A stretch of 64,000 nt of DNA from an archaeon BMS3Abin17 (lineage in GTDB: Archaea > Nanobdellota > Nanobdellia > Pacearchaeales > GW2011-AR1). Shown here in pieces: positions 1-64,000 of this stretch; position 1 is the stretch's first letter, and every line of letters starts with the position of its first letter. Under the pieces are notes generated by a model. The model was not told the origin of the DNA, did no database searches, and worked only from the letters and a program-made list of their open reading frames with translations. The stretch is from assembly GCA_002897655.1 (NCBI GenBank), contig BDTJ01000044.1:1605-65604 (forward strand), read 5' to 3'. Position numbers and translations under genes: made by a program.

Positions 1-87
1 ATAACCCATATATTTTCCTTTTTCTGCAGTATCTGTATCTACAAAAACATCCATTACAGCAGAGCCAAAAGTTATCACATCATACAT
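1..87 (-). CDS. pfkB/ribokinase-family sugar kinase, N-terminal fragment (MYDVITFGSAVMDVFVDT...); gene runs off the window start
   Basis: Reverse-complement of nt 1-87 opens with ATG and reads a ribokinase-like N-terminus. It lies immediately downstream of the PGI stop, in the same operon orientation. Confidence 0.35.
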   Translation of the reverse strand, partial: MYDVITFGSAVMDVFVDTDTAEKGKYMGY

Positions 88-89
88 TT

Positions 90-524
90 TTATTTAAACA
101 CCCTTTTTTTAAACTTGAAATTATAATCATGTCCTGTATCTTTTGAGTATATAGTCAATATCTCAAATCTTTTATTCCCTGTATTAATCAATCTATGCCC
201 TTGATTTTTGGGAATAATATACACTTCTCCTTTTTTCATGCTGATTAGTTTTGCTTTTGCTCCTTGCAACAAAAGTTTTCCTTTTCCGCTTAAAGGAATA
301 TAAATCTCTCTTGACGGTTTTTTATGCCTATGACCTTTTGTCATATAAAACTCCTTATTTATTGTTCCTGGTTCAATTACAGTTAGCCCTGTTTCATATG
401 TTCTGAAATCATTAATATAAACAGTATAGAGTAAAGGATTTCCCCTGACTCCTTTTGTGTTTTTGAATCTGTCTTTCATGTCGTTGAGTTTTCTTACTGT
501 CTTTTTTTCGTATTCTTTTTTCAT
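90..524 (-). CDS. cupin-domain protein, likely cupin-type glucose-6-phosphate isomerase
   Basis: TKGHRHxxPxxEIY and PKNQGHRLIN motifs resemble the archaeal cPGI signatures (TxGHxH...E, PPx3Hx3N). Its start overlaps the pgk stop (ATGA). Confidence 0.5.
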   Translation of the reverse strand: MKKEYEKKTVRKLNDMKDRFKNTKGVRGNPLLYTVYINDFRTYETGLTVIEPGTINKEFYMTKGHRHKKPSREIYIPLSGKGKLLLQGAKAKLISMKKGEVYIIPKNQGHRLINTGNKRFEILTIYSKDTGHDYNFKFKKRVFK

Positions 525-1645
525 CGCAATGCCTCCAGACCAGGAAGTTTTTCACCTGCAATATATCTCAGTAAAGCTCCACCACTCAGGCTGACATTAT
601 CAAATTTCCCCAATTTTATGCGTGATTTTTTAACAGCATCACTTAAGTGTCCACCACCAATTATAGAGTGTCCTTTGTTCTTTGCAATTGCTTTTAATAT
701 GGTAAATGTTCCATTACAGAATTTTCCATCTGCACAAAACCCAACAGGACCTTTCATGTAGATTGAATTTGCTTTTTGTATCTCTTCTATGAAGTTTTTC
801 ATTGTTTTTTCTCCAATATCATAAATTTCATATTTACTTGGAAACTCTTCTAAACTCAGTTCTTTTCTTCTGCTCCTGATTTTAACTGCGAAATCAACAG
901 GTGTCTGAACACCTTTTAGCCTCTTTTTCAACTTACTTATTAAATACAACTTGTCTTTTAAATATTTATTCTGGGCTCCAAGGTTCTTTCCTTTGGAAAT
1001 AAGACATAACTGGCCAAATAACCCACATGCAAGGGATTTTTTTCCTTTCAGGAGTTTCATATTCTCTTCTGGTTTTGCCCCTCCAAGAACATAAAGGCAG
1101 TTTTTGAGATTAATTTTTTTCAGTGATTTAACTTCTTTTTCTAAGAGTCTGCCTGCACAATTCATTAGATATTTTGGAAAACCAACAATAGATGTGTGCT
1201 TCCTATGACATACTGAAAATGCATCATTAACATAAATATCAAATAAAGGAACCAGATTTTTGATTAATCTATTTTGTTTTCCATTAAAATTAAACTCGTC
1301 CTTAAGAAATCTTATATTTTCTAAGAGCAGTGCTTGTCCTGGCTTAAGGTTTTTAATTTCTTTTAATGCTTTTTTGCCAATTATATCATTGACAAATTTT
1401 ACTTTAGTGAACTTGCTTAGGAGCCTGGAATGTTGTTTCAGGCTTGTGAAATATCTGTCTTTGGGTCTTCCTTGGTGTGCAATAATAACAACTTTTGCTT
1501 TTTTCTTTTTCAATTCAGAGATTGTTTCAGAAGCTCTTTTTATTCTTTCTGACATTAAAACTTTTTTATTTACAACATCTGAATTTAAATCAGTCCGCAA
1601 TAGAACTCTCTTATCCCTGAAATTATATGAAGATAGAGTTTTCAT
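521..1645 (-). CDS. pgk: phosphoglycerate kinase
   Basis: N-terminus (RVLLRTDLN) and the central VCHRKHTS motif (PGK AHRAHAS-type) match PGK. Length 374 aa. Confidence 0.85.
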   Translation of the reverse strand: MKTLSSYNFRDKRVLLRTDLNSDVVNKKVLMSERIKRASETISELKKKKAKVVIIAHQGRPKDRYFTSLKQHSRLLSKFTKVKFVNDIIGKKALKEIKNLKPGQALLLENIRFLKDEFNFNGKQNRLIKNLVPLFDIYVNDAFSVCHRKHTSIVGFPKYLMNCAGRLLEKEVKSLKKINLKNCLYVLGGAKPEENMKLLKGKKSLACGLFGQLCLISKGKNLGAQNKYLKDKLYLISKLKKRLKGVQTPVDFAVKIRSRRKELSLEEFPSKYEIYDIGEKTMKNFIEEIQKANSIYMKGPVGFCADGKFCNGTFTILKAIAKNKGHSIIGGGHLSDAVKKSRIKLGKFDNVSLSGGALLRYIAGEKLPGLEALR

Positions 1646-1654
1646 CTTCAGTTC

Positions 1655-2650
1655 TCATTTAAACTTCCCTAATAATTTTATCAACTCAACCATTCTTGCA
1701 CTATAACCATACTCATTATCGTACCACGCAAGTATTTTTACAGTATTCCCAATCACAATTGTTGAAAGACCATCAATAATAGAAGAATGTGGATTTCTTA
1801 TAACATCAGAAGAGACAATCTCATCTTCTGTGTATTCTAAGATTCCTTTTAATTTTCCAGAAGCATTTTTTCTTAGTGTATTGTTTAATTGCTCTTTTGT
1901 AACACTTTTATTTAACTCAGCTACAAAATCAACAATACTTCCACAGGCAACAGGAACTCTAAGAGCCAATCCATCTAATTTTCCTTTCAGGTTTGGAATC
2001 ACCTGTATTGTTGCAGTTGTTGCTCCAGATGTTGTTGGAACAATGTTTGTTGCAGCTGCTCTCCCTCTTCTTATTTTTCTATGTGAAGAGTCAAGAATTC
2101 TCTGGCTGGTTGTATATGCATGAACCGTTGTCATAAACCCTTTTTTTATTCCATAAGTATCTTCCAATACTTTTGCAAGAGGAGCCAGGCAATTAGTAGT
2201 GCAGCTTGCCATTGAGATTATTTTATGCTGTTTTTTAAGTTTGTCCTGATTGACTCCAAGGACAATAGTAATATCTGCACTTTTAGAAGCTGCAGAAATA
2301 ATAACTTTTTTGGCACCTGCCTTTAGGTGTTTTTCAGCATCTTTTCTTTTTCTAAATAATCCTGTTGATTCAATAACCAAATCTATTCCAAGCTTTTTCC
2401 ATGGAAGTTTTGCAGGATCTGCTTCACTTAAGACTTTTATCTTTTTCCCATTAATCTTTACAAAATCCTTCCCAAATTCAACTTTCTTATCATATTTTCC
2501 ATATACAGAATCATATTTTAATAAATAAGCAAGTGTTTTAGCTCCAGACATATTATTCACTGCAACAACATTAACTCCTTTTTCCAGAGCTATTTTAAAG
2601 ACATTCCTTCCAATTCGTCCAAGACCATTAATTGCTACTTTGATTTTTAC
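1655..2650 (-). CDS. gap: glyceraldehyde-3-phosphate dehydrogenase, type I (bacterial/eukaryotic-like, ASCTTNCLAP active site)
   Basis: SMASCTTNCLAP catalytic motif is present. The reading frame continues upstream of the tracked GTG start through VKIKVAINGLGRIGRNVF (the NAD-binding GxGxxG). No canonical start codon lies between that and the upstream stop. Confidence 0.8.
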   Translation of the reverse strand, partial: VKIKVAINGLGRIGRNVFKIALEKGVNVVAVNNMSGAKTLAYLLKYDSVYGKYDKKVEFGKDFVKINGKKIKVLSEADPAKLPWKKLGIDLVIESTGLFRKRKDAEKHLKAGAKKVIISAASKSADITIVLGVNQDKLKKQHKIISMASCTTNCLAPLAKVLEDTYGIKKGFMTTVHAYTTSQRILDSSHRKIRRGRAAATNIVPTTSGATTATIQVIPNLKGKLDGLALRVPVACGSIVDFVAELNKSVTKEQLNNTLRKNASGKLKGILEYTEDEIVSSDVIRNPHSSIIDGLSTIVIGNTVKILAWYDNEYGYSARMVELIKLLGKFK

Positions 2651-2742
2651 ACTTACCTCTTTTATAATTCACTAAAGAAATCACATTTAATAAAGGTTTT
2701 GATAAAAGATAATCTTATAAAGAAATATTTATATTAATAAAT

Positions 2743-3234
2743 ATGAAATATAAAAAAGAAGAATATGTCTGGCTATTATTAAGAATTAGCATGGCATTTA
2801 TCTTTTTATGGCCCTTTTTTGATAAATTATTTGGTTTGGGTTTTGCTACTACTCCTGATAAGGCGTGGATTGCAGGAAACTCTCCAACATATGGCTTTCT
2901 TGCATTTGGCACTCACGGACCATTTGCTGGTTTCTTCCAGAGTCTTGCAGGCTCTGCTTTTGTAGACTGGTTATTTATGATGGGTTTATTGTTGATTGGG
3001 CTGGCTTTATTACTTGGAATATTTACAAGATTAGCTTGCTATTATGGTTCTTTAATGTTGTTTTTAATGTGGCTTGCTCTTATTCCTCCAGAACACAATC
3101 CTTTTTTAGATGACCACATTATTTATGCACTAATATTAATTGGCATTGCAATAACAAAAACAAGAAAGATATACAGTCTTGAATCTTTGTGGTCTAAACT
3201 TAAATTAGTTAAGAAATATTCTATTTTGAGATAA
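2743..3234 (+). CDS. DoxX-family membrane protein
   Basis: Four predicted TM helices and a DoxX-like N-terminal motif (FIFLWPFFDKLFG). Confidence 0.55.
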   Translation: MKYKKEEYVWLLLRISMAFIFLWPFFDKLFGLGFATTPDKAWIAGNSPTYGFLAFGTHGPFAGFFQSLAGSAFVDWLFMMGLLLIGLALLLGIFTRLACYYGSLMLFLMWLALIPPEHNPFLDDHIIYALILIGIAITKTRKIYSLESLWSKLKLVKKYSILR

Positions 3235-5490
3235 TTATCCTGCAATACCTACTGCCTCTTCTGCATAACCATAATAACCATTATTTGTACTTGGCAGTTC
3301 AACACTATTAATCTCATCTAAATCATCATCTAAATCATTTGCTTTTATGATTTTTTGAGAGATTGTATAGAGTATATTATCCATGTACAGGCTTCTTCTG
3401 ATTCTTGTGCCATAATCATAAGCATATCCTCTCTTAAGCTCGTCTTCTTCTGTTACATGAGTTATTCTTTCTATTAGGTCAAAGCCATCTTCAAGATTGA
3501 TATTATATACATAAGCTCCCTGGAAAGTATATTCTCCATATTGAGAACCATATGTTTTGTTTTCAATCTCATAAAGCTCTATGGGAATTACTAAGAGTTC
3601 TTTTTCTCTGTCAAACAAGAATGCTTTAGGGTCATTAAGTGCTTCTGAGTTTGTTCCCCTATCTCCAATAATAATTTTATGCATTTCTATTGGGTTTTCT
3701 ACATCAGAAACATCAAATATCGCCATCTTTACTCCCTGATACCATGCAAAGTCCCCTTTTTCTGCTTCTTCTGTGTCTTTACCAATTCCAATTATGTGGT
3801 TCTCATCATAAGGGTGCAGATAATTTGAATATCCGGGAATCTTTAATTTGCCTAAAACTTCTGGGTTTTCCGAGTCACTTAAGTCAATTACAAATAAAGG
3901 GTCTACTTTTTTGAAAGTCACCATATACACTCTTTCTCCCATAAATCTCACAGAATATATGCTTTCTCCAGGAGCAAGACCTTCAAGTTCTCCGATTAAA
4001 TTCAAGTTTTCATCAAGAACATAAACATTATTTTGAGTTGAAGACCTTCTTGGGGCTATATCATTTGTGCTTGCAATAATATTAGAATCTCTTGAAGTTG
4101 TAGCAATTCTGAAATTATCATCATACTCATCCATTGAAAACTGATTCAGAATACGTCCTGGAACTTCTCCAGAAGCAACATAATTTATCTCAAGCTTATC
4201 AATAGAAGTTTTGTGTATTATTGTTTTTTCCTGATTATCATCCATTCCCCTATACCAGCCACCATATTTGTATTGGGTTGTATAGATATTATCCTGAGAA
4301 ACATAAATGTTAGAAGAATAGCCGTTTAACATTGTTTCCTGAGTTGTTTCTCCATTATCAATATCTATTCCCAATATAATTGTGTATTGAAATGAATTAT
4401 CTTTAATATCCGAGTAAGCTATTTCCGGAGGTTCTATAACTTCTGTCACTTCATCTTCAATAACTACAGGCAATACAATATCATTTCCATAAACATGCTG
4501 ATTTGTGATAACATATACGTAATCTTTTATCATTCTTGAGCTAATATAATTTCCAGTAACTGATATTTCATGTTCTAATTCAGGTTCTTCTCTATCTGAA
4601 ACATCATAGATGTATATTTTTGTTAGGGTTTCTCTACCTGATGGACAACCCCCATAACATCTTTCAGATGCATAATTAACTTGAGAAGATTCTGTTGAAA
4701 ATATAATCAACTTGTCATCATTAATGAAAATATTACTTACATAATTACTAAGTTCAATCTCACTTAGTATTTCCATATCTTCTGCAGGATATGCTTTTAC
4801 AATAATTACTTTATTTCCTGAAGCAGTGTATATATATTTGCCATCATTTTTTACTATGTCTGCTTCATCAACTCCTTCAACCTGGATGTTTGTCTCTGAA
4901 TATTCGTCTGCTCCGCCTGCACTTTGACCACTAACCCTGGCAGTAGATGCCTCCATTGCCACATCTGTGCTTCCTTTGAACATACTAAAAACACCCCCAT
5001 AATCTTTTGGACTAATAGTATTTTTTTCTATGAAATTTTCCATATCTTTAATAGAGTCAAATGTATTTGTCTGGTTTTGATAACCAGGTCCTTCTAATAT
5101 ATAGGAAAATAAGATTATATTAACCACAAGCACTGCTGCAATTAAAGGTATTATTGTTTTAAGAGCGGTAAGGGTTGGCTTTGATCTGGGAGAGATTACA
5201 ATGTGTTTTTTAGCTACTTTGTACATAGGGATTTTCCTCCCCTTTTTGCTCCAAAAGAAGTTCTTTGTTTTTTCAACCAAGCCAACCCCCATGAGTTTTT
5301 TAAGATTATATTCTGTTGTGTTTAGTGGGATTCCTAAAGTATCTGCAATATCTTTTTCACTTGCCTCTTTTGTTTCTGATAGATGATTAAGAATCTTTTT
5401 GCATGTCTTGTTTCCAATAACTTCTGCGACTTTCTTTGATTTTTCGTCATTCAGGTTCATCATTATGAATTTATCATCCATGACATTCAT
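3235..5490 (-). CDS. membrane-anchored protein with N-terminal winged-helix HTH, one TM segment and an extracellular beta-propeller-like domain
   Basis: ArsR/TrmB-like HTH (EKDIADTLGIPLNTTEYNLKKL), then a hydrophobic helix, then a 600-aa repeat-rich region typical of archaeal beta-propeller surface proteins. Confidence 0.45.
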   Translation of the reverse strand: MNVMDDKFIMMNLNDEKSKKVAEVIGNKTCKKILNHLSETKEASEKDIADTLGIPLNTTEYNLKKLMGVGLVEKTKNFFWSKKGRKIPMYKVAKKHIVISPRSKPTLTALKTIIPLIAAVLVVNIILFSYILEGPGYQNQTNTFDSIKDMENFIEKNTISPKDYGGVFSMFKGSTDVAMEASTARVSGQSAGGADEYSETNIQVEGVDEADIVKNDGKYIYTASGNKVIIVKAYPAEDMEILSEIELSNYVSNIFINDDKLIIFSTESSQVNYASERCYGGCPSGRETLTKIYIYDVSDREEPELEHEISVTGNYISSRMIKDYVYVITNQHVYGNDIVLPVVIEDEVTEVIEPPEIAYSDIKDNSFQYTIILGIDIDNGETTQETMLNGYSSNIYVSQDNIYTTQYKYGGWYRGMDDNQEKTIIHKTSIDKLEINYVASGEVPGRILNQFSMDEYDDNFRIATTSRDSNIIASTNDIAPRRSSTQNNVYVLDENLNLIGELEGLAPGESIYSVRFMGERVYMVTFKKVDPLFVIDLSDSENPEVLGKLKIPGYSNYLHPYDENHIIGIGKDTEEAEKGDFAWYQGVKMAIFDVSDVENPIEMHKIIIGDRGTNSEALNDPKAFLFDREKELLVIPIELYEIENKTYGSQYGEYTFQGAYVYNINLEDGFDLIERITHVTEEDELKRGYAYDYGTRIRRSLYMDNILYTISQKIIKANDLDDDLDEINSVELPSTNNGYYGYAEEAVGIAG

Positions 5491-5596
5491 AGAAAAAAGG
5501 TGTTTATAAACGCAGCGAAGAGTTCAAAGGGAATTGAAGTTATGGGTGTTTTGATAGCCAAAGCAGTGTGCTAGAATTTTTTTACCATAAATTCTT

Positions 5597-6085
5597 TTAT
5601 TTCGCATTGAAAATATCATGATGAGGTTTGCTGTTTCTAAAACTTTCAATTTCATACTGAGAGGGACTTCTTCCATCTATAGCCCTTGCTAATATCTTTG
5701 CAAAATTACTCCCAGAGATATCGTAGAAGGCTTTAAATCTCATTCTTTGTTCAAGATTATCTTTCATAATTCTATTAATGTATTTGAAATTAGGAAGTTC
5801 AACAATAAAAAGATTATCTATTTTTGAAATCCAATTAGAAGGATAAACACAAGCTTCATATAAGTCTGATTTATTACTCCAATCACCAAAAATAATTAAA
5901 TCTGTTTCTTTGTAAAAATCTTCCCAGCATAATGAATACTCTTTGATAGGGCTTTCATATGTGGAAATTTCTGGGTTCCTTGGATTTTCAATATCATCTT
6001 CATAAGGAAGGTATAATAATCTTTGTTTTGATTGTATTTTAACTTTTGAACCTGTTTTTAAGGATTCTAATAATGCAGTTTTCAT
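5597..6085 (-). CDS. hypothetical protein
   Basis: 162-aa ORF with protein-like composition and no recognised motif. Confidence 0.35.
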   Translation of the reverse strand: MKTALLESLKTGSKVKIQSKQRLLYLPYEDDIENPRNPEISTYESPIKEYSLCWEDFYKETDLIIFGDWSNKSDLYEACVYPSNWISKIDNLFIVELPNFKYINRIMKDNLEQRMRFKAFYDISGSNFAKILARAIDGRSPSQYEIESFRNSKPHHDIFNAK

Positions 6086-6199
6086 AAAAAATGAGAACCT
6101 GAGTTTATTTAAAAACTTTTGTTATCTGTGTTTGAAGTTATATCCTAAATTAACAGAAAATATTATAAACAAGAGAATTGTTTTATCATTATAAAAAAG

Positions 6200-6436
6200 A
6201 TGGTTGTTACAATTTATTCAACACCTACATGTCCGCACTGTATTGTTGCAAAAGAGTTCTTCAAGGAAAAGGGAATAAAATACAAAGATATTGATGTTTC
6301 TAAAGATGAAAAAGCAGCAGAAGAAATGGTGAGAAAATCAGGACAGAGAGGAGTTCCTGTTATAGATATAGATGGCAAGATTATTGTTGGGTTTGAAAGA
6401 GATAAGGTTGCTAAGCTGTTGGGTATTAAGGATTAG
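6200..6436 (+). CDS. glutaredoxin (NrdH/Grx-like)
   Basis: CPHC active site and a Grx fold-like sequence. Length 78 aa. Confidence 0.75.
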   Translation: MVVTIYSTPTCPHCIVAKEFFKEKGIKYKDIDVSKDEKAAEEMVRKSGQRGVPVIDIDGKIIVGFERDKVAKLLGIKD

Positions 6437-6470
6437 ATAATTTTAAAACTCTCAATTTTATTTCTATATT

Positions 6471-6740
6471 ATGAAACATCCAGACAAAGTTGTGGGATTT
6501 AATGGAAGCTTAGATGAATTAATAGATTCAATTGGAAATTTAAGATATGATGTATTGGCTAAACTATTAGAAAAACTAGCAGACAACATAGTAATGCAAG
6601 CAAAGGGTGATGAAAAAAGAGATAACGCACAATTAGCAAAAAGGTTATATGCCCATTCTGAAACATTATACAAAGCTGCAGAAGAGATGGAAAAAATTTG
6701 GAAACTTTGTGAACCTTATATGAATGTGGATAAAAAATGA
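6471..6740 (+). CDS. hypothetical protein, 4-nt overlap with downstream PP-loop gene
   Basis: Charged helical 89-aa ORF. Stop and start overlap (ATGA) with the next gene. Confidence 0.4.
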   Translation: MKHPDKVVGFNGSLDELIDSIGNLRYDVLAKLLEKLADNIVMQAKGDEKRDNAQLAKRLYAHSETLYKAAEEMEKIWKLCEPYMNVDKK

Positions 6741-7555
6741 AACTCGAATCAAAAATAAAGCAAACAATTCAAAAATATAAATTATGCAATAAGCGAGAGA
6801 AAGTTATTGTAGCTGTATCTGGAGGAAAAGACTCTACTGTTACTGCATATTTATTGAAGAAGTTTGGTTATAATGTTGAAGCATTTCACATTGATTTGAA
6901 AATAGGAAAATATAGTGAAAAATGCCTTGGTGCTGTGAAGGAGTTATGCAGTGATTTGGATATCAAACTTCACATCTATGACATGAAAAAAGAAATGGGT
7001 AGTGGTATGTGTTATCTCAGGACAGCTATTCAGGCAAAATCAGGAAAAACCAAATTAAAGAACTGCGCAATCTGCGGGGTAATTAAAAAATGGATTTTAA
7101 ATAAAACTGCAAGAAAACTAAAAGCAAGCAAGCTTGCAACAGGACATAATTTAGATGATGAAGCTCAGACTTTTTTAATGAATATATTTAAGGGAAGCCC
7201 GCAGTTAAGCGCAAATACAGGACCAATTTCAAGAAATATATCTGACAAAAAATTTATACCAAGAATAAAGCCATTATTTTATGTTGCTGAGAATGATGTA
7301 AGGGAGTATTCAAAAAAGAAAAAACTTCCGGTGGTATATGAAAAATGCCCTTGTGCCATTGATTCCTACAGGATACAGGTAAGAAAATTCCTAAACACAC
7401 TTCCAACAAAAGAAAAACAAAACATCATGAAAAATTTTGATAAAATTTCTGGAAAAATCCAAAAAGTCAAAAACACAAGGATTGAATATTGTGAAGTTTG
7501 TGGGGAGCCTGCAAGAAAAAACATCTGCAAGAAGTGTGAGTTGGTTGGGGTTTGA
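6737..7555 (+). CDS. PP-loop ATPase, TtuA/NcsA-like tRNA thiolation protein
   Basis: SGGKDS PP-loop motif plus CxxC/CPC/CxxC...C cysteine clusters typical of TtuA/TtcA-family enzymes. Confidence 0.7.
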   Translation: MKLESKIKQTIQKYKLCNKREKVIVAVSGGKDSTVTAYLLKKFGYNVEAFHIDLKIGKYSEKCLGAVKELCSDLDIKLHIYDMKKEMGSGMCYLRTAIQAKSGKTKLKNCAICGVIKKWILNKTARKLKASKLATGHNLDDEAQTFLMNIFKGSPQLSANTGPISRNISDKKFIPRIKPLFYVAENDVREYSKKKKLPVVYEKCPCAIDSYRIQVRKFLNTLPTKEKQNIMKNFDKISGKIQKVKNTRIEYCEVCGEPARKNICKKCELVGV

Positions 7556-7612
7556 GAGAAGTATACTATATTACAATAATCCTTAAGAAACTGATTTTAT
7601 TACAGTTTACGC

Positions 7613-8146
7613 ATGAAAGAAGATAATATCAGAAGAATATCAGATATGATCCCTAGAAGAGGAATTTCAAGAGATTCCAAAAAATATATTCTTCCCATAG
7701 TGAAAGAGTATTTTGGGGGCGTCTCATTAGGTAATCTAAGATCTTCTAGATATGGAAAAGTTCCTAACAAAATATATAGTAGAATTAAGCAGGTTAAAAA
7801 AGATATTAAAAATAAGAGTTTAGAAAAAATCGCACTTATTCTTGGAAAACACGTGTCAGAGTTTTCAGATGACCATGTATTCATAGATGCTGCTGTAAAA
7901 TTATTTCTTATGAATGATGAGATAGGGAAAGATTTCTTTAATACTTTAGACCTGGATGAGAAACAAAAGACATCTTTAAGAAAAGTGTATAAGCAAGATA
8001 AGTGGGATCGTATTGCTGGCGAACCTGAAAAGGAATATAAAGATGATGAAAAACCTGATATCTTTAACATATTAAAAACAATTTCGAAAGACCCTGGATT
8101 GTATGTATTTTTAAAAGATAAGATTATTGATAAGGATTTTCCTTAG
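7613..8146 (+). CDS. hypothetical protein
   Basis: Protein-like charged composition. The overlapping antisense ORF 7600..8070 is S/L/F-rich, which is an antisense artefact. Confidence 0.4.
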   Translation: MKEDNIRRISDMIPRRGISRDSKKYILPIVKEYFGGVSLGNLRSSRYGKVPNKIYSRIKQVKKDIKNKSLEKIALILGKHVSEFSDDHVFIDAAVKLFLMNDEIGKDFFNTLDLDEKQKTSLRKVYKQDKWDRIAGEPEKEYKDDEKPDIFNILKTISKDPGLYVFLKDKIIDKDFP

Positions 8147-8150
8147 ATAT

Positions 8151-8399
8151 TTATCTCTTTTTTCTTTTAGAAGACTTTTTTGATTTTATTTTCTTCATCT
8201 TTGAGAAAACAAATATGTATAATATAGGCAATATTCCTGCTGTGTTTAGAACCAATAAAGCGACAAACCATAATATTGAGTTCTTTCTGGCAGATTTCCA
8301 AAGTGCAACGCCCTTCCATGCAATTGTCCAGATTAGAAGAATAATTACTGAAGGAGTCAATCCCCCCATTGTAGCAAAACCTGTAAATGCCATTTTCAC
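8151..8399 (-). CDS. small membrane protein
   Basis: Two hydrophobic helices followed by a basic tail. Confidence 0.35.
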   Translation of the reverse strand: MKMAFTGFATMGGLTPSVIILLIWTIAWKGVALWKSARKNSILWFVALLVLNTAGILPILYIFVFSKMKKIKSKKSSKRKKR

Positions 8400-8443
8400 C
8401 TCTTAGTTTACTAAGAGGAAATGGTTTATAAAATTACTTATTT

Positions 8444-8851
8444 CTAAAAACCGAGAAAGAGCCCTCTAAAAGGATGTAATTTCTTTCTTAGAGATTTTTT
8501 GATTTTAATATATTTTTCATCAGGAACATCTAAGTTTATTCCAAAATAACCTGGACGAGGCACACATCCACTATACACCGGAGGATTTGATGTATTATAA
8601 TAGATTTCTCCAGAGATATCCCCTGAAACTTTTGCTAAAACAAATCTAGTATCAAAAAGATCTAAATCCGAATCAATAGTCTCAACTGCAGTATTCCCTT
8701 CTTCTAATACTGTTTTTATATCATTTACAGTTTTTGATATTGATTTTTTACTATATTCTCCAGGAAAAGGCATCATCATTAAGCCAGTAGCTAGTAAGAG
8801 GGGTCCTCCCTTAATTTTATGCATTTCTATTGTTTTCATGTAAAATTTCAC
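8444..8851 (-). CDS. hypothetical secreted/membrane-anchored protein
   Basis: N-terminal hydrophobic segment followed by a soluble domain. Confidence 0.35.
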   Translation of the reverse strand: MKFYMKTIEMHKIKGGPLLLATGLMMMPFPGEYSKKSISKTVNDIKTVLEEGNTAVETIDSDLDLFDTRFVLAKVSGDISGEIYYNTSNPPVYSGCVPRPGYFGINLDVPDEKYIKIKKSLRKKLHPFRGLFLGF

Positions 8852-8871
8852 ATCTAATTTCTTTATAAATA

Positions 8872-9252
8872 TTACTTATTTCTAAACCCGACTGAGAGCA
8901 GGTAAATTAAAGAAGAAGATAATGCTCCAAGTGCATCAACTCCAATATCAAAAAAAGAGGAGTCTCTTCCAGGAATAAAATACTGGTGTAGCTCATCTGT
9001 TATCCCGTAAATTATAGAGATTATCAATGCTAAGATAAATATAGCATATTTTTTCTTCCCCTTGAGAGAAGAAATTTGCAAGAAAAGTGCAAAACAAAAG
9101 AAAGCAGAAAAATGATATAATGTTGAAAGCATGTTTATCCTGGATATTCCTGGACCAAAAGTTATTGTTGATATGTAAAATATAGCAATGGCTCCAATAA
9201 GGGTGACAACCCAAGAAATCTTGTTGTGTTTTTCAAACCACCTCAGCACCAT
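8872..9252 (-). CDS. VanZ-family membrane protein
   Basis: DELHQYFIPGRDSSFFDIGVDALG matches the VanZ signature. Multi-TM. Confidence 0.6.
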   Translation of the reverse strand: MVLRWFEKHNKISWVVTLIGAIAIFYISTITFGPGISRINMLSTLYHFSAFFCFALFLQISSLKGKKKYAIFILALIISIIYGITDELHQYFIPGRDSSFFDIGVDALGALSSSLIYLLSVGFRNK

Positions 9253-9267
9253 AAAGTAGAATATAAA

Positions 9268-9305
9268 AAAGTATTTTTAAGGATTTATGTGATTTTTGAA
9301 CGGGA
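9268..9305 (-). promoter_or_regulatory. conserved ~35-nt promoter-proximal element (CGTTCAAAAA-CACATAAATCCTTAAAAA as read on the minus strand) upstream of the VanZ gene
   Basis: A near-identical block recurs at 9560-9600, upstream of the Zn-ribbon gene. It contains a TTAAAAA TATA-like box about 25 nt before the ATG. Confidence 0.45.
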
Positions 9306-9322
9306 AGTATGAAAAATTTATT

Positions 9323-9535
9323 TTATTCTACAGAACCAATTGTTATATAAGTATAATCGCATTTAGTGCATTGATAAGTAATTTCATCTCCTTTTGAGTG
9401 AGTTCTGTCTACAACTATAATTTCCATGATTCTTCTTGGACATCTAGGACATTTAAGTTGATAAGGATATATTTTATCCACCCATTTCCCTGAGCTAATT
9501 AGATTAGTTAATTCATCTATTGTTAAAGTTGCCAT
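9323..9535 (-). CDS. zinc-ribbon protein
   Basis: CPRC ... CTKC four-cysteine ribbon. Length 70 aa. Confidence 0.45.
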   Translation of the reverse strand: MATLTIDELTNLISSGKWVDKIYPYQLKCPRCPRRIMEIIVVDRTHSKGDEITYQCTKCDYTYITIGSVE

Positions 9536-9559
9536 AAGATGATGTGGATCTTTATATTT

Positions 9560-9600
9560 TTTAAGGATTTATGTGTTTTTGAACGGAAAGTGTAAAATGT
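9560..9600 (-). promoter_or_regulatory. second copy of the conserved promoter-proximal element
   Basis: See the copy at 9268-9305. Same orientation relative to the downstream minus-strand gene. Confidence 0.45.
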
Positions 9601-9672
9601 TTAGCATATGTAGGCCTTGATAATATGGGCACAAATAGAAAAGTTTATAAATACGTGCCCATATGATATACT

Positions 9673-10590
9673 ATGGTTTATCATGAAATAAGAGAAGTTA
9701 ATGGAAAAAAACAAAACTACTTAGTTAGCAACAGAAGAGACAAGGGGAAATGGAAAAAGACAAGTAAGTTTATTGGGAGTGGAAACCTCTCAAAACAACA
9801 AATATCTAAATTGAAAAAGAAATTTGAACAAGAATTAGTGACTAATAAAAAATATGAATACTTGAGTAAAAAACAAGTAAAAGAGCTAGAAAATCTAAAA
9901 CAAAATTATATAAAAAATCTAAAAAAACTGTCAAAAGAAGAATTTACAAAATTTCAAAAAACATTTTTTACTGAGCTAACTTACAATAGTAATGCCCTTG
10001 AAGGAAATTCTCTTTCTCTAGAAGAAACCTCTTTGGTTGTTAATGAAAACTTGGTTCCAGAAGGAAAGACACTTAGAGAAATTTATGAGGCCAAAAACCA
10101 CTCTCAAGCTTTAAAGTATTTAAGAGAATATAAAGGGGATTTGAATGAAGGACTAATATTAAAATTACACTCAGTTATATTGCAAAATATTTCAGAAAGA
10201 TTTGCAGGCAAATATAGAAAAAGTGGTGTGAGGATTACTGGAAGTACTTTTAAACCTCCAATTGCAGAAAAAGTTCCACAACTTATAGGGAATCTTATTT
10301 ATTGGTATAAGAAAAATAAAAATAAAATGCACCAGTTTGAATTAGCAACACTTATTTCTATTAAACTTGTAACAATACATCCTTTTGTGGATGGAAATGG
10401 TAGGGTTTCTAGATTAATCATGAATTTTTTGTTAGGAAAAAAGGATTATCCTTGGATTAACATTTACAATAAACAAAGACAAAAATATCTAAAAGCAGTG
10501 AGAAAAGGGAATGAAGAAGATTATTCGCTTATCTTTCCTTATCTAATAAAAACCATAAAAGAAAACTTAAAAGATTTTGGATTTATCTAG
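9673..10590 (+). CDS. Fic-family protein (AMPylase), class II with N-terminal inhibitory helix
   Basis: HPFVDGNGRVSR Fic motif is present. SNALEGN matches the (S/T)xxxE(G/N) autoinhibitory motif. Confidence 0.85.
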   Translation: MVYHEIREVNGKKQNYLVSNRRDKGKWKKTSKFIGSGNLSKQQISKLKKKFEQELVTNKKYEYLSKKQVKELENLKQNYIKNLKKLSKEEFTKFQKTFFTELTYNSNALEGNSLSLEETSLVVNENLVPEGKTLREIYEAKNHSQALKYLREYKGDLNEGLILKLHSVILQNISERFAGKYRKSGVRITGSTFKPPIAEKVPQLIGNLIYWYKKNKNKMHQFELATLISIKLVTIHPFVDGNGRVSRLIMNFLLGKKDYPWINIYNKQRQKYLKAVRKGNEEDYSLIFPYLIKTIKENLKDFGFI

Positions 10591-10832
10591 TGATAAGTTT
10601 TTTGTTGACCGAAAAGTAGAAGACCCCTCTTCTAAGACTGCTGTAAGAAAGTATCAAAATCTTAATAATTAAGACTTTACGTTCCGCGTTTTTTAAGGGC
10701 TAGACTTCTCGTGCAACGCCCCAACTTGTAGAGTTGAACATAAAGTAAAATGACAAGTAAAAATCCCGAGTTTTTGAACATAAAGTGCTATAATTTGATG
10801 TGATTTTTAATTTCTGAACATAAAGTCTTTAG

Positions 10833-11024
10833 TTATTCTTCTTTTTTACAAGCCCAATACAAAGTAAGAATCCCAAAGACAATTGCCATTGAATAACCTA
10901 TTTTTGAAAAAAGTTGGCTATAAAATTTGCCATGAATATAACCCCCTGCAAAAGAGATTAATGTAAGAATTCCAAAGAAAATTGAATATCTCATTGTTTC
11001 TTGGTACCACTTAATTTTTTTCAT
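10833..11024 (-). CDS. small membrane protein
   Basis: Two TM helices. Preceded by a copy of the TTTTTGAACGGGAAGT motif. Confidence 0.35.
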   Translation of the reverse strand: MKKIKWYQETMRYSIFFGILTLISFAGGYIHGKFYSQLFSKIGYSMAIVFGILTLYWACKKEE

Positions 11025-11133
11025 AGTATAATTTAGACTTTTTTCTTTTTATAGATTGTTGTTATTTTTGAACGGGAAGTCTAAAATAAACTCTTTCCTC
11101 AAGATCTTAATCCGAAGGTTCCATGCTCTGATT

Positions 11134-11706
11134 CTAGAGTATCATTCCTTTTCCTCTACTATATTCAGAAGAAATACTTTCTTGGAGTCTCTTATCTCTT
11201 AATTCTTCTTGGAGTAAATATCCATCTACAATTGCTTTTACTCTTTCAATTCTAGTTTTATGTTTGGGGGTTTCTTCAAATAATAAGTTCTTAAGTGCAT
11301 TAGCCCCAACTAAATTATCCTTTGGTTCCTTAGCACACCAGATTTTTTTATTTATTATAAGATAATTTCCTTTTATTTTTGTCCCAGGAATCTCTCCTTC
11401 TCTAAATATTTGTATTCCCCCTTCAAACAAAAGTCTTCTTTCAGGTTTTATATCTTGATTATCTGTCCAGACATCATGACTAAAAGGGATTATATCTGCT
11501 AGATATTTTGATGCAGATGCATTTATGAAATATGAACCCACAACACCCTCTCTTACAAAATCGCTTCCCATGAATTCTACTATCTCTGTAGAGCCTACCC
11601 AATATTTTGGCATCCTAAAATACCCCTTTCTTAAAGGTCTTTCCCAGTCACAAATACTTTCATCGTTTAGAAAGATTAAATTTTCTGCACTCTTCTTTTC
11701 ACTCAT
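11134..11706 (-). CDS. hypothetical protein; start moved to the internal Met (MSEKK...) because the tracked N-terminus is encoded by a repeat element
   Basis: The ORF's first 52 codons lie inside the 121-nt repeat at 11781-11899, which is non-coding elsewhere. Confidence 0.4.
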   Translation of the reverse strand: MSEKKSAENLIFLNDESICDWERPLRKGYFRMPKYWVGSTEIVEFMGSDFVREGVVGSYFINASASKYLADIIPFSHDVWTDNQDIKPERRLLFEGGIQIFREGEIPGTKIKGNYLIINKKIWCAKEPKDNLVGANALKNLLFEETPKHKTRIERVKAIVDGYLLQEELRDKRLQESISSEYSRGKGMIL

Positions 11707-11780
11707 AAAACTCTTAACTTTTTTAGGATTAATAAATATTATTGTGATTGCGAGAAGTCGTTCTTTTGAGAGTGACTTGT

Positions 11781-11899
11781 TATGCCAAGGATTCTGGAGA
11801 AAACCACACACTTTAGTGTGTGGATGAATCCTTGGACATCCTAAAGCCCAGACAAACCGCACCTTTTAAGGTGCGGTAAAACACAAGGACTTTTTGATT
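11781..11899. repeat. 121-nt hairpin-rich repeat, copy A (inverted relative to copies B and C)
   Basis: Near-identical to 57346-57466 and 58532-58652 as a reverse complement. Contains perfect hairpins CCGCACCTT-AA-AAGGTGCGG and CCACACACTTTAGTGTGTGG. Confidence 0.8.
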
Positions 11900-12013
11900 A
11901 TATTTTAGTAGATATAAATCTTTAAATACTTAATATATTTAACAATTCTGTTTATACAACTTATGGTGATATTATCCTATTTAATATACAACATATTGTA
12001 GAGAGGTGATAAA

Positions 12014-12451
12014 ATGGATTGTCCATACTGCTCAAGTAAAGAATTAAAAGTAACTGATAAAAGAGAGTCTCCTGATGGTATAAGAAGGAGACGTGAATGC
12101 CTTAAATGTAAAAATAGATTTACAACATATGAGAGGGTGGAAAGGAGTGATTTGTATCTTATTAAAAAAGATGGGAACAGAGAAAAATTTGAAAGGGAAA
12201 AACTAGAAATAGGGGTTCAAAAAGCATTTGAAAAGCGTCCTGTTTCAAAAGAAAAAATTGACAAGATGATAAACGAGATTGAAGAGCAATTGAGAAAAAA
12301 AGGTAAAAAAGAGGTTAAGAGTTCTATTGTTGGAGAATTAACAATGAAAAAGATAAAAAAATTGGACAATGTGGCATACATAAGATTTGCATCTGTTTAC
12401 AGAGATTTTCAAGATGTTAGTGATTTTAAAAAGGAGTTAAAGGAGTTGTGA
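12014..12451 (+). CDS. nrdR: transcriptional repressor NrdR (zinc ribbon + ATP-cone)
   Basis: CPYC...IRRRRECLKCKNRFTTYE matches the NrdR N-terminus. The ATP-cone region follows. Confidence 0.85.
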   Translation: MDCPYCSSKELKVTDKRESPDGIRRRRECLKCKNRFTTYERVERSDLYLIKKDGNREKFEREKLEIGVQKAFEKRPVSKEKIDKMINEIEEQLRKKGKKEVKSSIVGELTMKKIKKLDNVAYIRFASVYRDFQDVSDFKKELKEL

Positions 12452-12452
12452 G

Positions 12453-15400
12453 ATGAGTAAATCAATTAAATATGCTGATTTTATATCCTTAAGAGACAAG
12501 CTTGCAACAGATGTGCCTTCTAGGTTAAATCTTAGTTCTAATGCTCAGATGGTTTTTGGAAAAAATTATTGTAAGACTTTGGAAGACGGAAGAAAAGAAA
12601 CAATTTCAGAGAGGTTTGCTGGAATGTGTCTTGAAGTTGCAGGTGCAGAAATGAAGTATCTCCCCGAAGATATGTCTTATGAGAAAAGATTAGAAAAAGT
12701 TTCTCAAAAAGCTGGAAAATTCATCGACTTAATGGTTTCTAATACATTTAGAACAAATACTCCTACAAATATAAACTTTGGAAGATTAAAGCCACAATAT
12801 GACGATTTAGGTAATCTGACAGGGTATGGATATAAATCTCAATTAGGTTCTGCATGTTTTGTAATTCCCGTGGATGATACTTTTGGGAAATCCACAGAAG
12901 ACCTGGGGGATGGTCTTTTAGAAGCATGGGTTGCACAGCAATTGATTCATAAAGGGGGTGGTGGAACTGGGATGTCTATGTGCAGAGTTAGGCCAAAAGG
13001 ATCTGTGATTGGTTATGACCCTGTTGTTGATAAATTAAGCTCTATTGACTGGGAACTTGATAGAGGAGTTTCGTCTGGTCCTGATTCTTTCTTTGAACAT
13101 TTTTATAATTCTGGAACAGATGCTGTTAAACAAGGAAACACAAGAAGAGGAGCAAATATGGGAGTACAAAGAATTGACCATCAAGATTTCTTAGATCATC
13201 TTTATGCTAAATTTGGAAGAGATAAAGCAAGATTAGAATTAAGAATGAAAAATTTTAATCTTAGTCTTGCACTTACTGATGGATTTATGGAAGCTGCTAA
13301 AAATAATGAAATGTATACTCTTTATAATCCTCAACGTGCAAATCCAAAAATTAAGAAAATTTTAAAGGCAAAACACAAAATTGAAGATTCAGAAGTTGTT
13401 CGCAGAGAAGATATTTCTACAAAAAGCCAATTTGAAAAGATTCTTGAAAAGAATTCTAAAAGCCCATTATCCCCCGTAACAACTCCAAACATGTATCTTG
13501 ATAAAGATAATGAAACTGTAATAAATGCTTATTCCGGAACGCCAATAGGGAGGGTTCACAATGGTCTTGTTTATATTGAAGCTAAAAAAGTTTTGGGAAT
13601 CATCTCAGAACTTGCTCGTGCAAATGGTGAACCAGGAGTAGTTTTTATCGATAGAATGAATGAATATAATCCTCTCTTGTTTGAGGAAGAAATAGAATCT
13701 ACTAATCCTTGTGGAGAACAACCCCTTCTTCCAAATGAAGCATGTAATCTTGGCTCTATTAATCTAGGGAAATTTTCCAAATATTCTATTTTTGATAATA
13801 AAAGTGAAATAGATTTGGGAGAAGAAGTTATTAGAGATCGTTTTACTAAGATTGAAGAAAGAAAAGATGGAAGAGTCGGAGTAATGTATTTTGATTGGGA
13901 TAATCTTGATGGTGCAATTGAGACCACTGTTGAATTTTTAGATAATGTTATAGATGAAAATGACTATCCTTCACCAAAAATAGAGGAAAGAGTTAATCAG
14001 ACAAGGAAGATTGGATTAGGTTATATGGGAGTTCATGATTCAATGATTTCTATGAAGATGAGATATGGTTCAGAAGAATCTTTTGAGTTTGCAGAAGCTC
14101 TTGCTCAAAGACTTCACCAAAAATCTTTAGAAGCTTCATGTAAGTTGGGAGAAGAGAGAGGAATTTTTCCAGCATGGGAACAAAGTTTCTATAATCCTGA
14201 TTCAGATATGTCTAAATGGATTAGTTCTCAACCTAAAACAATCCCTGATAAGTTTAGAGGAGATAGAGAATTAAGTGATAATGTTGATAGAGAAAAACGT
14301 ATGACTTATGGAGTAAAAGTTAGGAATGCATGCAGAACAACTCAAGCACCAACAGGGACAACAAGTAGAACTTGTGGAGAAACTCTTGAAGAACTTAGCC
14401 TTGATGATTTAACAATCTCTTCAGGTATAGAACCATTATATGGAATAAGATTTGATTCAGTTATCATGAATACTAAAATAATCGATACATCTCTTGCAGC
14501 AATAAACTTGTTTAAGAGAGAAGGTATTTACTCTCCTGAACTTATAGAAGCAATAAGAAAAAATGATGGAAGTGTTTTTAATTACAGTAAAACACCAAAA
14601 GATGTTGCAAAGATTTTAGACACAATTCCTAAAGACATAAGAGAAGTGCTTGTTACTTCATCTGGAGGAGAAGGAAATATATATGAAATAACTCCCACAC
14701 AACATGCAAGGATGAGTACAACATTCCAGCATTGGAATGATAGTTCTATAAGCAAGACTGTAAATCTTCCTATTTCAGCGCAACCTCCAGAAATAGAAGA
14801 TATGATTTTTTATTTATGGGAAAATGGTTCAAAAGGAGGAACTGTTTATGTGGATAAAAGTAGAGAGTTTCAAATTCTTAATGCTTCAAATGAGGATGTA
14901 TCTAATAGTTCAAATGAAAATGGCAATAATGGAGAAAAATTCCATAGGACTCTTGTTCAAAAAGCTGTTACTGTTGAAACTCCTTACATTGGAACAAATA
15001 AAGAGATAAACGAGAGCGAAATAATGCTGAATCCAAATCCAGATAGTTGTTTTAATACAATCACTTATGACTCAAGAAGAAAAAAGATAACAGGAGTATT
15101 CCAGAGTGTTGCAGAAACAAGTGTGGAAAAAACATCTCTCTTAAAGAGAGCTAACATAAGTTTATCTGCTCGTTTTAAAAAAGGAGCTTCTCTTGACCAG
15201 ATAATTGAGGAAACAGAAAAAGGAGGAATTAGTGGAAGTAGAATCGGAACTTTAAGTGATAAGGGAGTATTACAAATGAAGGGAGGTAATGAAGTAATGA
15301 AATATCAGATAGCTGGCGGAACAACTGGAGAAGGATTATTACAAACCCTTTACTTTTTTAGATTTTTAACAGAAGGTGGAGAAAATTTTGAGGAGGCATT

Positions 15401-15581
15401 TATGAAAGAAAGGATGGATGCTTATCTTACAGGAGATATAAGTATAAAGATGATAGTAAATACTCAGGGAAAAATTAAACTTGAAGAAGGAGATAATGGG
15501 GGGCGACCTTCTATCTTAGGAACAAATAAAGTATTCAAACTTCCTCCAGGTATGAGTGAAAAAAACTGTCCTGAATGTTAA
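12453..15581 (+). CDS. nrdJ: ribonucleotide reductase, class II (adenosylcobalamin-type) catalytic subunit
   Basis: Active-site loop TNPCGEQPL, the Cys-containing loop GGGGTGMSMCRVRP and a C-terminal CPEC redox pair. Confidence 0.8.
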   Translation: MSKSIKYADFISLRDKLATDVPSRLNLSSNAQMVFGKNYCKTLEDGRKETISERFAGMCLEVAGAEMKYLPEDMSYEKRLEKVSQKAGKFIDLMVSNTFRTNTPTNINFGRLKPQYDDLGNLTGYGYKSQLGSACFVIPVDDTFGKSTEDLGDGLLEAWVAQQLIHKGGGGTGMSMCRVRPKGSVIGYDPVVDKLSSIDWELDRGVSSGPDSFFEHFYNSGTDAVKQGNTRRGANMGVQRIDHQDFLDHLYAKFGRDKARLELRMKNFNLSLALTDGFMEAAKNNEMYTLYNPQRANPKIKKILKAKHKIEDSEVVRREDISTKSQFEKILEKNSKSPLSPVTTPNMYLDKDNETVINAYSGTPIGRVHNGLVYIEAKKVLGIISELARANGEPGVVFIDRMNEYNPLLFEEEIESTNPCGEQPLLPNEACNLGSINLGKFSKYSIFDNKSEIDLGEEVIRDRFTKIEERKDGRVGVMYFDWDNLDGAIETTVEFLDNVIDENDYPSPKIEERVNQTRKIGLGYMGVHDSMISMKMRYGSEESFEFAEALAQRLHQKSLEASCKLGEERGIFPAWEQSFYNPDSDMSKWISSQPKTIPDKFRGDRELSDNVDREKRMTYGVKVRNACRTTQAPTGTTSRTCGETLEELSLDDLTISSGIEPLYGIRFDSVIMNTKIIDTSLAAINLFKREGIYSPELIEAIRKNDGSVFNYSKTPKDVAKILDTIPKDIREVLVTSSGGEGNIYEITPTQHARMSTTFQHWNDSSISKTVNLPISAQPPEIEDMIFYLWENGSKGGTVYVDKSREFQILNASNEDVSNSSNENGNNGEKFHRTLVQKAVTVETPYIGTNKEINESEIMLNPNPDSCFNTITYDSRRKKITGVFQSVAETSVEKTSLLKRANISLSARFKKGASLDQIIEETEKGGISGSRIGTLSDKGVLQMKGGNEVMKYQIAGGTTGEGLLQTLYFFRFLTEGGENFEEAFMKERMDAYLTGDISIKMIVNTQGKIKLEEGDNGGRPSILGTNKVFKLPPGMSEKNCPEC

Positions 15582-15600
15582 ATTATCATAATATTCTAAA

Positions 15601-16656
15601 ATGCCAAATAAAAAAGAAATAATTGCGGTTGTAGGAATGTGTGGAGCAGGTAAAAGTTGTGTTTCTGATTATTTAGTTGGTAAGGGATATAAGTTTCTAA
15701 GATTTGGCCAAATAACACTTGATGAAGTTAAAAGAGTAACAGGAAGTCTTGAACCAAATCATGATTTAGAAAAAGAGATCAGAGAAAGAAACAGAAGAGA
15801 ACATGGGATGGCTGCATATGCAATATTAAATAAACCAAAAATAGATGAATTGCTTATATTAGGAAATGTTGTTATTGACGGGCTATATTCATGGTCAGAA
15901 TATAAATATCTAAAAGAGATATACAAAGATTCCTTAAAAGTTATTGCAGTTCTTGCTTCTCCAGAAACAAGATATGACAGACTAGAAGATAGAAAAGATA
16001 TTGATAAAGAGATGAGAAACAGACCTATGTTAAGAGAAGAATCTATCTCAAGAGATTATGCTGAGATAGAAAATATAGAAAAGGGCGGACCAATTGCAAT
16101 GGCTGATATTGTTATTATAAATAATGGAAGTAAGAAAGAATTAATTAAACAGTTAGAAAACATTTCTTCTGATGAGAAATATATAAGACCCTCGTGGGAT
16201 GAATATTTTATGGAGGTTGCAAAAGCAATTGCTAGAAGGGCTACTTGTGATAGAGGGAGAATGGGCTGTGTTATTTCCAGAGATAAACAATTATTAGTAA
16301 CAGGCTATGTAGGTTCACCGATTGGATTACCTCATTGTGATGAGGGGGGGCATGTACTGAAGGAAGTTCTTAATGAAGATGGAAATATTTCAAAACATTG
16401 TGTAAGAACAATTCATGGAGAACAAAACGCATTATGCCAAGCAGCAAAATTAGGAGTTTCTGTTAAGGGGGGAACATTATATACTACTTTAACTCCATGT
16501 AATATCTGTGCAAAAATGCTTATTAATTCAGGGATAAAGAGAATTGTCTGTGAAAAAAGATATCATAGGGGTGCAGAAAGTGAAGAATTGTTTAAACAGG
16601 CAGGAGTTCAGTTGGATATACTAGACAATGAAATAGAAAAGTACAAAAATCAGTGA
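15601..16656 (+). CDS. fusion protein: P-loop nucleotide/nucleoside kinase domain + dCMP/cytidine deaminase (zinc) domain
   Basis: N-terminal GMCGAGKS Walker A. C-terminal HGEQNA ... PCNICA zinc-ligand deaminase motifs. Confidence 0.7.
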   Translation: MPNKKEIIAVVGMCGAGKSCVSDYLVGKGYKFLRFGQITLDEVKRVTGSLEPNHDLEKEIRERNRREHGMAAYAILNKPKIDELLILGNVVIDGLYSWSEYKYLKEIYKDSLKVIAVLASPETRYDRLEDRKDIDKEMRNRPMLREESISRDYAEIENIEKGGPIAMADIVIINNGSKKELIKQLENISSDEKYIRPSWDEYFMEVAKAIARRATCDRGRMGCVISRDKQLLVTGYVGSPIGLPHCDEGGHVLKEVLNEDGNISKHCVRTIHGEQNALCQAAKLGVSVKGGTLYTTLTPCNICAKMLINSGIKRIVCEKRYHRGAESEELFKQAGVQLDILDNEIEKYKNQ

Positions 16657-16713
16657 TAAGAAAACTTTTATAAATACTCTTACTTCTCTTAATTTAATGA
16701 TTAAGGTACTAAA

Positions 16714-17034
16714 ATGGCAGATAATGTTCCAGAACTTACAAACAGAGAATTTGAGAGTTTTACAAAAGAAGGATTAGTTCTATTAGACTTTTTTGCAGAA
16801 TGGTGTATGCCTTGTGTTATGATGGCCCCTGTTCTTGAGGATTTAAGTGAGAAGCTTAAAGGAAAAATAAAAATAGGCAAGGTGAATTTTGAGGATAACC
16901 CGCAACTTGCTCAAAAATTCAGTATCAGCGCCTTCCCAACTTTTGTTTTGTTTAAGGAAGGAAAAGAAGTTAACAGATTTATTGGGGCAATGTCCGAAGA
17001 TGAGTTCGAGGAAAAATTAAGGGAATATCTATAG
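16714..17034 (+). CDS. trx: thioredoxin
   Basis: WCMPC active site (a WCGPC variant). Length 106 aa. Confidence 0.8.
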   Translation: MADNVPELTNREFESFTKEGLVLLDFFAEWCMPCVMMAPVLEDLSEKLKGKIKIGKVNFEDNPQLAQKFSISAFPTFVLFKEGKEVNRFIGAMSEDEFEEKLREYL

Positions 17035-17128
17035 TTAAGAAGAATCATCCTTGCAAAACAAGACAAAAAATAAATAGAAGATAATCTATACAAAGACTTT
17101 TTAAACATAAATTAATTTAATGAGCTAC

Positions 17129-17201
17129 GGCCTCGTAGCTCAATTGGTAGAGCACTGCCCTTTTAAGGCAGGTGTTGTGGGTTCGAGCCCCATCGAGGCC
17201 A
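17129..17201 (+). tRNA. tRNA-Lys (anticodon TTT)
   Basis: Acceptor stem GGCCTCG/CGAGGCC. Anticodon stem-loop CTGCC-CTTTTAA-GGCAG. T-arm GGGTTCGAGCCC. Length 73 nt. Confidence 0.85.
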
Positions 17202-17237
17202 TAATTACACCATAAGACATAAATACTGCTGTGTTTT

Positions 17238-17429
17238 ATGTATATTATGCCAATTAAATTTGATATGGAAGAAGCAGATATGTATGACAGAAAAAGAGAA
17301 TCTGGAGGAGATTTTGTTGGAACCTGTAAAAGTTTGGGAATAATTCTAACCCCTGATTCAATGGTAAACGAGGCAATAACGAAAGTGTTAAATCAAGAAG
17401 ATAAATACAAAACAAGACATAAGAAATAG
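17238..17429 (+). CDS. hypothetical small protein
   Basis: 63-aa ORF directly after the tRNA. Confidence 0.25.
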   Translation: MYIMPIKFDMEEADMYDRKRESGGDFVGTCKSLGIILTPDSMVNEAITKVLNQEDKYKTRHKK

Positions 17430-17440
17430 TTAATTACAAC

Positions 17441-17653
17441 ATGGTAGAATTTAATGTAGTTATAGAAAAAGATGAAGATGGGATGTATGTAGCAAGTGTT
17501 CCAGAGATTCATGGGTGTCATACTCAGGGAAAAACAATCCAAGAAGTTTTAGAAAGAATTAAAGAGGCTATTGAAGTGTGTTTAGAAGCAGACGGTGAAG
17601 AAATTACTCCTATGAAATTTGTTGGAATACAAAGGGTAGAGATTGCAAGATAA
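17441..17653 (+). CDS. hicB: HicB-family antitoxin
   Basis: UPF0150/HicB-like sequence (FNVVIEKDEDGMYVASVPEIHGCHTQGKTIQEVLERIKEAIE). Confidence 0.7.
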   Translation: MVEFNVVIEKDEDGMYVASVPEIHGCHTQGKTIQEVLERIKEAIEVCLEADGEEITPMKFVGIQRVEIAR

Positions 17654-17879
17654 AATGAGTAAACTTCCGCTTATTTCTGGTAAAAAACTTTGCAAATTCC
17701 TGGAAAAGTTAGGTTTTGAGATGATACATGGAAAAGGAAGCCATAGGAGATTTAAACATTTGGATGGAAGAAGAACTGTTGTTCCTGTTCATGGGAATGA
17801 GAAGATAGGGAGAGGATTGCTAAGAGAGATAATTAAGCAAATGAAAATAACAAGAGAAGAATTTGAAAAGATGTTATAG
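17643..17879 (+). CDS. hicA: HicA-family mRNA interferase toxin
   Basis: YcfA/HicA motif (KLxKxLEKxGFxxxHxKGSHRRF). Overlaps hicB by 11 nt. Confidence 0.75.
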   Translation: MQDKMSKLPLISGKKLCKFLEKLGFEMIHGKGSHRRFKHLDGRRTVVPVHGNEKIGRGLLREIIKQMKITREEFEKML

Positions 17880-18123
17880 ACCAATCGAGGCCATAGTGGT
17901 TATTCTAAAAATTGGTTATACAAATATTTATAAGGTAAAGGATTTCTTGAGCTCTATGAAACAAGTTGGGAAAATATTTAGCCTATTTAGTTTGTTAAGT
18001 GAAGAAGAAAGGCAAAAATTGACATCATTACAAAAAACTGAACAAACAACTGAAGGAAGAGTAAGAAGATTTAATGAGACAATTGATGGAAAAACTCAGA
18101 AAATGACATCCTCCGCACCCTAA
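17863..18123 (+). CDS. hypothetical protein
   Basis: 86-aa ORF between hicA and the IS element. Confidence 0.3.
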   Translation: MKRCYRPIEAIVVILKIGYTNIYKVKDFLSSMKQVGKIFSLFSLLSEEERQKLTSLQKTEQTTEGRVRRFNETIDGKTQKMTSSAP

Positions 18124-18124
18124 A

Positions 18125-18790
18125 GGGCTGAAGCACTGAAGATGCGGTTTCCATCAAACCATTTATCCAAAAGTTGCATCGTGATGAGTTGATTGATTTC
18201 TTACATATTCCTTTACAACATCAAGTTGGACAAATCCAACACTTGAAGCAAATTTGCCTCTGCTCCAGAGATGCCCTTTTGGATACCTGAATCTTGCTTT
18301 TTTATGAAACTCGAAAAATAATTTTGAAGATCCCCCTTTCAAAAGTTGTAATGTCTTTGAAACAGACATTGTAAAACTAACTTCCACAACACAATGGATG
18401 TGTTCTGGCTGAACATCGAGTTCAATTATCTTTATGCCGTGTCTCGACGCTGATCTCCTCACACAAGCCCCCAATAAATTTTTATATTTAGTTTTTCTAA
18501 ACATCTTATACAGATATTTAGTGCACCATTCTAGATGCAACATCACAACTCCAACGCTGTGATCAGTTCTTTTGTATTGATTTATTTGTAATTGCTGTTC
18601 CATTTATCCTCCAGAGCATTTGCTAAGCAAATGCAAACATTTATTTATTCTAAAAAAGTTATCACTATGTGTAACTTTCAATGGCTTAGATACTAAGCCA
18701 TTTTATAATCAATATTTTCTAGAATAAATAATTAGTGGAGAATCATCACTCCATCTTCAAAGATGGAGATTTCTTTTTAATTAATAGAAG
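18125..18790 (-). mobile_element. IS200/IS605-family insertion sequence (boundaries approximate)
   Basis: tnpA plus subterminal hairpins at 18690-18706 (GGCTTAG-ATAC-CTAAGCC) and 18740-18775. Confidence 0.5.
18163..18603 (-). CDS. tnpA: IS200/IS605-family transposase TnpA (HUH Y1)
   Basis: HuH motif (EHIHCVV) and conserved Y1 transposase core. Length 146 aa. Confidence 0.8.
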   Translation of the reverse strand: MEQQLQINQYKRTDHSVGVVMLHLEWCTKYLYKMFRKTKYKNLLGACVRRSASRHGIKIIELDVQPEHIHCVVEVSFTMSVSKTLQLLKGGSSKLFFEFHKKARFRYPKGHLWSRGKFASSVGFVQLDVVKEYVRNQSTHHDATFG

Positions 18791-19169
18791 ACTTAAGAAA
18801 AAATGATTTTGGAGTTGAAGAAATTCCTGATCACAATCTTTTTAGATATATGATACGATTGGGTTGCCATGTTAGTACAGGAAGAATTAGAACTCCCCAT
18901 AGTTATATAACAAGGCAGGAGATTTATGTATTTACTAATTCAAAATTAGACGTGCCTGGTATCCCAAAATTAGACGAATTTCTTTCAAAATACAAGCAGT
19001 AATTTATTTAATATCACTGGAAAATCCAAAGGATTTCCTTCATAAATAAGCAAAGGTTTTTAAACCAATTTTGGGTATCTTTTATTATTGTAAAGTTGTT
19101 AAAGTCATCATTGGTGCAAACTATTCAATTTTACCTAATTAAACTCAAAACCCTAACAAATCCTCAAAA

Positions 19170-19376
19170 ATGCATGTTTTACAGCCTAAACATTCTAAAT
19201 TAAGTCAAAAAGACAATGAAGAACTATTGGGTAAATTAAATGTTTCTAAAGCTCAATTACCTAAAATTTTCTCAGATGACCCTGCACTGCCTGAAGGCTG
19301 TGATGTGGGAGATATAATCAAGATAGAAAAGAAAAATGATGATAAGATTGACACTTATTATAGGGTAGTGGTTTAA
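19170..19376 (+). CDS. rpoH: DNA-directed RNA polymerase subunit H (Rpb5 homologue)
   Basis: RpoH-like 68-aa sequence directly upstream of rpoB, as in the conserved archaeal operon. Confidence 0.75.
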   Translation: MHVLQPKHSKLSQKDNEELLGKLNVSKAQLPKIFSDDPALPEGCDVGDIIKIEKKNDDKIDTYYRVVV

Positions 19377-19488
19377 TGGTTGACAATAAAATTAAAAACT
19401 TCAAAATTGAAATTTTGAGAGTCCCAGAAATTTTTAATTTCTGTGATTTTAAGCCTCCAATTTGCATGGGGAAGAGAAATAAAGACAA

Positions 19489-22400
19489 ATGGTAGAAGAT
19501 AAAAAACACTCAATTGTAAAAAAATATCTGGAAGGACACTCATTAGTAGAATCAAATATAATTTCTTTTAATAATTTCATTGAAAAAAGAGTTCAGGAGA
19601 TTGTTGATGAAATATCAGAGACAATAAACAACGAGGATTTTGAAATAACTCTTGGAAAAATAGAGGTTAAGAAACCTCTTGTTATAGAGGCTGATGGAAG
19701 CTCGTCTTTTATAACTCCTTCTGAGGCAAGATTAAGAAACCTTACATATTCTGCACCAGTAACTCTTGAATTAACTGTTAAAAAAGACAACCAGGTTGAC
19801 TCAGAGATAGTTGAGATAGGAAGAATACCTATCATGGTAAAGAGCAAGGCGTGCAATACTTATGGAATGTCTAAAGAAGAACTAATTGGAAATTACATGG
19901 ATCCAATAGACCCTGGAGGATATTTTATAATTAAAGGAAATGAGAGAGTAATGGTTATGGCAGAAGACCTTGCTGAAAACCAACCTTTTGTTGAGACAAA
20001 CAACAAAGGTGAATTAGTTCTCAAAATGTTCTCTTTAAAAGGAACCTATAGAATACCTGTAACACTTACAGAAAATAAAGAGGGGATATCAAATGTTTCT
20101 TTTAGCAGATTCAAGGACATACCTTCAATAGTTATTCTAAAGGCATTAGGTCTGACAAAAGAATCAGACATTGCAAAATACATTGGAAAGGAAACTGACA
20201 GTGTTATTGTTAATCTTTATGAGTTTGTAAATATAGCTACAAAAGAAGACGCTATGATGCATATTGCAGAACAGACAAATCTGCAAGGAACAAGAAAAGA
20301 AATACTAGACAGAGTAAAGCAGAGAATTGATTCTTATTTATTCCCCCATATCGGACAGAAAAAAGAAGACAGAATAAAAAAAGCAGTAACCTTATGCAAA
20401 CTTATAAGACAATTTTTGATAGCAAAAAGAAATCCTGAGTTAAGAACAGACAAGGATCATTATGCAAACAAGAGAGTAAGACTTTCAGGGGATTTGCTTG
20501 CTACATTATTCAGAGTTAATCTTGGGATTTTAATAAGAGATATTCAATATTCACTTCAAAAATCTGCTAAGAGAAAAAAATTCTTCTCTATTAAGATAAT
20601 TGCTAAATCAACTTTATTCTCACATAGGATAGAATCTGCGATCGCCACAGGAAGCTGGACAGGAGAGAGAACAGGTGTAACACAGAACATGCAGAAAACA
20701 AATTATCTGGATACAATCTCACAATTACAGAGAGTAGCAAGTATGTTGCCTTCAGACCAGGAAAACTTCTTGGCAAGAACACTTCATCCTACTCATTATG
20801 GAAGATTCTGCCCTATAGAAACTCCTGAAGGAACAGAAATTGGTTTGAGAAAAAATCTGGCAATTTTAGCACGAGTCTCTACAAGAGTAGAACTTGAAGA
20901 GAGCAAATTCCTAAAAGAATTAGAATCAAATGGATTAAACCTTGATGAAGATAAAGGAACTGATGTATTTTTTAATGGAAGGTTTATAGGAGTTGTAGAG
21001 AATGCAAAAGATTTTGTTAAAAAATTAAGGGAAAGAAGGAGAAATAACCAGCTTCCAATTCAACTGAGTGTAAGGGATGATTCTAATTTTGAATCTGTCC
21101 TGATTTCTACAGAGCCGGGAAGAGTTCTAAGGCCTCTAATAATTGTTGAGGAAGGAGTTTCAAGATTAAAAAAAGAGCATTTAGTCAAATTAGACCAGAA
21201 TGAATTAAAATGGGCTGATTTAATAAACCAGCAAATAATAGAATATCTTGATGCTTCAGAAGAGGAAAATGCACTTGTTGCATTATATGAAGAAGAAATA
21301 ACCCCAAGCCACACCCATCTTGAAGTAGATAGCATAGATTTATTCGGGGTTGTAACAAGTATTGTTCCATACATCAATCATGACCAAAGCCCAAGATTAA
21401 TAAAAGGGACTAAGACTCAAAAGCAGGCTCTTGGATTATATTCTGCCAATTATCTCTGCAGACTTGACACAGATGTAAGTATTCTTCAATACCCTCAAAA
21501 ACCAATTGTCAGAAGTTTTGTTTATGATACTCTAAAAACCTATCCTGCAGGACAAAATCTTGTTGTTGCAATCATGACTCATGAGGGTTATAATATGGAA
21601 GACGCACTTGTCTTTAATAAAGGAAGCCTTGACAGAGGAGTTGGAAGAAGCTTTTACTTCAGGCCTTATTCTGCAGTAGAAATGAATTATGCAGGAGGAT
21701 TAAAAGATACTATCGGAATACCTGAAAAAGATACATCTGGATATAAGATGGAGGCCAGCTACAAGCATCTAGAAAATGATGGAATAATCTATCCTGAAGC
21801 AGAAGTAGACGAAGGGGAGGTTCTTATTGGAAAAATGTCTCCTCCAAAATTCTTGTCAGAAGCAAGAGAGATTTCAGTAAGAACAAAAAAAGAATCTAGT
21901 GTTACAATGAGGCAAGAGGAAAAAGGAATTATTGAATCTGTTTTTGTAACAGAAGATGCTGAAGGGAACAAGATTGTCCAAGTTAAAACAAGAGATCAAA
22001 GAATCCCAGAGTTAGGAGATAAATTTGCTACATCTCACGGACAAAAAGGAGTTATTGGGATGATTGTTCCTGAAGAAGATGTTCCATTTACATCAAGTGG
22101 GATAAGACCAGATGTAATATTCAATCCACATGGACTTCCTAGTAGAATGACTGTAGGTTATCTTTTAGAATTACTAGCAGGAAAAGTTGGTTGTTTGAAA
22201 GGAGAAGTAATTGATGGTACTGCATTTTCAGGAAGAAGCAAAAAAGAATTAGAAGAGCAGATGAAAGAATTAGGATTTCGGTCTGATGGAAAAGAAACAA
22301 TGTACAATGGGGTTACAGGGAAGAGAATTGTATCAAAAATATTTGTAGGAAACTTATATTATCTAAAACTAAAATATATGGTTGCAAATAAGTTGCATGG

Positions 22401-22746
22401 AAGAGCCTCTGGAAAAATAGCTCTTTTAACAAGACAACCTATTGAAGGAAGATCAAGAGGGGGGGCACTTAGATTAGGTGAGATGGAACAGCAGGCATTA
22501 GTTGCACATGGTGCATCTTTATTGCTGAAAGAAAGATATGATTCTGATAAAGTAACACTTCCAATATGCACAAAATGCGGCTCTATTGCAATAGAAGACA
22601 ACATAAGAGATAAGATAATCTGCCCTGTTTGCAGCAGCGAGGATGTAGAACATATTGAGGTTTCATATGCATTTAAATTATTGATAGAAGAATTACAAGG
22701 ATTGCACATTCATACAACCTTTGATTTAAAAAATAAATACGAATAA
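19489..22746 (+). CDS. rpoB: DNA-directed RNA polymerase subunit B (unsplit)
   Basis: Rpb2-like motifs throughout, and a C-terminal zinc ribbon CxxC...CxxC. Length 1085 aa. Confidence 0.95.
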   Translation: MVEDKKHSIVKKYLEGHSLVESNIISFNNFIEKRVQEIVDEISETINNEDFEITLGKIEVKKPLVIEADGSSSFITPSEARLRNLTYSAPVTLELTVKKDNQVDSEIVEIGRIPIMVKSKACNTYGMSKEELIGNYMDPIDPGGYFIIKGNERVMVMAEDLAENQPFVETNNKGELVLKMFSLKGTYRIPVTLTENKEGISNVSFSRFKDIPSIVILKALGLTKESDIAKYIGKETDSVIVNLYEFVNIATKEDAMMHIAEQTNLQGTRKEILDRVKQRIDSYLFPHIGQKKEDRIKKAVTLCKLIRQFLIAKRNPELRTDKDHYANKRVRLSGDLLATLFRVNLGILIRDIQYSLQKSAKRKKFFSIKIIAKSTLFSHRIESAIATGSWTGERTGVTQNMQKTNYLDTISQLQRVASMLPSDQENFLARTLHPTHYGRFCPIETPEGTEIGLRKNLAILARVSTRVELEESKFLKELESNGLNLDEDKGTDVFFNGRFIGVVENAKDFVKKLRERRRNNQLPIQLSVRDDSNFESVLISTEPGRVLRPLIIVEEGVSRLKKEHLVKLDQNELKWADLINQQIIEYLDASEEENALVALYEEEITPSHTHLEVDSIDLFGVVTSIVPYINHDQSPRLIKGTKTQKQALGLYSANYLCRLDTDVSILQYPQKPIVRSFVYDTLKTYPAGQNLVVAIMTHEGYNMEDALVFNKGSLDRGVGRSFYFRPYSAVEMNYAGGLKDTIGIPEKDTSGYKMEASYKHLENDGIIYPEAEVDEGEVLIGKMSPPKFLSEAREISVRTKKESSVTMRQEEKGIIESVFVTEDAEGNKIVQVKTRDQRIPELGDKFATSHGQKGVIGMIVPEEDVPFTSSGIRPDVIFNPHGLPSRMTVGYLLELLAGKVGCLKGEVIDGTAFSGRSKKELEEQMKELGFRSDGKETMYNGVTGKRIVSKIFVGNLYYLKLKYMVANKLHGRASGKIALLTRQPIEGRSRGGALRLGEMEQQALVAHGASLLLKERYDSDKVTLPICTKCGSIAIEDNIRDKIICPVCSSEDVEHIEVSYAFKLLIEELQGLHIHTTFDLKNKYE

Positions 22747-22747
22747 G

Positions 22748-22978
22748 ATGAGTAAAGAAGAAACAACATATAATTTAAGAAAGGATAGGATTGGAGAAGA
22801 TGAAGTTACATTTAGTGTTGAAGATATCAACAACATAGCAAAACGCGACCCCGACACCGCAGTAAGATTATATAGTGAATTAAAACATGGTGGGAAAGAG
22901 CCTCCAAGTGCAAGATATACTATAAAATCAAATCAAACTGGGTCAAAAGATATTTTAAAAGTATGGGGGCCCCAATAA
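22748..22978 (+). CDS. hypothetical 76-aa protein encoded between rpoB and rpoA
   Basis: Sits 1 nt after the rpoB stop and abuts the rpoA start. Charged, protein-like composition. Confidence 0.45.
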   Translation: MSKEETTYNLRKDRIGEDEVTFSVEDINNIAKRDPDTAVRLYSELKHGGKEPPSARYTIKSNQTGSKDILKVWGPQ

Positions 22979-25900
22979 ATGGCAAAAATAATAAGAAAAA
23001 AAGTTGGAGCAGTTAGATTTTCATTGCTTAATCCTGATAAGATTAAGAAATTATCAGCTGTAAAAATAGTAACTCCTGAACTTTACAATATTGATGGTTA
23101 TCCTGTTGACGGAGGACTTATGGATTTGAAACTTGGAGCAATAGACCCTGGAATGAGGTGCAGAACCTGTGGGGGAAGATTAAAGGAATGTCTTGGACAT
23201 TCTGGAAGCATTGATTTAGCAAGACCTGTTATGCACTTAAAATATATCCCTTTAATAGAATTAGGATTAAGATGCTTTTGCCATGACTGTGGAAAATTAA
23301 TGATGGCTGATAAGGACCTGGAAAAATACACTCCAAGTGAAAGAGCAAAAAAAGCAAAAGATGGAAAAAAATGCCCACATTGCAATGCAGCACATGATAA
23401 AGTCAAGATTGACAAACCAACTAGTTTTTATACAGGTAAAAAAAGAATATTCCCGACAGAAATAAGAGAGATATTAGTTAATATTCCAGATGAGGAATTA
23501 AAAAAGATAGGTGTTAATTCAGAAACATGCAGGCCTGAATGGGCTGTATTGACCACACTGTTAGTTCCTCCTGTAACTGTAAGGCCCAGTATTATTCTTG
23601 AATCAGGAGAGAGAAGTGAGGATGATTTAACACATAAACTATCAGATATTATACGAGCCAATCAAAGACTTTGGGAAAATCTTAATGCAGGTGCTCCTGA
23701 AGTAATTATTGAGGATTTATGGGACTTATTGCAATTCCATATTACAACATTTTTTGATAATACTGTTGCAAGAATTCCTCCTGCAAGACATAGAAGCGGA
23801 CAACCATTAAAGACAATAACAGAGAGAATTAAAGGTAAAGAAGGAAGAATTAGAAAAAACATTGCAGGTAAGAGGGTTAATTATTCAGGAAGGACAGTTA
23901 TATCTCCTGACACTTCAATAGAAATCAACGAAGTAGGAGTTCCTTATGAAATTGCAAAAGTTGTTACTGTTTCTGAAACTATTACTGATTTGAATATGAA
24001 TAAATTAAAACAATTAATTGAAAAATCAGAAGAATACCCCGGAGCAAATTATATTATAAGACCTGATGGAAAAAGAAAAAAGATTTCACCTGAGCTTAAA
24101 GAAGAAATAATTAGTGAGCTTACACCAGGATACAAAGTTGAAAGGCACCTGCAAGATGGAGATATTGTACTTTTCAACAGACACCCAAGCCTGCACAGGG
24201 GAAGTTTAATGGCTCATTATGTAAGGGTCTTGCCAGGGAGAACATTCAGACTACATCCTGCAACAACATTTCCCTATAATGCTGACTTTGATGGTGATGA
24301 GATGAATATACACTCTCCACAGACAGAAGAGGCAAGAGCAGAGGCAAAAGTGCTTCTTGATGTTAAGAAAAATTTAATGTCTCCTAAAAATAATACAAAC
24401 CTTTTAGGCTCTAAGGCAGATGCAATCACAGGAGCTTATTTACTTGGGATAGATGAGCTTACTGGAGATTATGCAAACCAACTTTTATTCAAATCAGGAA
24501 TTAAAAAGCAGGTTTCTAAGAAGAATATCTCTGGAACAGATGTGTTTTCTGAAATATTGCCTAAGATTAATTTTTCAAATAATTCTGTGAAAATAAAGGA
24601 TGGAAATATTATTAGTGGAAAAATAGACAAAACTCTTTTTGGTGAAGAGGACGGGGAATTAATTCAAGAACTTGATAAGGAGGTTGGAAGAGAAGAAACT
24701 ATTGACATAATAAAAAAGGTGTTTAGTTTAGGAACAAATTATATTACAGACAGAGGTATAACAATCTCTGTTAATGATTTGGATTTAGAAGAAAATGTTG
24801 TTGAAGCAGGGATAGAGATTACTAAAAAAGCTGAGAAGAAAACAGAAGATATAATCAAATCTTACAAAGAAGGCACTCTTGAAGTAATTCCTGGTAAGAC
24901 AAGAGAAGAATCAAGAGAGATAAATATATTGCAGGTTTTAAATGAGGTTAGAACAAAAATTGGTGCGATTGCCAAGAGAGAATTCCCAAAAGATAATCCT
25001 GTTAACCACATGATTCAATCAGGAGGGGGTGGAAATATATTAAATATAGCTCAGATGGCTTGTTGTGTTGGACAGCAGGCCTTATGGGGCAAGAGAATTG
25101 ATATAGGATATACAAAAAGAACATTATCCTTCTTTAAGCAAGGAGATTTATCTCCAAAATCAAGAGGGTTTATATCAAATCCTTTTATAAAAGGGTTAAG
25201 ACCTGATGAATTTTTCTTCGGGGCAATTACAGGAAGAGATTCTTTAATGGATACTGCATTAAGAACTCCTAAATCAGGCTATTTATATAGAAGATTAGCC
25301 AATGCCCTTCAAGATTTAAGAATAGAATATGACGGGACAATAAGAGATAGCAACAACAACATAATACAATATAAATATGGCGGAGACGGGTTAGATGTGT
25401 CTAAACTTCATATTAAAGGTAAGTTAGAATCAGGTGAAGCAATTGGAATTATTACTGCTCAATCATTTGGTGAGCCTTCAACACAAATGGCATTAAGTGT
25501 ATTTCATTTTGCAGGTGTCCAGGAGATGCAGGTTACAATGGGTCTTCCAAGATTAATTGAGATTCTTGATGCCAGGAAAAAGCCCTCATCTCCAAAAATG
25601 GAGATTTATCTTAATCAGGATTATAATAATGAAAAAGATGCGAGAATTTTTGCTGAGAAAATAAAAGAAGTAACAATAAAAGAGATTTCTTCAGAAATAA
25701 ATCTTGATTTCAGTGATAAAAAGATTGAAATAAAAATTGACAAAGAAGCATTAAGGCAGACACATACACCTATTAAGAAAGTTGTTGAGAAGCTTAATGA
25801 TTTAGGATTTAAAGCAAAGGAGAAAACAGATGCAATAGTGCTAAATGCTTCTGAATATAGTTTTAGAGAGATATATAAGTTAAAAGAAAAGTTTAAAGAG

Positions 25901-26467
25901 ACAATAATTTCAGGGATTAAGGGAGTAAGCCAAATTTTAATTGTAAAAAAAGAAAGAGACTATGTTGTAATGACTTTAGGAACAAGTCTAAAGAAAATAA
26001 TTGAATTAAAAGAAGTGAACAAGAATAAACTAATCTCTAATGATTTTCACGAGGTTGCAGGTGTCTTTGGAATTGAGACAGCAAAACAATTAATAATTGA
26101 AGAAATAAAAAATGTTATCAATACTCAGGGGCTTGATATTGATATGAGGCATTTAAATCTTGTTGCAGATGCAATGACAAATACCGGAAGTGTGAAAGGA
26201 GTTACAAGAATGGGAATTATAGCTCAAAAAGAATCAATACTTGCAAGAGCAACATTTGAGACACCAGACAAGCAGTTTGTGAATGCATCTATAAAAGGGA
26301 GCAAGGACAAATTGACAAGTGTTATAGAAAATATAATTCTTAATCAGCCAGTTCCAATTGGAACAGGATTACCAGGACTTCTTGTAAAAGTTGTTGGACC
26401 TTTGACAAAAAAAGAAGAAGACAAAAAGACAGCTAAAACAAAAGTAGTTGAGAAAGTAAATAAATAA
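22979..26467 (+). CDS. rpoA: DNA-directed RNA polymerase subunit A, fused A' + A'' in a single ORF
   Basis: N-terminal Rpb1 zinc motif and clamp sequence. The A''-type segment GEPSTQMALSVFHFAG...LPRLIEI continues in frame after the A'-type region, with no stop. Confidence 0.9.
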   Translation: MAKIIRKKVGAVRFSLLNPDKIKKLSAVKIVTPELYNIDGYPVDGGLMDLKLGAIDPGMRCRTCGGRLKECLGHSGSIDLARPVMHLKYIPLIELGLRCFCHDCGKLMMADKDLEKYTPSERAKKAKDGKKCPHCNAAHDKVKIDKPTSFYTGKKRIFPTEIREILVNIPDEELKKIGVNSETCRPEWAVLTTLLVPPVTVRPSIILESGERSEDDLTHKLSDIIRANQRLWENLNAGAPEVIIEDLWDLLQFHITTFFDNTVARIPPARHRSGQPLKTITERIKGKEGRIRKNIAGKRVNYSGRTVISPDTSIEINEVGVPYEIAKVVTVSETITDLNMNKLKQLIEKSEEYPGANYIIRPDGKRKKISPELKEEIISELTPGYKVERHLQDGDIVLFNRHPSLHRGSLMAHYVRVLPGRTFRLHPATTFPYNADFDGDEMNIHSPQTEEARAEAKVLLDVKKNLMSPKNNTNLLGSKADAITGAYLLGIDELTGDYANQLLFKSGIKKQVSKKNISGTDVFSEILPKINFSNNSVKIKDGNIISGKIDKTLFGEEDGELIQELDKEVGREETIDIIKKVFSLGTNYITDRGITISVNDLDLEENVVEAGIEITKKAEKKTEDIIKSYKEGTLEVIPGKTREESREINILQVLNEVRTKIGAIAKREFPKDNPVNHMIQSGGGGNILNIAQMACCVGQQALWGKRIDIGYTKRTLSFFKQGDLSPKSRGFISNPFIKGLRPDEFFFGAITGRDSLMDTALRTPKSGYLYRRLANALQDLRIEYDGTIRDSNNNIIQYKYGGDGLDVSKLHIKGKLESGEAIGIITAQSFGEPSTQMALSVFHFAGVQEMQVTMGLPRLIEILDARKKPSSPKMEIYLNQDYNNEKDARIFAEKIKEVTIKEISSEINLDFSDKKIEIKIDKEALRQTHTPIKKVVEKLNDLGFKAKEKTDAIVLNASEYSFREIYKLKEKFKETIISGIKGVSQILIVKKERDYVVMTLGTSLKKIIELKEVNKNKLISNDFHEVAGVFGIETAKQLIIEEIKNVINTQGLDIDMRHLNLVADAMTNTGSVKGVTRMGIIAQKESILARATFETPDKQFVNASIKGSKDKLTSVIENIILNQPVPIGTGLPGLLVKVVGPLTKKEEDKKTAKTKVVEKVNK

Positions 26468-26585
26468 TTTTAACAGCCATAAGTTTATAAAACATATACC
26501 TCTAAGATTTTTATAAAACAACAAAATTTATTTGTAAATTTTGAGCATTTAAATTTCAAAATACCGATAGAGATAAAATTTAAAC

Positions 26586-27002
26586 ATGGGGAAAACAATT
26601 AATATGCAGGATATGAGGTATCTTAACTTGTTCAGGAAGATGACAAGGATAAGCACGAGATTCTGTTTTAAATATAACGAAACAATAGTTTTTTGTGTCC
26701 CAAAAAATATGATTTCAAAAGCACTTGGGGAAAATGGAAGAAATATAAAAAAAATGAGTGAGATTCTCAGAAAAAAGATAAAGATTGTCCCAAAACCAAG
26801 AAACATTGAGGATTCAAAGATATTTATTCAGGCAATTGTAAATCCAGTCAGATTCAAGGATTTAAATATCAATGACAATGAAATGATTTTGACTGCAGGA
26901 AACCAGAGCAAGGCAGCATTGATAGGCAGAAACAAGAGAAGACTTTTAGAAATGCAGGAGATTGTCAGAGATTTCTTCGGAAAAGAGTTTAGGATTGTTT
27001 AA
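26586..27002 (+). CDS. nusA: transcription termination/antitermination factor NusA, archaeal KH-domain type
   Basis: About 140 aa with two KH-like modules, in the canonical position after rpoA. Confidence 0.75.
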   Translation: MGKTINMQDMRYLNLFRKMTRISTRFCFKYNETIVFCVPKNMISKALGENGRNIKKMSEILRKKIKIVPKPRNIEDSKIFIQAIVNPVRFKDLNINDNEMILTAGNQSKAALIGRNKRRLLEMQEIVRDFFGKEFRIV

Positions 27003-27041
27003 AACACAACTTTTAAAAATTGTAATATTAAGAGAATCTAT

Positions 27042-27308
27042 ATGGATTCCAAAGATTGTCTTATAGGTAAAAGGATAAGTCTCTCAAAAGAGCAGAATTA
27101 TATGTTAAGGGTTGTTGATAAGTCCCAGGGGATCAAAAAGAATGAATTAATAGCTATAACTGGTCTTGACTTGTTTGTTGATAAATCAAAAGTGGAAATG
27201 GAATTTAACAAATTAGTAAAAAGAAGTCTCATCCATAATCATCCAATCTTTGGTCCTGATGGAGAAATTATTGGGAGGTCAGAATATTATGAATCAGCAT
27301 ATCTTTAA
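27042..27308 (+). CDS. hypothetical protein (possible winged-helix)
   Basis: 88-aa ORF between nusA and rps12. Confidence 0.35.
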   Translation: MDSKDCLIGKRISLSKEQNYMLRVVDKSQGIKKNELIAITGLDLFVDKSKVEMEFNKLVKRSLIHNHPIFGPDGEIIGRSEYYESAYL

Positions 27309-27436
27309 TCCTCTCAAAAAGGTTTAAAAACTAATTTTAGTATCAATATTTATCTATGTCAGAAATTAAAAATTTCTGAGCATCTAAAAATCCAGACTGT
27401 GCCTACGCACAGAAAAGATTAAAGGATTTTAAGAAA

Positions 27437-27859
27437 ATGGGATTAAAAAGCGCTTTAAAGTTAAAACAGATAAGAAAGAAATTCAGATGGAAAGACAGGC
27501 ATTACAAAGTGAAAACTCTTAATCTTTATGCTAAATCAGACCCTCTAAAAGGAGCAAATCAGGCAAAAGGAATTGTTCTTCAAAAAATTCAAAAAGAAGC
27601 AAAACAGCCAAATTCTGCAATGAGAAAGTGCTGCAAGGTCCAATTAACTAAGAATGGAAGGCAGGTTACTGCATTTATTCCAGGAAATCTTGCACAAAGA
27701 TTTATCGACGAACACGACGAAGTAATGATTGAAAGAATTGGTGGAAAGCAAGGAAGAAGTAAGGGAGATATTCCGGGTGTTAGATTTCAAGTTATTAAAG
27801 TAAATGATCAGCCTCTGCACAGACTTGTAAAAGGCAAGATAGAAAAAGGTAGAAGATAA
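27437..27859 (+). CDS. rps12: 30S ribosomal protein uS12
   Basis: [17 protein letters not shown] core. Confidence 0.9.
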
Positions 27860-27997
27860 TGAGTGGAATAGAAAATCCTTTTATCTCAGCAACAAATATT
27901 GAAAGATATTATAAGGAGAGAGGTAAGAAAAATATACCAATATATGAAAGTAAAAAGACAATTGATAACATATTAAAAAATATAAGTAATAATTAAA

Positions 27998-28597
27998 ATG
28001 ACACAACAGTTTAAGATTTTCGACTTGTATGACATAAGCAATATAAATATAGAAGATCCTGGATTAAAGAGTGCTATAAATCTGCAGCCTAAATTAGTTC
28101 TTAAAAGTCATGGAAGAAATGTCCAAAAATTAGGGCAGATAAAAATAAATATTGTTGAGAGATTAATGAACAAACTTGCTGTTGCAGGACACAGAGGTAA
28201 AAAACACAGAATTGGTTTTGGAAGATCAACAGGAAAGTATACAAAAAATATGAAGACTGTTCTGGAAGCATTTAAGCTAATAGAAAAGAGGATTCAGAAA
28301 AATCCTGTTGAGGTATTGGTCAAGGCTATTGAAAAAGCTGCACCAAGAGATGAGATAACAGTAATTGAATATGGCGGAGCAAGATATCCTCAAGCAGTTG
28401 ATGTCTCTCCATTAAGAAGAGTTAATATTGCATTAAAACATATTATTCACGGGGCATCTGACAAGGCATTTAACAAGAAAAAAACAATTGCACAGGGATT
28501 AGCAGAAGAAATCATTCTTACATATGAAGATAATGGTGAGAGTTTTGCCTTGAGAAAAAAGAACGAGGCAGAAAAACAAGCTGATAGTGCTAGGTAA
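27998..28597 (+). CDS. rps7: 30S ribosomal protein uS7
   Basis: uS7-like sequence in its canonical position. Confidence 0.9.
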   Translation: MTQQFKIFDLYDISNINIEDPGLKSAINLQPKLVLKSHGRNVQKLGQIKINIVERLMNKLAVAGHRGKKHRIGFGRSTGKYTKNMKTVLEAFKLIEKRIQKNPVEVLVKAIEKAAPRDEITVIEYGGARYPQAVDVSPLRRVNIALKHIIHGASDKAFNKKKTIAQGLAEEIILTYEDNGESFALRKKNEAEKQADSAR

Positions 28598-28644
28598 TTC
28601 ATCGCAATAATCCTTATAAACTAATTATTGAATTTCTCATTAAG

Positions 28645-28956
28645 ATGTTTGCCCTGTTAAAAGATTCATGGTATTTTCTTGTTGGCTGGGAAAGTGAGGA
28701 TATATTAGAAAAAACAGGTATTGTGAATGAATCAAAAAAGAATGGAGTATTTGATTGTTTAAAAATAGTTGTGGATAATGATTCATTTTATAGTGCAGAA
28801 AAGTACGAAAAGGATATTCCAGAAAACGGTAAAAAAGTGAATGTGAAATATAGAGAAAGGATATCTGGCATTATTGAGCTGGGATTGGATAAGTTCTTTG
28901 GTCAGGATATTCCAAAAAAACACAATAAATTGCTGGAAATAAAAGTATTAGAATAA
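28645..28956 (+). CDS. hypothetical protein
   Basis: 103-aa ORF between rps7 and the EF-2 gene. Confidence 0.35.
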   Translation: MFALLKDSWYFLVGWESEDILEKTGIVNESKKNGVFDCLKIVVDNDSFYSAEKYEKDIPENGKKVNVKYRERISGIIELGLDKFFGQDIPKKHNKLLEIKVLE

Positions 28957-29033
28957 AAGTTTCTTAAGAAACTTTTATAAAGTAATTTTAGCAACAATAT
29001 TTATTCTAAGTGTTTTAGAGGAGTTATAATATT

Positions 29034-31190
29034 ATGGCAGAAAAAGACATACAGAATTTAATGAAAAAGCAGGACAAAATAAGAAACATAGCAATTGCTG
29101 CACATATTGACCACGGAAAAACAACTTTTTCTGATAATCTTTTAGCAGGTGCAGGGATGATGTCTGAAGAATTAGCAGGAAAACAACTTGCGCTTGATTT
29201 TCACGAAGATGAAGCTGCAAGAGGAATCACAATTGATTCTGCATCTGTAAGCATGATTCACAATATAGGAGGAGAGGATTATTTGATTAATTTAATTGAT
29301 ACTCCTGGACATGTTGATTTTGGAGGAGATGTTACAAGAGCAATGAGGGCTGTTGATGGCTGCATAACTTTGTGCTGTGCTGTCGAGGGAATAATGCCTC
29401 AGACAGAAACTGTTCTCAGGCAAGCCTTGAAAGAATTAGTAAAACCTGTTTTATTCATAAACAAAGTTGACAGATTAATCAAAGAAGTTAAATTAACCCC
29501 CCAGGCAATGGAGCAGAAGTTTGTCTCTATTATAAATCATATTAATGAATTAATTGAGAACATTGCTCCTGAAGGATATAAAGAAAAATGGAAAGTTAGT
29601 GTTGGAGAAGGAAGTGTTGCTTTTGGTTCTGCATTCCATAACTGGGCACTTAGTTTCCCTTATATGAAAGAAAAGGGAATCACATTCAAAGATGTTATTG
29701 ATGCTTATGAAAATGATAATCATAAAGAATTGGCAAAAAAAGCCCCGTTGCATGAAGTTGTGCTTGCAATGTCTGTAAAACATCACCCAAACCCTGTTGA
29801 TGCACAGAAATACAGAATCCCAAAAATCTGGCATGGAGATATTGAATCTGAATTAGGAAAATCACTAATTAATTGTGATGCAAATGGGGAGGTTGCATTT
29901 GTCCCAATCAAAATTGTTGTTGACAAGCATGCAGGAGAGGTTGCTGCAGGAAGAATATTCTCAGGAACTATTAAACAAGGAGATGAAGTCTATATGAATC
30001 TTGCAAAAAGAAATGTAAGAGTCCAGCAAGTTTCTGTATACAAGGGTGCCCAGAGAGTTATTGTAGACGAGGTTAGTGCAGGAAACATTATTGGGGTTGT
30101 TGGATTAAAGGATGTTTTTACAGGTGAGACTGTAAGTAAAAATCCAATAGAGCCATTTGAAGCAATTAAGCATTTATTTGAGCCAGTTGTTACAAAATCT
30201 ATTGAAGTAAAAAAAGCTGCAGACTTGCCAAAACTTGTTGAAACTTTGAAACAAGTTGGAAAAGAAGACCCTTCTATAAAAGTTACAATCAACGAGCAGA
30301 CAGGAGAGAGTTTAATCTCAGGCATGGGGGAGTTACACCTGGAAATTATTGAAAACAGGATTAAAACAGAAAAAGGATTAGATGTTTATACCTCTGCCCC
30401 CATAATTGTATATAGGGAAACAGTAAGTAAAGAGTCCTCTGCAACAGAAGGGAAAAGCCCAAACAAGCACAATAGCTTTTTTATTAGAGTAGAACCCTTA
30501 GAAGATAATATTTATAACGCAATCCAAAGCGGAGATATAAGTGAAGGAAGAATTAAAAAGAAAGATAAATCTCTTGCAGAAGTTTTTTCTAATCTTGGAT
30601 GGAGTGGAGATGAAATAAGAAATATTAGAGATATCTATAAGGGAAATGTTTTCATGGATGAGACAAGAGGAGAGGTTCATATTGGAGAAGTTATTGAGAT
30701 GGTGTTAGATGCTTTTGAAATGGTTATGGACCAGGGTCCTTTGGCACGTGAGCCTTGCATAAAGATGAAAGTATCCTTAGTTGATATTAAACTCCACGAA
30801 GATGCTATACACAGAGGTCCTGCACAAGTTTATCCTGCTGTGAGAGAAGCAATTACAGAGTCTATGAAAAATGGAAATGCGACAATGCTTGAGCCATTGC
30901 AGATACATTTAATTGAAATGCCAGATAAATTCTTAAGTGCTGTGACTAAATTAGTTGGTGGCAAAAGGGGACAGATGATTGAAGTCAAGCAAGAAGGAAC
31001 AAATGCGACCATGAAGGCAAAGATTCCTGTAGCAGAGATGATTGGTTGGAGCAATGATTTACGTTCTGCAACAGAAGGCAGGGGAGTCTCTTCTTTAATG
31101 GAACAAGAGTTTGAGAGAGTCCCAGCAAGTTTAAAGGCAGAGGTTGTTAGAAAAATCAGAGACAGAAAAGGTCTTGCTGAGAATCAGTAA
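29034..31190 (+). CDS. fusA: elongation factor 2 (aEF-2)
   Basis: G-domain motifs AHIDHGKTT, DTPGH and NKVD, and a C-terminal diphthamide-region fold. Confidence 0.95.
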   Translation: MAEKDIQNLMKKQDKIRNIAIAAHIDHGKTTFSDNLLAGAGMMSEELAGKQLALDFHEDEAARGITIDSASVSMIHNIGGEDYLINLIDTPGHVDFGGDVTRAMRAVDGCITLCCAVEGIMPQTETVLRQALKELVKPVLFINKVDRLIKEVKLTPQAMEQKFVSIINHINELIENIAPEGYKEKWKVSVGEGSVAFGSAFHNWALSFPYMKEKGITFKDVIDAYENDNHKELAKKAPLHEVVLAMSVKHHPNPVDAQKYRIPKIWHGDIESELGKSLINCDANGEVAFVPIKIVVDKHAGEVAAGRIFSGTIKQGDEVYMNLAKRNVRVQQVSVYKGAQRVIVDEVSAGNIIGVVGLKDVFTGETVSKNPIEPFEAIKHLFEPVVTKSIEVKKAADLPKLVETLKQVGKEDPSIKVTINEQTGESLISGMGELHLEIIENRIKTEKGLDVYTSAPIIVYRETVSKESSATEGKSPNKHNSFFIRVEPLEDNIYNAIQSGDISEGRIKKKDKSLAEVFSNLGWSGDEIRNIRDIYKGNVFMDETRGEVHIGEVIEMVLDAFEMVMDQGPLAREPCIKMKVSLVDIKLHEDAIHRGPAQVYPAVREAITESMKNGNATMLEPLQIHLIEMPDKFLSAVTKLVGGKRGQMIEVKQEGTNATMKAKIPVAEMIGWSNDLRSATEGRGVSSLMEQEFERVPASLKAEVVRKIRDRKGLAENQ

Positions 31191-31241
31191 CTGATTCTTG
31201 GATATAAGAATCATTATAAACCTTTAAATAATAATTATAAG

Positions 31242-31574
31242 ATGATTAAAGATGAGAGATTATCAGGGCATGCTAGTTATACATTTCCAAATATGCTTGG
31301 AAATGCCTATGGAGTTTATAGATTAGAATATATTATGAGTTTATCCCAAAGTAGTCTTAAAGTATCTTTTGGTGATGGAGAGAATGTATTGTTTCAAAAA
31401 GATGGGAAAAATATGGATGAGATAAAGATTTCCAATCCATCTCTGGCTAATGATAAATTTGAAGGAATGGATAATGTTTATAGACGAAATCTTGCAAGGT
31501 TCGTTGATTCAAAGGGAGATAGATTATTATTGAAAGGTATTGCTAAGAGTTTAGATTTTGAGAATCGTAGATAA
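31242..31574 (+). CDS. hypothetical protein
   Basis: 110-aa ORF. A hairpin at 31596-31630 (11-bp stem) downstream is terminator-like. Confidence 0.35.
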   Translation: MIKDERLSGHASYTFPNMLGNAYGVYRLEYIMSLSQSSLKVSFGDGENVLFQKDGKNMDEIKISNPSLANDKFEGMDNVYRRNLARFVDSKGDRLLLKGIAKSLDFENRR

Positions 31575-31775
31575 ATCTTTGATTTTCGTGGTTTTCTATC
31601 AAATCTTTTGCTACTCCTCAGGCAAAAGATTTATAAACCTATTTTTTTATTAATGATTATTATAAAATTCTTTTCAGAATTTTTATATTAAATTATATAC
31701 AGATACAAAAATGGCAAAAGAAAATCTAACGATTTTCTAAACCATTTTTTACAAAAACCAAAAACATAAAAAAAA

Positions 31776-33059
31776 ATGGCAAAAGAAAAACAAAACATGA
31801 ATGTTGTGTTCGTGGGACACGTCGACGCTGGAAAGTCAACAATAGTTGGAAGAACAATGTTTGACTCAGGTCTTGTTCCTGAACAAGAGATGAAAAAACT
31901 TAGGGAAGAGGCTGAAAAGCATGGTAAAGCTGGTTTTGAATTTGCATATATTATGGATAATATTAAAGAAGAGAGAGAAAGAGGAGTTACAATTGACTTG
32001 TCATACAAGAAGCTTATGACTCAAAAATGGCAGATAACAATAATTGATGCTCCTGGGCACAGAGACTTTGTTAAGAACATGATTACTGGTGCTTCTCAAG
32101 CAGATTCTGCTTTCTTAGTTATTGCTGCACAATCAGGAGTTCAGCCACAAACTACAGAGCACTTATGGTTGCTAAGAACAATGGGTGTAAAAAACCTTGC
32201 TGTTGCAATTAACAAGATGGATTCTGTGGATTATGACGAGGCAAAATTCAACAAAGTTAAGGAAGATGTTGGAAAATTGCTAAAGGGAGTTGGAATTGAT
32301 CCTGAAAAAACTACTTTTATTGCATGCTCAGGATTACAGGGAGATAATATTGTTAAAAAATCAGATAAAATGGCCTGGTATAAAGGACCAACAATAATAG
32401 AACAGTTTGATTTGTTCCCTGCTCCTGAATTGCCAACAAATTTGCCAATGAGAATGCCTGTTCAGGATGTTTATGAAATCACAGGTATTGGAACAGTTCC
32501 TGTTGGAAAAATAGAAACAGGAGTTATGAAATCTGGTATGAAAGTTAAAGTACTTCCTGGGAGAACAGGTGAAGGAATTGAGGGAGAGGTTAAAACAATA
32601 GAAATGCATCATGAAATACTTTCTGATGCACAAGCAGGAGACAATGTAGGAATTAATATTAGAGGAGTAGGTAAAAAAGATATTGCAAGAGGAGATGTTA
32701 TCTGTGAGGCATCAAACCCAGTTCCAATAGTAGAAGAGTTTATTGGGACAATCACAGTAATTAATCATCCAACAGTTCTTGCTAAAGGTTATACTCCAGT
32801 ATTCCATATTCACACAGCACAAGTTCCTTGCCAGTTTACAGAATTAATTGCTCAAATTGATCCAAGAACAGGTGAGGTTATTAAAGAAAATCCTGACTTC
32901 CTAAAAAACGGAGATACAGCAAAAGTTAGAATAAAACCCCAGGGAAATGTTGCTTTAGAGACACAAAAAGATAATGCTTATATGAGTAAGTTTGCAGTAA
33001 GAGATGCAGGTGCAACTGTTGCTGCTGGAATGTGCACTGAGATAGTTAAAAAGAAATAA
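31776..33059 (+). CDS. tuf: elongation factor 1-alpha
   Basis: GHVDAGKST, DAPGH and NKMD motifs. Confidence 0.95.
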   Translation: MAKEKQNMNVVFVGHVDAGKSTIVGRTMFDSGLVPEQEMKKLREEAEKHGKAGFEFAYIMDNIKEERERGVTIDLSYKKLMTQKWQITIIDAPGHRDFVKNMITGASQADSAFLVIAAQSGVQPQTTEHLWLLRTMGVKNLAVAINKMDSVDYDEAKFNKVKEDVGKLLKGVGIDPEKTTFIACSGLQGDNIVKKSDKMAWYKGPTIIEQFDLFPAPELPTNLPMRMPVQDVYEITGIGTVPVGKIETGVMKSGMKVKVLPGRTGEGIEGEVKTIEMHHEILSDAQAGDNVGINIRGVGKKDIARGDVICEASNPVPIVEEFIGTITVINHPTVLAKGYTPVFHIHTAQVPCQFTELIAQIDPRTGEVIKENPDFLKNGDTAKVRIKPQGNVALETQKDNAYMSKFAVRDAGATVAAGMCTEIVKKK

Positions 33060-33270
33060 TTAACAGATTCTTTAGACAATTAAACTCTATATAAAACTTA
33101 AGATGACAAATATGTATGATGTAAGAAATGAAGAAACTTCCACAGATAGAAGTTCAGAAGAATATAGAATATCAAACAGAGAACTATTAGAGAGATGTGG
33201 TTTGCTTAGAAAAGATCCATTCATGTTTAGCATGTTTGGGGGGGAATCCTCAAACACAGATAGAAAATAT

Positions 33271-33513
33271 TTAAGATAATCCTACTGCATTAGGAAAAAA
33301 ATCTTCTAATTTCATCTCTAATAATGCTATTTTTCTTTCAGAAAGATTAGTAATAGATGTTTGGTCTGGTAATTCTCCAACATTCTCAATTATTCCATCT
33401 TTTTCAGCTTTAACCATTGCATGAAGAAGCAATGCGTATTTCCCTTTTTTTAAAAGAAAATTTTCTTCAATTTTAGCAACTAAATAATCTTTTCGGAGAG
33501 TATCGTAATCCAT
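33271..33513 (-). CDS. hypothetical protein
   Basis: 80-aa ORF. Confidence 0.3.
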   Translation of the reverse strand: MDYDTLRKDYLVAKIEENFLLKKGKYALLLHAMVKAEKDGIIENVGELPDQTSITNLSERKIALLEMKLEDFFPNAVGLS

Positions 33514-33574
33514 ACAAAATCTTATAATTAATTGTTTTATAATCCTATTTCACAACAACTAATTTTATATATTC

Positions 33575-34159
33575 TTGATTATTTCCAAAAACATGCTACA
33601 CAAAGACATGCAAAAGCATGAGATTGAGGATGCACTTGCAGATAAAGGTGATTTTGTTAAGATAGAGAGATTAACTAGCTTTCTAAAAGAAGAATTACCT
33701 ATAGATATAAAGAAATTTGTTTATCTAAAACTTGCAGAGCTTTATGAAAAAACAGGAATGTTGGTTGATTCTGCAAAGATGTATGATAATGCTGCTCTTA
33801 TCTCTATTGCTTTTTCAGAAAAGATTAAGCATTATGTTAAAGAGACAGAATTGCATATCAAGGCAGGTCATTTTGACATGGCTGAAGAGTCAATGAAAAA
33901 AGCAATGGGAAATGCAAATGTAGTTGAAAAAAATGAGATTTATATTACTATTAAAGATTTTTATAAAAGGCAGGCAGAAGCATATGAGAGAGATATAAGA
34001 AGAGGGCATGCTGCAAGAATCTATGAAAAGGTATTGGAGATGAACATATCTGACTTAGAACGATTGGAGATAAGGAAAAAATTACTTGTTTTATACGAAA
34101 AACTTGGAAGATTTAAAGAATATAAGCTGTTAAAGGGATTAGACAATGGAAATCCCTAA
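33575..34159 (+). CDS. hypothetical helical (TPR-like) protein
   Basis: 194 aa, alpha-helical composition. Overlaps the next ORF by 14 nt. Confidence 0.4.
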   Translation: MIISKNMLHKDMQKHEIEDALADKGDFVKIERLTSFLKEELPIDIKKFVYLKLAELYEKTGMLVDSAKMYDNAALISIAFSEKIKHYVKETELHIKAGHFDMAEESMKKAMGNANVVEKNEIYITIKDFYKRQAEAYERDIRRGHAARIYEKVLEMNISDLERLEIRKKLLVLYEKLGRFKEYKLLKGLDNGNP

Positions 34160-34451
34160 ATCTATTAAGGTTAATACTGGTGAACAAAGAGAAGTTCAAC
34201 CAAAAATTGATGCATTTTTTAAATCAATATATGAGGATATAAGCACAAAAGATGAATGTTCATTCAATCATTCTGATTTTGAGATTAAATTACAAGGATT
34301 ATATGATTATCCTGAAACTATATTAAACGATAAAATCCATTATTGTTCTTACAAAGGGAGGGTTGTAGGAATTGTTATTGAGGCTAGAACAGAACATAAC
34401 TATGTTAATTTTGACTTTTTTAGGAAAAATTTAGAGAATCTTTTAGATTAA
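34146..34451 (+). CDS. hypothetical protein
   Basis: 101-aa ORF, translationally coupled to the upstream gene. Confidence 0.35.
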   Translation: MEIPKSIKVNTGEQREVQPKIDAFFKSIYEDISTKDECSFNHSDFEIKLQGLYDYPETILNDKIHYCSYKGRVVGIVIEARTEHNYVNFDFFRKNLENLLD

Positions 34452-34556
34452 AACAAACACAGTCCGAATAATCTCAAACTAACCGAATAGTTTTCTTTCT
34501 GTCCAAGAAGTGTACGAAAAGTAAAGGGTTAAAAATAAGGATTTCTTGAGAAATAA

Positions 34557-37500
34557 ATGGGAAAAAACCTATTTAATGAAAAGACTATTGAAAAGAATAT
34601 AGCTAAAATAGAGCCAACAGCCAAACAAAGTACTGCTTCTAAAAGATGGATAAAATTAATAGAAACTAATCAGCTTCAAAATGAGAAATCAGCTTATATA
34701 GAATTTGCCAATACAATTCTTAGGGATTTGTTAAATTATAATATTAATATAGAAGAACTGAAACACGAAGAAAATTATATGGAGTTCTTATTTAAAGATA
34801 GTTCTAAAAGTAATCTTGTTGTTTTTGAAGCAAAAGGAACAAAAACTAAAGATTTATGGGCTCCCCAAGGAAGAAGTGTAAAAATAAAAGAAACTCCTGT
34901 GAATCAAATTAATTATTATTTAATGCATAATAAAATACCTTATGGGGTTTTAACTAATTATAAGGAATTTGTTTTATTTAAAAGAGAAGAAGGAGATTCA
35001 AAATTTCATAAGATTGATTTTTTAGAGATTAAGAATAATCAAGACAAATTAAAAGAATTTATTTTTATCTTTTCTAAAGAAAGTTTTGAGAAAGATGATA
35101 CCACAAAATTATATAAGGATTCTATAGTAGAAGAAAGAAATTTAACAAAAGAGTTTTATAAATTATATCATGAAACAAGACTTATGATTCTTAAAGAATT
35201 TAAAGAAAGTGAATTAGAAAATGAAATCTGCTTACATTGTACTCAATTATTTCTAAATAGATTAATGTTTATCTTCTTTGCAGAAGATACCAATTTACTT
35301 GATAAGAGATATTTTGAGATTAAACTATTAGAAGTTCTTGATAAAAGCAGTGGAGTAATAGATGGACACACAAATTATATTTTTGGAAAAATAAAAAGTA
35401 TCTTTAGAGAATTAGATAAAGAAATACCAAAACAAATAAAGGGTTTTAATGGTGAATTATTTAAAAAAGAAATTGATGGTAGATTATCTTTTAAAGATTA
35501 TAGAAGTAAACCTTTTTTTAATGAAGTAAAACAGAGTTATAGACTTGACAAAAATATAGAATTATACGAGAATGATAAGAAGATTTTTAACAAACATAAA
35601 AATAGATTAAGCAAAATAATAGAGAATATATTACTTATGGCTTCTTTTGATTTTAAATCAGAAGTTAATGTTAATATTTTAGGGCATATATTTGAACAAT
35701 CAATTTCTGATATAGAAAATTTAAAAGAAGAAAGAATATCTAAAAGAAAACAAGAAGGGGTCTTTTATACTCCTGAATATGTAACTGAGTATATTTGTAA
35801 GAATACAATAATACCTTACTTATCAAAAAATGGAACTAATGATATTAATGAATTAATAGATGAATATTCTAATAATATAGAAGAATTAGAGAAAAAATTT
35901 AAATCAATAAAAATTTTAGATTCTGCTTGTGGCTCTGGGGCTTTTCTAATTAAAGCAACAGAAGTTTTATTTGAAATCTTTGAAAAGATACAATTTGTTA
36001 AAGAAAATTATGGGGATTATGAAGCAAAAAGGGGTTTAAAGAGAAAAAGTAATTTTAAAGGACAATTAACTTTTAAGAAATGGGATGAAAAAGATGAGAT
36101 TAAAAATATTATAGAAAATAATATCTATGGAGTAGATATTAATGAGGAATCAGTTGAGATAACTAAATTATCATTATTCTTAAAGATAGCAAGAAAGAAT
36201 AAAAAATTGATTGACTTATCTGGCAATATCAAACAAGGAAATAGTTTAGTTAGTGATGATAAAATAGATAAGAACTTAGCTTTTGATTGGAACAAAAATT
36301 TTCCAGAGATTATGGATAATGGTGGTTTTGATGTTGTTATAGGTAACCCTCCTTATGTGTTCACAAGAGAAGTAGAGTTTAATGATAAATTTAAGGAATA
36401 TATAGCAAATAATTATCTTAATGCAAAAGATTCTATTTCAAAGAGCCATGCAAGACAATCTGGAAAGATTAATCTTTATTCTCTTTTCTTAATAAAGGGT
36501 AAGGATTTATTAAGAGATAATGGAGTTATTAGTTTTATAATTCCTAATAATCTCTTGAGAACAACTACTTATGATATTGTTAGAAAACAACTTTTAGATA
36601 ATTTTGATATTTCTGAAATAGTGGATATGGGAACAGGAGTTTTTGAAGGAGTTACAGCTTCAACAATTATTATAAAAATGAGGAAAGATAGTAATAAAGA
36701 AAGGAGAAATAAAAATTTAATTGAAATAATACCTAACTTTGAGAACTTAAGAAAGAAAAATAAAATAGAACAAATAAATTTTCTAAAAAATACAAGTTAT
36801 GCGTTCAATATTGTTTCAAATAAATCTGATAGAAAATTATTAGATAAGATTATAGAAGGTTGTATAGACCTGGGTGATATAATCACTATTCACGCTGGAG
36901 GAATTGCAACAGGAAAAAACAAAAAAGGGATGATTGAGAATTGGAAGAAAAGTGAAAAACATAAACCTATGTTAGAAGGAAAAGATATAAAACCTTTTTA
37001 TCCTGTTTTTTCTGAAAGATATATTTTATATGAAAAAAAGCTACTTTATAGAGCAAGAGAAGAATCTATATTTTTGAACCCAGAAAAATTAATCACTCAA
37101 AGGATAAGTGGAGGATTAAAACCTCTTGTTACAAGTTATGATAATGAAAAATATTACACGTTCAATTCTACTAACACAATATTATCAAAAAATAATGAAC
37201 ACTCATTAAAATATATTCTAGCTCTATTAAATTCAAGATTAATTAATTGGTATTATGTAAGTAAGTTTACAAATAAGTCAAATTTAACTGTTAATATCTC
37301 TAAAACATTTTTAGAAAAGATACCTATAAAAAAAATATCTCCAGAACAACAAAAGCCATTTATTGAAAAATCTGATTTTATGATAGATAAAAATAAAAAA
37401 TTTTATGAAATAAAAAAGAAATTCATAAAGTTAGTTAAGTATAAATATAACTTAGATAAAATCTCACGAAAGTTAGATACATTTTACAAACTTAATTTTA

Positions 37501-37706
37501 AAGAATTTATTAGTGAAATACAAAATAAAAATAAAGTAATGAGTATAGAAAAAGAAGCTGAGTTAATGGATTTTTTTGAAAAGAACAAAAAAGAAGTTTT
37601 AGAATTAGTTAATGAAGTTTCTAAAACAGAAAGAGAAATAGATGAGATGGTTTACAAGCTCTATGGGATAACAGACAAAGAAAAAGAGATTATTGAAAAG
37701 TCTTAA
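34557..37706 (+). CDS. Type IIG restriction-modification enzyme (MmeI-like): N-terminal PD-ExK endonuclease, gamma-class N6-adenine methyltransferase and C-terminal target-recognition region
   Basis: D81-x9-E91-x-K93 has the same spacing as the MmeI catalytic D-x9-E-x-K. MTase motif X (GVFYTPEYV), motif I (ILDSACGSGAFLI) and motif IV (NPPY). Length 1049 aa. Confidence 0.8.
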   Translation: MGKNLFNEKTIEKNIAKIEPTAKQSTASKRWIKLIETNQLQNEKSAYIEFANTILRDLLNYNINIEELKHEENYMEFLFKDSSKSNLVVFEAKGTKTKDLWAPQGRSVKIKETPVNQINYYLMHNKIPYGVLTNYKEFVLFKREEGDSKFHKIDFLEIKNNQDKLKEFIFIFSKESFEKDDTTKLYKDSIVEERNLTKEFYKLYHETRLMILKEFKESELENEICLHCTQLFLNRLMFIFFAEDTNLLDKRYFEIKLLEVLDKSSGVIDGHTNYIFGKIKSIFRELDKEIPKQIKGFNGELFKKEIDGRLSFKDYRSKPFFNEVKQSYRLDKNIELYENDKKIFNKHKNRLSKIIENILLMASFDFKSEVNVNILGHIFEQSISDIENLKEERISKRKQEGVFYTPEYVTEYICKNTIIPYLSKNGTNDINELIDEYSNNIEELEKKFKSIKILDSACGSGAFLIKATEVLFEIFEKIQFVKENYGDYEAKRGLKRKSNFKGQLTFKKWDEKDEIKNIIENNIYGVDINEESVEITKLSLFLKIARKNKKLIDLSGNIKQGNSLVSDDKIDKNLAFDWNKNFPEIMDNGGFDVVIGNPPYVFTREVEFNDKFKEYIANNYLNAKDSISKSHARQSGKINLYSLFLIKGKDLLRDNGVISFIIPNNLLRTTTYDIVRKQLLDNFDISEIVDMGTGVFEGVTASTIIIKMRKDSNKERRNKNLIEIIPNFENLRKKNKIEQINFLKNTSYAFNIVSNKSDRKLLDKIIEGCIDLGDIITIHAGGIATGKNKKGMIENWKKSEKHKPMLEGKDIKPFYPVFSERYILYEKKLLYRAREESIFLNPEKLITQRISGGLKPLVTSYDNEKYYTFNSTNTILSKNNEHSLKYILALLNSRLINWYYVSKFTNKSNLTVNISKTFLEKIPIKKISPEQQKPFIEKSDFMIDKNKKFYEIKKKFIKLVKYKYNLDKISRKLDTFYKLNFKEFISEIQNKNKVMSIEKEAELMDFFEKNKKEVLELVNEVSKTEREIDEMVYKLYGITDKEKEIIEKS

Positions 37707-38893
37707 TCTTCTTCAACATCCTTCCGTTTACTTAATGATAATCTAAAATCCCGGATAATATCAACCATCTTTTTAAGTTCATTATCAATATTCCCCCCAA
37801 CAACCTTGCTATTTAATCTCGGATAACAAATCATTGAAAGTTCTTCGTATAGTCCTTTATCCTTCATTAACTGAATAAACTTTTCTTTATTCTCACCTTC
37901 TGGCATTACAATCTTATCAAACTCTTTAACAGAACATTTCTTGTTTGAACCATAAACAATATCAACCCCAAACTGTTTTGCATATTTTATCAAATTATCT
38001 TTAAATTCTTCTTCTGCTTTTTTTAATTCTGCTTGTTTAGTTTTAACTTCTGAATATTCATCTACTAATTTAACTCCTTCATCTTCCTTGAATTTTTTAA
38101 TATCTTCAATTTTTTCTAATTCAACTTCGTGTTTAAAACTTGGGCATTGTTCTTTGTAAACACAATAATCACAAAGTGCAGATTGTTTTCTTGGAAATTC
38201 TTTAGCATTTTCAATTTCTTTTATTCTTTCAATAACATCTTGTTGTAATTTCTCCAACTGCTCATCTGTTCTTTCTGAAATAGCATCTTTGTTAAAAGCC
38301 AACATATGCCAAATCAATTTAACAGATTTAGCATCTGGAAATTTGTCTTTAACCCAAACAGAATAAAGAGCAAGTTGCCTGTCTGAATCAGCTTCTCCTT
38401 GATCCTTCATTCTTGCATTTGTTTTATAATCACAAACAAAATAATTTCCTTTATTATCACAACCTAACTTATCTATCCTAACATGCCACTGGTTTCCATC
38501 AGAAAGGGTCATTCTATCGGTTGTCTCTAATCCTAAGATTGTCATCTCTTCAAACGGTTTCATTCTTTCATAATAATGAGTAATAAACTTCTCACCCATT
38601 TTCTTATAGTTATTAGCAGTAAGTTTTTCTTTCTCTGCTTTAACAATTAGAATATCTTCAGAATAATTTTTATCCCACAAATCTCTATAAAACTTAATTA
38701 AAACATTCAAGGCAACTCTTTTCTTAAACTTCTTTAATTTATACAAATGTTCTAAAGTTTGATGAACTATCTCTCCCATAAACGCTTCTATTGTTGTAGG
38801 AACATTAACTTTAACTTTATCAATATATCTTAATTTATATTGGTAAGGACAATTTTCAAAACAAGAAACTCTGGAGTGTGAATAGGCTGTCAT
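37703..38893 (-). CDS. Cas4-like PD-(D/E)xK nuclease with a 4-Cys Fe-S cluster signature and an uncharacterised ~150-aa C-terminal extension (start set at MTAYSHSR...)
   Basis: YSHSRVSCFENCPYQYKLRY N-terminal motif. VCDYK D/ExK motif. C-terminal CDYCVYKEQC (Cx2Cx5C) combined with an N-terminal Cys, the Cas4/AddB Fe-S arrangement. Start adjusted away from the overlapping MYSQT... extension. Confidence 0.65.
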   Translation of the reverse strand: MTAYSHSRVSCFENCPYQYKLRYIDKVKVNVPTTIEAFMGEIVHQTLEHLYKLKKFKKRVALNVLIKFYRDLWDKNYSEDILIVKAEKEKLTANNYKKMGEKFITHYYERMKPFEEMTILGLETTDRMTLSDGNQWHVRIDKLGCDNKGNYFVCDYKTNARMKDQGEADSDRQLALYSVWVKDKFPDAKSVKLIWHMLAFNKDAISERTDEQLEKLQQDVIERIKEIENAKEFPRKQSALCDYCVYKEQCPSFKHEVELEKIEDIKKFKEDEGVKLVDEYSEVKTKQAELKKAEEEFKDNLIKYAKQFGVDIVYGSNKKCSVKEFDKIVMPEGENKEKFIQLMKDKGLYEELSMICYPRLNSKVVGGNIDNELKKMVDIIRDFRLSLSKRKDVEED

Positions 38894-38894
38894 T

Positions 38895-39680
38895 TTAATA
38901 TTTATCCGCTTTCTTTGGATAGATAACCCCCACAACAATATATGTTTTGAATCTATAATGTGTTCCAACAACAAAATAAAAATCTCTCTTGTTTGGGAGT
39001 ACATTAAAAAATTTATCCTTTACTTTTTCAAATACTACTTTTTCATCTTTGTATTTTCCCTGTTCCCTATATTTATCACAATTCCTATATAGTGCTATAA
39101 GCTCCCAATCCTCACACATAATTTTATGTTGGATAGGGCAAGATTCTGAGCAATTAAACTTATACGAAAAAAGATTTTTGGGAATCCATATTTTTACTGC
39201 AGACTCTCCATCAATTAATGTTGTTTGTTTTCCTTTCTCTTTAATCTTTTTATAATTTTCATTAGCCTCTTCCACAAAATCAATTAGTTTGTTAGGTTTT
39301 ATTATTCCTAAGGATACTTCTCTAGGATTTTTAGCATAAAGTTCTTCTAAAGAAATTATCTTTTGTTCTATTAATTCTTTAAGTTCTTTAAATGACGCTG
39401 GACCCAAGTCTTTAATTGTTTTTGTAATAATCTTACGACTTTCTGGTCTATGGTCAGAAGGTTCATCACTTTCAGTTTCATACTCTATCCAATTTTTCTT
39501 CTTGAAACTTTTCTCATTCCAAAATACTTCAAATGGTACAGGATATATTCTTCTTAATTCTCCCTTATCTGTTATTCCAGCTACACATACAAGATGTTCA
39601 TACTTTTTACTTACTATTGGATAAGTTTTTGTTAATACTAATAATTTTTCTTTCATTTTCATAAATTGTTTACTTTCCAA
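38895..39680 (-). CDS. hypothetical Cys-rich protein (CSESCPIQHKIMC...C cluster), middle gene of the cassette
   Basis: 261-aa ORF. Its stop lies 1 nt from the start of the nuclease gene, and it overlaps the upstream DUF488 gene by 22 nt. Confidence 0.45.
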   Translation of the reverse strand: MESKQFMKMKEKLLVLTKTYPIVSKKYEHLVCVAGITDKGELRRIYPVPFEVFWNEKSFKKKNWIEYETESDEPSDHRPESRKIITKTIKDLGPASFKELKELIEQKIISLEELYAKNPREVSLGIIKPNKLIDFVEEANENYKKIKEKGKQTTLIDGESAVKIWIPKNLFSYKFNCSESCPIQHKIMCEDWELIALYRNCDKYREQGKYKDEKVVFEKVKDKFFNVLPNKRDFYFVVGTHYRFKTYIVVGVIYPKKADKY

Positions 39681-40510
39681 CCTCTCTCCGCTAGTCGTTC
39701 AGCAATTATGCTCCTGTGACATGTTTTAAAATCTTTTTCAAAACACAACAATACTGTTTTTTTCCTTCTCGCTCTTCCTTCAATGTCTGAGATATTTTCT
39801 AAGACATCTGGGTCTTTTATATGTTTTTTATATTCTCTAAAAAATCTTTCATAATCCATGTCCTTATATAATTGATGTCTCACTTCTTTAGGAGAACCTA
39901 ATTGAGGCATATGTTTGTAAGTAATCCCAACTTCTTTTAATTTAGAACTTAGAATTGTTTTAGAAAATCCATTCTTTCTACTTAATGGAAGTTCTCTAAC
40001 ATCAATTAATTGTTGTACATTACTATCTTTAAGTTTCTTAATGAATTTTTCTATAGTGTATCCCTCATACCCAATAGTATAAATTGTATCATTTTCAGAA
40101 TTCCAAAAAAGATTGCCTCCAATCTTTATTCGTTTTAGTCCAATATCTTTTTCTAATAATCTAACCCATTTATTATTAGGGTTTTTTTGATGAAGATTTA
40201 ATTTATCCCTAATTTGTGTCCAAGTTAAACCAGCAGGATGTCTTTCAAGTATATTCTTTATAGAATCTTTAAATTCATCATAAAACATTTCTTCATCATT
40301 TTTACTTAGATTTTTTTTGGAAAGTGGTTTTAAAAACAATAAATCTTTTTTAATTTCATCTTGCAATTCAACTCCCTCTTTCCATCCTAATTGTTTTATT
40401 CTATCAGTAGGAATTACCAAAACCCATTTTACATATTTTTCATAATTAGGGTCATCCTTTTTTCTAGAAGATTGTTTTTGAAGTTTCATATCTTTTATCT
40501 TGGTACCCAT
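39659..40510 (-). CDS. DUF488-domain protein with an N-terminal ~130-aa extension (possible DNA-binding)
   Basis: C-terminal half matches the DUF488 signature (IYTIGYEG...LIDVRELP...LLCFEKDFKTCHRSIIAERL). Confidence 0.55.
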   Translation of the reverse strand: MGTKIKDMKLQKQSSRKKDDPNYEKYVKWVLVIPTDRIKQLGWKEGVELQDEIKKDLLFLKPLSKKNLSKNDEEMFYDEFKDSIKNILERHPAGLTWTQIRDKLNLHQKNPNNKWVRLLEKDIGLKRIKIGGNLFWNSENDTIYTIGYEGYTIEKFIKKLKDSNVQQLIDVRELPLSRKNGFSKTILSSKLKEVGITYKHMPQLGSPKEVRHQLYKDMDYERFFREYKKHIKDPDVLENISDIEGRARRKKTVLLCFEKDFKTCHRSIIAERLAERGWKVNNL

Positions 40511-40586
40511 TATTTAAAAGCTTATTGGTACCCACACCATATATATTTCTGGGTACCCAAATGTTTATAAAGGTCTGGGTACCCAT
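40501..40586. promoter_or_regulatory. four phased GGTACCCA boxes (24-26 nt spacing), each followed by an AT-rich TATA-like segment, in the divergent promoter between the DUF488 cassette and the transposase
   Basis: GGTACCCA at 40502, 40528, 40552 and 40578. The first copy overlaps the cassette's start codon. Confidence 0.5.
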
Positions 40587-40592
40587 TATATT

Positions 40593-41570
40593 GTGGTGAT
40601 AAGATATGACACTATGGAACAACAAACAAAAATATTCCAGAACACAGAAAACTCAAAACCAATCATAGCTTTGCAAAAGAACAAATATACTTTAGAGCAA
40701 GAAAAAGAGAGATTCATCAACAATATGTGTGATTTCATAGAACCACTCAATTTTGAGCAATTACAGGTTATGGGAAGACCAAGAGCTGATTTTAAGGGTA
40801 TAATAAAGGCAATTTTGTTGATGTCTTATAATAGCATGTCCTACAGGAGAACTCAATCAGATTTAAGAAAGATGCATGAAGAAGGATTAATTCAATATAT
40901 TCCTCCAAAAAGTACATTAAATGATTATGTTAATAATGAGAATACTAAAGGATTAATTGAAAGACTAATACAAATATCAGCGTTATTCTTTAATGAAAAT
41001 GAAGATACAACTATTTTAGATTCTACTTGGTTTGGTCAAAGAATGTATTCTGGAGGTTACAGAAAAGTTTATGATAAGAAAAATGCTCCATTGCAAAAAG
41101 TTAGAAAGCTTCATATTGCTTGTTTAAAAAATAGTAAGGTTATTGCTTATGCTAAAGCCACGGTTGGAACAAAAAATGACAGTCCTTTATTTAATGAAAT
41201 TGTCAATGCTATTGTAAAAAATGGTTTCCATATTAAAACAGTTTTGGCGGATGCTGGTTACTCAAGCAAAAACAATTATGCACTTTGTAAAGAACTTGGA
41301 ATTTTGAATGTTTTTATTGACTTCAAGAAGAATGCTACACTAAGGAGAGCTAAGAGTGATTTATGGAGAGAGAAACTTAGATTGTATAAAGAACAAAAAG
41401 AAATCTGGAATCAAACTTACAGATTTAGAGTAATTGTGGAGGGAATTTTTTCAGCAATTAAGAAAAAAAATATTAATTATCTTCGTTCTCGGAAGGAGAT
41501 TGCTCAGGATGTTGAGGTTCTTCTGAAGGCTCTGGTTTACAATTTGACGATAATTGGGAAATATTCTTAA
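40593..41570 (+). CDS. IS5/IS4-superfamily DDE transposase
   Basis: DDE triad regions ILDSTW, LADAGYSS and VEGIFSAIKK. Length 325 aa. Confidence 0.7.
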   Translation: MVIRYDTMEQQTKIFQNTENSKPIIALQKNKYTLEQEKERFINNMCDFIEPLNFEQLQVMGRPRADFKGIIKAILLMSYNSMSYRRTQSDLRKMHEEGLIQYIPPKSTLNDYVNNENTKGLIERLIQISALFFNENEDTTILDSTWFGQRMYSGGYRKVYDKKNAPLQKVRKLHIACLKNSKVIAYAKATVGTKNDSPLFNEIVNAIVKNGFHIKTVLADAGYSSKNNYALCKELGILNVFIDFKKNATLRRAKSDLWREKLRLYKEQKEIWNQTYRFRVIVEGIFSAIKKKNINYLRSRKEIAQDVEVLLKALVYNLTIIGKYS

Positions 41571-42201
41571 CTTCTTCAATTCCAGCAAAAAGAATCTTGT
41601 TATTTGTCCAATCCATCTTACAAGGAGTATAAAATCTAATTTCCTTTATTTTTGGTTCAAAATTGTCCCCTGAAATTTCTATTATTGCAAAATATCTTTT
41701 ATCTTCACAAATAAAATTTCTACCTCCTGTAGAAGAAAAAATAACTTCTTTTGTTGCACTATCAATCCAAAATAAATCACAAAATTCCCATCCCCCTTTA
41801 GGTGAAATATCTTTATTCTCTTTAAAAATAGGAATTAATTGATTAATATCTGATACTAAATTTATCCTCTCAGGGTCTATTCTAAACCCCATATCTCTTG
41901 GAGCACTAGACCATTTTAATACGTCTGGTTCATTCTTATCTAGCACATTATTTCTCTCTTCAGATTTAACAGACAACAGTTTTACCTTACAATTTCTAGC
42001 AACTGTTTTACCCTCATTAACAATTTTTATACGAAAAAGCATTCCCATTGAATTTAAAAAAGGGTAAATAGAATAAGGTTCGTAATTTCCAAATCCAATT
42101 TTTATAAGAGGTCTATCTTTCCAATCCCAAAATCTTTTTCCAAATAATGCAACAACAACAGCCAAAAAAGTTATTATTATTAAAATTACTGTTAAAACCA
42201 T
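41473..42201 (-). CDS. membrane-anchored hypothetical protein; acidic low-complexity C-terminal tail encoded within the transposase 3' region
   Basis: N-terminal TM helix followed by a soluble domain. Its last ~33 codons overlap the transposase C-terminus convergently. Confidence 0.4.
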   Translation of the reverse strand: MVLTVILIIITFLAVVVALFGKRFWDWKDRPLIKIGFGNYEPYSIYPFLNSMGMLFRIKIVNEGKTVARNCKVKLLSVKSEERNNVLDKNEPDVLKWSSAPRDMGFRIDPERINLVSDINQLIPIFKENKDISPKGGWEFCDLFWIDSATKEVIFSSTGGRNFICEDKRYFAIIEISGDNFEPKIKEIRFYTPCKMDWTNNKILFAGIEEVKNISQLSSNCKPEPSEEPQHPEQSPSENEDN

Positions 42202-42563
42202 AAAAGAGTTTAGAGAAAGAAGTTTTTAATGATTATTGTATTTCTTTATTCGGACACTATTTGGATTGTTTTAACTTTTCGGACTGTGTTATTAAAACAG
42301 CAAACTTTAAAAACTCATTCTGGTATTAATATATTATTAGAAGAATATCGATTAAAATAAGTAGATTAATCAATCACATTCACGATCACATTGTTAATTT
42401 AGCATATTAATGCTCTTTACGAATGCAGAACTGACAAAAATTAGTCTGATATTTTTCTACGATAGAAAATTTGTGTAAATAGGAATTTTCTGGGACAGAA
42501 AACATTTTGTTTTCTATAGAAATCAATATGATTTCATTCAATTAAATAAGGAAAAACAAAAAC

Positions 42564-43730
42564 ATGGCAAAAATAAGTCCAGTATCAATAAAATACATGA
42601 TACACGCGAACTTCACAGCTGAAGGTGCTTTGGAAAAACCTGATGTAATCGGAGCTATTTTTGGACAGACAGAAGGATTGCTTGGAGCAGACTTAGAAAT
42701 GAGAGAATTGCAAAAAGAAGGAAAAATCGGAAGAATTGAAGTTGATTTGAAGAGAGATGGAAAGCAGACTACAGGAATTATTAAGATTCCTACTGCGTTA
42801 GACCAGTCAGAGACAACTCTTATTGCTGCTGCAGTAGAGACAATAGAGAGAATCGGACCGAGTGATGCTCAGATTGAGATAGAAAGAATAGAAGATGTCA
42901 GAGGAAGCAAAAGAGATTACATAATTGAAAGGGCAAAGAAGCTCATGACAAACATACAAGGTTCTACAGATTCAAGAGAGATTTCAAATGAGATTAAGTT
43001 CTCTGCCAGAACTGCAAGTATCAGCGAGTATGGCAATGAAAAACTTCCCTGCGGGGACTTGTCTGGAAAAGAAATAGTTGTAGTTGAAGGAAGAGCAGAT
43101 GTCCTTAACCTGATGAGGAATGGGGTTAACAATGTTATAGCAATGAATGGAACAAAACTTCCTGACTCAATAAGAGGATTAAGCAAGGAAAAAGATATAA
43201 TCCTTTTTGTTGATGGTGACAGAGGTGGAAAGCTAATCATAAAAAACGTTGTTGATAATGCAGAAGTCAAGTATATTGCAATTGCACCTGATGGGAAAGA
43301 AGTCGAAGAGCTTAATGGAAAAGAAATTTTAATGAATTTAAGAAAAAAGGTTCCAATAGAGGAGTTTGAAAAAAGCTCCTCTAAAAGAGCTCCTAAAAGA
43401 ATAGAGAAAAAACAAGAAGAAGAAACTCCTAAAAATAAACAAATAGAATTAAACTCAAAGAATAAATCAATATTAAAAGAGCTTTCTGACAGGAATAATG
43501 GAAGTGGAAAGGCTATCCTATTAGACGATAATCTTAAAGAAATTAAAAAGGTCTCAATCAAGGGATTGGAAAATACAATATATCGAATGAGAGAAAGACC
43601 CAGCATAATTATAATTGACGGAACAGTCACTGTGCCAATACTAAGAGATTCAGAAGATGCAGGTGTTCAGGCAATTGTGGCAAAAAACTTCACAACAACA
43701 GACACAAATATTGAATTACTTAGTCTGTGA
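42564..43730 (+). CDS. dnaG: DNA primase DnaG, archaeal type (TOPRIM)
   Basis: Archaeal DnaG N-terminus and a TOPRIM region (VVVEGRADVLNL...DGDRGG). Confidence 0.85.
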   Translation: MAKISPVSIKYMIHANFTAEGALEKPDVIGAIFGQTEGLLGADLEMRELQKEGKIGRIEVDLKRDGKQTTGIIKIPTALDQSETTLIAAAVETIERIGPSDAQIEIERIEDVRGSKRDYIIERAKKLMTNIQGSTDSREISNEIKFSARTASISEYGNEKLPCGDLSGKEIVVVEGRADVLNLMRNGVNNVIAMNGTKLPDSIRGLSKEKDIILFVDGDRGGKLIIKNVVDNAEVKYIAIAPDGKEVEELNGKEILMNLRKKVPIEEFEKSSSKRAPKRIEKKQEEETPKNKQIELNSKNKSILKELSDRNNGSGKAILLDDNLKEIKKVSIKGLENTIYRMRERPSIIIIDGTVTVPILRDSEDAGVQAIVAKNFTTTDTNIELLSL

Positions 43731-43776
43731 TGTTTTAGGATAATCATATTTATATAGATAAGATTTTTCTAGAAAT

Positions 43777-44016
43777 ATGACTAAGAGTATAATAGACCAA
43801 CTGCAAGTTATTGAGCATACCCATATCACAGATGAGGAAGCAAAATTTCATTCTGATAATTTAAAAAAAGCGATTACATTAAGAAAAAGTGCTGAGGAAG
43901 TTTTAGGATATTTTAAGAGAAGAAAAGATAATAGAATTTATCAAATGAGAAGTACTTGCAGGATTTGCTACTCTAAATGGCATAGAGAGTATTATGGTGA
44001 AAAAGTTGAGTTGTAA
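43777..44016 (+). CDS. hypothetical small protein
   Basis: 79-aa ORF. Confidence 0.3.
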   Translation: MTKSIIDQLQVIEHTHITDEEAKFHSDNLKKAITLRKSAEEVLGYFKRRKDNRIYQMRSTCRICYSKWHREYYGEKVEL

Positions 44017-44060
44017 TAATTATTCAAAACCTTTAAATTCCCTATTTTCTCATTGTTATC

Positions 44061-44834
44061 ATGACAATTCGGTTTGGACCTGCTGGTTTAGGAGGGGTAA
44101 AACAGGCTATTTCTAATCTTGAAAGATACCATAAATTAGGCTTTAAAGCATGTGAGGTGGCTTTTGGTCGTGGAGTTTATATAAAAAATAATAGTGATGC
44201 TAAGAGGATTGGAAAGGCTGCTAAAAAGCTGGGGATAAGATTGAGCATTCATGCGCCCTATTGGGTTAATCTTAATTCACATGATAAAGAAGTAACCAAA
44301 AAAAGCAAGGAAAGAATTCTTAGAAGCTGTGAGATTGGGACATATTTAGGTGCATACAGAGTTGTATTTCACCCTGGATACTATAATAAGATAAGCAGGG
44401 AGGAAACATATGAGAATATAAAAAGAGAAATCTTAGATATTAAAAAGACAATAAAAGAAAAAAAATACACTCCAAAACTTGCTCCAGAAACAACAGGGAA
44501 AATTAATGTTTTTGGAAGTGTTGATGAGATTAAGAAATTGGTTGATGAAACGGGATGTGAGTTTTGCATTGATTTTGCGCATATACTTGCAAGAGAAAAA
44601 GACTACAAGTTTAAAGAAGTCTTTGAAAAATTCAAAGAACATGATAAGATTCATGTGCACTTCTCTGGCATAACATACAGTGAAAAAGGGGAGATTAGCC
44701 ATAAAAAGACTTCTGAAGAAGAGCTTAAAAAATTAATATCAAATTTGCCAAAAAACAAAGAGATAAATGTGATAAATGAGAGTCCAGATTCTGTTGAAGA
44801 TTCTATTTTGAGTCTAAAGATTTACCGACGGTAA
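44061..44834 (+). CDS. AP endonuclease family 2 / endonuclease IV-like TIM-barrel protein
   Basis: MTIRFGPAG N-terminus, LSIHAPYWVNLNS and VFHPGYY motifs resembling Nfo. Confidence 0.5.
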   Translation: MTIRFGPAGLGGVKQAISNLERYHKLGFKACEVAFGRGVYIKNNSDAKRIGKAAKKLGIRLSIHAPYWVNLNSHDKEVTKKSKERILRSCEIGTYLGAYRVVFHPGYYNKISREETYENIKREILDIKKTIKEKKYTPKLAPETTGKINVFGSVDEIKKLVDETGCEFCIDFAHILAREKDYKFKEVFEKFKEHDKIHVHFSGITYSEKGEISHKKTSEEELKKLISNLPKNKEINVINESPDSVEDSILSLKIYRR

Positions 44835-44996
44835 AATCACTTCTATAAAAAAATTACTCAGTGTTAAGGCAGATAGTGACATTTTATCACTTAGTAATTA
44901 CTATATAGTGTCGTCACCATAAAGTTTATAAACAAGTTCTATGTGAATAAAATAGCAGAAAAACAAAGATTTTCTGCGTAATTAAATATATAAAAA

Positions 44997-46271
44997 ATGA
45001 AAATGAATGCCAAAAACATGTTGGTTTCTTTTCAAGCAATCGTAATTGCTTTGCTTTTAGTTGCTACTGTAAGTGCTTTTACAGTTACAGGAGACTTAGC
45101 AAACATTGATGTTGTTAAGATTGATGGCGTAAAAGCTAATGGAAATGACATCGCTGTTGAAGCTGGAGATACTGTTAGTGTTAAAGTTTACTTTAATTCA
45201 CTTGTGAATGCATCTGATGTAAGAGTAAAGGCAGAAATTGAAGGGGACAAAGTAGATGTTGAGGACAGAACTAGTTCTTTTGATGTTGAAGACGGAAAAA
45301 GATATAGCAAGACTTTAACACTTAAAATCCCTTATGAACTTAAAGATGTGCTTTCTGATGACCTGGATTTATCTATAAAGGTATGGAACGGGGATTACAA
45401 GTCAGAAATTGAAGACATCACTTTAAGAGTTCAAAGACCTACATACAACGCAGACGTTAAGTCAGTTAACACACCTCAGGCAGTTGAAGCTGGAGATAAG
45501 ATTCCAGTTGATGTTGTTTTGAAGAATATGGGTTACAATGACTTGGATGATGTGTATGTAACTGCAAGTATTTCTGCTTTAGGAATTGAGAGAACATCTT
45601 ATTTCGGTGACTTAGTTGCAATAGAATGTAACAAAGACAGTTCAGCTGAAGAAAACTATGGTGTTGACATCGACAGAAAGTGTGATGAAGATGATGAAGA
45701 CACTGTAAGCGGAAGACTTTATTTAGAAGTTCCTTTCGGTTCTGAAGAAGGTATATACACTCTTGAAGTAGAAGTTACAAACGATGACACAAGCACTACT
45801 ATAGTTAAGCAAATAGTTATATCAAACGACTTTGCTGACAATGTTATTGTAACAAGCTCAAGCGCAAGTGCCTCTGCTGGCGAAAATGCTGAATACAGTT
45901 TATTGATTGTAAACCCAACTAACAAGTTGAAAGTTTACAGAGTTGTTTCAGGATCAAGCGATGACTTATCAACAAGTGTTGATGATTCTGTTATTGCTGT
46001 TACTGCTGGTTCAAGTAAGACTGTTAAAGTTACTGCAAGTTCAAGTGTTGAAGGAGAATACGACTTCACTGTAGACGTAATCTCTGGAGATGAAATTGTG
46101 GGAACTGTTAATCTTGCTTTGACTGTAGAAGGCGGAAGCTCAGTAAATAGTCCGATTGTTATTTTGACAGTTATCTTAGCAATAATCTTTTTAGTATTGC
46201 TTGTTGTATTAATTGTCTTAATAGGAAAGAAGCCTGAGAAATCAGAAGAATTCGGAGAAAGTTATTACTAA
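44997..46271 (+). CDS. cell-surface protein (signal peptide, repeated beta-rich domains, C-terminal TM anchor)
   Basis: N-terminal signal/TM. S/T/V-rich repeats. A C-terminal hydrophobic helix followed by a KK motif. Confidence 0.5.
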   Translation: MKMNAKNMLVSFQAIVIALLLVATVSAFTVTGDLANIDVVKIDGVKANGNDIAVEAGDTVSVKVYFNSLVNASDVRVKAEIEGDKVDVEDRTSSFDVEDGKRYSKTLTLKIPYELKDVLSDDLDLSIKVWNGDYKSEIEDITLRVQRPTYNADVKSVNTPQAVEAGDKIPVDVVLKNMGYNDLDDVYVTASISALGIERTSYFGDLVAIECNKDSSAEENYGVDIDRKCDEDDEDTVSGRLYLEVPFGSEEGIYTLEVEVTNDDTSTTIVKQIVISNDFADNVIVTSSSASASAGENAEYSLLIVNPTNKLKVYRVVSGSSDDLSTSVDDSVIAVTAGSSKTVKVTASSSVEGEYDFTVDVISGDEIVGTVNLALTVEGGSSVNSPIVILTVILAIIFLVLLVVLIVLIGKKPEKSEEFGESYY

Positions 46272-46351
46272 TTTTTCTTAATTTTTTATTTTTATTTTTA
46301 TTTTACTTTCTCCTTTTTTTATTTATGACCTAGTGTTAGCTAGAAGCGAAG

Positions 46352-46849
46352 ATGACAGGAAGCTTAGAAGAAATGAAAGAATTGGCTCATGAAATGGGTA
46401 GATATTACTATAAAGGGTTTGGTAATTGTCTTGCAGGAATAGGTGGGAATATAGGTTGTTATGAAGATGGAGAAAAAGGAAAAGAGGCTATTGAAAAATC
46501 TCAAAGATTATTTTTAAAGATTGATGGGGCTTATAAGGAAATCCCATTTAAAGAACTCCATAGAAGAGAAGAATTTTATCCATTATTTATTACAAAAGAA
46601 TTAATTCACCAGATTGGAGATAATATAAAAAAAATAGAGGAGAATCCATTAGGAAGTTTGATGAGCAAGGTTGGATTAAGTAGATTAGCAATGCATGTCA
46701 CAGCAGGCATGTGTGTGGGGCATATTTATAGAGTAAAGTTAAATGAAATTATTAAAGAAATACGTAAATACTCGAAAAATAAGGATTTTCATATAGAAGT
46801 AGTAGACATACTTAAAGACAACAAAAAATTTAGATATAATGTTTTTTAG
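46352..46849 (+). CDS. hypothetical protein
   Basis: 165-aa ORF. Confidence 0.35.
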   Translation: MTGSLEEMKELAHEMGRYYYKGFGNCLAGIGGNIGCYEDGEKGKEAIEKSQRLFLKIDGAYKEIPFKELHRREEFYPLFITKELIHQIGDNIKKIEENPLGSLMSKVGLSRLAMHVTAGMCVGHIYRVKLNEIIKEIRKYSKNKDFHIEVVDILKDNKKFRYNVF

Positions 46850-46862
46850 TCCTCAACAAACC

Positions 46863-47219
46863 TCATTCTAAACCTAAACTTATCTTAATAGCTAAATCAA
46901 CTTTATTCATGATAAGATTATCAAGATGACTTAACTTCTTAATAATTCTTCTTTTATCAATTGTTCTTATTTGATTAAGTAAAACTACAGAATCTTTTTC
47001 TAAATTTGAATCACTTTTTGATAAAATTACATTAGTTGGATATTCTTTTTCATAAACTTTAGAGGTTATAGGGGCAACAATTGTTAATGGACTAAATTTA
47101 TTTGATATGTTATTCTGGATAATAAGCGCTGGCCTAATTTTTCCTTGTTCCACTCCTTTAACTGGCTCAAAATTAACCAGAAATATATCTCCTCTTAATA
47201 TTTTTGCTACCATTCCCAA
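46863..47219 (-). CDS. mazF: MazF/PemK-family endoribonuclease toxin
   Basis: RGDIFLVNFEPVKGVEQGKIRPALII ... SPLTIVAPITS motifs. Confidence 0.8.
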   Translation of the reverse strand: MGMVAKILRGDIFLVNFEPVKGVEQGKIRPALIIQNNISNKFSPLTIVAPITSKVYEKEYPTNVILSKSDSNLEKDSVVLLNQIRTIDKRRIIKKLSHLDNLIMNKVDLAIKISLGLE

Positions 47220-47440
47220 TCTAATTCAGCATCAATAGCTTCCAATTCTTTGTTAATTTTTAGGCTATCTTCTGCCATTGCCTTGCACCCTTCTATTAAT
47301 AATTTCTCTTGTTTTCTTTTTTGCTCTTCTGCAACTTTCATTAAATTCAAGATAATCTGCTCGTAAGTTTCTTTATTTGTCTTTAATCTATCTAAAGCAT
47401 TTTTCACATTTTCATTAAGCTGGATTGTTGTTACCATCAT
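47207..47440 (-). CDS. putative antitoxin partner of MazF
   Basis: 77-aa helical ORF overlapping mazF by 13 nt, in the upstream position. Confidence 0.5.
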   Translation of the reverse strand: MMVTTIQLNENVKNALDRLKTNKETYEQIILNLMKVAEEQKRKQEKLLIEGCKAMAEDSLKINKELEAIDAELDWEW

Positions 47441-47483
47441 GCTATAGACCGACTATAGTTTATAAATTTTATGTTTGATGATT

Positions 47484-48098
47484 TTAACCCTCAATAAAAG
47501 GAACAAAAACAAACCCAGGTATTTCTTCTTTTATTGTATAGTTATTCTTTATCTTCTTAATAGCTACAAGAGTTTGTTCATATCTTGAGCCAACAGGTGC
47601 AACAAGTATTCCGTTATCTTTTAATTGGTTTTGAATTGTCTTGGAAATCTTTTCACATGCTGCACTTATTAAAATTCTGTCAAAAGGGGCTTTTTCTTTT
47701 AATCCTTTAGAACCATTTTGATTGTATGATACTATATTTTTGTAATCCTTTAAATTATTCTTTGATTTTTCAGCAAGCTCTTTTATTCTCTCTATACCAT
47801 AAACCCTGCCTTTATCCCCAACAATCTCAGAAATAAGAGCAAGAACATAACCACATCCAGAGCCTAATTCAAGGACTTTCTGGCCTTTTTTCAGCTCAAG
47901 CATGCTCAACATCATAGCAATTGTATATGGCTGAGAGATTGTCTGGGCTTCACCTATTGGCAAAGCAGTATCTTCATAAGCATATTTTTTTAATTTGTCT
48001 GGTATAAAATTCTCACGTTTTACTTTTTCAAATGCATTTAGTATTCTTCTTGAGAATCCTTTTTGTTTTAATGAATTAATGAGGGCTTGTTTGTTCAT
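47484..48098 (-). CDS. pcm: protein-L-isoaspartate O-methyltransferase
   Basis: SQPYTIAMMLSMLEL and VLELGSGCGY SAM motifs. Confidence 0.85.
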   Translation of the reverse strand: MNKQALINSLKQKGFSRRILNAFEKVKRENFIPDKLKKYAYEDTALPIGEAQTISQPYTIAMMLSMLELKKGQKVLELGSGCGYVLALISEIVGDKGRVYGIERIKELAEKSKNNLKDYKNIVSYNQNGSKGLKEKAPFDRILISAACEKISKTIQNQLKDNGILVAPVGSRYEQTLVAIKKIKNNYTIKEEIPGFVFVPFIEG

Positions 48099-49060
48099 TT
48101 TCCTTGTTTTAATCCTGTTCTGCCTTGATTAAGCCAGTATTCATTTTCTTCAGAAGTGTTTTTATTAACAATCTTGTCAAAATTAGCGCATAATAAATGC
48201 ATTGCATGAGCTAATTCAATATATATTGGAAGAACATTTAGTTCTTCATTAGTTAATTTGATTGCTTTTTGATATTCTTTCAATAATATCTCTATATTAT
48301 CTTGACTATTCTTCTTATTAGCTGGATTAAAAAATAAATTGCAAGATAAAACTGCCAATTCTTGTATTCTTGGATAATAATTAGAAACTGAGAAATCTAT
48401 TAACCAAAGTTTATTTTGATTATCCTTCATAATATTTGTTACAATTAAATCCCCATGAACAAAGCAACGAGGTAGTTTTTCTATTTCAAGTTCATTGAAT
48501 TTTTTGACAAGAGGCCCAATTAACCCTAAATCTTCCTTAGATAACACACTTTTCTTTTTTTCAAACTCTTTAAGAAAATTAGTTACTGCCCATTCATCCT
48601 CCATGAATTTTGGTTTTAAGTCTATTGAATTAATAAGAGATACTTGTTTTGCAATAAACCTTATTTCATCTTTATTTAATTTCGCACCTGATTCAAAAAT
48701 TGTTTTGCCATTAATAAATCCCATCACACATAACCTTATGTTTGTTTTGTTGATTTTATTAGTATAAAGATATCCATTATCTAATTTATATAATTTAGGT
48801 GTTGCAATCTTGGCTTCAATAGCTTTTTCCATGATTTCCACATATCTATGGCAATCATCAATAGTTCTACTATTTGAGAATATTTTTACAAAGTATTTAC
48901 TTTTTGTTGTTTGAAGAATAAAATTAAAATCTTCGTAGCCCATTAGAATTATTTTATTTGATTTAAATCCTCCTAATTTGTAATCCTTGCAAATCTGTAG
49001 AGAGATATCCTTTAAATCCCCATTATAACTTATTCTTTTTTTGAATGATTTTTCTTTCAT
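48095..49060 (-). CDS. APH/choline-kinase-family phosphotransferase
   Basis: HGDLIVTNIM catalytic-loop and IDFS motifs. Translationally coupled to the upstream rad50 and downstream pcm. Confidence 0.5.
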   Translation of the reverse strand: MKEKSFKKRISYNGDLKDISLQICKDYKLGGFKSNKIILMGYEDFNFILQTTKSKYFVKIFSNSRTIDDCHRYVEIMEKAIEAKIATPKLYKLDNGYLYTNKINKTNIRLCVMGFINGKTIFESGAKLNKDEIRFIAKQVSLINSIDLKPKFMEDEWAVTNFLKEFEKKKSVLSKEDLGLIGPLVKKFNELEIEKLPRCFVHGDLIVTNIMKDNQNKLWLIDFSVSNYYPRIQELAVLSCNLFFNPANKKNSQDNIEILLKEYQKAIKLTNEELNVLPIYIELAHAMHLLCANFDKIVNKNTSEENEYWLNQGRTGLKQGK

Positions 49061-49061
49061 A

Positions 49062-52000
49062 TTAAACCTTCAAAGTAATTATCTTTGAGACTCCGTCATG
49101 CATGCTTACACCATAAAGATTTGAGGCATTTGTAATCACTTCGTCATTGTGGGTTATTACTATATACTGGCCTTTTTGCATGTATTTTCTGAGAAGGCCT
49201 GCAAGTCTCTCAGAATTTCTTTTATCCAATGCTGCATCAATCTCATCAAGTATGTAAAAACAATACGGGCTGTATTCCTGAATTGCAAAGATAAGGGATA
49301 ATGCCACAATAGTCTGTTCTCCTCCTGAAAGAGAGGTAACATCAAAGTATTTTCCATGCCCTGTCTTGACAATTATATTCACCCCCCCTTCAAAAGGGTC
49401 TTTTCTATTTTCCAATTCTAATGAAACCCGCCCCTTTGTGCTTAATTGAGAGAAATTCCTTGAGAAGGTCTCATTTAATGAATCAAGGGTTTTAAAGAAA
49501 GTCTTTTTCTTTTTAATATCAATCTCATGAATAATCTTCATGATTCCTTCTTTTTCCTTGTTGATTATCTCTACTTTTTCTTTTATCAAGTCATATTCTT
49601 TTTTTATTGAATCATAGACTTCTAATGAACGCAGATTAACGGTTCCAATTTTTGATAATATTTCTTGTGTTCTTTCCAGCTTATGAATAAGAGACTCTTT
49701 TGTTGCTTTTATTATCTCAACATTTGGATATCCCAGCATATCTGTCTCTAAATTCTCAATTGCTGCATCAATCTTTGCTTTTTCTATTTTTAATAAATTA
49801 GTATCCTGCTCAAAATTATGAATTGAATTTTGCCTGGTCAAAATAAAAGACTCAAAATCCCTTATTTTCTTCTGCAGGCCTTCTCTTTCAGAGATTAGTT
49901 TTTGGAATTTTCTGGTAAGGGCCTCTTCCTTGCCTTTTTTATCTTCTAAAAAACTCTCTTTTTCTTCAATACTCTCCTTTAGGTCAGAAACATCCTCTTT
50001 GATATCTTCTTCATCACTAGTTAATTGTTTTAAAGCTGCTTTTGAACGGTCTAATTCTCTTTTCTTAAATGAAGTCTCTGAATCCAAGGTCTCTTTGCTT
50101 CTCATAGATATCTCCTGAATCTCTATTCTTGCAGTCTCATATTTTTGCTCCAGATTAGAATTCCTGTCAGATTTGCTTTCAAGAGATTTTCTTCTTTTTT
50201 CTAATTCAATCATCTCTTTCTTAGAGTCCTCAATTTTTTCATGCAACATTTTTATCTGCTCTTTTTTATCATTGATTCCGAATATTTTAATCTGGTCAGA
50301 CTTTCTACTAGATATCTCTGAATCTATTTCATCTATCTTTTTGTTTAAGATTGCTTTGCTATTGCCTATTTGCTTAAACTCTTTTTCTGATTCTTCTATT
50401 TGCTTTTTAAGATGGTTTATCCTTGGATTAACTTCTTTATGAATTGAAGAAATATGGTCTTTAGTTATCTTGCTTTTGCACAATGGACAAATGTCCATTT
50501 TTGAGATATTTTCCCTAATTTTATTTTGCTTGTCTATTTCATAGCTATTTGTGTAAGATATTTTTTCAAGCTCTTTTTCTCTTTTTTCCAAGTTTTCAAT
50601 CTTTTGTTTATTATTAGATAAGGAAACTTTAAGAGAGTCTAATTTGCCTGAATCTGTGTTTTTGTCAAATAATTCCCTTGTAAGAACCTCTATTTGCTTG
50701 ATTAAATAATCAGACTCTGTTTTATAACTCTGCAAAAGAGAGTTTTTGTCCTCCATTCTCTCTTTAATTGATTTTAATTCTGACTTAGTCATATAAAACT
50801 CTTTTCTTTGCTTTTCCAGATTATCAAGCTCTTGTTTTTTCTCTTCTATGTCTTTTTGCTTTTTTGAAGCAGATGATTTAGAACTCTGCAGTTCTTTTAT
50901 TTCTGATTCTAAATCCCTTATTTTTTGAGCCAGATCTATTCTTTGATTTTCAACTTCAGAGAGCTTTCTTTCAGAATTATCCAACCTTACATTTAAACCA
51001 GCTAATTCTGCTCTTAAATTAGCTATTTCCTGGTTCAATTTTTCCTGCTCTATTCCAGTAGATTTTTGAATATTTTGGTTTATTGAACTTATTTTTGATT
51101 CAAAGCTTTCAATAGTAACCCTTGTATTTGTTATTATTTTTTTTATCTTATTTATCTCATTATCTTTTTCCAGAATTCGCTTGTCCATCTTTTCTCTTTC
51201 TCTTTTTCTATTTGTTAAATCAGAATGAATTATGCTTGCTCTGTATCTTTTGGCATCTTTTTCAAGTTTCTTAAATCTCAAGGCCTCCTGCCTTTCTCTT
51301 TCAAGATTATTCAAATATGCTGTTCTCTCCCTTAGTATTGATGAAACTTCTTTTAATTTATCCCCTGTTCTTTCTAATTCTTTCAGAGACTTTTGCTTTC
51401 TTACCTCATATATTGAGATTCCAGAAACCTCTTCTATTATTTTTCTTCTCTCTTCTGTATGCATTCTTACAAAATTCTGAATCTCTCCCTGCAAGATAAT
51501 ATTAAATCCATTAGGGTCTATTCCTGCCTGTGCCAATAAGGTCAACACCTCTTGTCTTGTCTTTGTCTCATTATTTATCCTGTAGATACTCTGCCCGTTT
51601 TTTCTTACAATCCTCTTTATTGAAATCTCATTATTATCTATAGAAAAAATCTTATCAGAGTTATCAAAAACAATCTCAACTGATGCTTCTTTTGCAGGAG
51701 ACAATGCCTTTGTTCCCAGAAATATCAGGTTTTTTGCTTTTGCTGCCCTCATTGACTTGATTGAGAGTCTTCCCAATACAAAACACAAAGCATCTGTTAT
51801 GTTTGAATTATGGACAAAGATATTATTAGCCAAAAAGTTGTGATGTTCATCTACACATAAATCATAAACCCACCCTTCTCCATTTATCTCGCTTATATCT
51901 GTTATTTCGTCCCAGAAAATATCAGAATACGCCAAAAAATTTAATTTTTTTATTAATTCAGAGTTTCCTTTAAACAATTGTTTTGACAATAACTGAAGAC

Positions 52001-53516
52001 CATTTCTTGAAGGAAAGCATTGATTATAACAGTATGCCTCAAGGAGGGGAAATTGCATCTTTGTATGTTTTACATTAATCTTTAATTCCTTAGTTATGTC
52101 TTTAACTAAGTTGTTGATTCCTATTAAATCTGTATTCGGATTGCTCTTCTTTTTTAAGTAATCTTTTATCCTCTGTCTTTTAACTTGGTGAATTAATTGA
52201 ATACTGTCGTCAAATATTCTGAAGTTATCAACCCCAGTAATTATGATTGTTTTGTATTTTCCTGTGAATCCTGATGATTTTATTCCCTTAATTTGGTCTC
52301 TTGTTGAAAACAGAATTCCTAATCTTAGCAGGCAAGTCTCTATGCCTTGTGCTAATGGTGCGCTTTTAGTTGTAATTTCTATGGAACTTTTAGAAACATA
52401 TCCATCCCCGCAGTAAAGTCCGTTAAGTAATTCCGATACCTCCTTACCTGATGAATGTTTTAATAAGATATTTGATATTTTTTTCCCTGAAGTATTAGAT
52501 GCCATCCCAAGTTTTGACAATATCTTTTTTAGTGGTTCAGAATAAATTATTACATCCCAGCAATTAGGCTTGTATTCCCTGACTAAAGGTTTCTTGTTAA
52601 ATAACTTTTCAACCAGAGTTATATAATCATCCACAATATTTTTATCCCCATTAGTAAACCATATCTGACTTGATTCAGCCAGCCTGCCTTCAGCTAAAAG
52701 ATAACCAAAAAACCTTGAAAATTCCGGAGAATTTGTAAAATTAAAACTTGTTTTTTTCCCATTAGAAATCAACTCATTAATCAAATTGGTTATCTCTAAA
52801 TCTGATAAATTCGCGTATCTGAGTATTCTAATCAAATAACAAAAATTAATTGATTGCTTATCCAATAATCCCTTAATCACATAATAAGAGATGCCTATTT
52901 TCTCTGCTAATTGCTTCCAGATTAGATTATCTTTTATTGACCTCAAAATTAAAGAATATTCCTCTTTATAGGGCACATAAATCCCATCATTTTCACTAAT
53001 CAAACTTAAAAGTTCTGTAAAGGTTTTATCTTTGGTCTCAAAATTTAATGCCCTCGGGACAGCAATCCTAACTCCCTGCTTTAATTCGTCAGCTCTTGCT
53101 TCTACAATCTGATTGTTTTTTAATATGAATAAAGGGTGATATTTTGTTGTTTTTACTGCTCTTCCAGACCTGGTTTTTATTGAAAGAATCTTCTCAGGGG
53201 ATGTTCTTTTAACAAATGATTTTACCTTTGTTCTTTCTGTTTTAAGGGTCTTTAAATTCAGGCTAATGACTTCTAAACCATCCCCTGGGATTAAAAAACC
53301 ATCTTCTGTTTTTACTGCTTTGTTCAATCTGGAATTAATTATATTGTCTATTCTCTCACTAGTGCCATCTCCAAGAGTTACAATAGAATCTCCGGTCAGG
53401 CATTTCCCACTTCCATTAGGGCCAAGAACTACATTTATCCCCTGATTAAAAGGTATTTCTGTCTTTCTGATAAAGCTTTTAAATCCGTGCATCACCAGTT
53501 TTTTGATATATGGCAT
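49062..53516 (-). CDS. rad50: Rad50/SbcC-family ATPase with zinc hook, interrupted by an intein in the Walker A motif
   Basis: GPNGSGK|C...HN|SNITDALCFVLG. CPLC zinc hook in mid coiled-coil. LSGGE signature, Walker B (ILDEIDAALD) and H-loop. The extein is 952 aa. Confidence 0.8.
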   Translation of the reverse strand: MPYIKKLVMHGFKSFIRKTEIPFNQGINVVLGPNGSGKCLTGDSIVTLGDGTSERIDNIINSRLNKAVKTEDGFLIPGDGLEVISLNLKTLKTERTKVKSFVKRTSPEKILSIKTRSGRAVKTTKYHPLFILKNNQIVEARADELKQGVRIAVPRALNFETKDKTFTELLSLISENDGIYVPYKEEYSLILRSIKDNLIWKQLAEKIGISYYVIKGLLDKQSINFCYLIRILRYANLSDLEITNLINELISNGKKTSFNFTNSPEFSRFFGYLLAEGRLAESSQIWFTNGDKNIVDDYITLVEKLFNKKPLVREYKPNCWDVIIYSEPLKKILSKLGMASNTSGKKISNILLKHSSGKEVSELLNGLYCGDGYVSKSSIEITTKSAPLAQGIETCLLRLGILFSTRDQIKGIKSSGFTGKYKTIIITGVDNFRIFDDSIQLIHQVKRQRIKDYLKKKSNPNTDLIGINNLVKDITKELKINVKHTKMQFPLLEAYCYNQCFPSRNGLQLLSKQLFKGNSELIKKLNFLAYSDIFWDEITDISEINGEGWVYDLCVDEHHNFLANNIFVHNSNITDALCFVLGRLSIKSMRAAKAKNLIFLGTKALSPAKEASVEIVFDNSDKIFSIDNNEISIKRIVRKNGQSIYRINNETKTRQEVLTLLAQAGIDPNGFNIILQGEIQNFVRMHTEERRKIIEEVSGISIYEVRKQKSLKELERTGDKLKEVSSILRERTAYLNNLERERQEALRFKKLEKDAKRYRASIIHSDLTNRKREREKMDKRILEKDNEINKIKKIITNTRVTIESFESKISSINQNIQKSTGIEQEKLNQEIANLRAELAGLNVRLDNSERKLSEVENQRIDLAQKIRDLESEIKELQSSKSSASKKQKDIEEKKQELDNLEKQRKEFYMTKSELKSIKERMEDKNSLLQSYKTESDYLIKQIEVLTRELFDKNTDSGKLDSLKVSLSNNKQKIENLEKREKELEKISYTNSYEIDKQNKIRENISKMDICPLCKSKITKDHISSIHKEVNPRINHLKKQIEESEKEFKQIGNSKAILNKKIDEIDSEISSRKSDQIKIFGINDKKEQIKMLHEKIEDSKKEMIELEKRRKSLESKSDRNSNLEQKYETARIEIQEISMRSKETLDSETSFKKRELDRSKAALKQLTSDEEDIKEDVSDLKESIEEKESFLEDKKGKEEALTRKFQKLISEREGLQKKIRDFESFILTRQNSIHNFEQDTNLLKIEKAKIDAAIENLETDMLGYPNVEIIKATKESLIHKLERTQEILSKIGTVNLRSLEVYDSIKKEYDLIKEKVEIINKEKEGIMKIIHEIDIKKKKTFFKTLDSLNETFSRNFSQLSTKGRVSLELENRKDPFEGGVNIIVKTGHGKYFDVTSLSGGEQTIVALSLIFAIQEYSPYCFYILDEIDAALDKRNSERLAGLLRKYMQKGQYIVITHNDEVITNASNLYGVSMHDGVSKIITLKV
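51807..53402 (-). other. intein (532 aa) with LAGLIDADG homing-endonuclease domain, inserted between K38 and S of the Rad50 P-loop
   Basis: Begins with Cys and ends with HN followed by Ser. Two LAGLIDADG motifs (FFGYLLAEGRL, LNGLYCGDGYV). The flanks reconstitute GPNGSGKSN. Confidence 0.75.
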
Positions 53517-53665
53517 TTTTCTCCTTATATTATAAAAATGACATGCTTAAAAATCTCAGAAATTGAAAATTTCTTGGACTGTCAAAAATTTGTTTTTGAA
53601 GTCTTTGATTTTTATTGTATGGCATGAGTAGAAAACGATGAATGTGTTTTTAAAAGTTGTTGGTG

Positions 53666-54366
53666 TTAAAACTTCAACTTCCTCTGCTCTAATTTCTCAA
53701 ATGCCCTCTTCCATGTGCTCCAGGTCCTCCTGAATATTCCCTCTTTTTGATGTTTATGCGCATATTTCTCAAGGAACTTAATTGTGGCTGGGTCAGAAGT
53801 ATATCCAGATCCAATCTCATCCCCATATCTTTCTTTAATCTTGTCCATTTCTCTTTCTCTAACACTTTTTGCCAAAATTGATGCAGCAGAAACAGCAAGG
53901 TGATTTTTATCTGCCTTGTGTTCACAGGAAATTTCTAAATTTGAAAGATTCTTTATTTTTGTCTTTAAGAAATCCTGCCACTTTGAAATTGTTGGGGAAG
54001 GGCAATCAACAATTACCTTTACTTTTTTATACCCTTTATTGATTTTGTTTATTATCTTGGCACACATAATTGCTTCTAACTCATTTAGTTTTGTGCCATT
54101 AACACTTGTGCTATCTATTTCATTTGGATATACTTTTATTATCTCAAAGGTTTCTGCTTTTTCTTTGATTATTTTTTCCAAGAATTCTCTTCTTTTCTGA
54201 GTTAATTGCTTACTGTCCCTTACACCAAGTCTTTTGAATTCTTTTTCAACTTTTTCATCAATCAAACACCCTGCCAAAACCATTGGGCCAATGACTGGAC
54301 CTTAAGGCGAACAATAATATAATAAAAATTATACTACAATTCTCTACCTGCGTCGTCAATGCCCAA
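53666..54366 (-). pseudogene. rnhB: RNase HII gene disrupted by a 41-nt stop-containing insertion (54302-54342) that separates the catalytic GIDDAGR segment (TTG start at 54366) from the rest (GPVIGPMVLAG...)
   Basis: Removing nt 54302-54342 joins ...GIDDAGR to GPVIGPM... in frame. The body has the RNase HII motifs DSKQL and AVSAASILAK. Confidence 0.5.
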
Positions 54367-54368
54367 GA

Positions 54369-55403
54369 TTAAATTGCAAGAATGCTCTTTTTTACTGGCA
54401 ATTTTATCCATTTTCCATCTTTTTTATTCCTCCTTATTAAATTTAGTTTCTCAAGTTCTTTGAGCCTTCTAAATGAAGCCTTCCAACAAACATTAAATTT
54501 CTTTGCAAGCTCTGCAGTCTGTTTAGGTCTATCTAAGAAAAGTAGATATCCCTTTTTAAGCTTTGATATAATAATGAGATTCTTATCATTTGTCCAATAA
54601 TCAATGCTTCCCACTCTAAAATTATGTACTCTCCTTTGTTTTTTTAATAAAACCAGTACATCCTGTGTCCTTGCAAATGATCTTTTAAATTTATTTGATA
54701 AATCTCGCGTTGTTAAGGGTTTTTCTAAAATAGTATAAATTTTCTTAATTAAATAATGTTTTTCATAATGTTCTTGTTTAAAATCATTATAAACTCTCCA
54801 AAATTTCTCTTTTTTTAAGGGATGTAAGTCTGCTAATTTTAATTTTGCAAAAACATCCCAATTAAATTTCTTAGTAATTACATAATTTCTATTTCCTGTC
54901 TCAAATGAAAAACTTATATTTAAAGAATTCAATAAATCATCTATAAACTTTTTTCTTTCTTTCTGAGATACTCTTAGAACACGGACACTTTTTCTGCCAA
55001 CATGTACATTACCTTCTCCAGCAAAAAATCCTTTTAATATATTTGGGAAGAATTCTTTCTTATCCAAAAAAAATTTTACAATCTTCTTCCACTCCTTAAC
55101 CATCTCAACTGAAGCAAATCTAAGAATAAAGAAAGGTTTTATTGCCTTTTTATGAACATAATACTTTACTACACAGTTTTTATAATGTATTTTAACCTTT
55201 TTTTTGTCTTTAGAGTAAACATATATTCTAGGATTATAATTATGTTTGTAAAATATCTTATTAATTGTTCTATAAAATAAATTTACTAAATCCCAACAAT
55301 TATTTGTGAATGTAATCTCTGATTTAGTTTTGTTATCTCCTTCTGCTAACCATAAACCAACACATTTTGCGATATTTTCATTTGGGGCTAATAACCTGTC
55401 CAT
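54369..55403 (-). CDS. free-standing double-motif LAGLIDADG endonuclease-like protein with C-terminal winged-helix domain
   Basis: VGLWLAEGD and LKGFFAGEGNV motifs. C-terminal HTH-like ELAKKFNVCWKASFRRLKELEKLNLIRR. Its stop abuts the rnhB start. Confidence 0.55.
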   Translation of the reverse strand: MDRLLAPNENIAKCVGLWLAEGDNKTKSEITFTNNCWDLVNLFYRTINKIFYKHNYNPRIYVYSKDKKKVKIHYKNCVVKYYVHKKAIKPFFILRFASVEMVKEWKKIVKFFLDKKEFFPNILKGFFAGEGNVHVGRKSVRVLRVSQKERKKFIDDLLNSLNISFSFETGNRNYVITKKFNWDVFAKLKLADLHPLKKEKFWRVYNDFKQEHYEKHYLIKKIYTILEKPLTTRDLSNKFKRSFARTQDVLVLLKKQRRVHNFRVGSIDYWTNDKNLIIISKLKKGYLLFLDRPKQTAELAKKFNVCWKASFRRLKELEKLNLIRRNKKDGKWIKLPVKKSILAI

Positions 55404-55540
55404 AGCAAGATTTACAATCTCTCTTTCTTTTTAAAGTGTTGCATTACTTTTATAGTTATAATCTGGTTCACATAATTTTTTAATCAGTTAAATTTAAAAG
55501 CCTTCCACATCTTTCAATTAAAGTACTCCGAATATAACAT

Positions 55541-55652
55541 AGCAGGGTGGAGCAGATTTGCGTAAATTCTAACCGATTTTGCAAAGCTCAATCTGGAGTG
55601 CTCGTCGGGCCCATAACCCGGAGGTCGTGTGGTTCAAATCCCACCCCTGCTA
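55541..55652 (+). tRNA. tRNA with CAT anticodon (Met/Ile2-type) carrying a ~36-nt intron at a non-canonical position (D-arm region)
   Basis: Acceptor AGCAGGG/CCCTGCT. Anticodon stem-loop TCGGG-CCCATAA-CCCGG. T-loop GGTTCAAATCC. The 112-nt span minus 76 nt mature length leaves ~36 nt extra between the D-stem halves GAGC...GCTC. Confidence 0.5.
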
Positions 55653-55726
55653 TTTTTAAGATGAAAATCAAAGATTTTCAATCATTTAAACACTCACGCG
55701 ATAATGTGTCACATTAACGTGTTTAA

Positions 55727-55909
55727 ATGAAATGCCCGCATTGTAATCAAGATTTATTCATACAAATAGCTACAAAAACTAATTGTAAAAATTGCAGAAT
55801 TCTTCCTAATATGACTTCAATAGTAACAGTCCAGTGCGATAAATGCAAGCATGTCTTTCAGATACCTATTCAGAGTAAGAGTATTCTTGGTGTAAAAGAA
55901 GATAAATAA
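55727..55909 (+). CDS. small zinc-ribbon protein
   Basis: CPHC...CKNC...CDKC in a 60-aa ORF. Confidence 0.3.
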   Translation: MKCPHCNQDLFIQIATKTNCKNCRILPNMTSIVTVQCDKCKHVFQIPIQSKSILGVKEDK

Positions 55910-56689
55910 AAAAATTAAACAAAAGTTATCTCTTCTTTTTCTTTTTTGGAAACAAATGGCTCAGTGCTCCAATAGCCATCGCTACTATTATGTAAGTCCA
56001 GTTATGCATCCACAAACCATATCCAAGAACAACAAATGCAACTAAATGAAATAATTGAGTCCATGGATTTCTATGCATATCCACTATTTTGTCAAACATT
56101 TTCCACCCCCTTTTGATAGGTATATCAACGAATTATTGTTTAAAAATCTAATTGAAAAAGCTTTAAGGTAAATTATTAGAAATTAAATTTTTTCTCCATT
56201 AACAATATATCCATACCACTTGCTGAAAGATATCCCCTCCTATGACGAAGAACCTTCTGGCATTAATTCTTTTGGGAATATCATTGTACGCCTTAAAAAA
56301 TCTTCTATAGATAACCGATTAGCTTCACAATCATTCCAAGAAACTAACCTGACCAGCCATCTCCATTTTACACGGGCTATAGCCAGCTCTCAAAGCACAC
56401 TGGTTTCCTTCAGAATCCATAAAAAAAGTCCTTCTCATATATGAAAATCCATAAAAAGGACACTTAGTTCTTGTTTTTATATCTGATAGATTAAGTATAT
56501 CATTCATAGATTATTTAAGATTGTTATGTTTAAAAAAATAATTGTGATTAGAAGATAAGCTTTAAAAACAATCAGATTATCATATTCATAAGTTGCTGAG
56601 CGCAATCATGTATTGCGGGAGGTTACTAACAAGTACTATAAAATGGCACGAATAGAAGATAGTAAAATTAAATTTGTAGGAGGATAAAA

Positions 56690-56875
56690 ATGAAAGGAAA
56701 AGTTAAATTTTTCAATAGAACAAAGGGATTCGGATTTATAGCTGGAGAAGATAGCAAAGAATATTTTGTTCATGAGTCTGGGATAAAGCAAGGACCTATA
56801 GACGAAAACGATGATGTTACTTTTGACGTTGAAGAAGGAGATAGAGGACCAAAAGCAGTTAATGTTAAAAAATAA
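56690..56875 (+). CDS. csp: cold-shock protein (CspA family, bacterial type)
   Basis: [19 protein letters not shown]1 and VHESGI RNP2 motifs. Length 61 aa. Confidence 0.8.
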
Positions 56876-57345
56876 GATTGAATCTTAATCCTGTTTTTAG
56901 ATGCTGAGATTCTTTTATAATCATTTATTTTTTATTAAATTGTTGGTTTCTGTAAAGATGATATAGTTCAGCCCAGAATCTTTTTAATTAATTTAATGTT
57001 ATAATCTAATGGAAACAAGACAAGGAATTGATGTGAATCCAATTTGGAATTTGATGACTTGCCTTTTTTATGAATGTTGCGATAAAAAAGAAGAAAGAGA
57101 AAAAACTTTAATATTAGGAAAGTGTATGTATAACCCAAGTGTATTCAAATGTGAGGAATTTCAAAAAAGAAGTAAAGGGGTAGTTTATGACTTAGATTAT
57201 CTATAATGGTAATTCTTAGATATCTTCCTTATTTATAATATGATTATACCACCTTCTAAAAGGCACTCCTTCCCAATCTTGAGTTCCTTTAGGCCTTAGT
57301 TCATTTGGGAAAATAGAAGCTATTTCTAAAGCATCCCCAAAAACT

Positions 57346-57466
57346 GCATCAAAAAGTCCTTGTGTTTTACCGCACCTTAAAAGGTGCGGTTTGTTTGGAC
57401 TTTAGGATGTCCAAGGATTCATCCACACACTAAAGTGTGTGGTTTTCTCCAGGAATCCCTGGCATA
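57346..57466. repeat. 121-nt hairpin-rich repeat, copy B
   Basis: Identical to copy C over ~115 nt and an inverted match to copy A. Confidence 0.8.
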
Positions 57467-57749
57467 ATTAAATGAATGATTAAGATTACAATCTTCCCAG
57501 TTAATCTTTTGTTTATTCATTTCCATAATACAAGGATGTAACTATGAGTGCACACTGATTTCCCTGCGAATCTCTAAGACTTCCTTGATTAAAGGAAAAT
57601 CCATAAAAAGGGCATCTTGGTCTTGTTTTAAAAGTCATGTGAAGCAAAAAATGTTTAGGTTTAAATAAATAATTGTAACAAACAATAACCTTTAAAACTT
57701 CATAATTTATTCTATATTCATGCCTTATCATAGGCATGACCTTTTCAAG

Positions 57750-57951
57750 GCCTCGATCGCATAATGGTATTGCACGAGATTGCTAATGCCCAACTTTCCT
57801 TACCGGGAGAACGAAAGTTCTCAGGGCCCAAAGAACCATGGGTTCTTAGGGGGAAAGAAAGTTCGGCGCTCAAAGAACCACATCAGGCTCTGCGAGCATA
57901 GTAAACATCTCGATCCTTCGGGATGCGCAGGTTCGATTCCTGCTCGAGGCG
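57750..57951 (+). tRNA. tRNA-Ser (anticodon GCT) with a 121-nt intron at the canonical 37/38 position
   Basis: Acceptor GCCTCGA/TCGAGGC plus discriminator G. Anticodon stem CGAGA/TCTCG split by the intron (57786-57906). Long variable arm ATCCTTCGGGATG. T-arm GCAGG-TTCGATT-CCTGC. Confidence 0.7.
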
Positions 57952-57989
57952 TATTCACCCTGGTAAAAAGAGTTCTGATATATTTGAAA

Positions 57990-58619
57990 ATGATAAACTC
58001 CTTAAAATCTCTAAGAATCAGTAAATTAGTTGGAAATCTCTCTAAAACAGTATTTAGTGAAGGTTTGCCAGATGAGACTATTCCTTTTGAAGATTTGAAA
58101 AGGCTAAATTTTGATTTAGATATAGATCCATCTCTTTGGAGGAAGTATAAGAGAAGTCATAATTTTAGATACTCTGGAGCTTCAACAGCAGAACATTTGA
58201 CAATGGGCTTAATGAGATTATTATTTGAAAATAAAAATTCTCCAGATATAAATTATTCTACATTGAGAGAAGTATTATCAGAAAAAGATTCAACAAGGAT
58301 TGCTGTTTTAAATGCTCATGAAGGGAATGTTAAAGGTAATTGGATTTATTCTTTTAAGGGGTCTCAGGCCCCAGTCCAGAAGTGGATAGATGAAATTAGT
58401 TCTAGGAATTTGAAATCCAGAAAAAAATATGGGGCGTTATTTGTATGCTGCTGTAATGGAGACTCATTAATTCCTGATTATACAGAAATACCTATATTTT
58501 ATCTTAAAGGAATATTTGAAAGTGGAGGCAAATATCAAAAAGTCCTTGTGTTTTACCGCACCTTAAAAGGTGCGGTTTGTTTGGACTTTAGGATGTCCAA
58601 GGATTCATCCACACACTAA
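57990..58619 (+). CDS. hypothetical protein; start moved downstream of the tRNA, and the 3' end runs into repeat copy C
   Basis: The tracked ORF 57780.. begins inside the tRNA intron. The first Met after the tRNA is used instead. Confidence 0.3.
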   Translation: MINSLKSLRISKLVGNLSKTVFSEGLPDETIPFEDLKRLNFDLDIDPSLWRKYKRSHNFRYSGASTAEHLTMGLMRLLFENKNSPDINYSTLREVLSEKDSTRIAVLNAHEGNVKGNWIYSFKGSQAPVQKWIDEISSRNLKSRKKYGALFVCCCNGDSLIPDYTEIPIFYLKGIFESGGKYQKVLVFYRTLKGAVCLDFRMSKDSSTH

Positions 58620-58652
58620 AGTGTGTGGTTTTCTCCAGGAATCCCTGGCATA
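58532..58652. repeat. 121-nt hairpin-rich repeat, copy C
   Basis: Direct repeat of copy B, 1.19 kb downstream. Confidence 0.8.
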
Positions 58653-58660
58653 AAAATTAA

Positions 58661-59254
58661 TTACTCAATAACAACAAAGTTGTTTCTTCCTGATTTCTTT
58701 GCTTTATAGAGTGCCTTATCCACTCTAAGCTTCATTTTTCTTTTTGTATCGTTTTTACCTCTAAACTGAGTTACCCCCCCACTTACAGTAAGACCATGTT
58801 TTTTTAGAACAGAATCTGAATTAATAACTTTTCTTAATCTTATAGTTAATTTTCTTGCCTTTACTAAATTTGTCGCCGGAAGCAGAATAATAAACTCTTC
58901 TCCCCCAAATCTTGCAAGAATATCTGGTTTTCTTATGTGTCTTTTTAAGGCACTTGAAAGATTCCCTAATAACTCATCTGCTCTAATATGCCCATAAGTG
59001 TCATTTATTTTCTTAAAAAAATCAATATCAATTATTATTAAAGATAAATCTTCTTTTGTTCTCTTGGCTCTCTCAATTCCAAGGTCAAAGACATTTTCAA
59101 AAAATTTACTGTTATACAACCCTGTTTTTTCATCATGAGTTGCCTCTTCATACAGCAAGGAAATAGATTCCATTATTACTTCAAATAATTCTTCAACCTT
59201 TTTCCTAAATTTTGGATCTAAAGAAGATATCCTCCTCTTTATTTTTCTATCCAT
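58661..59254 (-). CDS. stand-alone GGDEF-domain diguanylate cyclase (GGEEF active-site variant)
   Basis: DEKTGLYN, LIIIDIDFFKKINDTYGH, RFGGEEF, TVSGGV and ADKALYKAKKSGRN motifs span the whole GGDEF fold. Length 197 aa. Confidence 0.85.
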   Translation of the reverse strand: MDRKIKRRISSLDPKFRKKVEELFEVIMESISLLYEEATHDEKTGLYNSKFFENVFDLGIERAKRTKEDLSLIIIDIDFFKKINDTYGHIRADELLGNLSSALKRHIRKPDILARFGGEEFIILLPATNLVKARKLTIRLRKVINSDSVLKKHGLTVSGGVTQFRGKNDTKRKMKLRVDKALYKAKKSGRNNFVVIE

Positions 59255-59287
59255 TTAATATAAAGAGATAATTATTATTTAAAGGTT

Positions 59288-60118
59288 TCATTTAGCAACA
59301 TCACTTGTTTTTTTGTATCTAACATAAAGCTTGTCAAGAATATCTATAATTCTTTTCCTTTCTTCTGCAATACCAAGCCCTTTCCAGTCAAGAATTGCAA
59401 AATCAACTTCTTCTTGTGTTTTGTCTATTGCCTCTCTAATCATCTCTTCTGTTAATGGCAAGGCATATCCGGGGATTATATGGGAAATAGCAACATTTGA
59501 ATTTAATTGTATTTTGTTAAAATTCGGGCAGTAGTGCGGTCCACCAATTCCAATAGCAACCTCATTATATGGATTTTGATTGAATCCTTTGATTATATCT
59601 TTTATTGTTACTGCAATAACAAAACCAGCCCTATTATCTCTCCACTCATTTTCTGTTGAACCAATTTCTATGAAAATACATGGTTTATCAATTAAAGGGC
59701 CGTGATGAGTGCATTCAAGAGTAACTTTGTAATCTTTTAAATTATGTTCTTTGACATTTTTGTTCAGTTTTTCAAATATTTGTTTTTGAAATGATGCAGA
59801 GGTCTTAGATACTCTTCCAGATACCCCTCCAAAATCTGCATTTCTCCAGTTCCCAGGAGCATGAACAGAGAGTGTTCTCTCGTTTGTCACTGACTTGTGC
59901 CTTGAAGCAAATATGACAAAATCATATTTATTGATTTTTTCTTTGTCGATTCCCTCATCATAGATTATCTCTTTTTCAGTTAAATAAAAATCAAAATCAG
60001 GCTCATCTGTCTGCATTGCTGAAACCAATGGATTTTTTTTAAATTGAGATAACTGAGTTGTTATGTTTATTCCTGCCCTATCCAGCTTGCTTGCAATTAT
60101 TAGATATTTTTTATACAT
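59288..60118 (-). CDS. dtdA: D-aminoacyl-tRNA deacylase, archaeal type
   Basis: FASRHKS, HAPGNW, ECTHHGP, FIEIGSTENEW, GIGGPHYCP and DWKG blocks match the DtdA family. Confidence 0.8.
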   Translation of the reverse strand: MYKKYLIIASKLDRAGINITTQLSQFKKNPLVSAMQTDEPDFDFYLTEKEIIYDEGIDKEKINKYDFVIFASRHKSVTNERTLSVHAPGNWRNADFGGVSGRVSKTSASFQKQIFEKLNKNVKEHNLKDYKVTLECTHHGPLIDKPCIFIEIGSTENEWRDNRAGFVIAVTIKDIIKGFNQNPYNEVAIGIGGPHYCPNFNKIQLNSNVAISHIIPGYALPLTEEMIREAIDKTQEEVDFAILDWKGLGIAEERKRIIDILDKLYVRYKKTSDVAK

Positions 60119-60171
60119 AATTAAAGAAATAAGCCAGAGTATATATAAATTATTCTATAGAATAGTGTATT

Positions 60172-60642
60172 TTATCTTTTATTTGAGGAAATAGTATCAG
60201 TTGTTCTATCCTCAAGATTAAGCACTAATGCACTCATTGAAGAAAGATTTTTTAGAGGTTCTCCTTCTACTGACTCCAGCATATTAAGTTGCCCTAGAAT
60301 GTCCTTAATTGAAGAACTTCCTACAAAGACTAAATTATCAACTCTTTCTCTTTGACTGTTGTATAAATTATATAACCTACTAATTTTCTCAGGGGTAAAA
60401 TGGTTCTCTTCACAATATAAAGCAGAAGTTTCTTCTACAACAAGACTATTGTCAATAGAATTTCTTAATATAGAAGCAGTTTGCATTGCTTTTTGTGCTG
60501 ATGAAGATGCAATATGAAAATTTCCGCCATATTTTTCCTTAATTACTTCACCCAATCTCTTTATTTTATATGCCTCTTTAATAGTTAAAGTATCTAATGG
60601 TCTACAGATTTTCCCGTGGCTCACACAAATAATTTGCTTCAT
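60172..60642 (-). CDS. hypothetical protein (weak histidine-phosphatase-like N-terminus)
   Basis: 156-aa ORF. The CVSHG segment is only a weak match to an RHG motif. Confidence 0.3.
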   Translation of the reverse strand: MKQIICVSHGKICRPLDTLTIKEAYKIKRLGEVIKEKYGGNFHIASSSAQKAMQTASILRNSIDNSLVVEETSALYCEENHFTPEKISRLYNLYNSQRERVDNLVFVGSSSIKDILGQLNMLESVEGEPLKNLSSMSALVLNLEDRTTDTISSNKR

Positions 60643-60694
60643 TTATATTAATTTGCCAAAGAGGTCTTTTAAGGATTTTTATCATGGAGTATAA

Positions 60695-61312
60695 TCAATA
60701 AGATAGATATTCCAGATTATCCTCAATCTTTTTTATTCCTTCTTTATCCTGCTGCAGGATAGCCATAGCATCCCATGTCCCTTTTAGAAAAGCCTGTCTT
60801 CTTCCTTCAGGCATATCAAATTCTATTTTTTCTTCTCCACAGGTTATCATCTTTTTATTAAGATCTATTTCTAATTCTGCCAAAGGGTTTTTCTCAAGAT
60901 ATTCTGCTAATTTTGATATAATCTCTGAAGACACAGTTACACAAACTACACCTAAACTTGCGCAGTTTCCTGCAAAAATCTCTGCAAAACTTTCTGCGAT
61001 TATTGCGTTAATACCAAACTTATGCAGTGCCTGAGGGGCATGTTCTCTTGAAGAGCCGCATCCATAATTAGCTCCAGCAAGAAGTATTTTTGCCTCGCTT
61101 GCTCCAGATTTATTAAACGGATGCTCTTCTACTTTATTTCCATCTTTTATTCTTTCGTCAATGTACACATACTCCCCCATCTTCTCAAAAGTTATCTCCT
61201 TCAAATATCTTGCAGGAACAATATCATCTGTATTTTGATCATTTGCAGTCTTAGATATTGCTTTTCCTTTAATATTATCTATCACCTTTTCCTGGATGAT
61301 TAATTCACTCAT
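60695..61312 (-). CDS. leuD: 3-isopropylmalate/homoaconitate dehydratase small subunit (aconitase-family swivel domain)
   Basis: NTDDIVPARYLK and CGSSREHAP motifs. Confidence 0.8.
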   Translation of the reverse strand: MSELIIQEKVIDNIKGKAISKTANDQNTDDIVPARYLKEITFEKMGEYVYIDERIKDGNKVEEHPFNKSGASEAKILLAGANYGCGSSREHAPQALHKFGINAIIAESFAEIFAGNCASLGVVCVTVSSEIISKLAEYLEKNPLAELEIDLNKKMITCGEEKIEFDMPEGRRQAFLKGTWDAMAILQQDKEGIKKIEDNLEYLSY

Positions 61313-62735
61313 TTTTCTTTATGCCCTTTAGGGGGTATCCTCCTAAATATTTTCCTGGATTAGTTATTTTTCCTTCAATAGCTGAAGCAGCTGCAGTATA
61401 GGGGTTCATCAGGTGTGTTCTTCCTGTGGGGCTTCCCTGTCTTCCTTTAAAATTTCTATTTGAGGTTGATGCGCATCTCTGTGTTCCGACTAATTTATCC
61501 GGATTCATAGCAAGACACATTGAACAACCAGGCAATCTCCATTCTGCTCCTGCATCTATAAAGATTTTATCTATGCCAATTTCTTCTGCCTGTTTTTTGA
61601 CTTCCTCAGAACCTGAAACAACAAGAGTTTTAACAGCAACCTTTTTTCCTTTTAAGATTTCAGCAGCCTGTTTAAAATCAATTAATCTTCCGTTAGTGCA
61701 TGAACCTATAAATACAACATCAACAGGAGTTCCCTCTATTTTGTCTCCTGCATTTAAGCCCATATAATTTAGTGCATCTTCTGCTTCTTCTTTTAGCTTT
61801 CCTTCAAATTTATTTGAGGAAGGAATTATTTCACTTACCCCAATAGTCTGCTCAGGGTTAACCCCCCATGTAACCATTGGCTCTACCTGAGGAACATCAA
61901 TATCTACAACATCATCATATTGCGCATCAGAATCTGAAGCTATAGATTTCCAGTATTCTACTGCCTTTTCAAAATATTTTTTTGGTGCAAATTCTTTTTC
62001 TTTTAAATAATCAAAAGTTATTTTGTCAGGATTTATATAACCAAGTCTTGCACCACCTTCAACAGCAAGATTGCATATAGTCATTCTCTCTTCCATACTC
62101 ATATTCTCAATAGCTTCTCCTCCAAACTCATATGCAAAACCAACCCCTCCTTTTACACCAAGTTTCATAATCATATAAAGAGCCAAATCTTTTGCACCCA
62201 CTCCTTTGTTAAGTTTTCCATTGAAGTTTATTCTTCTGACTTTTAATTTATCCATTGCAAGAGTTTGTGTTGCAAGAACATGACTTACCTGAGTTGTTCC
62301 TATTCCAAATGCAAGTGTTCCAAAAGCCCCATAAGTGCATGTATGACTGTCCCCGCAAACAATTATTTGCCCTGGCCAGATTAACCCCTGTTCAGGAAAT
62401 GCTACATGGCATACTCCTTGTTTCCCAGAACCAGGGCCAAAATAAGTTATATTAAACTCCTTGGTATTTTCTTCAACTGTAGAAGTCATTAATTCTGCCT
62501 GATTATCCTCAAATGGCCTTGATAAATCGTGTGTTGGAATTACATGGTCTAAAATACAGAAAGTAAGTTCAGGATGTTTTACAGAAATCTTTTTTTCCCT
62601 CAACATTTCAAATGCCTGTGGGCTTGTAACCTCATGCATCATATGTCTGCTTACAAAAACCTGTGTTTGCCCTGTAGGTAATTCCCCAACAATATGCTTT
62701 TTCCAAACTTTATCATAAAGCGTTTTTTGAGACAT
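61305..62735 (-). CDS. leuC: 3-isopropylmalate/homoaconitate dehydratase large subunit
   Basis: Aconitase-family CGDSHT, GSCTNGR and PGCSMCL Fe-S ligand motifs. Confidence 0.85.
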   Translation of the reverse strand: MSQKTLYDKVWKKHIVGELPTGQTQVFVSRHMMHEVTSPQAFEMLREKKISVKHPELTFCILDHVIPTHDLSRPFEDNQAELMTSTVEENTKEFNITYFGPGSGKQGVCHVAFPEQGLIWPGQIIVCGDSHTCTYGAFGTLAFGIGTTQVSHVLATQTLAMDKLKVRRINFNGKLNKGVGAKDLALYMIMKLGVKGGVGFAYEFGGEAIENMSMEERMTICNLAVEGGARLGYINPDKITFDYLKEKEFAPKKYFEKAVEYWKSIASDSDAQYDDVVDIDVPQVEPMVTWGVNPEQTIGVSEIIPSSNKFEGKLKEEAEDALNYMGLNAGDKIEGTPVDVVFIGSCTNGRLIDFKQAAEILKGKKVAVKTLVVSGSEEVKKQAEEIGIDKIFIDAGAEWRLPGCSMCLAMNPDKLVGTQRCASTSNRNFKGRQGSPTGRTHLMNPYTAAASAIEGKITNPGKYLGGYPLKGIKKNE

Positions 62736-62736
62736 C

Positions 62737-63867
62737 TTAATTAAAATTTTTTATAAACTCTGAGGCTTTCTCAGTCAGATAAGTAACTGTTTTGTCCTTA
62801 TACTCAGGGTCTCTTAAGTTATTAAGAGTGGCTTCTTTCATTGCTTTTGCAGCTTCTGTTTCCCCTATTTGCTCAAGCATCATAGAATAAGATAAGAATG
62901 CCGCCTCTGGTTTCACTGTATTAATTTTCTCCAAATTTTTTGTTCCAGGAATATAATCCCCATTCTCACTTACTTCATACCATCTTTTAGGAACACTCCC
63001 GTGTATTGGTTCAAACATAGAAGGAAATGTCCCAAAAGGATTGATATTTCCAGAAACTGCAGAACCAATTCCTCCCTGAAGAACTGCTCCCAAGTCAGTT
63101 GCAATATCTCCAAACATATTTTCTGTTACTACAACATCAAATTGTTCAGGAGCAACCACCATCTGCATCATAAAATTATCAATATGCATATATAGGAATT
63201 CTATATCAGGATATTTTTCCCTGAACTCATTAAGGACCCTTGTCCATGGGACAGCTGCATAAGTCAGAACATTTGTCTTAAAGACAAAATGAATCTTTGG
63301 CTTCTCAAACCTTTTTCTTTCTCTTGCTCTTTCAATTGCAAACTCTGTAAGTCTTTTAACGCCTTTATAAGTGCATATCATCTCCTGTATTCCAGTCTCA
63401 TCTTCTGTTCCTTCATTCAATACTTTTCCCTTGCCAACATATAATCCTTCTGAATTCTCCCTGCATATTTCAAAATTAATATCCTTGGATGTTTTATCAG
63501 AAAGAACTGATTTAACTCCTTCTGGAAGGACAATTGGTCTTAAATTGACATATTGGTCAAAAGACTGCCTTAGCTTTAGGATAATCCCCAATTCCAGTAT
63601 TCCCGGCTTAATCTTTACAGGGTCTCCTATTGCACCTAAAAAAATCTGATCATATTTCGCAAGTTCATTTAGCTCTTTTTCCCCTAATTCTGTTATGCCC
63701 TGCTCTAAGAAATAATCAGCATTATAATTAAAAGTCGTATGCTTAATTGGTTTTTTTAATTTATCACTTATTGCCTCGCTTAGTTTTAATACAGCGTCTG
63801 TTACAGTTATCCCGTTCAAATCTCCAGGGATTACTGCTATATTGTGATAATCTTTTTCAGATTCCAT
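62737..63867 (-). CDS. leuB: 3-isopropylmalate (or homoisocitrate) dehydrogenase
   Basis: NMFGDIATDLGA motif and the isocitrate/IPM dehydrogenase fold. Confidence 0.8.
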   Translation of the reverse strand: MESEKDYHNIAVIPGDLNGITVTDAVLKLSEAISDKLKKPIKHTTFNYNADYFLEQGITELGEKELNELAKYDQIFLGAIGDPVKIKPGILELGIILKLRQSFDQYVNLRPIVLPEGVKSVLSDKTSKDINFEICRENSEGLYVGKGKVLNEGTEDETGIQEMICTYKGVKRLTEFAIERARERKRFEKPKIHFVFKTNVLTYAAVPWTRVLNEFREKYPDIEFLYMHIDNFMMQMVVAPEQFDVVVTENMFGDIATDLGAVLQGGIGSAVSGNINPFGTFPSMFEPIHGSVPKRWYEVSENGDYIPGTKNLEKINTVKPEAAFLSYSMMLEQIGETEAAKAMKEATLNNLRDPEYKDKTVTYLTEKASEFIKNFN

Positions 63868-64000
63868 ATTTAATAGGAAGAATCTCTATTTATAAATATT
63901 GTTGAAGAAGAAAATAGATTATTAAACTAATTCTTGACAATTAATTTAAGGAATAATCTTATGTATTTTGCTTTCAGAATAAAAATGAACAGCTCTTCCT

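Follow-up and report, generated by a model that had tools for sequence, protein, structure and literature searches.

A geneless 116-nt repeat in a DPANN-type archaeon is very probably a non-autonomous IS200/IS605 element with fused left and right ends

In the stretch of archaeal DNA analysed here (64,000 nucleotides; hereafter the window), two identical direct repeats of about 120 nt bracket an intron-containing tRNA-Ser gene and an open reading frame, and a third copy lies in inverted orientation. An earlier note on this DNA offered three readings of the arrangement, namely a MITE, an attachment-site duplication around an integrated tRNA-associated element, and a family of structured small RNAs. 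What, then, is the repeat, and do the sequences that it brackets belong to it? Our analysis indicates that the repeats are very probably 116-nt non-autonomous elements of the IS200/IS605 ('peel and paste') family and of the PATE type, geneless and with left and right ends fused, which would be mobilized by a Y1 TnpA acting in trans.

The repeat unit measures 120 nt, not the 121 nt first described. Its two direct copies, A and B, occupy 57348-57467 and 58534-58653 on the plus strand (spacing 1186), and not stretches beginning at 57346 and 58532; their reported identity holds, at 100%. The inverted copy, C, is as described, with few mismatches: it lies at 11780-11898 on the minus strand and is 119 nt long, with three substitutions and a 1-nt deletion (96.7% identity). 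A count of copies, as had been advised, revealed a fourth (D), identical to A and B and located on the same contig 1.7 kb past the end of the window (L001 3400-3519). Four copies are thus present on one 77-kb contig, and three of them (A, B and D) are 100% identical. Copy C is located between divergent genes, a minus-strand ORF that ends at 11697 and nrdR at 12014 on the plus strand, and was found in every related assembly that spans its site. In the near-identical strains examined, all of which carry copies A-D, neither an empty site nor an excision junction turned up. Contigs L004, L015, L017 and L018, from other assemblies of the same organism, break inside or at the repeat, as is to be expected because multi-copy elements have this effect on assemblers. 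Exact-pattern scans of viral contigs with two patterns gave no matches, and a multi-frame peptide search for ORF tails derived from the repeat retrieved only the GNAT fragment P0136. The host of the 77-kb contig is a DPANN-type archaeon of 32% GC, and its relatives are labelled Candidatus Pacearchaeota.

The boundaries of the element were set by the reconstruction of an empty site and by a table of nine insertions. Copy D splits a GNAT acetyltransferase gene, which gene callers report as two 'hypothetical proteins' of 101 and 74 aa. Deletion of the 116 nt of copy D, with TTAT kept, yields one GNAT ORF of 139 aa reading IVVHKDYRNKEY, and the donor site without the element reads GTTCATAAGGAT. 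The restored protein aligns gap-free across the junction to eight uninterrupted orthologues (136-143 aa, 56-69% identity), an alignment that a deletion of 119 or 120 nt would not give. At copy A, removal of 116 nt brings ...HSFNY and AVFGDAL... together in a single frame in P2, a small gene that carries further disruptions besides this copy and has a paralogue, P1 (Table 1). Copy B sits in the last codons of the ORF at 57990-58619, and its deletion gives an end reading ...ESGGKYKN before the stop. TTAT lies directly 5' of the left end in nine of nine independent insertions (four genomes' worth of data), against a chance expectation that we estimate at about 1% per site at 32% GC, and the last four nucleotides of the element are TGAT in the same nine. 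To judge from these sequences, each copy is a separate 116-nt insertion immediately 3' of TTAT. The earlier note had linked plain segmental duplication with only three copies and no defined ends; there is a fourth copy, and the 116-nt boundaries at TTAT are sharp.

Table 1. Positions of the repeat copies and their parts, of the full-length insertion sequence and of neighbouring genes in the window
Feature	Position	Strand	Remarks
Copy C, 115 nt	11784..11898	+	Top strand = window plus; TTAT target 11780-11783; hairpins 11804-11823 and 11857-11876
IS200-type insertion sequence, 678 bp	18103..18780	-	Complete; target TTAA 18781-18784
tnpA, 146-aa Y1 (HUH) single-strand DNA transposase	18163..18603	-	Pfam Y1_Tnp 94.8 bits, E 5e-27
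P1, paralogue of P2	56150-56520	-	45% identity, E 7e-29; alignment crosses the insertion point
P2, small gene split by copy A	57200..57740	-	Paralogue of P1
Copy A, 116-nt element	57348..57463	-	Top (transposed) strand = window minus; left end 57463, right end (..TGAT) 57348
Copy A, right cleavage site TGAT	57348-57351	-	
Copy A, right-end hairpin (IPR) CCGCACC-TTTTAA-GGTGCGG, top strand	57370..57389	-	Guide CAAA directly 5', 57390-57393
Copy A, left-end hairpin (IPL) CCACACAC-TTTA-GTGTGTGG, top strand	57423..57442	-	Guide AAAA directly 5', 57443-57446
Copy A, target/left cleavage site TTAT (ATAA on plus)	57464..57467	-	Matches guide AAAA by the IS608 code
tRNA-Ser(GCU)	57750..57951	+	121-nt intron 57786-57906 at the canonical 37/38 position; mature 81 nt (ARAGORN intron mode)
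209-aa ORF, no Pfam family	57990..58619	+	Last 29 codons (58533-58619) wholly or partly from copy B
Copy B, 116-nt element	58534..58649	-	TTAT target 58650-58653; hairpins 58609-58628 and 58556-58575; 100% identical to A

That an exact 116-nt deletion restores the frame in both intragenic cases, with the GNAT halves otherwise intact, would also be seen if the element were removed from RNA like an intron and its host genes stayed functional, and the conservation of its fold would suit such removal. Archaeal introns of this kind are marked by a bulge-helix-bulge at the exon-intron junctions, with two 3-nt bulges and a 4-bp helix between them; by inspection, neither the conserved ends nor the consensus fold contains such a motif. 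The element also falls far short of the size of a group I or II ribozyme, and no ribozyme family was found at E<=10. Intact gene halves are expected for very recent insertions, the copies being 100% identical, and P2 is otherwise disrupted. Although IS605-linked self-splicing elements are discussed in 10.1101/2023.11.20.567912, we consider splicing of this element extremely improbable.

Insertion without splicing leaves the question of which kind of mobile element is involved. The termini GCCAGGGATT... and ...ACTTTTTGAT are not complementary, so the element is without terminal inverted repeats, and an inverted-repeat scan returned only internal hairpins and copy-to-copy matches. No target-site duplication was found, the flanks sharing just TTAT on one side; the TA or TAA duplications of IS630- or IS5-type MITEs are missing. 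No frame within the 116 nt is open except as an artefactual extension. Classical MITEs possess terminal inverted repeats and target duplications, which DDE transposases make. The element resembles such MITEs (Correia, Stowaway/Tourist-like and Sulfolobus SM) in being small, non-coding and multi-copy, in its mobilization in trans and in its capacity to lengthen or disrupt ORFs, but it has neither the inverted repeats nor the duplication. The proposal of a MITE can accordingly be kept for a non-coding, non-autonomous and mobile sequence and must be given up for the inverted-repeat type, the element being of the hairpin-ended IS200/IS605 type. Two further systems were considered on the way: an IS110 bridge-RNA-like reading, based on two internal loops and a shared AT dinucleotide, was rejected as the flanks share only four bases, and an IS607/serine-recombinase reading with a 2-nt core was given up for the Y1 system after tnpA and the guide code had been found.

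The tRNA gene between copies A and B is genuine. It scores 40.3 bits with the Rfam tRNA model, and ARAGORN, which missed it at default settings, identifies an intron-containing tRNA-Ser(GCU) in intron mode. Direct and identical copies around a tRNA gene and one ORF could in theory be the attL and attR of a 1.2-kb element integrated at tRNA-Ser via a site-specific integrase. However, Pfam detects no integrase in the segment or its vicinity, three unrelated sites hold identical copies, and the repeat does not overlap the tRNA, every copy having its own TTAT target. Moreover, copy A splits P2 in such a way that the N-terminal part lies inside the segment and the C-terminal part outside it, which a single integration cannot produce. 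The attachment-site duplication is hence scarcely credible here. Because A and B are independent insertions, one in P2 and the other at the 3' end of the 209-aa ORF, their bracketing of the tRNA-Ser is incidental, and this gene and the ORF are bystanders and not parts of the element.

The two perfect hairpins that had been described are both present, as CCGCACC-TTAAAA-GGTGCGG (57370-57389) and CCACACAC-TAAA-GTGTGTGG (57423-57442) on the plus strand, the second having been given as its reverse complement. A GGATG...CATCC palindrome was likewise reported; it exists in this sequence, but its CATCC is not kept in relatives. The hairpins, of 7-8 bp, are subterminal, lie at both ends on the same strand, and are direct and not inverted with respect to each other. 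With a pattern in which only the two hairpin stems were required, we found one relative in a MAG labelled 'Nanoarchaeota' and five more in metagenomes. These keep the ends, the short single-stranded motifs and both GC hairpins, whereas the helices that enclose the hairpins differ in sequence yet still pair. The L006/L010 lineage has the two hairpin types in exchanged positions, and a covariance model search added two decayed copies whose hairpins are changed with compensation or of which one hairpin is deleted. The fold has a z-score of about -7 against shuffles on either strand. The RNAalifold consensus comprises 39 pairs, 14 of them with both sides changed; by direct pairing count, 97.6% of cells are paired, and the 14 doubly changed pairs compare with 1-4 when partners are slid.

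A strong fold with clear covariation across lineages might reflect a function in RNA, that is, the repeats might be structured small RNA genes. They would then form a new family, since Rfam gave no match to the repeat at the gathering score and nothing relevant at E<=10; the outer helices, which the transposase mechanism does not explain, point the same way. On the other hand, GNAT and P2 are interrupted, and the copies occupy arbitrary sites with nothing but TTAT in common. What is conserved in the single-stranded parts corresponds exactly to the guides and cleavage sites of IS200/IS605 elements, and wobble pairs favour neither strand clearly. Copies are identical within a genome and diverged between genomes, which is the signature of recent transposition, and the elements look recently active. 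With copies lying inside coding sequences at a TTAT target, a small RNA family is unlikely to be the primary nature of the repeat.

The motifs beside the hairpins argue for the transposon reading. In IS608, the four bases 5' of each hairpin act as a guide: the left guide (GL) AAAG goes with the cleavage site (CL) TTAC, and the right guide (GR) GAAT with CR TCAA. Base pairs form at A16:T-3 and A17:T-4, and the protein takes up one A of the guide. The element has AAAA with TTAT on the left and CAAA with TGAT on the right, and full-length IS copies (below) have AAAT with TTAA and GAAA with TCAT, respectively. We used the mapping C-4:G2, C-3:G1 and C-1:G4, with G3 = A and C-2 = A; at -1/4 of both ends, at C-2 = A and at the right end generally, it is our own extension by analogy from IS608 sequences and not read from structure. 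Every position of both element and IS fits this mapping, and the differences between the two are compensated on guide and site. The plus-strand motifs 'TTTG' and 'TTTT' after the hairpins are the two guides.

The code also fixes the polarity of the element. Because target, guides and cleavage sites fit the IS608 code on the minus strand of copies A and B, and because the CCGCACC hairpin aligns with the right end of the IS, the minus strand is taken as the top strand. For A, B and D the top strand thus coincides with the minus strand of the window, and for C with its plus strand. The opposite choice, based on the likeness of ATCAAAAAG to the IS start ACTAAAAAG and on the fact that both end in CAT, was rejected as it places the conserved target on the wrong side. 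In nine of nine elements the left hairpin foot lies 19-21 nt from the left end (21 nt from the cleavage site in copy A), compared with 19 nt in IS608. The right hairpin lies 20-22 nt from the right cleavage site, as against 10 nt in both IS608 and the full IS copies.

By analogy, a Y1 HUH TnpA supplied in trans would bind both subterminal hairpins on the top strand. The cleavage sites would be chosen by DNA-DNA pairing, not by the protein, AAAA with the flanking TTAT and CAAA with the terminal TGAT. The top strand would leave as a circle, with a predicted junction of ...CTTTTTGAT joined to GCCAGGGATT..., and would re-enter single-stranded DNA 3' of another TTAT without duplication. As far as its sequence allows this to be judged, the element has every feature of a non-autonomous IS200/IS605 derivative.

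A candidate source of the enzyme is present in the window. A gene-neighbourhood look-up around nrdR brought to light a tnpA gene within a complete IS200-type insertion sequence (Table 1). Its TnpA aligns to the structure of IS608 TnpA (2a6m) and keeps the HUH motif (HIH) and the catalytic Tyr (KEYVRNQ); homologues number about 1000, mostly on contigs of 0.7-1.5 kb. The boundaries of the window IS were set by homology, at exactly the points where the flanks of multi-copy relatives begin to differ. On the left, TTAA is followed by TTAAAAAGAAAT and the hairpin CTCCATCTTTGAAGATGGAG; on the right, ...GGAAA precedes the hairpin CCGCA..CCCTTTAGGGTGCGG, and AGGATGTCAT completes the IS. Two multi-copy lineages and three single copies provided exact boundaries for IS relatives, which are 642-693 bp long and carry tnpA only. 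After TTAA these begin with CTAAAAAGAAAT and a hairpin, and they finish with AAA, the hairpin CCGCAC...CCTTTAGGGTGCGG and a terminal AGGAYGTCAT.

The hairpins relate the IS and the miniature element to each other. The right-end hairpin of the IS, AAACCGCA(C)..CC(C)TTTAGGGTGCGG, matches the CCGCACC hairpin of the element, including the AAA 5' flank and a loop that starts with T. A variant hairpin in L006 is identical at 20 of 20 positions to the right hairpin of the window IS, apart from a 15-nt internal insertion. In one IS lineage the left hairpin, CTGCATC-TTTTAA-GATGCGG, has the loop and 17 of 20 nt in common with the CCGCACC hairpin of the element. The left hairpin of the window IS (CTCCATCTT..AGATGGAG) is unlike the left hairpin of the element (CCACACAC..), and because of this difference we can only infer the cognate transposase; this IS or a relative of it is probably the supplier in trans. 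No miniature elements were found within 27 kb around two further IS copies.

The presence of a Y1-family protein together with hairpin-based repeats also brings to mind REP/BIME palindromes spread by a domesticated RAYT (TnpA-REP), the more so as REPs are described in PMC3333891 as resembling IS200/IS605 ends. Both systems combine short hairpin repeats with a Y1 HUH enzyme and use a tetranucleotide beside the hairpin as cleavage determinant. REPs are single palindromes, often in inverted pairs, that occupy extragenic positions and accompany a single-copy domesticated RAYT. In contrast, the repeat described here is a two-ended unit with distinct left and right ends, direct hairpins and defined cleavage sites, and it inserts into genes. 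Its Y1 gene belongs to a bona fide IS, bounded at 642-693 bp and multi-copy with varying flanks in metagenomes, and no inverted REPs flank it. We regard a REP origin as very unlikely.

Non-autonomous IS200/IS605 elements comparable to ours have been reported. PATEs of Haloquadratum walsbyi (PMC3119063) are non-coding, have neither terminal inverted repeats nor target duplication, bear near-terminal palindromes related to IS200/IS605-type transposons and occur as homogeneous copies; PATE-like elements also accompany IS605 in Geobacillus (PMC10055086). The element shares with PATEs a length too short to code, the lack of terminal inverted repeats and target-site duplication, palindromes near both termini, and homogeneity within a genome. 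It differs in its DPANN host, and its partner is a tnpA-only IS200-type element and not of the IS1341/tnpB type, with no omega-RNA. Each hairpin here is, in addition, enclosed in a longer covarying helix, and the hairpin types can swap positions (L006). With IS608 and IS200 the element has in common the subterminal top-strand hairpins, insertion 3' of a tetranucleotide, 4-nt guides with the same positional code, a distance of about 20 nt from the left cleavage site to the hairpin, and an alignable transposase with HUH motif and Tyr. It is distinguished from them by the absence of a gene, by the target (TTAT for the element or TTAA for the IS, versus TTAC) and by perfect hairpins in which no extrahelical base is seen. 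The features that define a classical MITE, a REP/BIME, an att duplication or a known RNA family are not those of the element.

For the outer helices, the known transposition mechanism offers no explanation. They covary and are absent from full-length IS copies. An outer stem, TTGATGGAAA/TTTCCATCAA, can be drawn around the right hairpin of the window IS; as it runs past the IS boundary, it is probably incidental. To our knowledge, long outer helices are not a requirement of TnpA, and in the folded single strand they bury the terminal GAT, which must pair with the guide. Our best guess is that they would give the folded 116-nt strand two arms and so place both cleavage sites side by side. It is possible, if rather doubtful, that the outer helices have been selected for a function of the miniature element itself, either a self-synapsing 'dumbbell' that aids the excision of very short elements or an exapted RNA role as a terminator or stabilizer.

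The current understanding of the IS200/IS605 family is unchanged by these findings, and the element is a tidy yet ordinary case of a known kind. We know of little description of mobile elements in DPANN archaea. The IS608 guide code, in which guide and target change in a compensating manner both across DPANN archaea and from the miniature element to its probable parent IS, amounts to a natural experiment, and the guide-programmed TTAT target together with the tiny size could interest engineers of IS608-type single-strand integration. In principle, a composite single-strand transposon of 1.3 kb, with its left end from copy B and its right end from copy A, could carry the tRNA-Ser and the ORF along, and the movable intervening segment would be 1.1 kb.

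Three annotation artefacts can be traced to the element. Besides the GNAT gene split into two 'hypothetical proteins', two ORFs are falsely extended, 11134..11862 and 57780..58619, both of which had rightly been suspected of being lengthened by repeat sequence. The second also reads spuriously through the tRNA, its real start being at 57990.

The four copies of the 116-nt miniature element, a gene-less IS200/IS605 derivative, share one orientation relative to local base composition. In the composition profile, the top (transposed) strand is the locally G-rich strand in every copy, with GC skew positive at copy C (11784-11898) and negative at copies A (57348-57463), B (58534-58649) and D. In this respect the full IS200-type element (18103-18780) is oriented the opposite way. 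Placement on the G-rich strand is compatible with insertion into the lagging-strand template, which is only a hint, as it comes from four copies and is confounded by gene-strand bias. Adjoining the IS200-type element are a hicAB toxin-antitoxin pair and a tRNA-Lys (17440-17880 region).

In another organism, two related miniature elements stand upstream of nrdR in opposite orientations with 60 nt between them, the second being devoid of the left-end hairpin; copy C likewise sits just upstream of nrdR. Copy D splits a GNAT acetyltransferase gene, whose two parts are entered in public databases as separate hypothetical proteins (BMS3Abin17_01392, for example), and the orthologues of related archaea are uninterrupted. 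The paralogous small genes P1 and P2, which are 45% identical and for which a Pfam search returned no family match, both appear damaged, transposon insertion aside: P1 by a frameshift and by an in-frame TAG at the position of a Trp in P2, and P2 by a frameshift 3' of GNQCAL.

Features discussed in the text, in window positions unless another sequence is named
Feature	Position	Strand	Remark
Related miniature element, L008	607-729	-	Upstream of nrdR, another organism
Related miniature element, L008	790-885	+	Upstream of nrdR, another organism
41-nt motif, three copies	9274-9314, 9557-9597, 11046-11086		5' of minus-strand ORFs
SMC-like protein, 1484 aa	49062-53516	-	Intein with LAGLIDADG domain inside (Pfam)
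Free-standing ORF, 344 aa	54369-55403	-	LAGLIDADG_3 weak, 21.6 bits, slightly below cut-off
P1	56150-56520	-	Small gene, CPFYGF...GNQCAL motif
P2	57200-57740	-	Small gene, CPFYGF...GNQCAL motif
GGDEF-domain protein	58661-59254	-	Encoded by DPANN archaeon
GNAT acetyltransferase interrupted by copy D	L001 (same contig) 3204-3739; window-equivalent about 65.5-66.1 kb		Outside window

The intron (57786-57906) of the tRNA-Ser(GCU) lying between copies A and B is unusually long at 121 nt and strongly structured, with multiple hairpins; compared by eye, it bears no evident sequence likeness to the miniature-element repeat.

A 41-nt motif, TTTTTAAGGATTTATGTGATTTTTGAACGGGAAGTATGAAA, recurs three times in the window at pairwise identities of 68-83%. 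Read along the minus strand, each copy precedes by about 20 nt a small ORF on that strand (ORF starts at 9252, 9535 and 11024). The motif may be a promoter or operator common to the three ORFs. Elsewhere in the window, the free-standing 344-aa ORF with the weak LAGLIDADG_3 match is located two genes from the intein-containing SMC-like gene.

Follow-up and report, generated by a model that had tools for sequence, protein, structure and literature searches.

An apparently active, stand-alone GGDEF diguanylate cyclase in a syntenic chromosomal locus of Pacearchaeota-type DPANN archaea

Results

The DNA analyzed here, called the window throughout, is a 64,000-nucleotide (nt) stretch of the genome of archaeon BMS3Abin17 (Pacearchaeales; GW2011-AR1), corresponding to positions 1,605 to 65,604 of contig BDTJ01000044.1 in assembly GCA_002897655.1. 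A gene on its minus strand (58661..59254) opens with an ATG codon and encodes a protein of 197 amino acids (aa) that its open reading frame (ORF), its Pfam and TIGR00254 matches, an AF2 model, and Foldseek identify as a stand-alone GGDEF diguanylate cyclase. The same-strand upstream neighbor (59288..60118, minus strand) encodes DtdA, the archaeal-type D-aminoacyl-tRNA deacylase (PF04414, E = 4.2e-60). Convergent with the GGDEF gene is a plus-strand tRNA-Ser(GCU) gene with an intron of about 123 nt (57750..57951; Rfam tRNA, 40.3 bits, E = 2.6e-6), and downstream lies a minus-strand RNase HII gene (53666..54283), assigned through the Pfam RNase_HII match listed for the identical gene in locus L086, which serves as a synteny anchor.

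Up to the GGDEF gene itself, the window is archaeal. It carries Rpb2/Rpb1-type RNA polymerase, S12, S7, EF-2, and EF-1alpha as markers, and the intron-bearing tRNA-Ser(GCU), an archaeal hallmark at the locus itself, lies 700 nt from the gene. GC content is level across the locus (30.6% for the GGDEF gene, with a GC3 of 22.7%, against a window mean of 32.3%), and the synonymous codon usage of the gene is average (z = +0.17 among 40 window genes). The identical protein is found on 11 contigs from several independent assemblies, with the same neighboring genes around it in the places shown, so the locus is not an assembly artifact. The original prediction had named a chimeric or contaminated contig, visible as a discontinuity in GC content or codon usage, as the finding that could overturn it; flat GC, average codon usage, archaeal neighbors, and independent assemblies lead us to reject both chimera and contamination.

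The catalytic domain proved to be complete, as first claimed from the sequence. Pfam GGDEF (PF00990) covers residues 38 to 192 (58679..59143, minus strand) from end to end of the profile (positions 1 to 161 of 161; E = 8.9e-38; 130 bits against a cutoff of 23.8), and TIGR00254 matches at E = 2.9e-45 (154 bits against a cutoff of 37.4). An intact GGEEF active-site motif, read from the sequence at residues 117 to 121 (58892..58906, minus strand), is invariant in 30 of 30 members of a family alignment with a mean column identity of 76%. A search for the RxxD inhibitory site (I-site) had been recommended at the outset, and the site is present: R108-K-P-D111 (58922..58933, minus strand), likewise read from the sequence and with R108 and D111 invariant, lies five residues upstream of GGEEF in the register of PleD R359-A-I-D362, and R139 aligns with PleD R390, a secondary I-site residue.

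Further positions invariant across the 30 members are D76, D78, N84, D93, K186, and R190, and the active-site motif belongs to a longer invariant run, R115-F-G-G-E-E-F121. By alignment, D76 corresponds to PleD D327, N84 to N335, D93 to D344, R108 to R359, D111 to D362, E119 and E120 to E370 and E371, K186 to K442, and R190 to R446. We take the PleD roles to be metal binding for D327, guanine recognition for N335 and D344, the I-site for R359 and D362, catalysis and metal binding for E370 and E371, and phosphate contacts for K442 and R446. On this reading of the residues, the sequence features that define a GGDEF diguanylate cyclase are in place, from a full-length domain and a GG(D/E)EF motif to the metal-, phosphate-, and guanine-binding residues, and the RxxD five residues before GG(D/E)EF that marks the product-inhibited subclass is there as well. 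The protein is apparently a complete, active stand-alone GGDEF cyclase in a genuine archaeal genome.

No more than about 37 residues lie ahead of the domain, and they are predicted as one helix, in agreement with the earlier statement that the protein has no sensory domain. In the AF2 model (pLDDT 90), DSSP delimits an amphipathic helix at residues 14 to 39 (59138..59215, minus strand), which leads into the GGDEF fold and would act as a dimerizing stalk. The helix follows an invariant L12-D13-P14-x-F16 motif, and L23, S30, S32, L34, Y35, A38, and T39 are invariant in the 30 family members. The best Foldseek matches of the model are PleD, SiaD, WspR, and DgcB, with DgcR alongside. Those that match over the whole chain are stalk-plus-GGDEF structures, namely SiaD (7e6g, TMq 0.84), a coiled-coil-plus-GGDEF fragment of DgcB (6ttr, TMt 0.81 to 0.85), and the constitutively dimeric fusion GCN4-WspR (3i5c), and the helix of the predicted monomer superposes on the stalks of all three. 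We infer from the model that the GGDEF domains dimerize through this stalk. Conservation of the N-terminal segment seems to exceed the needs of a generic coiled coil, which would leave room for a docking partner. SiaC docks on SiaD, and by analogy a partner protein could dock on the N-terminal segment here; we offer this as a suggestion only. No SiaC-like partner was identified at the locus, where the neighbors are DtdA and the tRNA and not siaABC.

Comparison with known systems places the protein close to characterized cyclases. Cyclases of the PleD/WspR type (1w25, 2v0n, 3bre) share with it the fold and the catalytic, guanine-binding, and RxxD residues at 31 to 38% identity (phmmer E of about 4e-29 to PleD), but they have REC input domains where the archaeal protein has only a helix of about 26 residues, and the archaeal gene differs further in being encoded by an archaeon with a predicted archaeal TATA promoter. 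The DgcB cc-GGDEF (6ttr), GCN4-WspR (3i5c), and SiaD (7e6g) structures resemble it in size (about 195 aa) and in the arrangement of stalk helix plus GGDEF domain (TMt 0.75 to 0.85), whereas native DgcB and WspR carry further domains that it lacks, and LDPxF at the N terminus is a motif specific to the archaeal family. The NCBIfam SiaD model (NF038266) matches at E = 2.3e-42, but with 145 bits against an equivalog cutoff of 290. Because the protein falls below every equivalog cutoff, we do not regard it as an orthologue of SiaD or DgcB. The palm domain of Cas10/Cmr2, a distantly related cyclase/polymerase fold, gave a weak PF22335 match (17.9 bits against a cutoff of 27); unlike Cas10/Cmr2, the archaeal GGDEF gene has no CRISPR context and no PADLOC match.

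The gene appears to be transcribed on its own. A TATA-like box, TTTAAATA (59276..59283, minus strand), lies within the 33-nt spacer between DtdA and the GGDEF gene and starts 29 nt upstream of the ATG. In 11 of 16 family loci an octamer of the form TT[TA]A[AT][AT][AT]A starts at -29 or -28, against a background of 2% at random positions in the same loci; three further loci have near-matches at the same place, and two (L004 and L008) have a GGAGG sequence instead and no TATA box. The same geometry of TATA box and start codon recurs in several other genes of the window. With the box so close to the start codon, a 5' leader would not fit, and the gene probably has its own promoter and gives rise to a leaderless mRNA, the usual arrangement in archaea. 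A DtdA-GGDEF operon was considered and set aside: the pairing of the two genes is conserved, but the TATA box in a spacer of 33 to 137 nt suggests separate promoters, and we propose no functional connection between the two genes.

Among 5.8 billion proteins searched, one entry, carrying the name Candidatus Pacearchaeota archaeon, was 100% identical, and at least 119 further clusters of 188 to 208 aa (mostly 195 to 197) matched at 59 to 67% identity; these are the family clusters among the matches listed, none of which scored below about 260 bits. Several listed entries come from metagenome-assembled genomes (MAGs) labeled Pacearchaeota, Woesearchaeota, or Nanoarchaeia, and the databases already annotate the family proteins as "GGDEF domain-containing protein." Some 15 to 20 further short single-domain relatives (193 to 233 aa, 42 to 58% identity) were found among 50%-identity representatives. 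All short relatives inspected keep RFGGEEF (RFGGEEI in one) and also R-x-x-D; one divergent member, P0134, lies on a contig of just 1.2 kb with uninformative context.

Scanning species-representative genomes yielded 15 loci with 47 to 64% identity over the whole protein, below which there was a sharp drop to bacterial GGDEF proteins at 45% identity or less, most of them matching in the domain only. The nearest bacterial sequences, at the same level of identity, come from unrelated phyla. Two of the 15 contigs are labeled Bacillota and Omnitrophota; they look like mis-binned archaeal contigs, because both have archaeal genes for DtdA and RNase HII in the order of the window, at 56 to 66% identity to the window genes. 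Among IMG/VR viral contigs there was no family member, only domain-level matches at 40% identity or less.

Gene order around the cyclase is widely kept. In 12 of the 14 related loci with enough flanking sequence, the gene immediately upstream on the same strand is DtdA, and RNase HII follows a few kilobases past the GGDEF gene in nine related loci (56 to 69% identity). On archaeal contigs of 370 to 623 kb the order DtdA-GGDEF-tRNA-...-RNase HII-SMC-PCMT is preserved, within a wider order that is also that of the window: ArgRS-TrmB-(class I aaRS)-TP_methylase-...-DtdA-GGDEF-tRNA-...-RNase HII-SMC-PCMT-...-Toprim. Convergent 81-nt tRNAs stand directly downstream of the GGDEF gene in three loci (L003, L010, and L083). 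The stretch between the GGDEF gene and RNase HII varies from 0.4 to about 4.4 kb among relatives and is therefore an insertion-prone spot.

Mean pairwise distances are similar for the GGDEF protein (0.39) and its housekeeping neighbors DtdA (0.36) and RNase HII (0.34). The GGDEF distances are correlated with the DtdA distances (Mantel r = 0.57, p = 0.03; when the two most divergent loci are left out, r = 0.51, p = 0.005) but not with the RNase HII distances (Mantel r = 0.03), so support for co-divergence of the cyclase with its neighbors is modest. As judged from these sequence comparisons, the GGDEF gene is a core chromosomal gene of a major DPANN lineage, in which it appears native, conserved, and syntenic.

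In a neighbor-joining (NJ) tree of 105 GGDEF domains, the 22 sequences from archaeal loci and 11 short relatives formed a split free of bacteria in 159 of 200 bootstraps; support fell to 57 of 200 when the most divergent short members were included. In the search for a donor lineage recommended in the original prediction, the family stands apart from the bacterial GGDEF domains sampled, and the 105-domain tree gave it no stable bacterial sister group.

The neighborhood also contains a 120-nt repeat. Copy 1 (57348..57467, plus strand) and copy 2 (58534..58653, plus strand) are exact, and copy 2 ends 7 nt before the GGDEF stop codon; copy 3 (11780..11898, minus strand) has four differences, all of which are compatible with the predicted fold by our own reading. 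The repeat has sharp ends and a predicted RNA fold of -48.7 kcal/mol (z = -6.5). Its two identical copies flank the tRNA-Ser gene, a 74-aa ORF, and a 209-aa ORF of unknown function. It matches no Rfam family, has no copy in any of 82 related loci, and has no exact 30-mer match in metagenome contigs. A likeness noticed by eye to the flank of an IS200-like element at 18163-18603 did not hold up, as blastn-short found no significant similarity between the two. The mobile-looking repeat described earlier beside the gene is therefore real, at 120 rather than 121 nt, while its presumed link to the gene is not supported, since the repeat occurs in none of the related loci. Mobilization of the GGDEF gene by the repeat was likewise rejected, because synteny with DtdA is kept in relatives without it. 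The repeat is separate from the GGDEF system and does not explain the presence of the gene.

These results bear on whether the gene was acquired recently from a bacterium by horizontal transfer, or sits on a chimeric or contaminated contig, possibly after mobilization by the adjacent repeat. GGDEF domains are overwhelmingly bacterial, the repeat ends within a few nucleotides of the stop codon, and two related contigs bear bacterial labels, all of which would fit such an event. Nevertheless, we consider it extremely unlikely. The gene has the composition and codon usage of the window, is placed between archaeal DtdA and an intron-bearing tRNA, recurs in independent assemblies, and keeps its synteny in relatives that have no repeat; the contigs labeled Bacillota and Omnitrophota carry archaeal genes in the same order, the best bacterial matches reach no more than 45% identity in the domain only, and no family member was seen on IMG/VR viral contigs. 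A bacterial origin of the family is still likely, though it would be ancient. The original claim of a bacterial acquisition would survive only in this form, and synteny, codon usage, the TATA box, the tree, and independent assemblies speak against an isolated or recent event.

Partners for a cyclic dinucleotide were sought in the window and in related loci. Pfam detected no EAL, HD-GYP, or PilZ domain among window ORFs of at least 120 aa or in 10 small ORFs, which bears out the earlier observation that no such partner is visible in the window, and none of the three appears in the Pfam lists for the ±10-kb flanks of five related loci. Rfam searches of the window and of 144 kb from seven related loci found no c-di-GMP riboswitch (RF01051 or RF01786). 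As far as could be seen, the c-di-GMP circuit is incomplete in the window and related loci. PADLOC gave no match for the GGDEF protein or its neighbors, and PHROGs gave only two marginal matches of unknown function, to a 344-aa ORF (E of about 0.006 to 0.007). A role as an anti-phage defense component was rejected on the lack of a PADLOC match and a neighborhood of housekeeping genes. In the flanks of the window and related loci, the GGDEF locus has no linked gene for a transporter or for secretion.

Discussion

The protein described here is probably the product of a native, vertically inherited gene of a Pacearchaeota-type DPANN archaeon, encoding a minimal diguanylate cyclase. In the mechanism that we propose, the gene's own TATA box would drive synthesis of a leaderless mRNA, and the amphipathic helix at about residues 14 to 39 would form a parallel coiled-coil stalk joining two GGDEF domains. 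Each domain would bind GTP-Mg2+ through D76, E119, and E120, with the guanine read by N84 and D93 and the phosphates held by K186 and R190, if these residues act as their counterparts do in PleD. The dimer would then condense two GTP molecules into c-di-GMP, which could feed back at the RxxD I-site (R108 and D111, with R139) and cap its own level. With no sensor domain, the input may be transcription, GTP supply, or a partner protein on the conserved N-terminal segment, as in the SiaC-SiaD pair.

An incomplete circuit invites other readings of the same protein. One possibility is a product other than c-di-GMP, such as the 3',3'-cGAMP made by Hypr GGDEF enzymes, c-di-AMP, or linear pppGpG. The absence of a canonical c-di-GMP effector or phosphodiesterase from the window and related loci would be in keeping with this, and GGDEF enzymes with altered specificity exist (Hallberg 2016, as cited in PMC10249747). 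Hypr cGAMP synthases of the GacA/Bd0367 type share the GGDEF fold with the archaeal protein, but they have Ser at the specificity position corresponding to PleD D344, where the archaeal family has an invariant Asp, D93, which argues against a Hypr-type cGAMP synthase. N84 is invariant as well, and the intact RxxD I-site fits feedback by c-di-GMP, so that a different product seems unlikely.

Another possibility is that the protein makes nothing and instead binds GTP or c-di-GMP as a regulator, in the manner of degenerate GGDEF receptors. No partner enzymes were seen in the window or related loci, and the conserved N-terminal segment could be a surface for protein interaction. However, degenerate GGDEF receptors have lost either GG(D/E)EF or their metal ligands, and here all catalytic residues are invariant in the 30 family members and kept in the divergent short members inspected. 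Conservation of this kind is expected only when catalysis is under selection, and we regard an inactive regulator as quite improbable.

The product might also be exported or delivered by contact, acting to manipulate a bacterial host or neighbor and not as an internal messenger. Export would agree with the fact that no internal effectors are visible in the sequence examined, but the idea is purely speculative, the locus has no linked transporter or secretion gene, and an I-site limiting intracellular build-up fits an internal set-point at least as well. We view this alternative as improbable, and return to the reading of a native cyclase that would make c-di-GMP inside the cell.

Such a protein runs against the accepted distribution of c-di-GMP signaling. 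Reviews agree with the premise of the original prediction that c-di-GMP components are essentially absent from archaea (PMC10249747, PMC5847659, PMC10086821), and according to a 2023 review of second messengers in archaea, c-di-GMP has never been detected there and diguanylate cyclases are confined almost entirely to bacteria (PMC10249747). Assays for c-di-GMP in archaea have been limited to Haloferax and Sulfolobus (PMC8646023). Earlier censuses treated the archaeal GGDEF matches of their time as possible contamination, and Galperin et al. in 2018 listed Methanocella arvoryzae CAJ37382 as the single archaeal GGDEF domain detected by that time (PMC5847659). That protein is likewise a GGDEF domain in an archaeal genome; by its description it is a single sporadic case, in contrast to the large syntenic DPANN family found here.

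Hints of a wider distribution have appeared in print. Braun et al. in 2021 mentioned in one sentence more than 300 archaeal GGDEF BLAST matches, many in Asgard and DPANN MAGs (PMC8646023), and a groundwater study counted diguanylate cyclases in ultra-small prokaryotes with archaea and bacteria pooled (PMC9938205). In a full-text literature search, no paper on the family came up for GGDEF, diguanylate cyclase, or c-di-GMP together with Pacearchaeota, Woesearchaeota, Nanoarchaeota, or DPANN. The enzyme class is well known; what stands out is a conserved, native, syntenic, and apparently active cyclase in a DPANN lineage, with no recognizable reader or eraser nearby.

Römling wrote in 2022 that GGDEF proteins "need to be confirmed in archaeal contigs" (PMC10086821). 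For one lineage, this locus provides that confirmation, because archaeal synteny, an archaeal promoter signal, and catalytic and feedback residues are all kept across a DPANN family. Whether archaea use c-di-GMP is now a question that can be tested directly on a soluble protein of 197 aa, and a second question follows, namely how the signal is read in organisms apparently devoid of all known readers. We suggest, tentatively and at somewhat less than even odds, that c-di-GMP is a genuine ancestral second messenger of Pacearchaeales and their relatives, made by a single minimal cyclase held under housekeeping-level constraint in genomes well below 1 Mb, and read and degraded by components unrelated to EAL, HD-GYP, PilZ, or the known riboswitches. 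If this is true, these organisms would harbor new classes of archaeal c-di-GMP effectors or would use c-di-GMP in the interaction between symbiont and host.

Repeated element and small genes beside the GGDEF gene

A GC-rich element of 120 nt with sharp ends occurs at 57348-57467 (+) and 58534-58653 (+) and in a third copy at 11780-11898 (-). Its predicted RNA fold is strong and has two domains (z=-6.5), and the third copy differs in four places, all of them compatible with that fold. Neither terminal inverted repeats nor target duplications were seen at the copies in the window, no Rfam family was found for the element, and no further copies appeared in the related loci carrying GGDEF orthologues or in a metagenome scan. 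The element could represent a family of genes for small non-coding RNAs, or it could be a mobile element of the hairpin type.

The stretch between the GGDEF gene and the gene for RNase HII is variable, and three small ORFs lie within it. Two are paralogous and have the common motif CPFYGFS...GNQCAL: one of 58 aa (56331-56507, -), with no match in Pfam or PHROG, and one of 74 aa (57513-57737, -), with no match in PHROG or PADLOC. The third (57009-57206; 65 aa) is Cys-rich. Also encoded here is a tRNA-Ser(GCU) (57750-57951, +) with an intron of ~123 nt in the anticodon loop. Rfam detected this tRNA, ARAGORN missed it, and a spurious ORF of 279 aa was called across its 5' part.

Mobile elements and other genes in the window

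The region at 34000-41600 has a GC content of 22-29%, versus ~32%, and was probably acquired horizontally. This island encodes a type IIL restriction-modification enzyme resembling MmeI (34557-37706), a nuclease of the PD-(D/E)XK type, a DUF488 protein, and a DDE transposase (40593-41570). Reading the sequence by eye yielded two putative pairs, one a HicB/HicA-like toxin-antitoxin pair (17441-17879) adjoined by an IS200-like Y1 transposase (18163-18603) and the other MazF/PemK-like (46863-47440). The SMC gene (49062-53516, -) is split by an intein that carries a homing-endonuclease domain of the LAGLIDADG type; separate from this intein, a 344-aa ORF (54369-55403) gave a weak LAGLIDADG match.

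Besides the GGDEF gene, genes of bacterial flavor in the BMS3Abin17 window encode an NrdR-type repressor (12014-12451, +) upstream of ribonucleotide reductase, a CspA-type cold-shock protein (56690-56875, +), and a Fic/DOC protein (9673-10590, +).

Archaeal genes for RNA polymerase subunit A are usually split into A' and A''; here, one ORF of 1162 aa (22979-26467, +) spans Rpb1 domains 1-5.

Contigs labeled as bacterial

Two of the related loci, L004 (DATKUW010000087.1) and L009 (DATJPO010000045.1), were deposited in MAGs labeled Bacillota and Omnitrophota. Each contains the archaeal DtdA-GGDEF-RNase HII block, 56-66% identical to that of the window, and both are probably mis-binned DPANN contigs.
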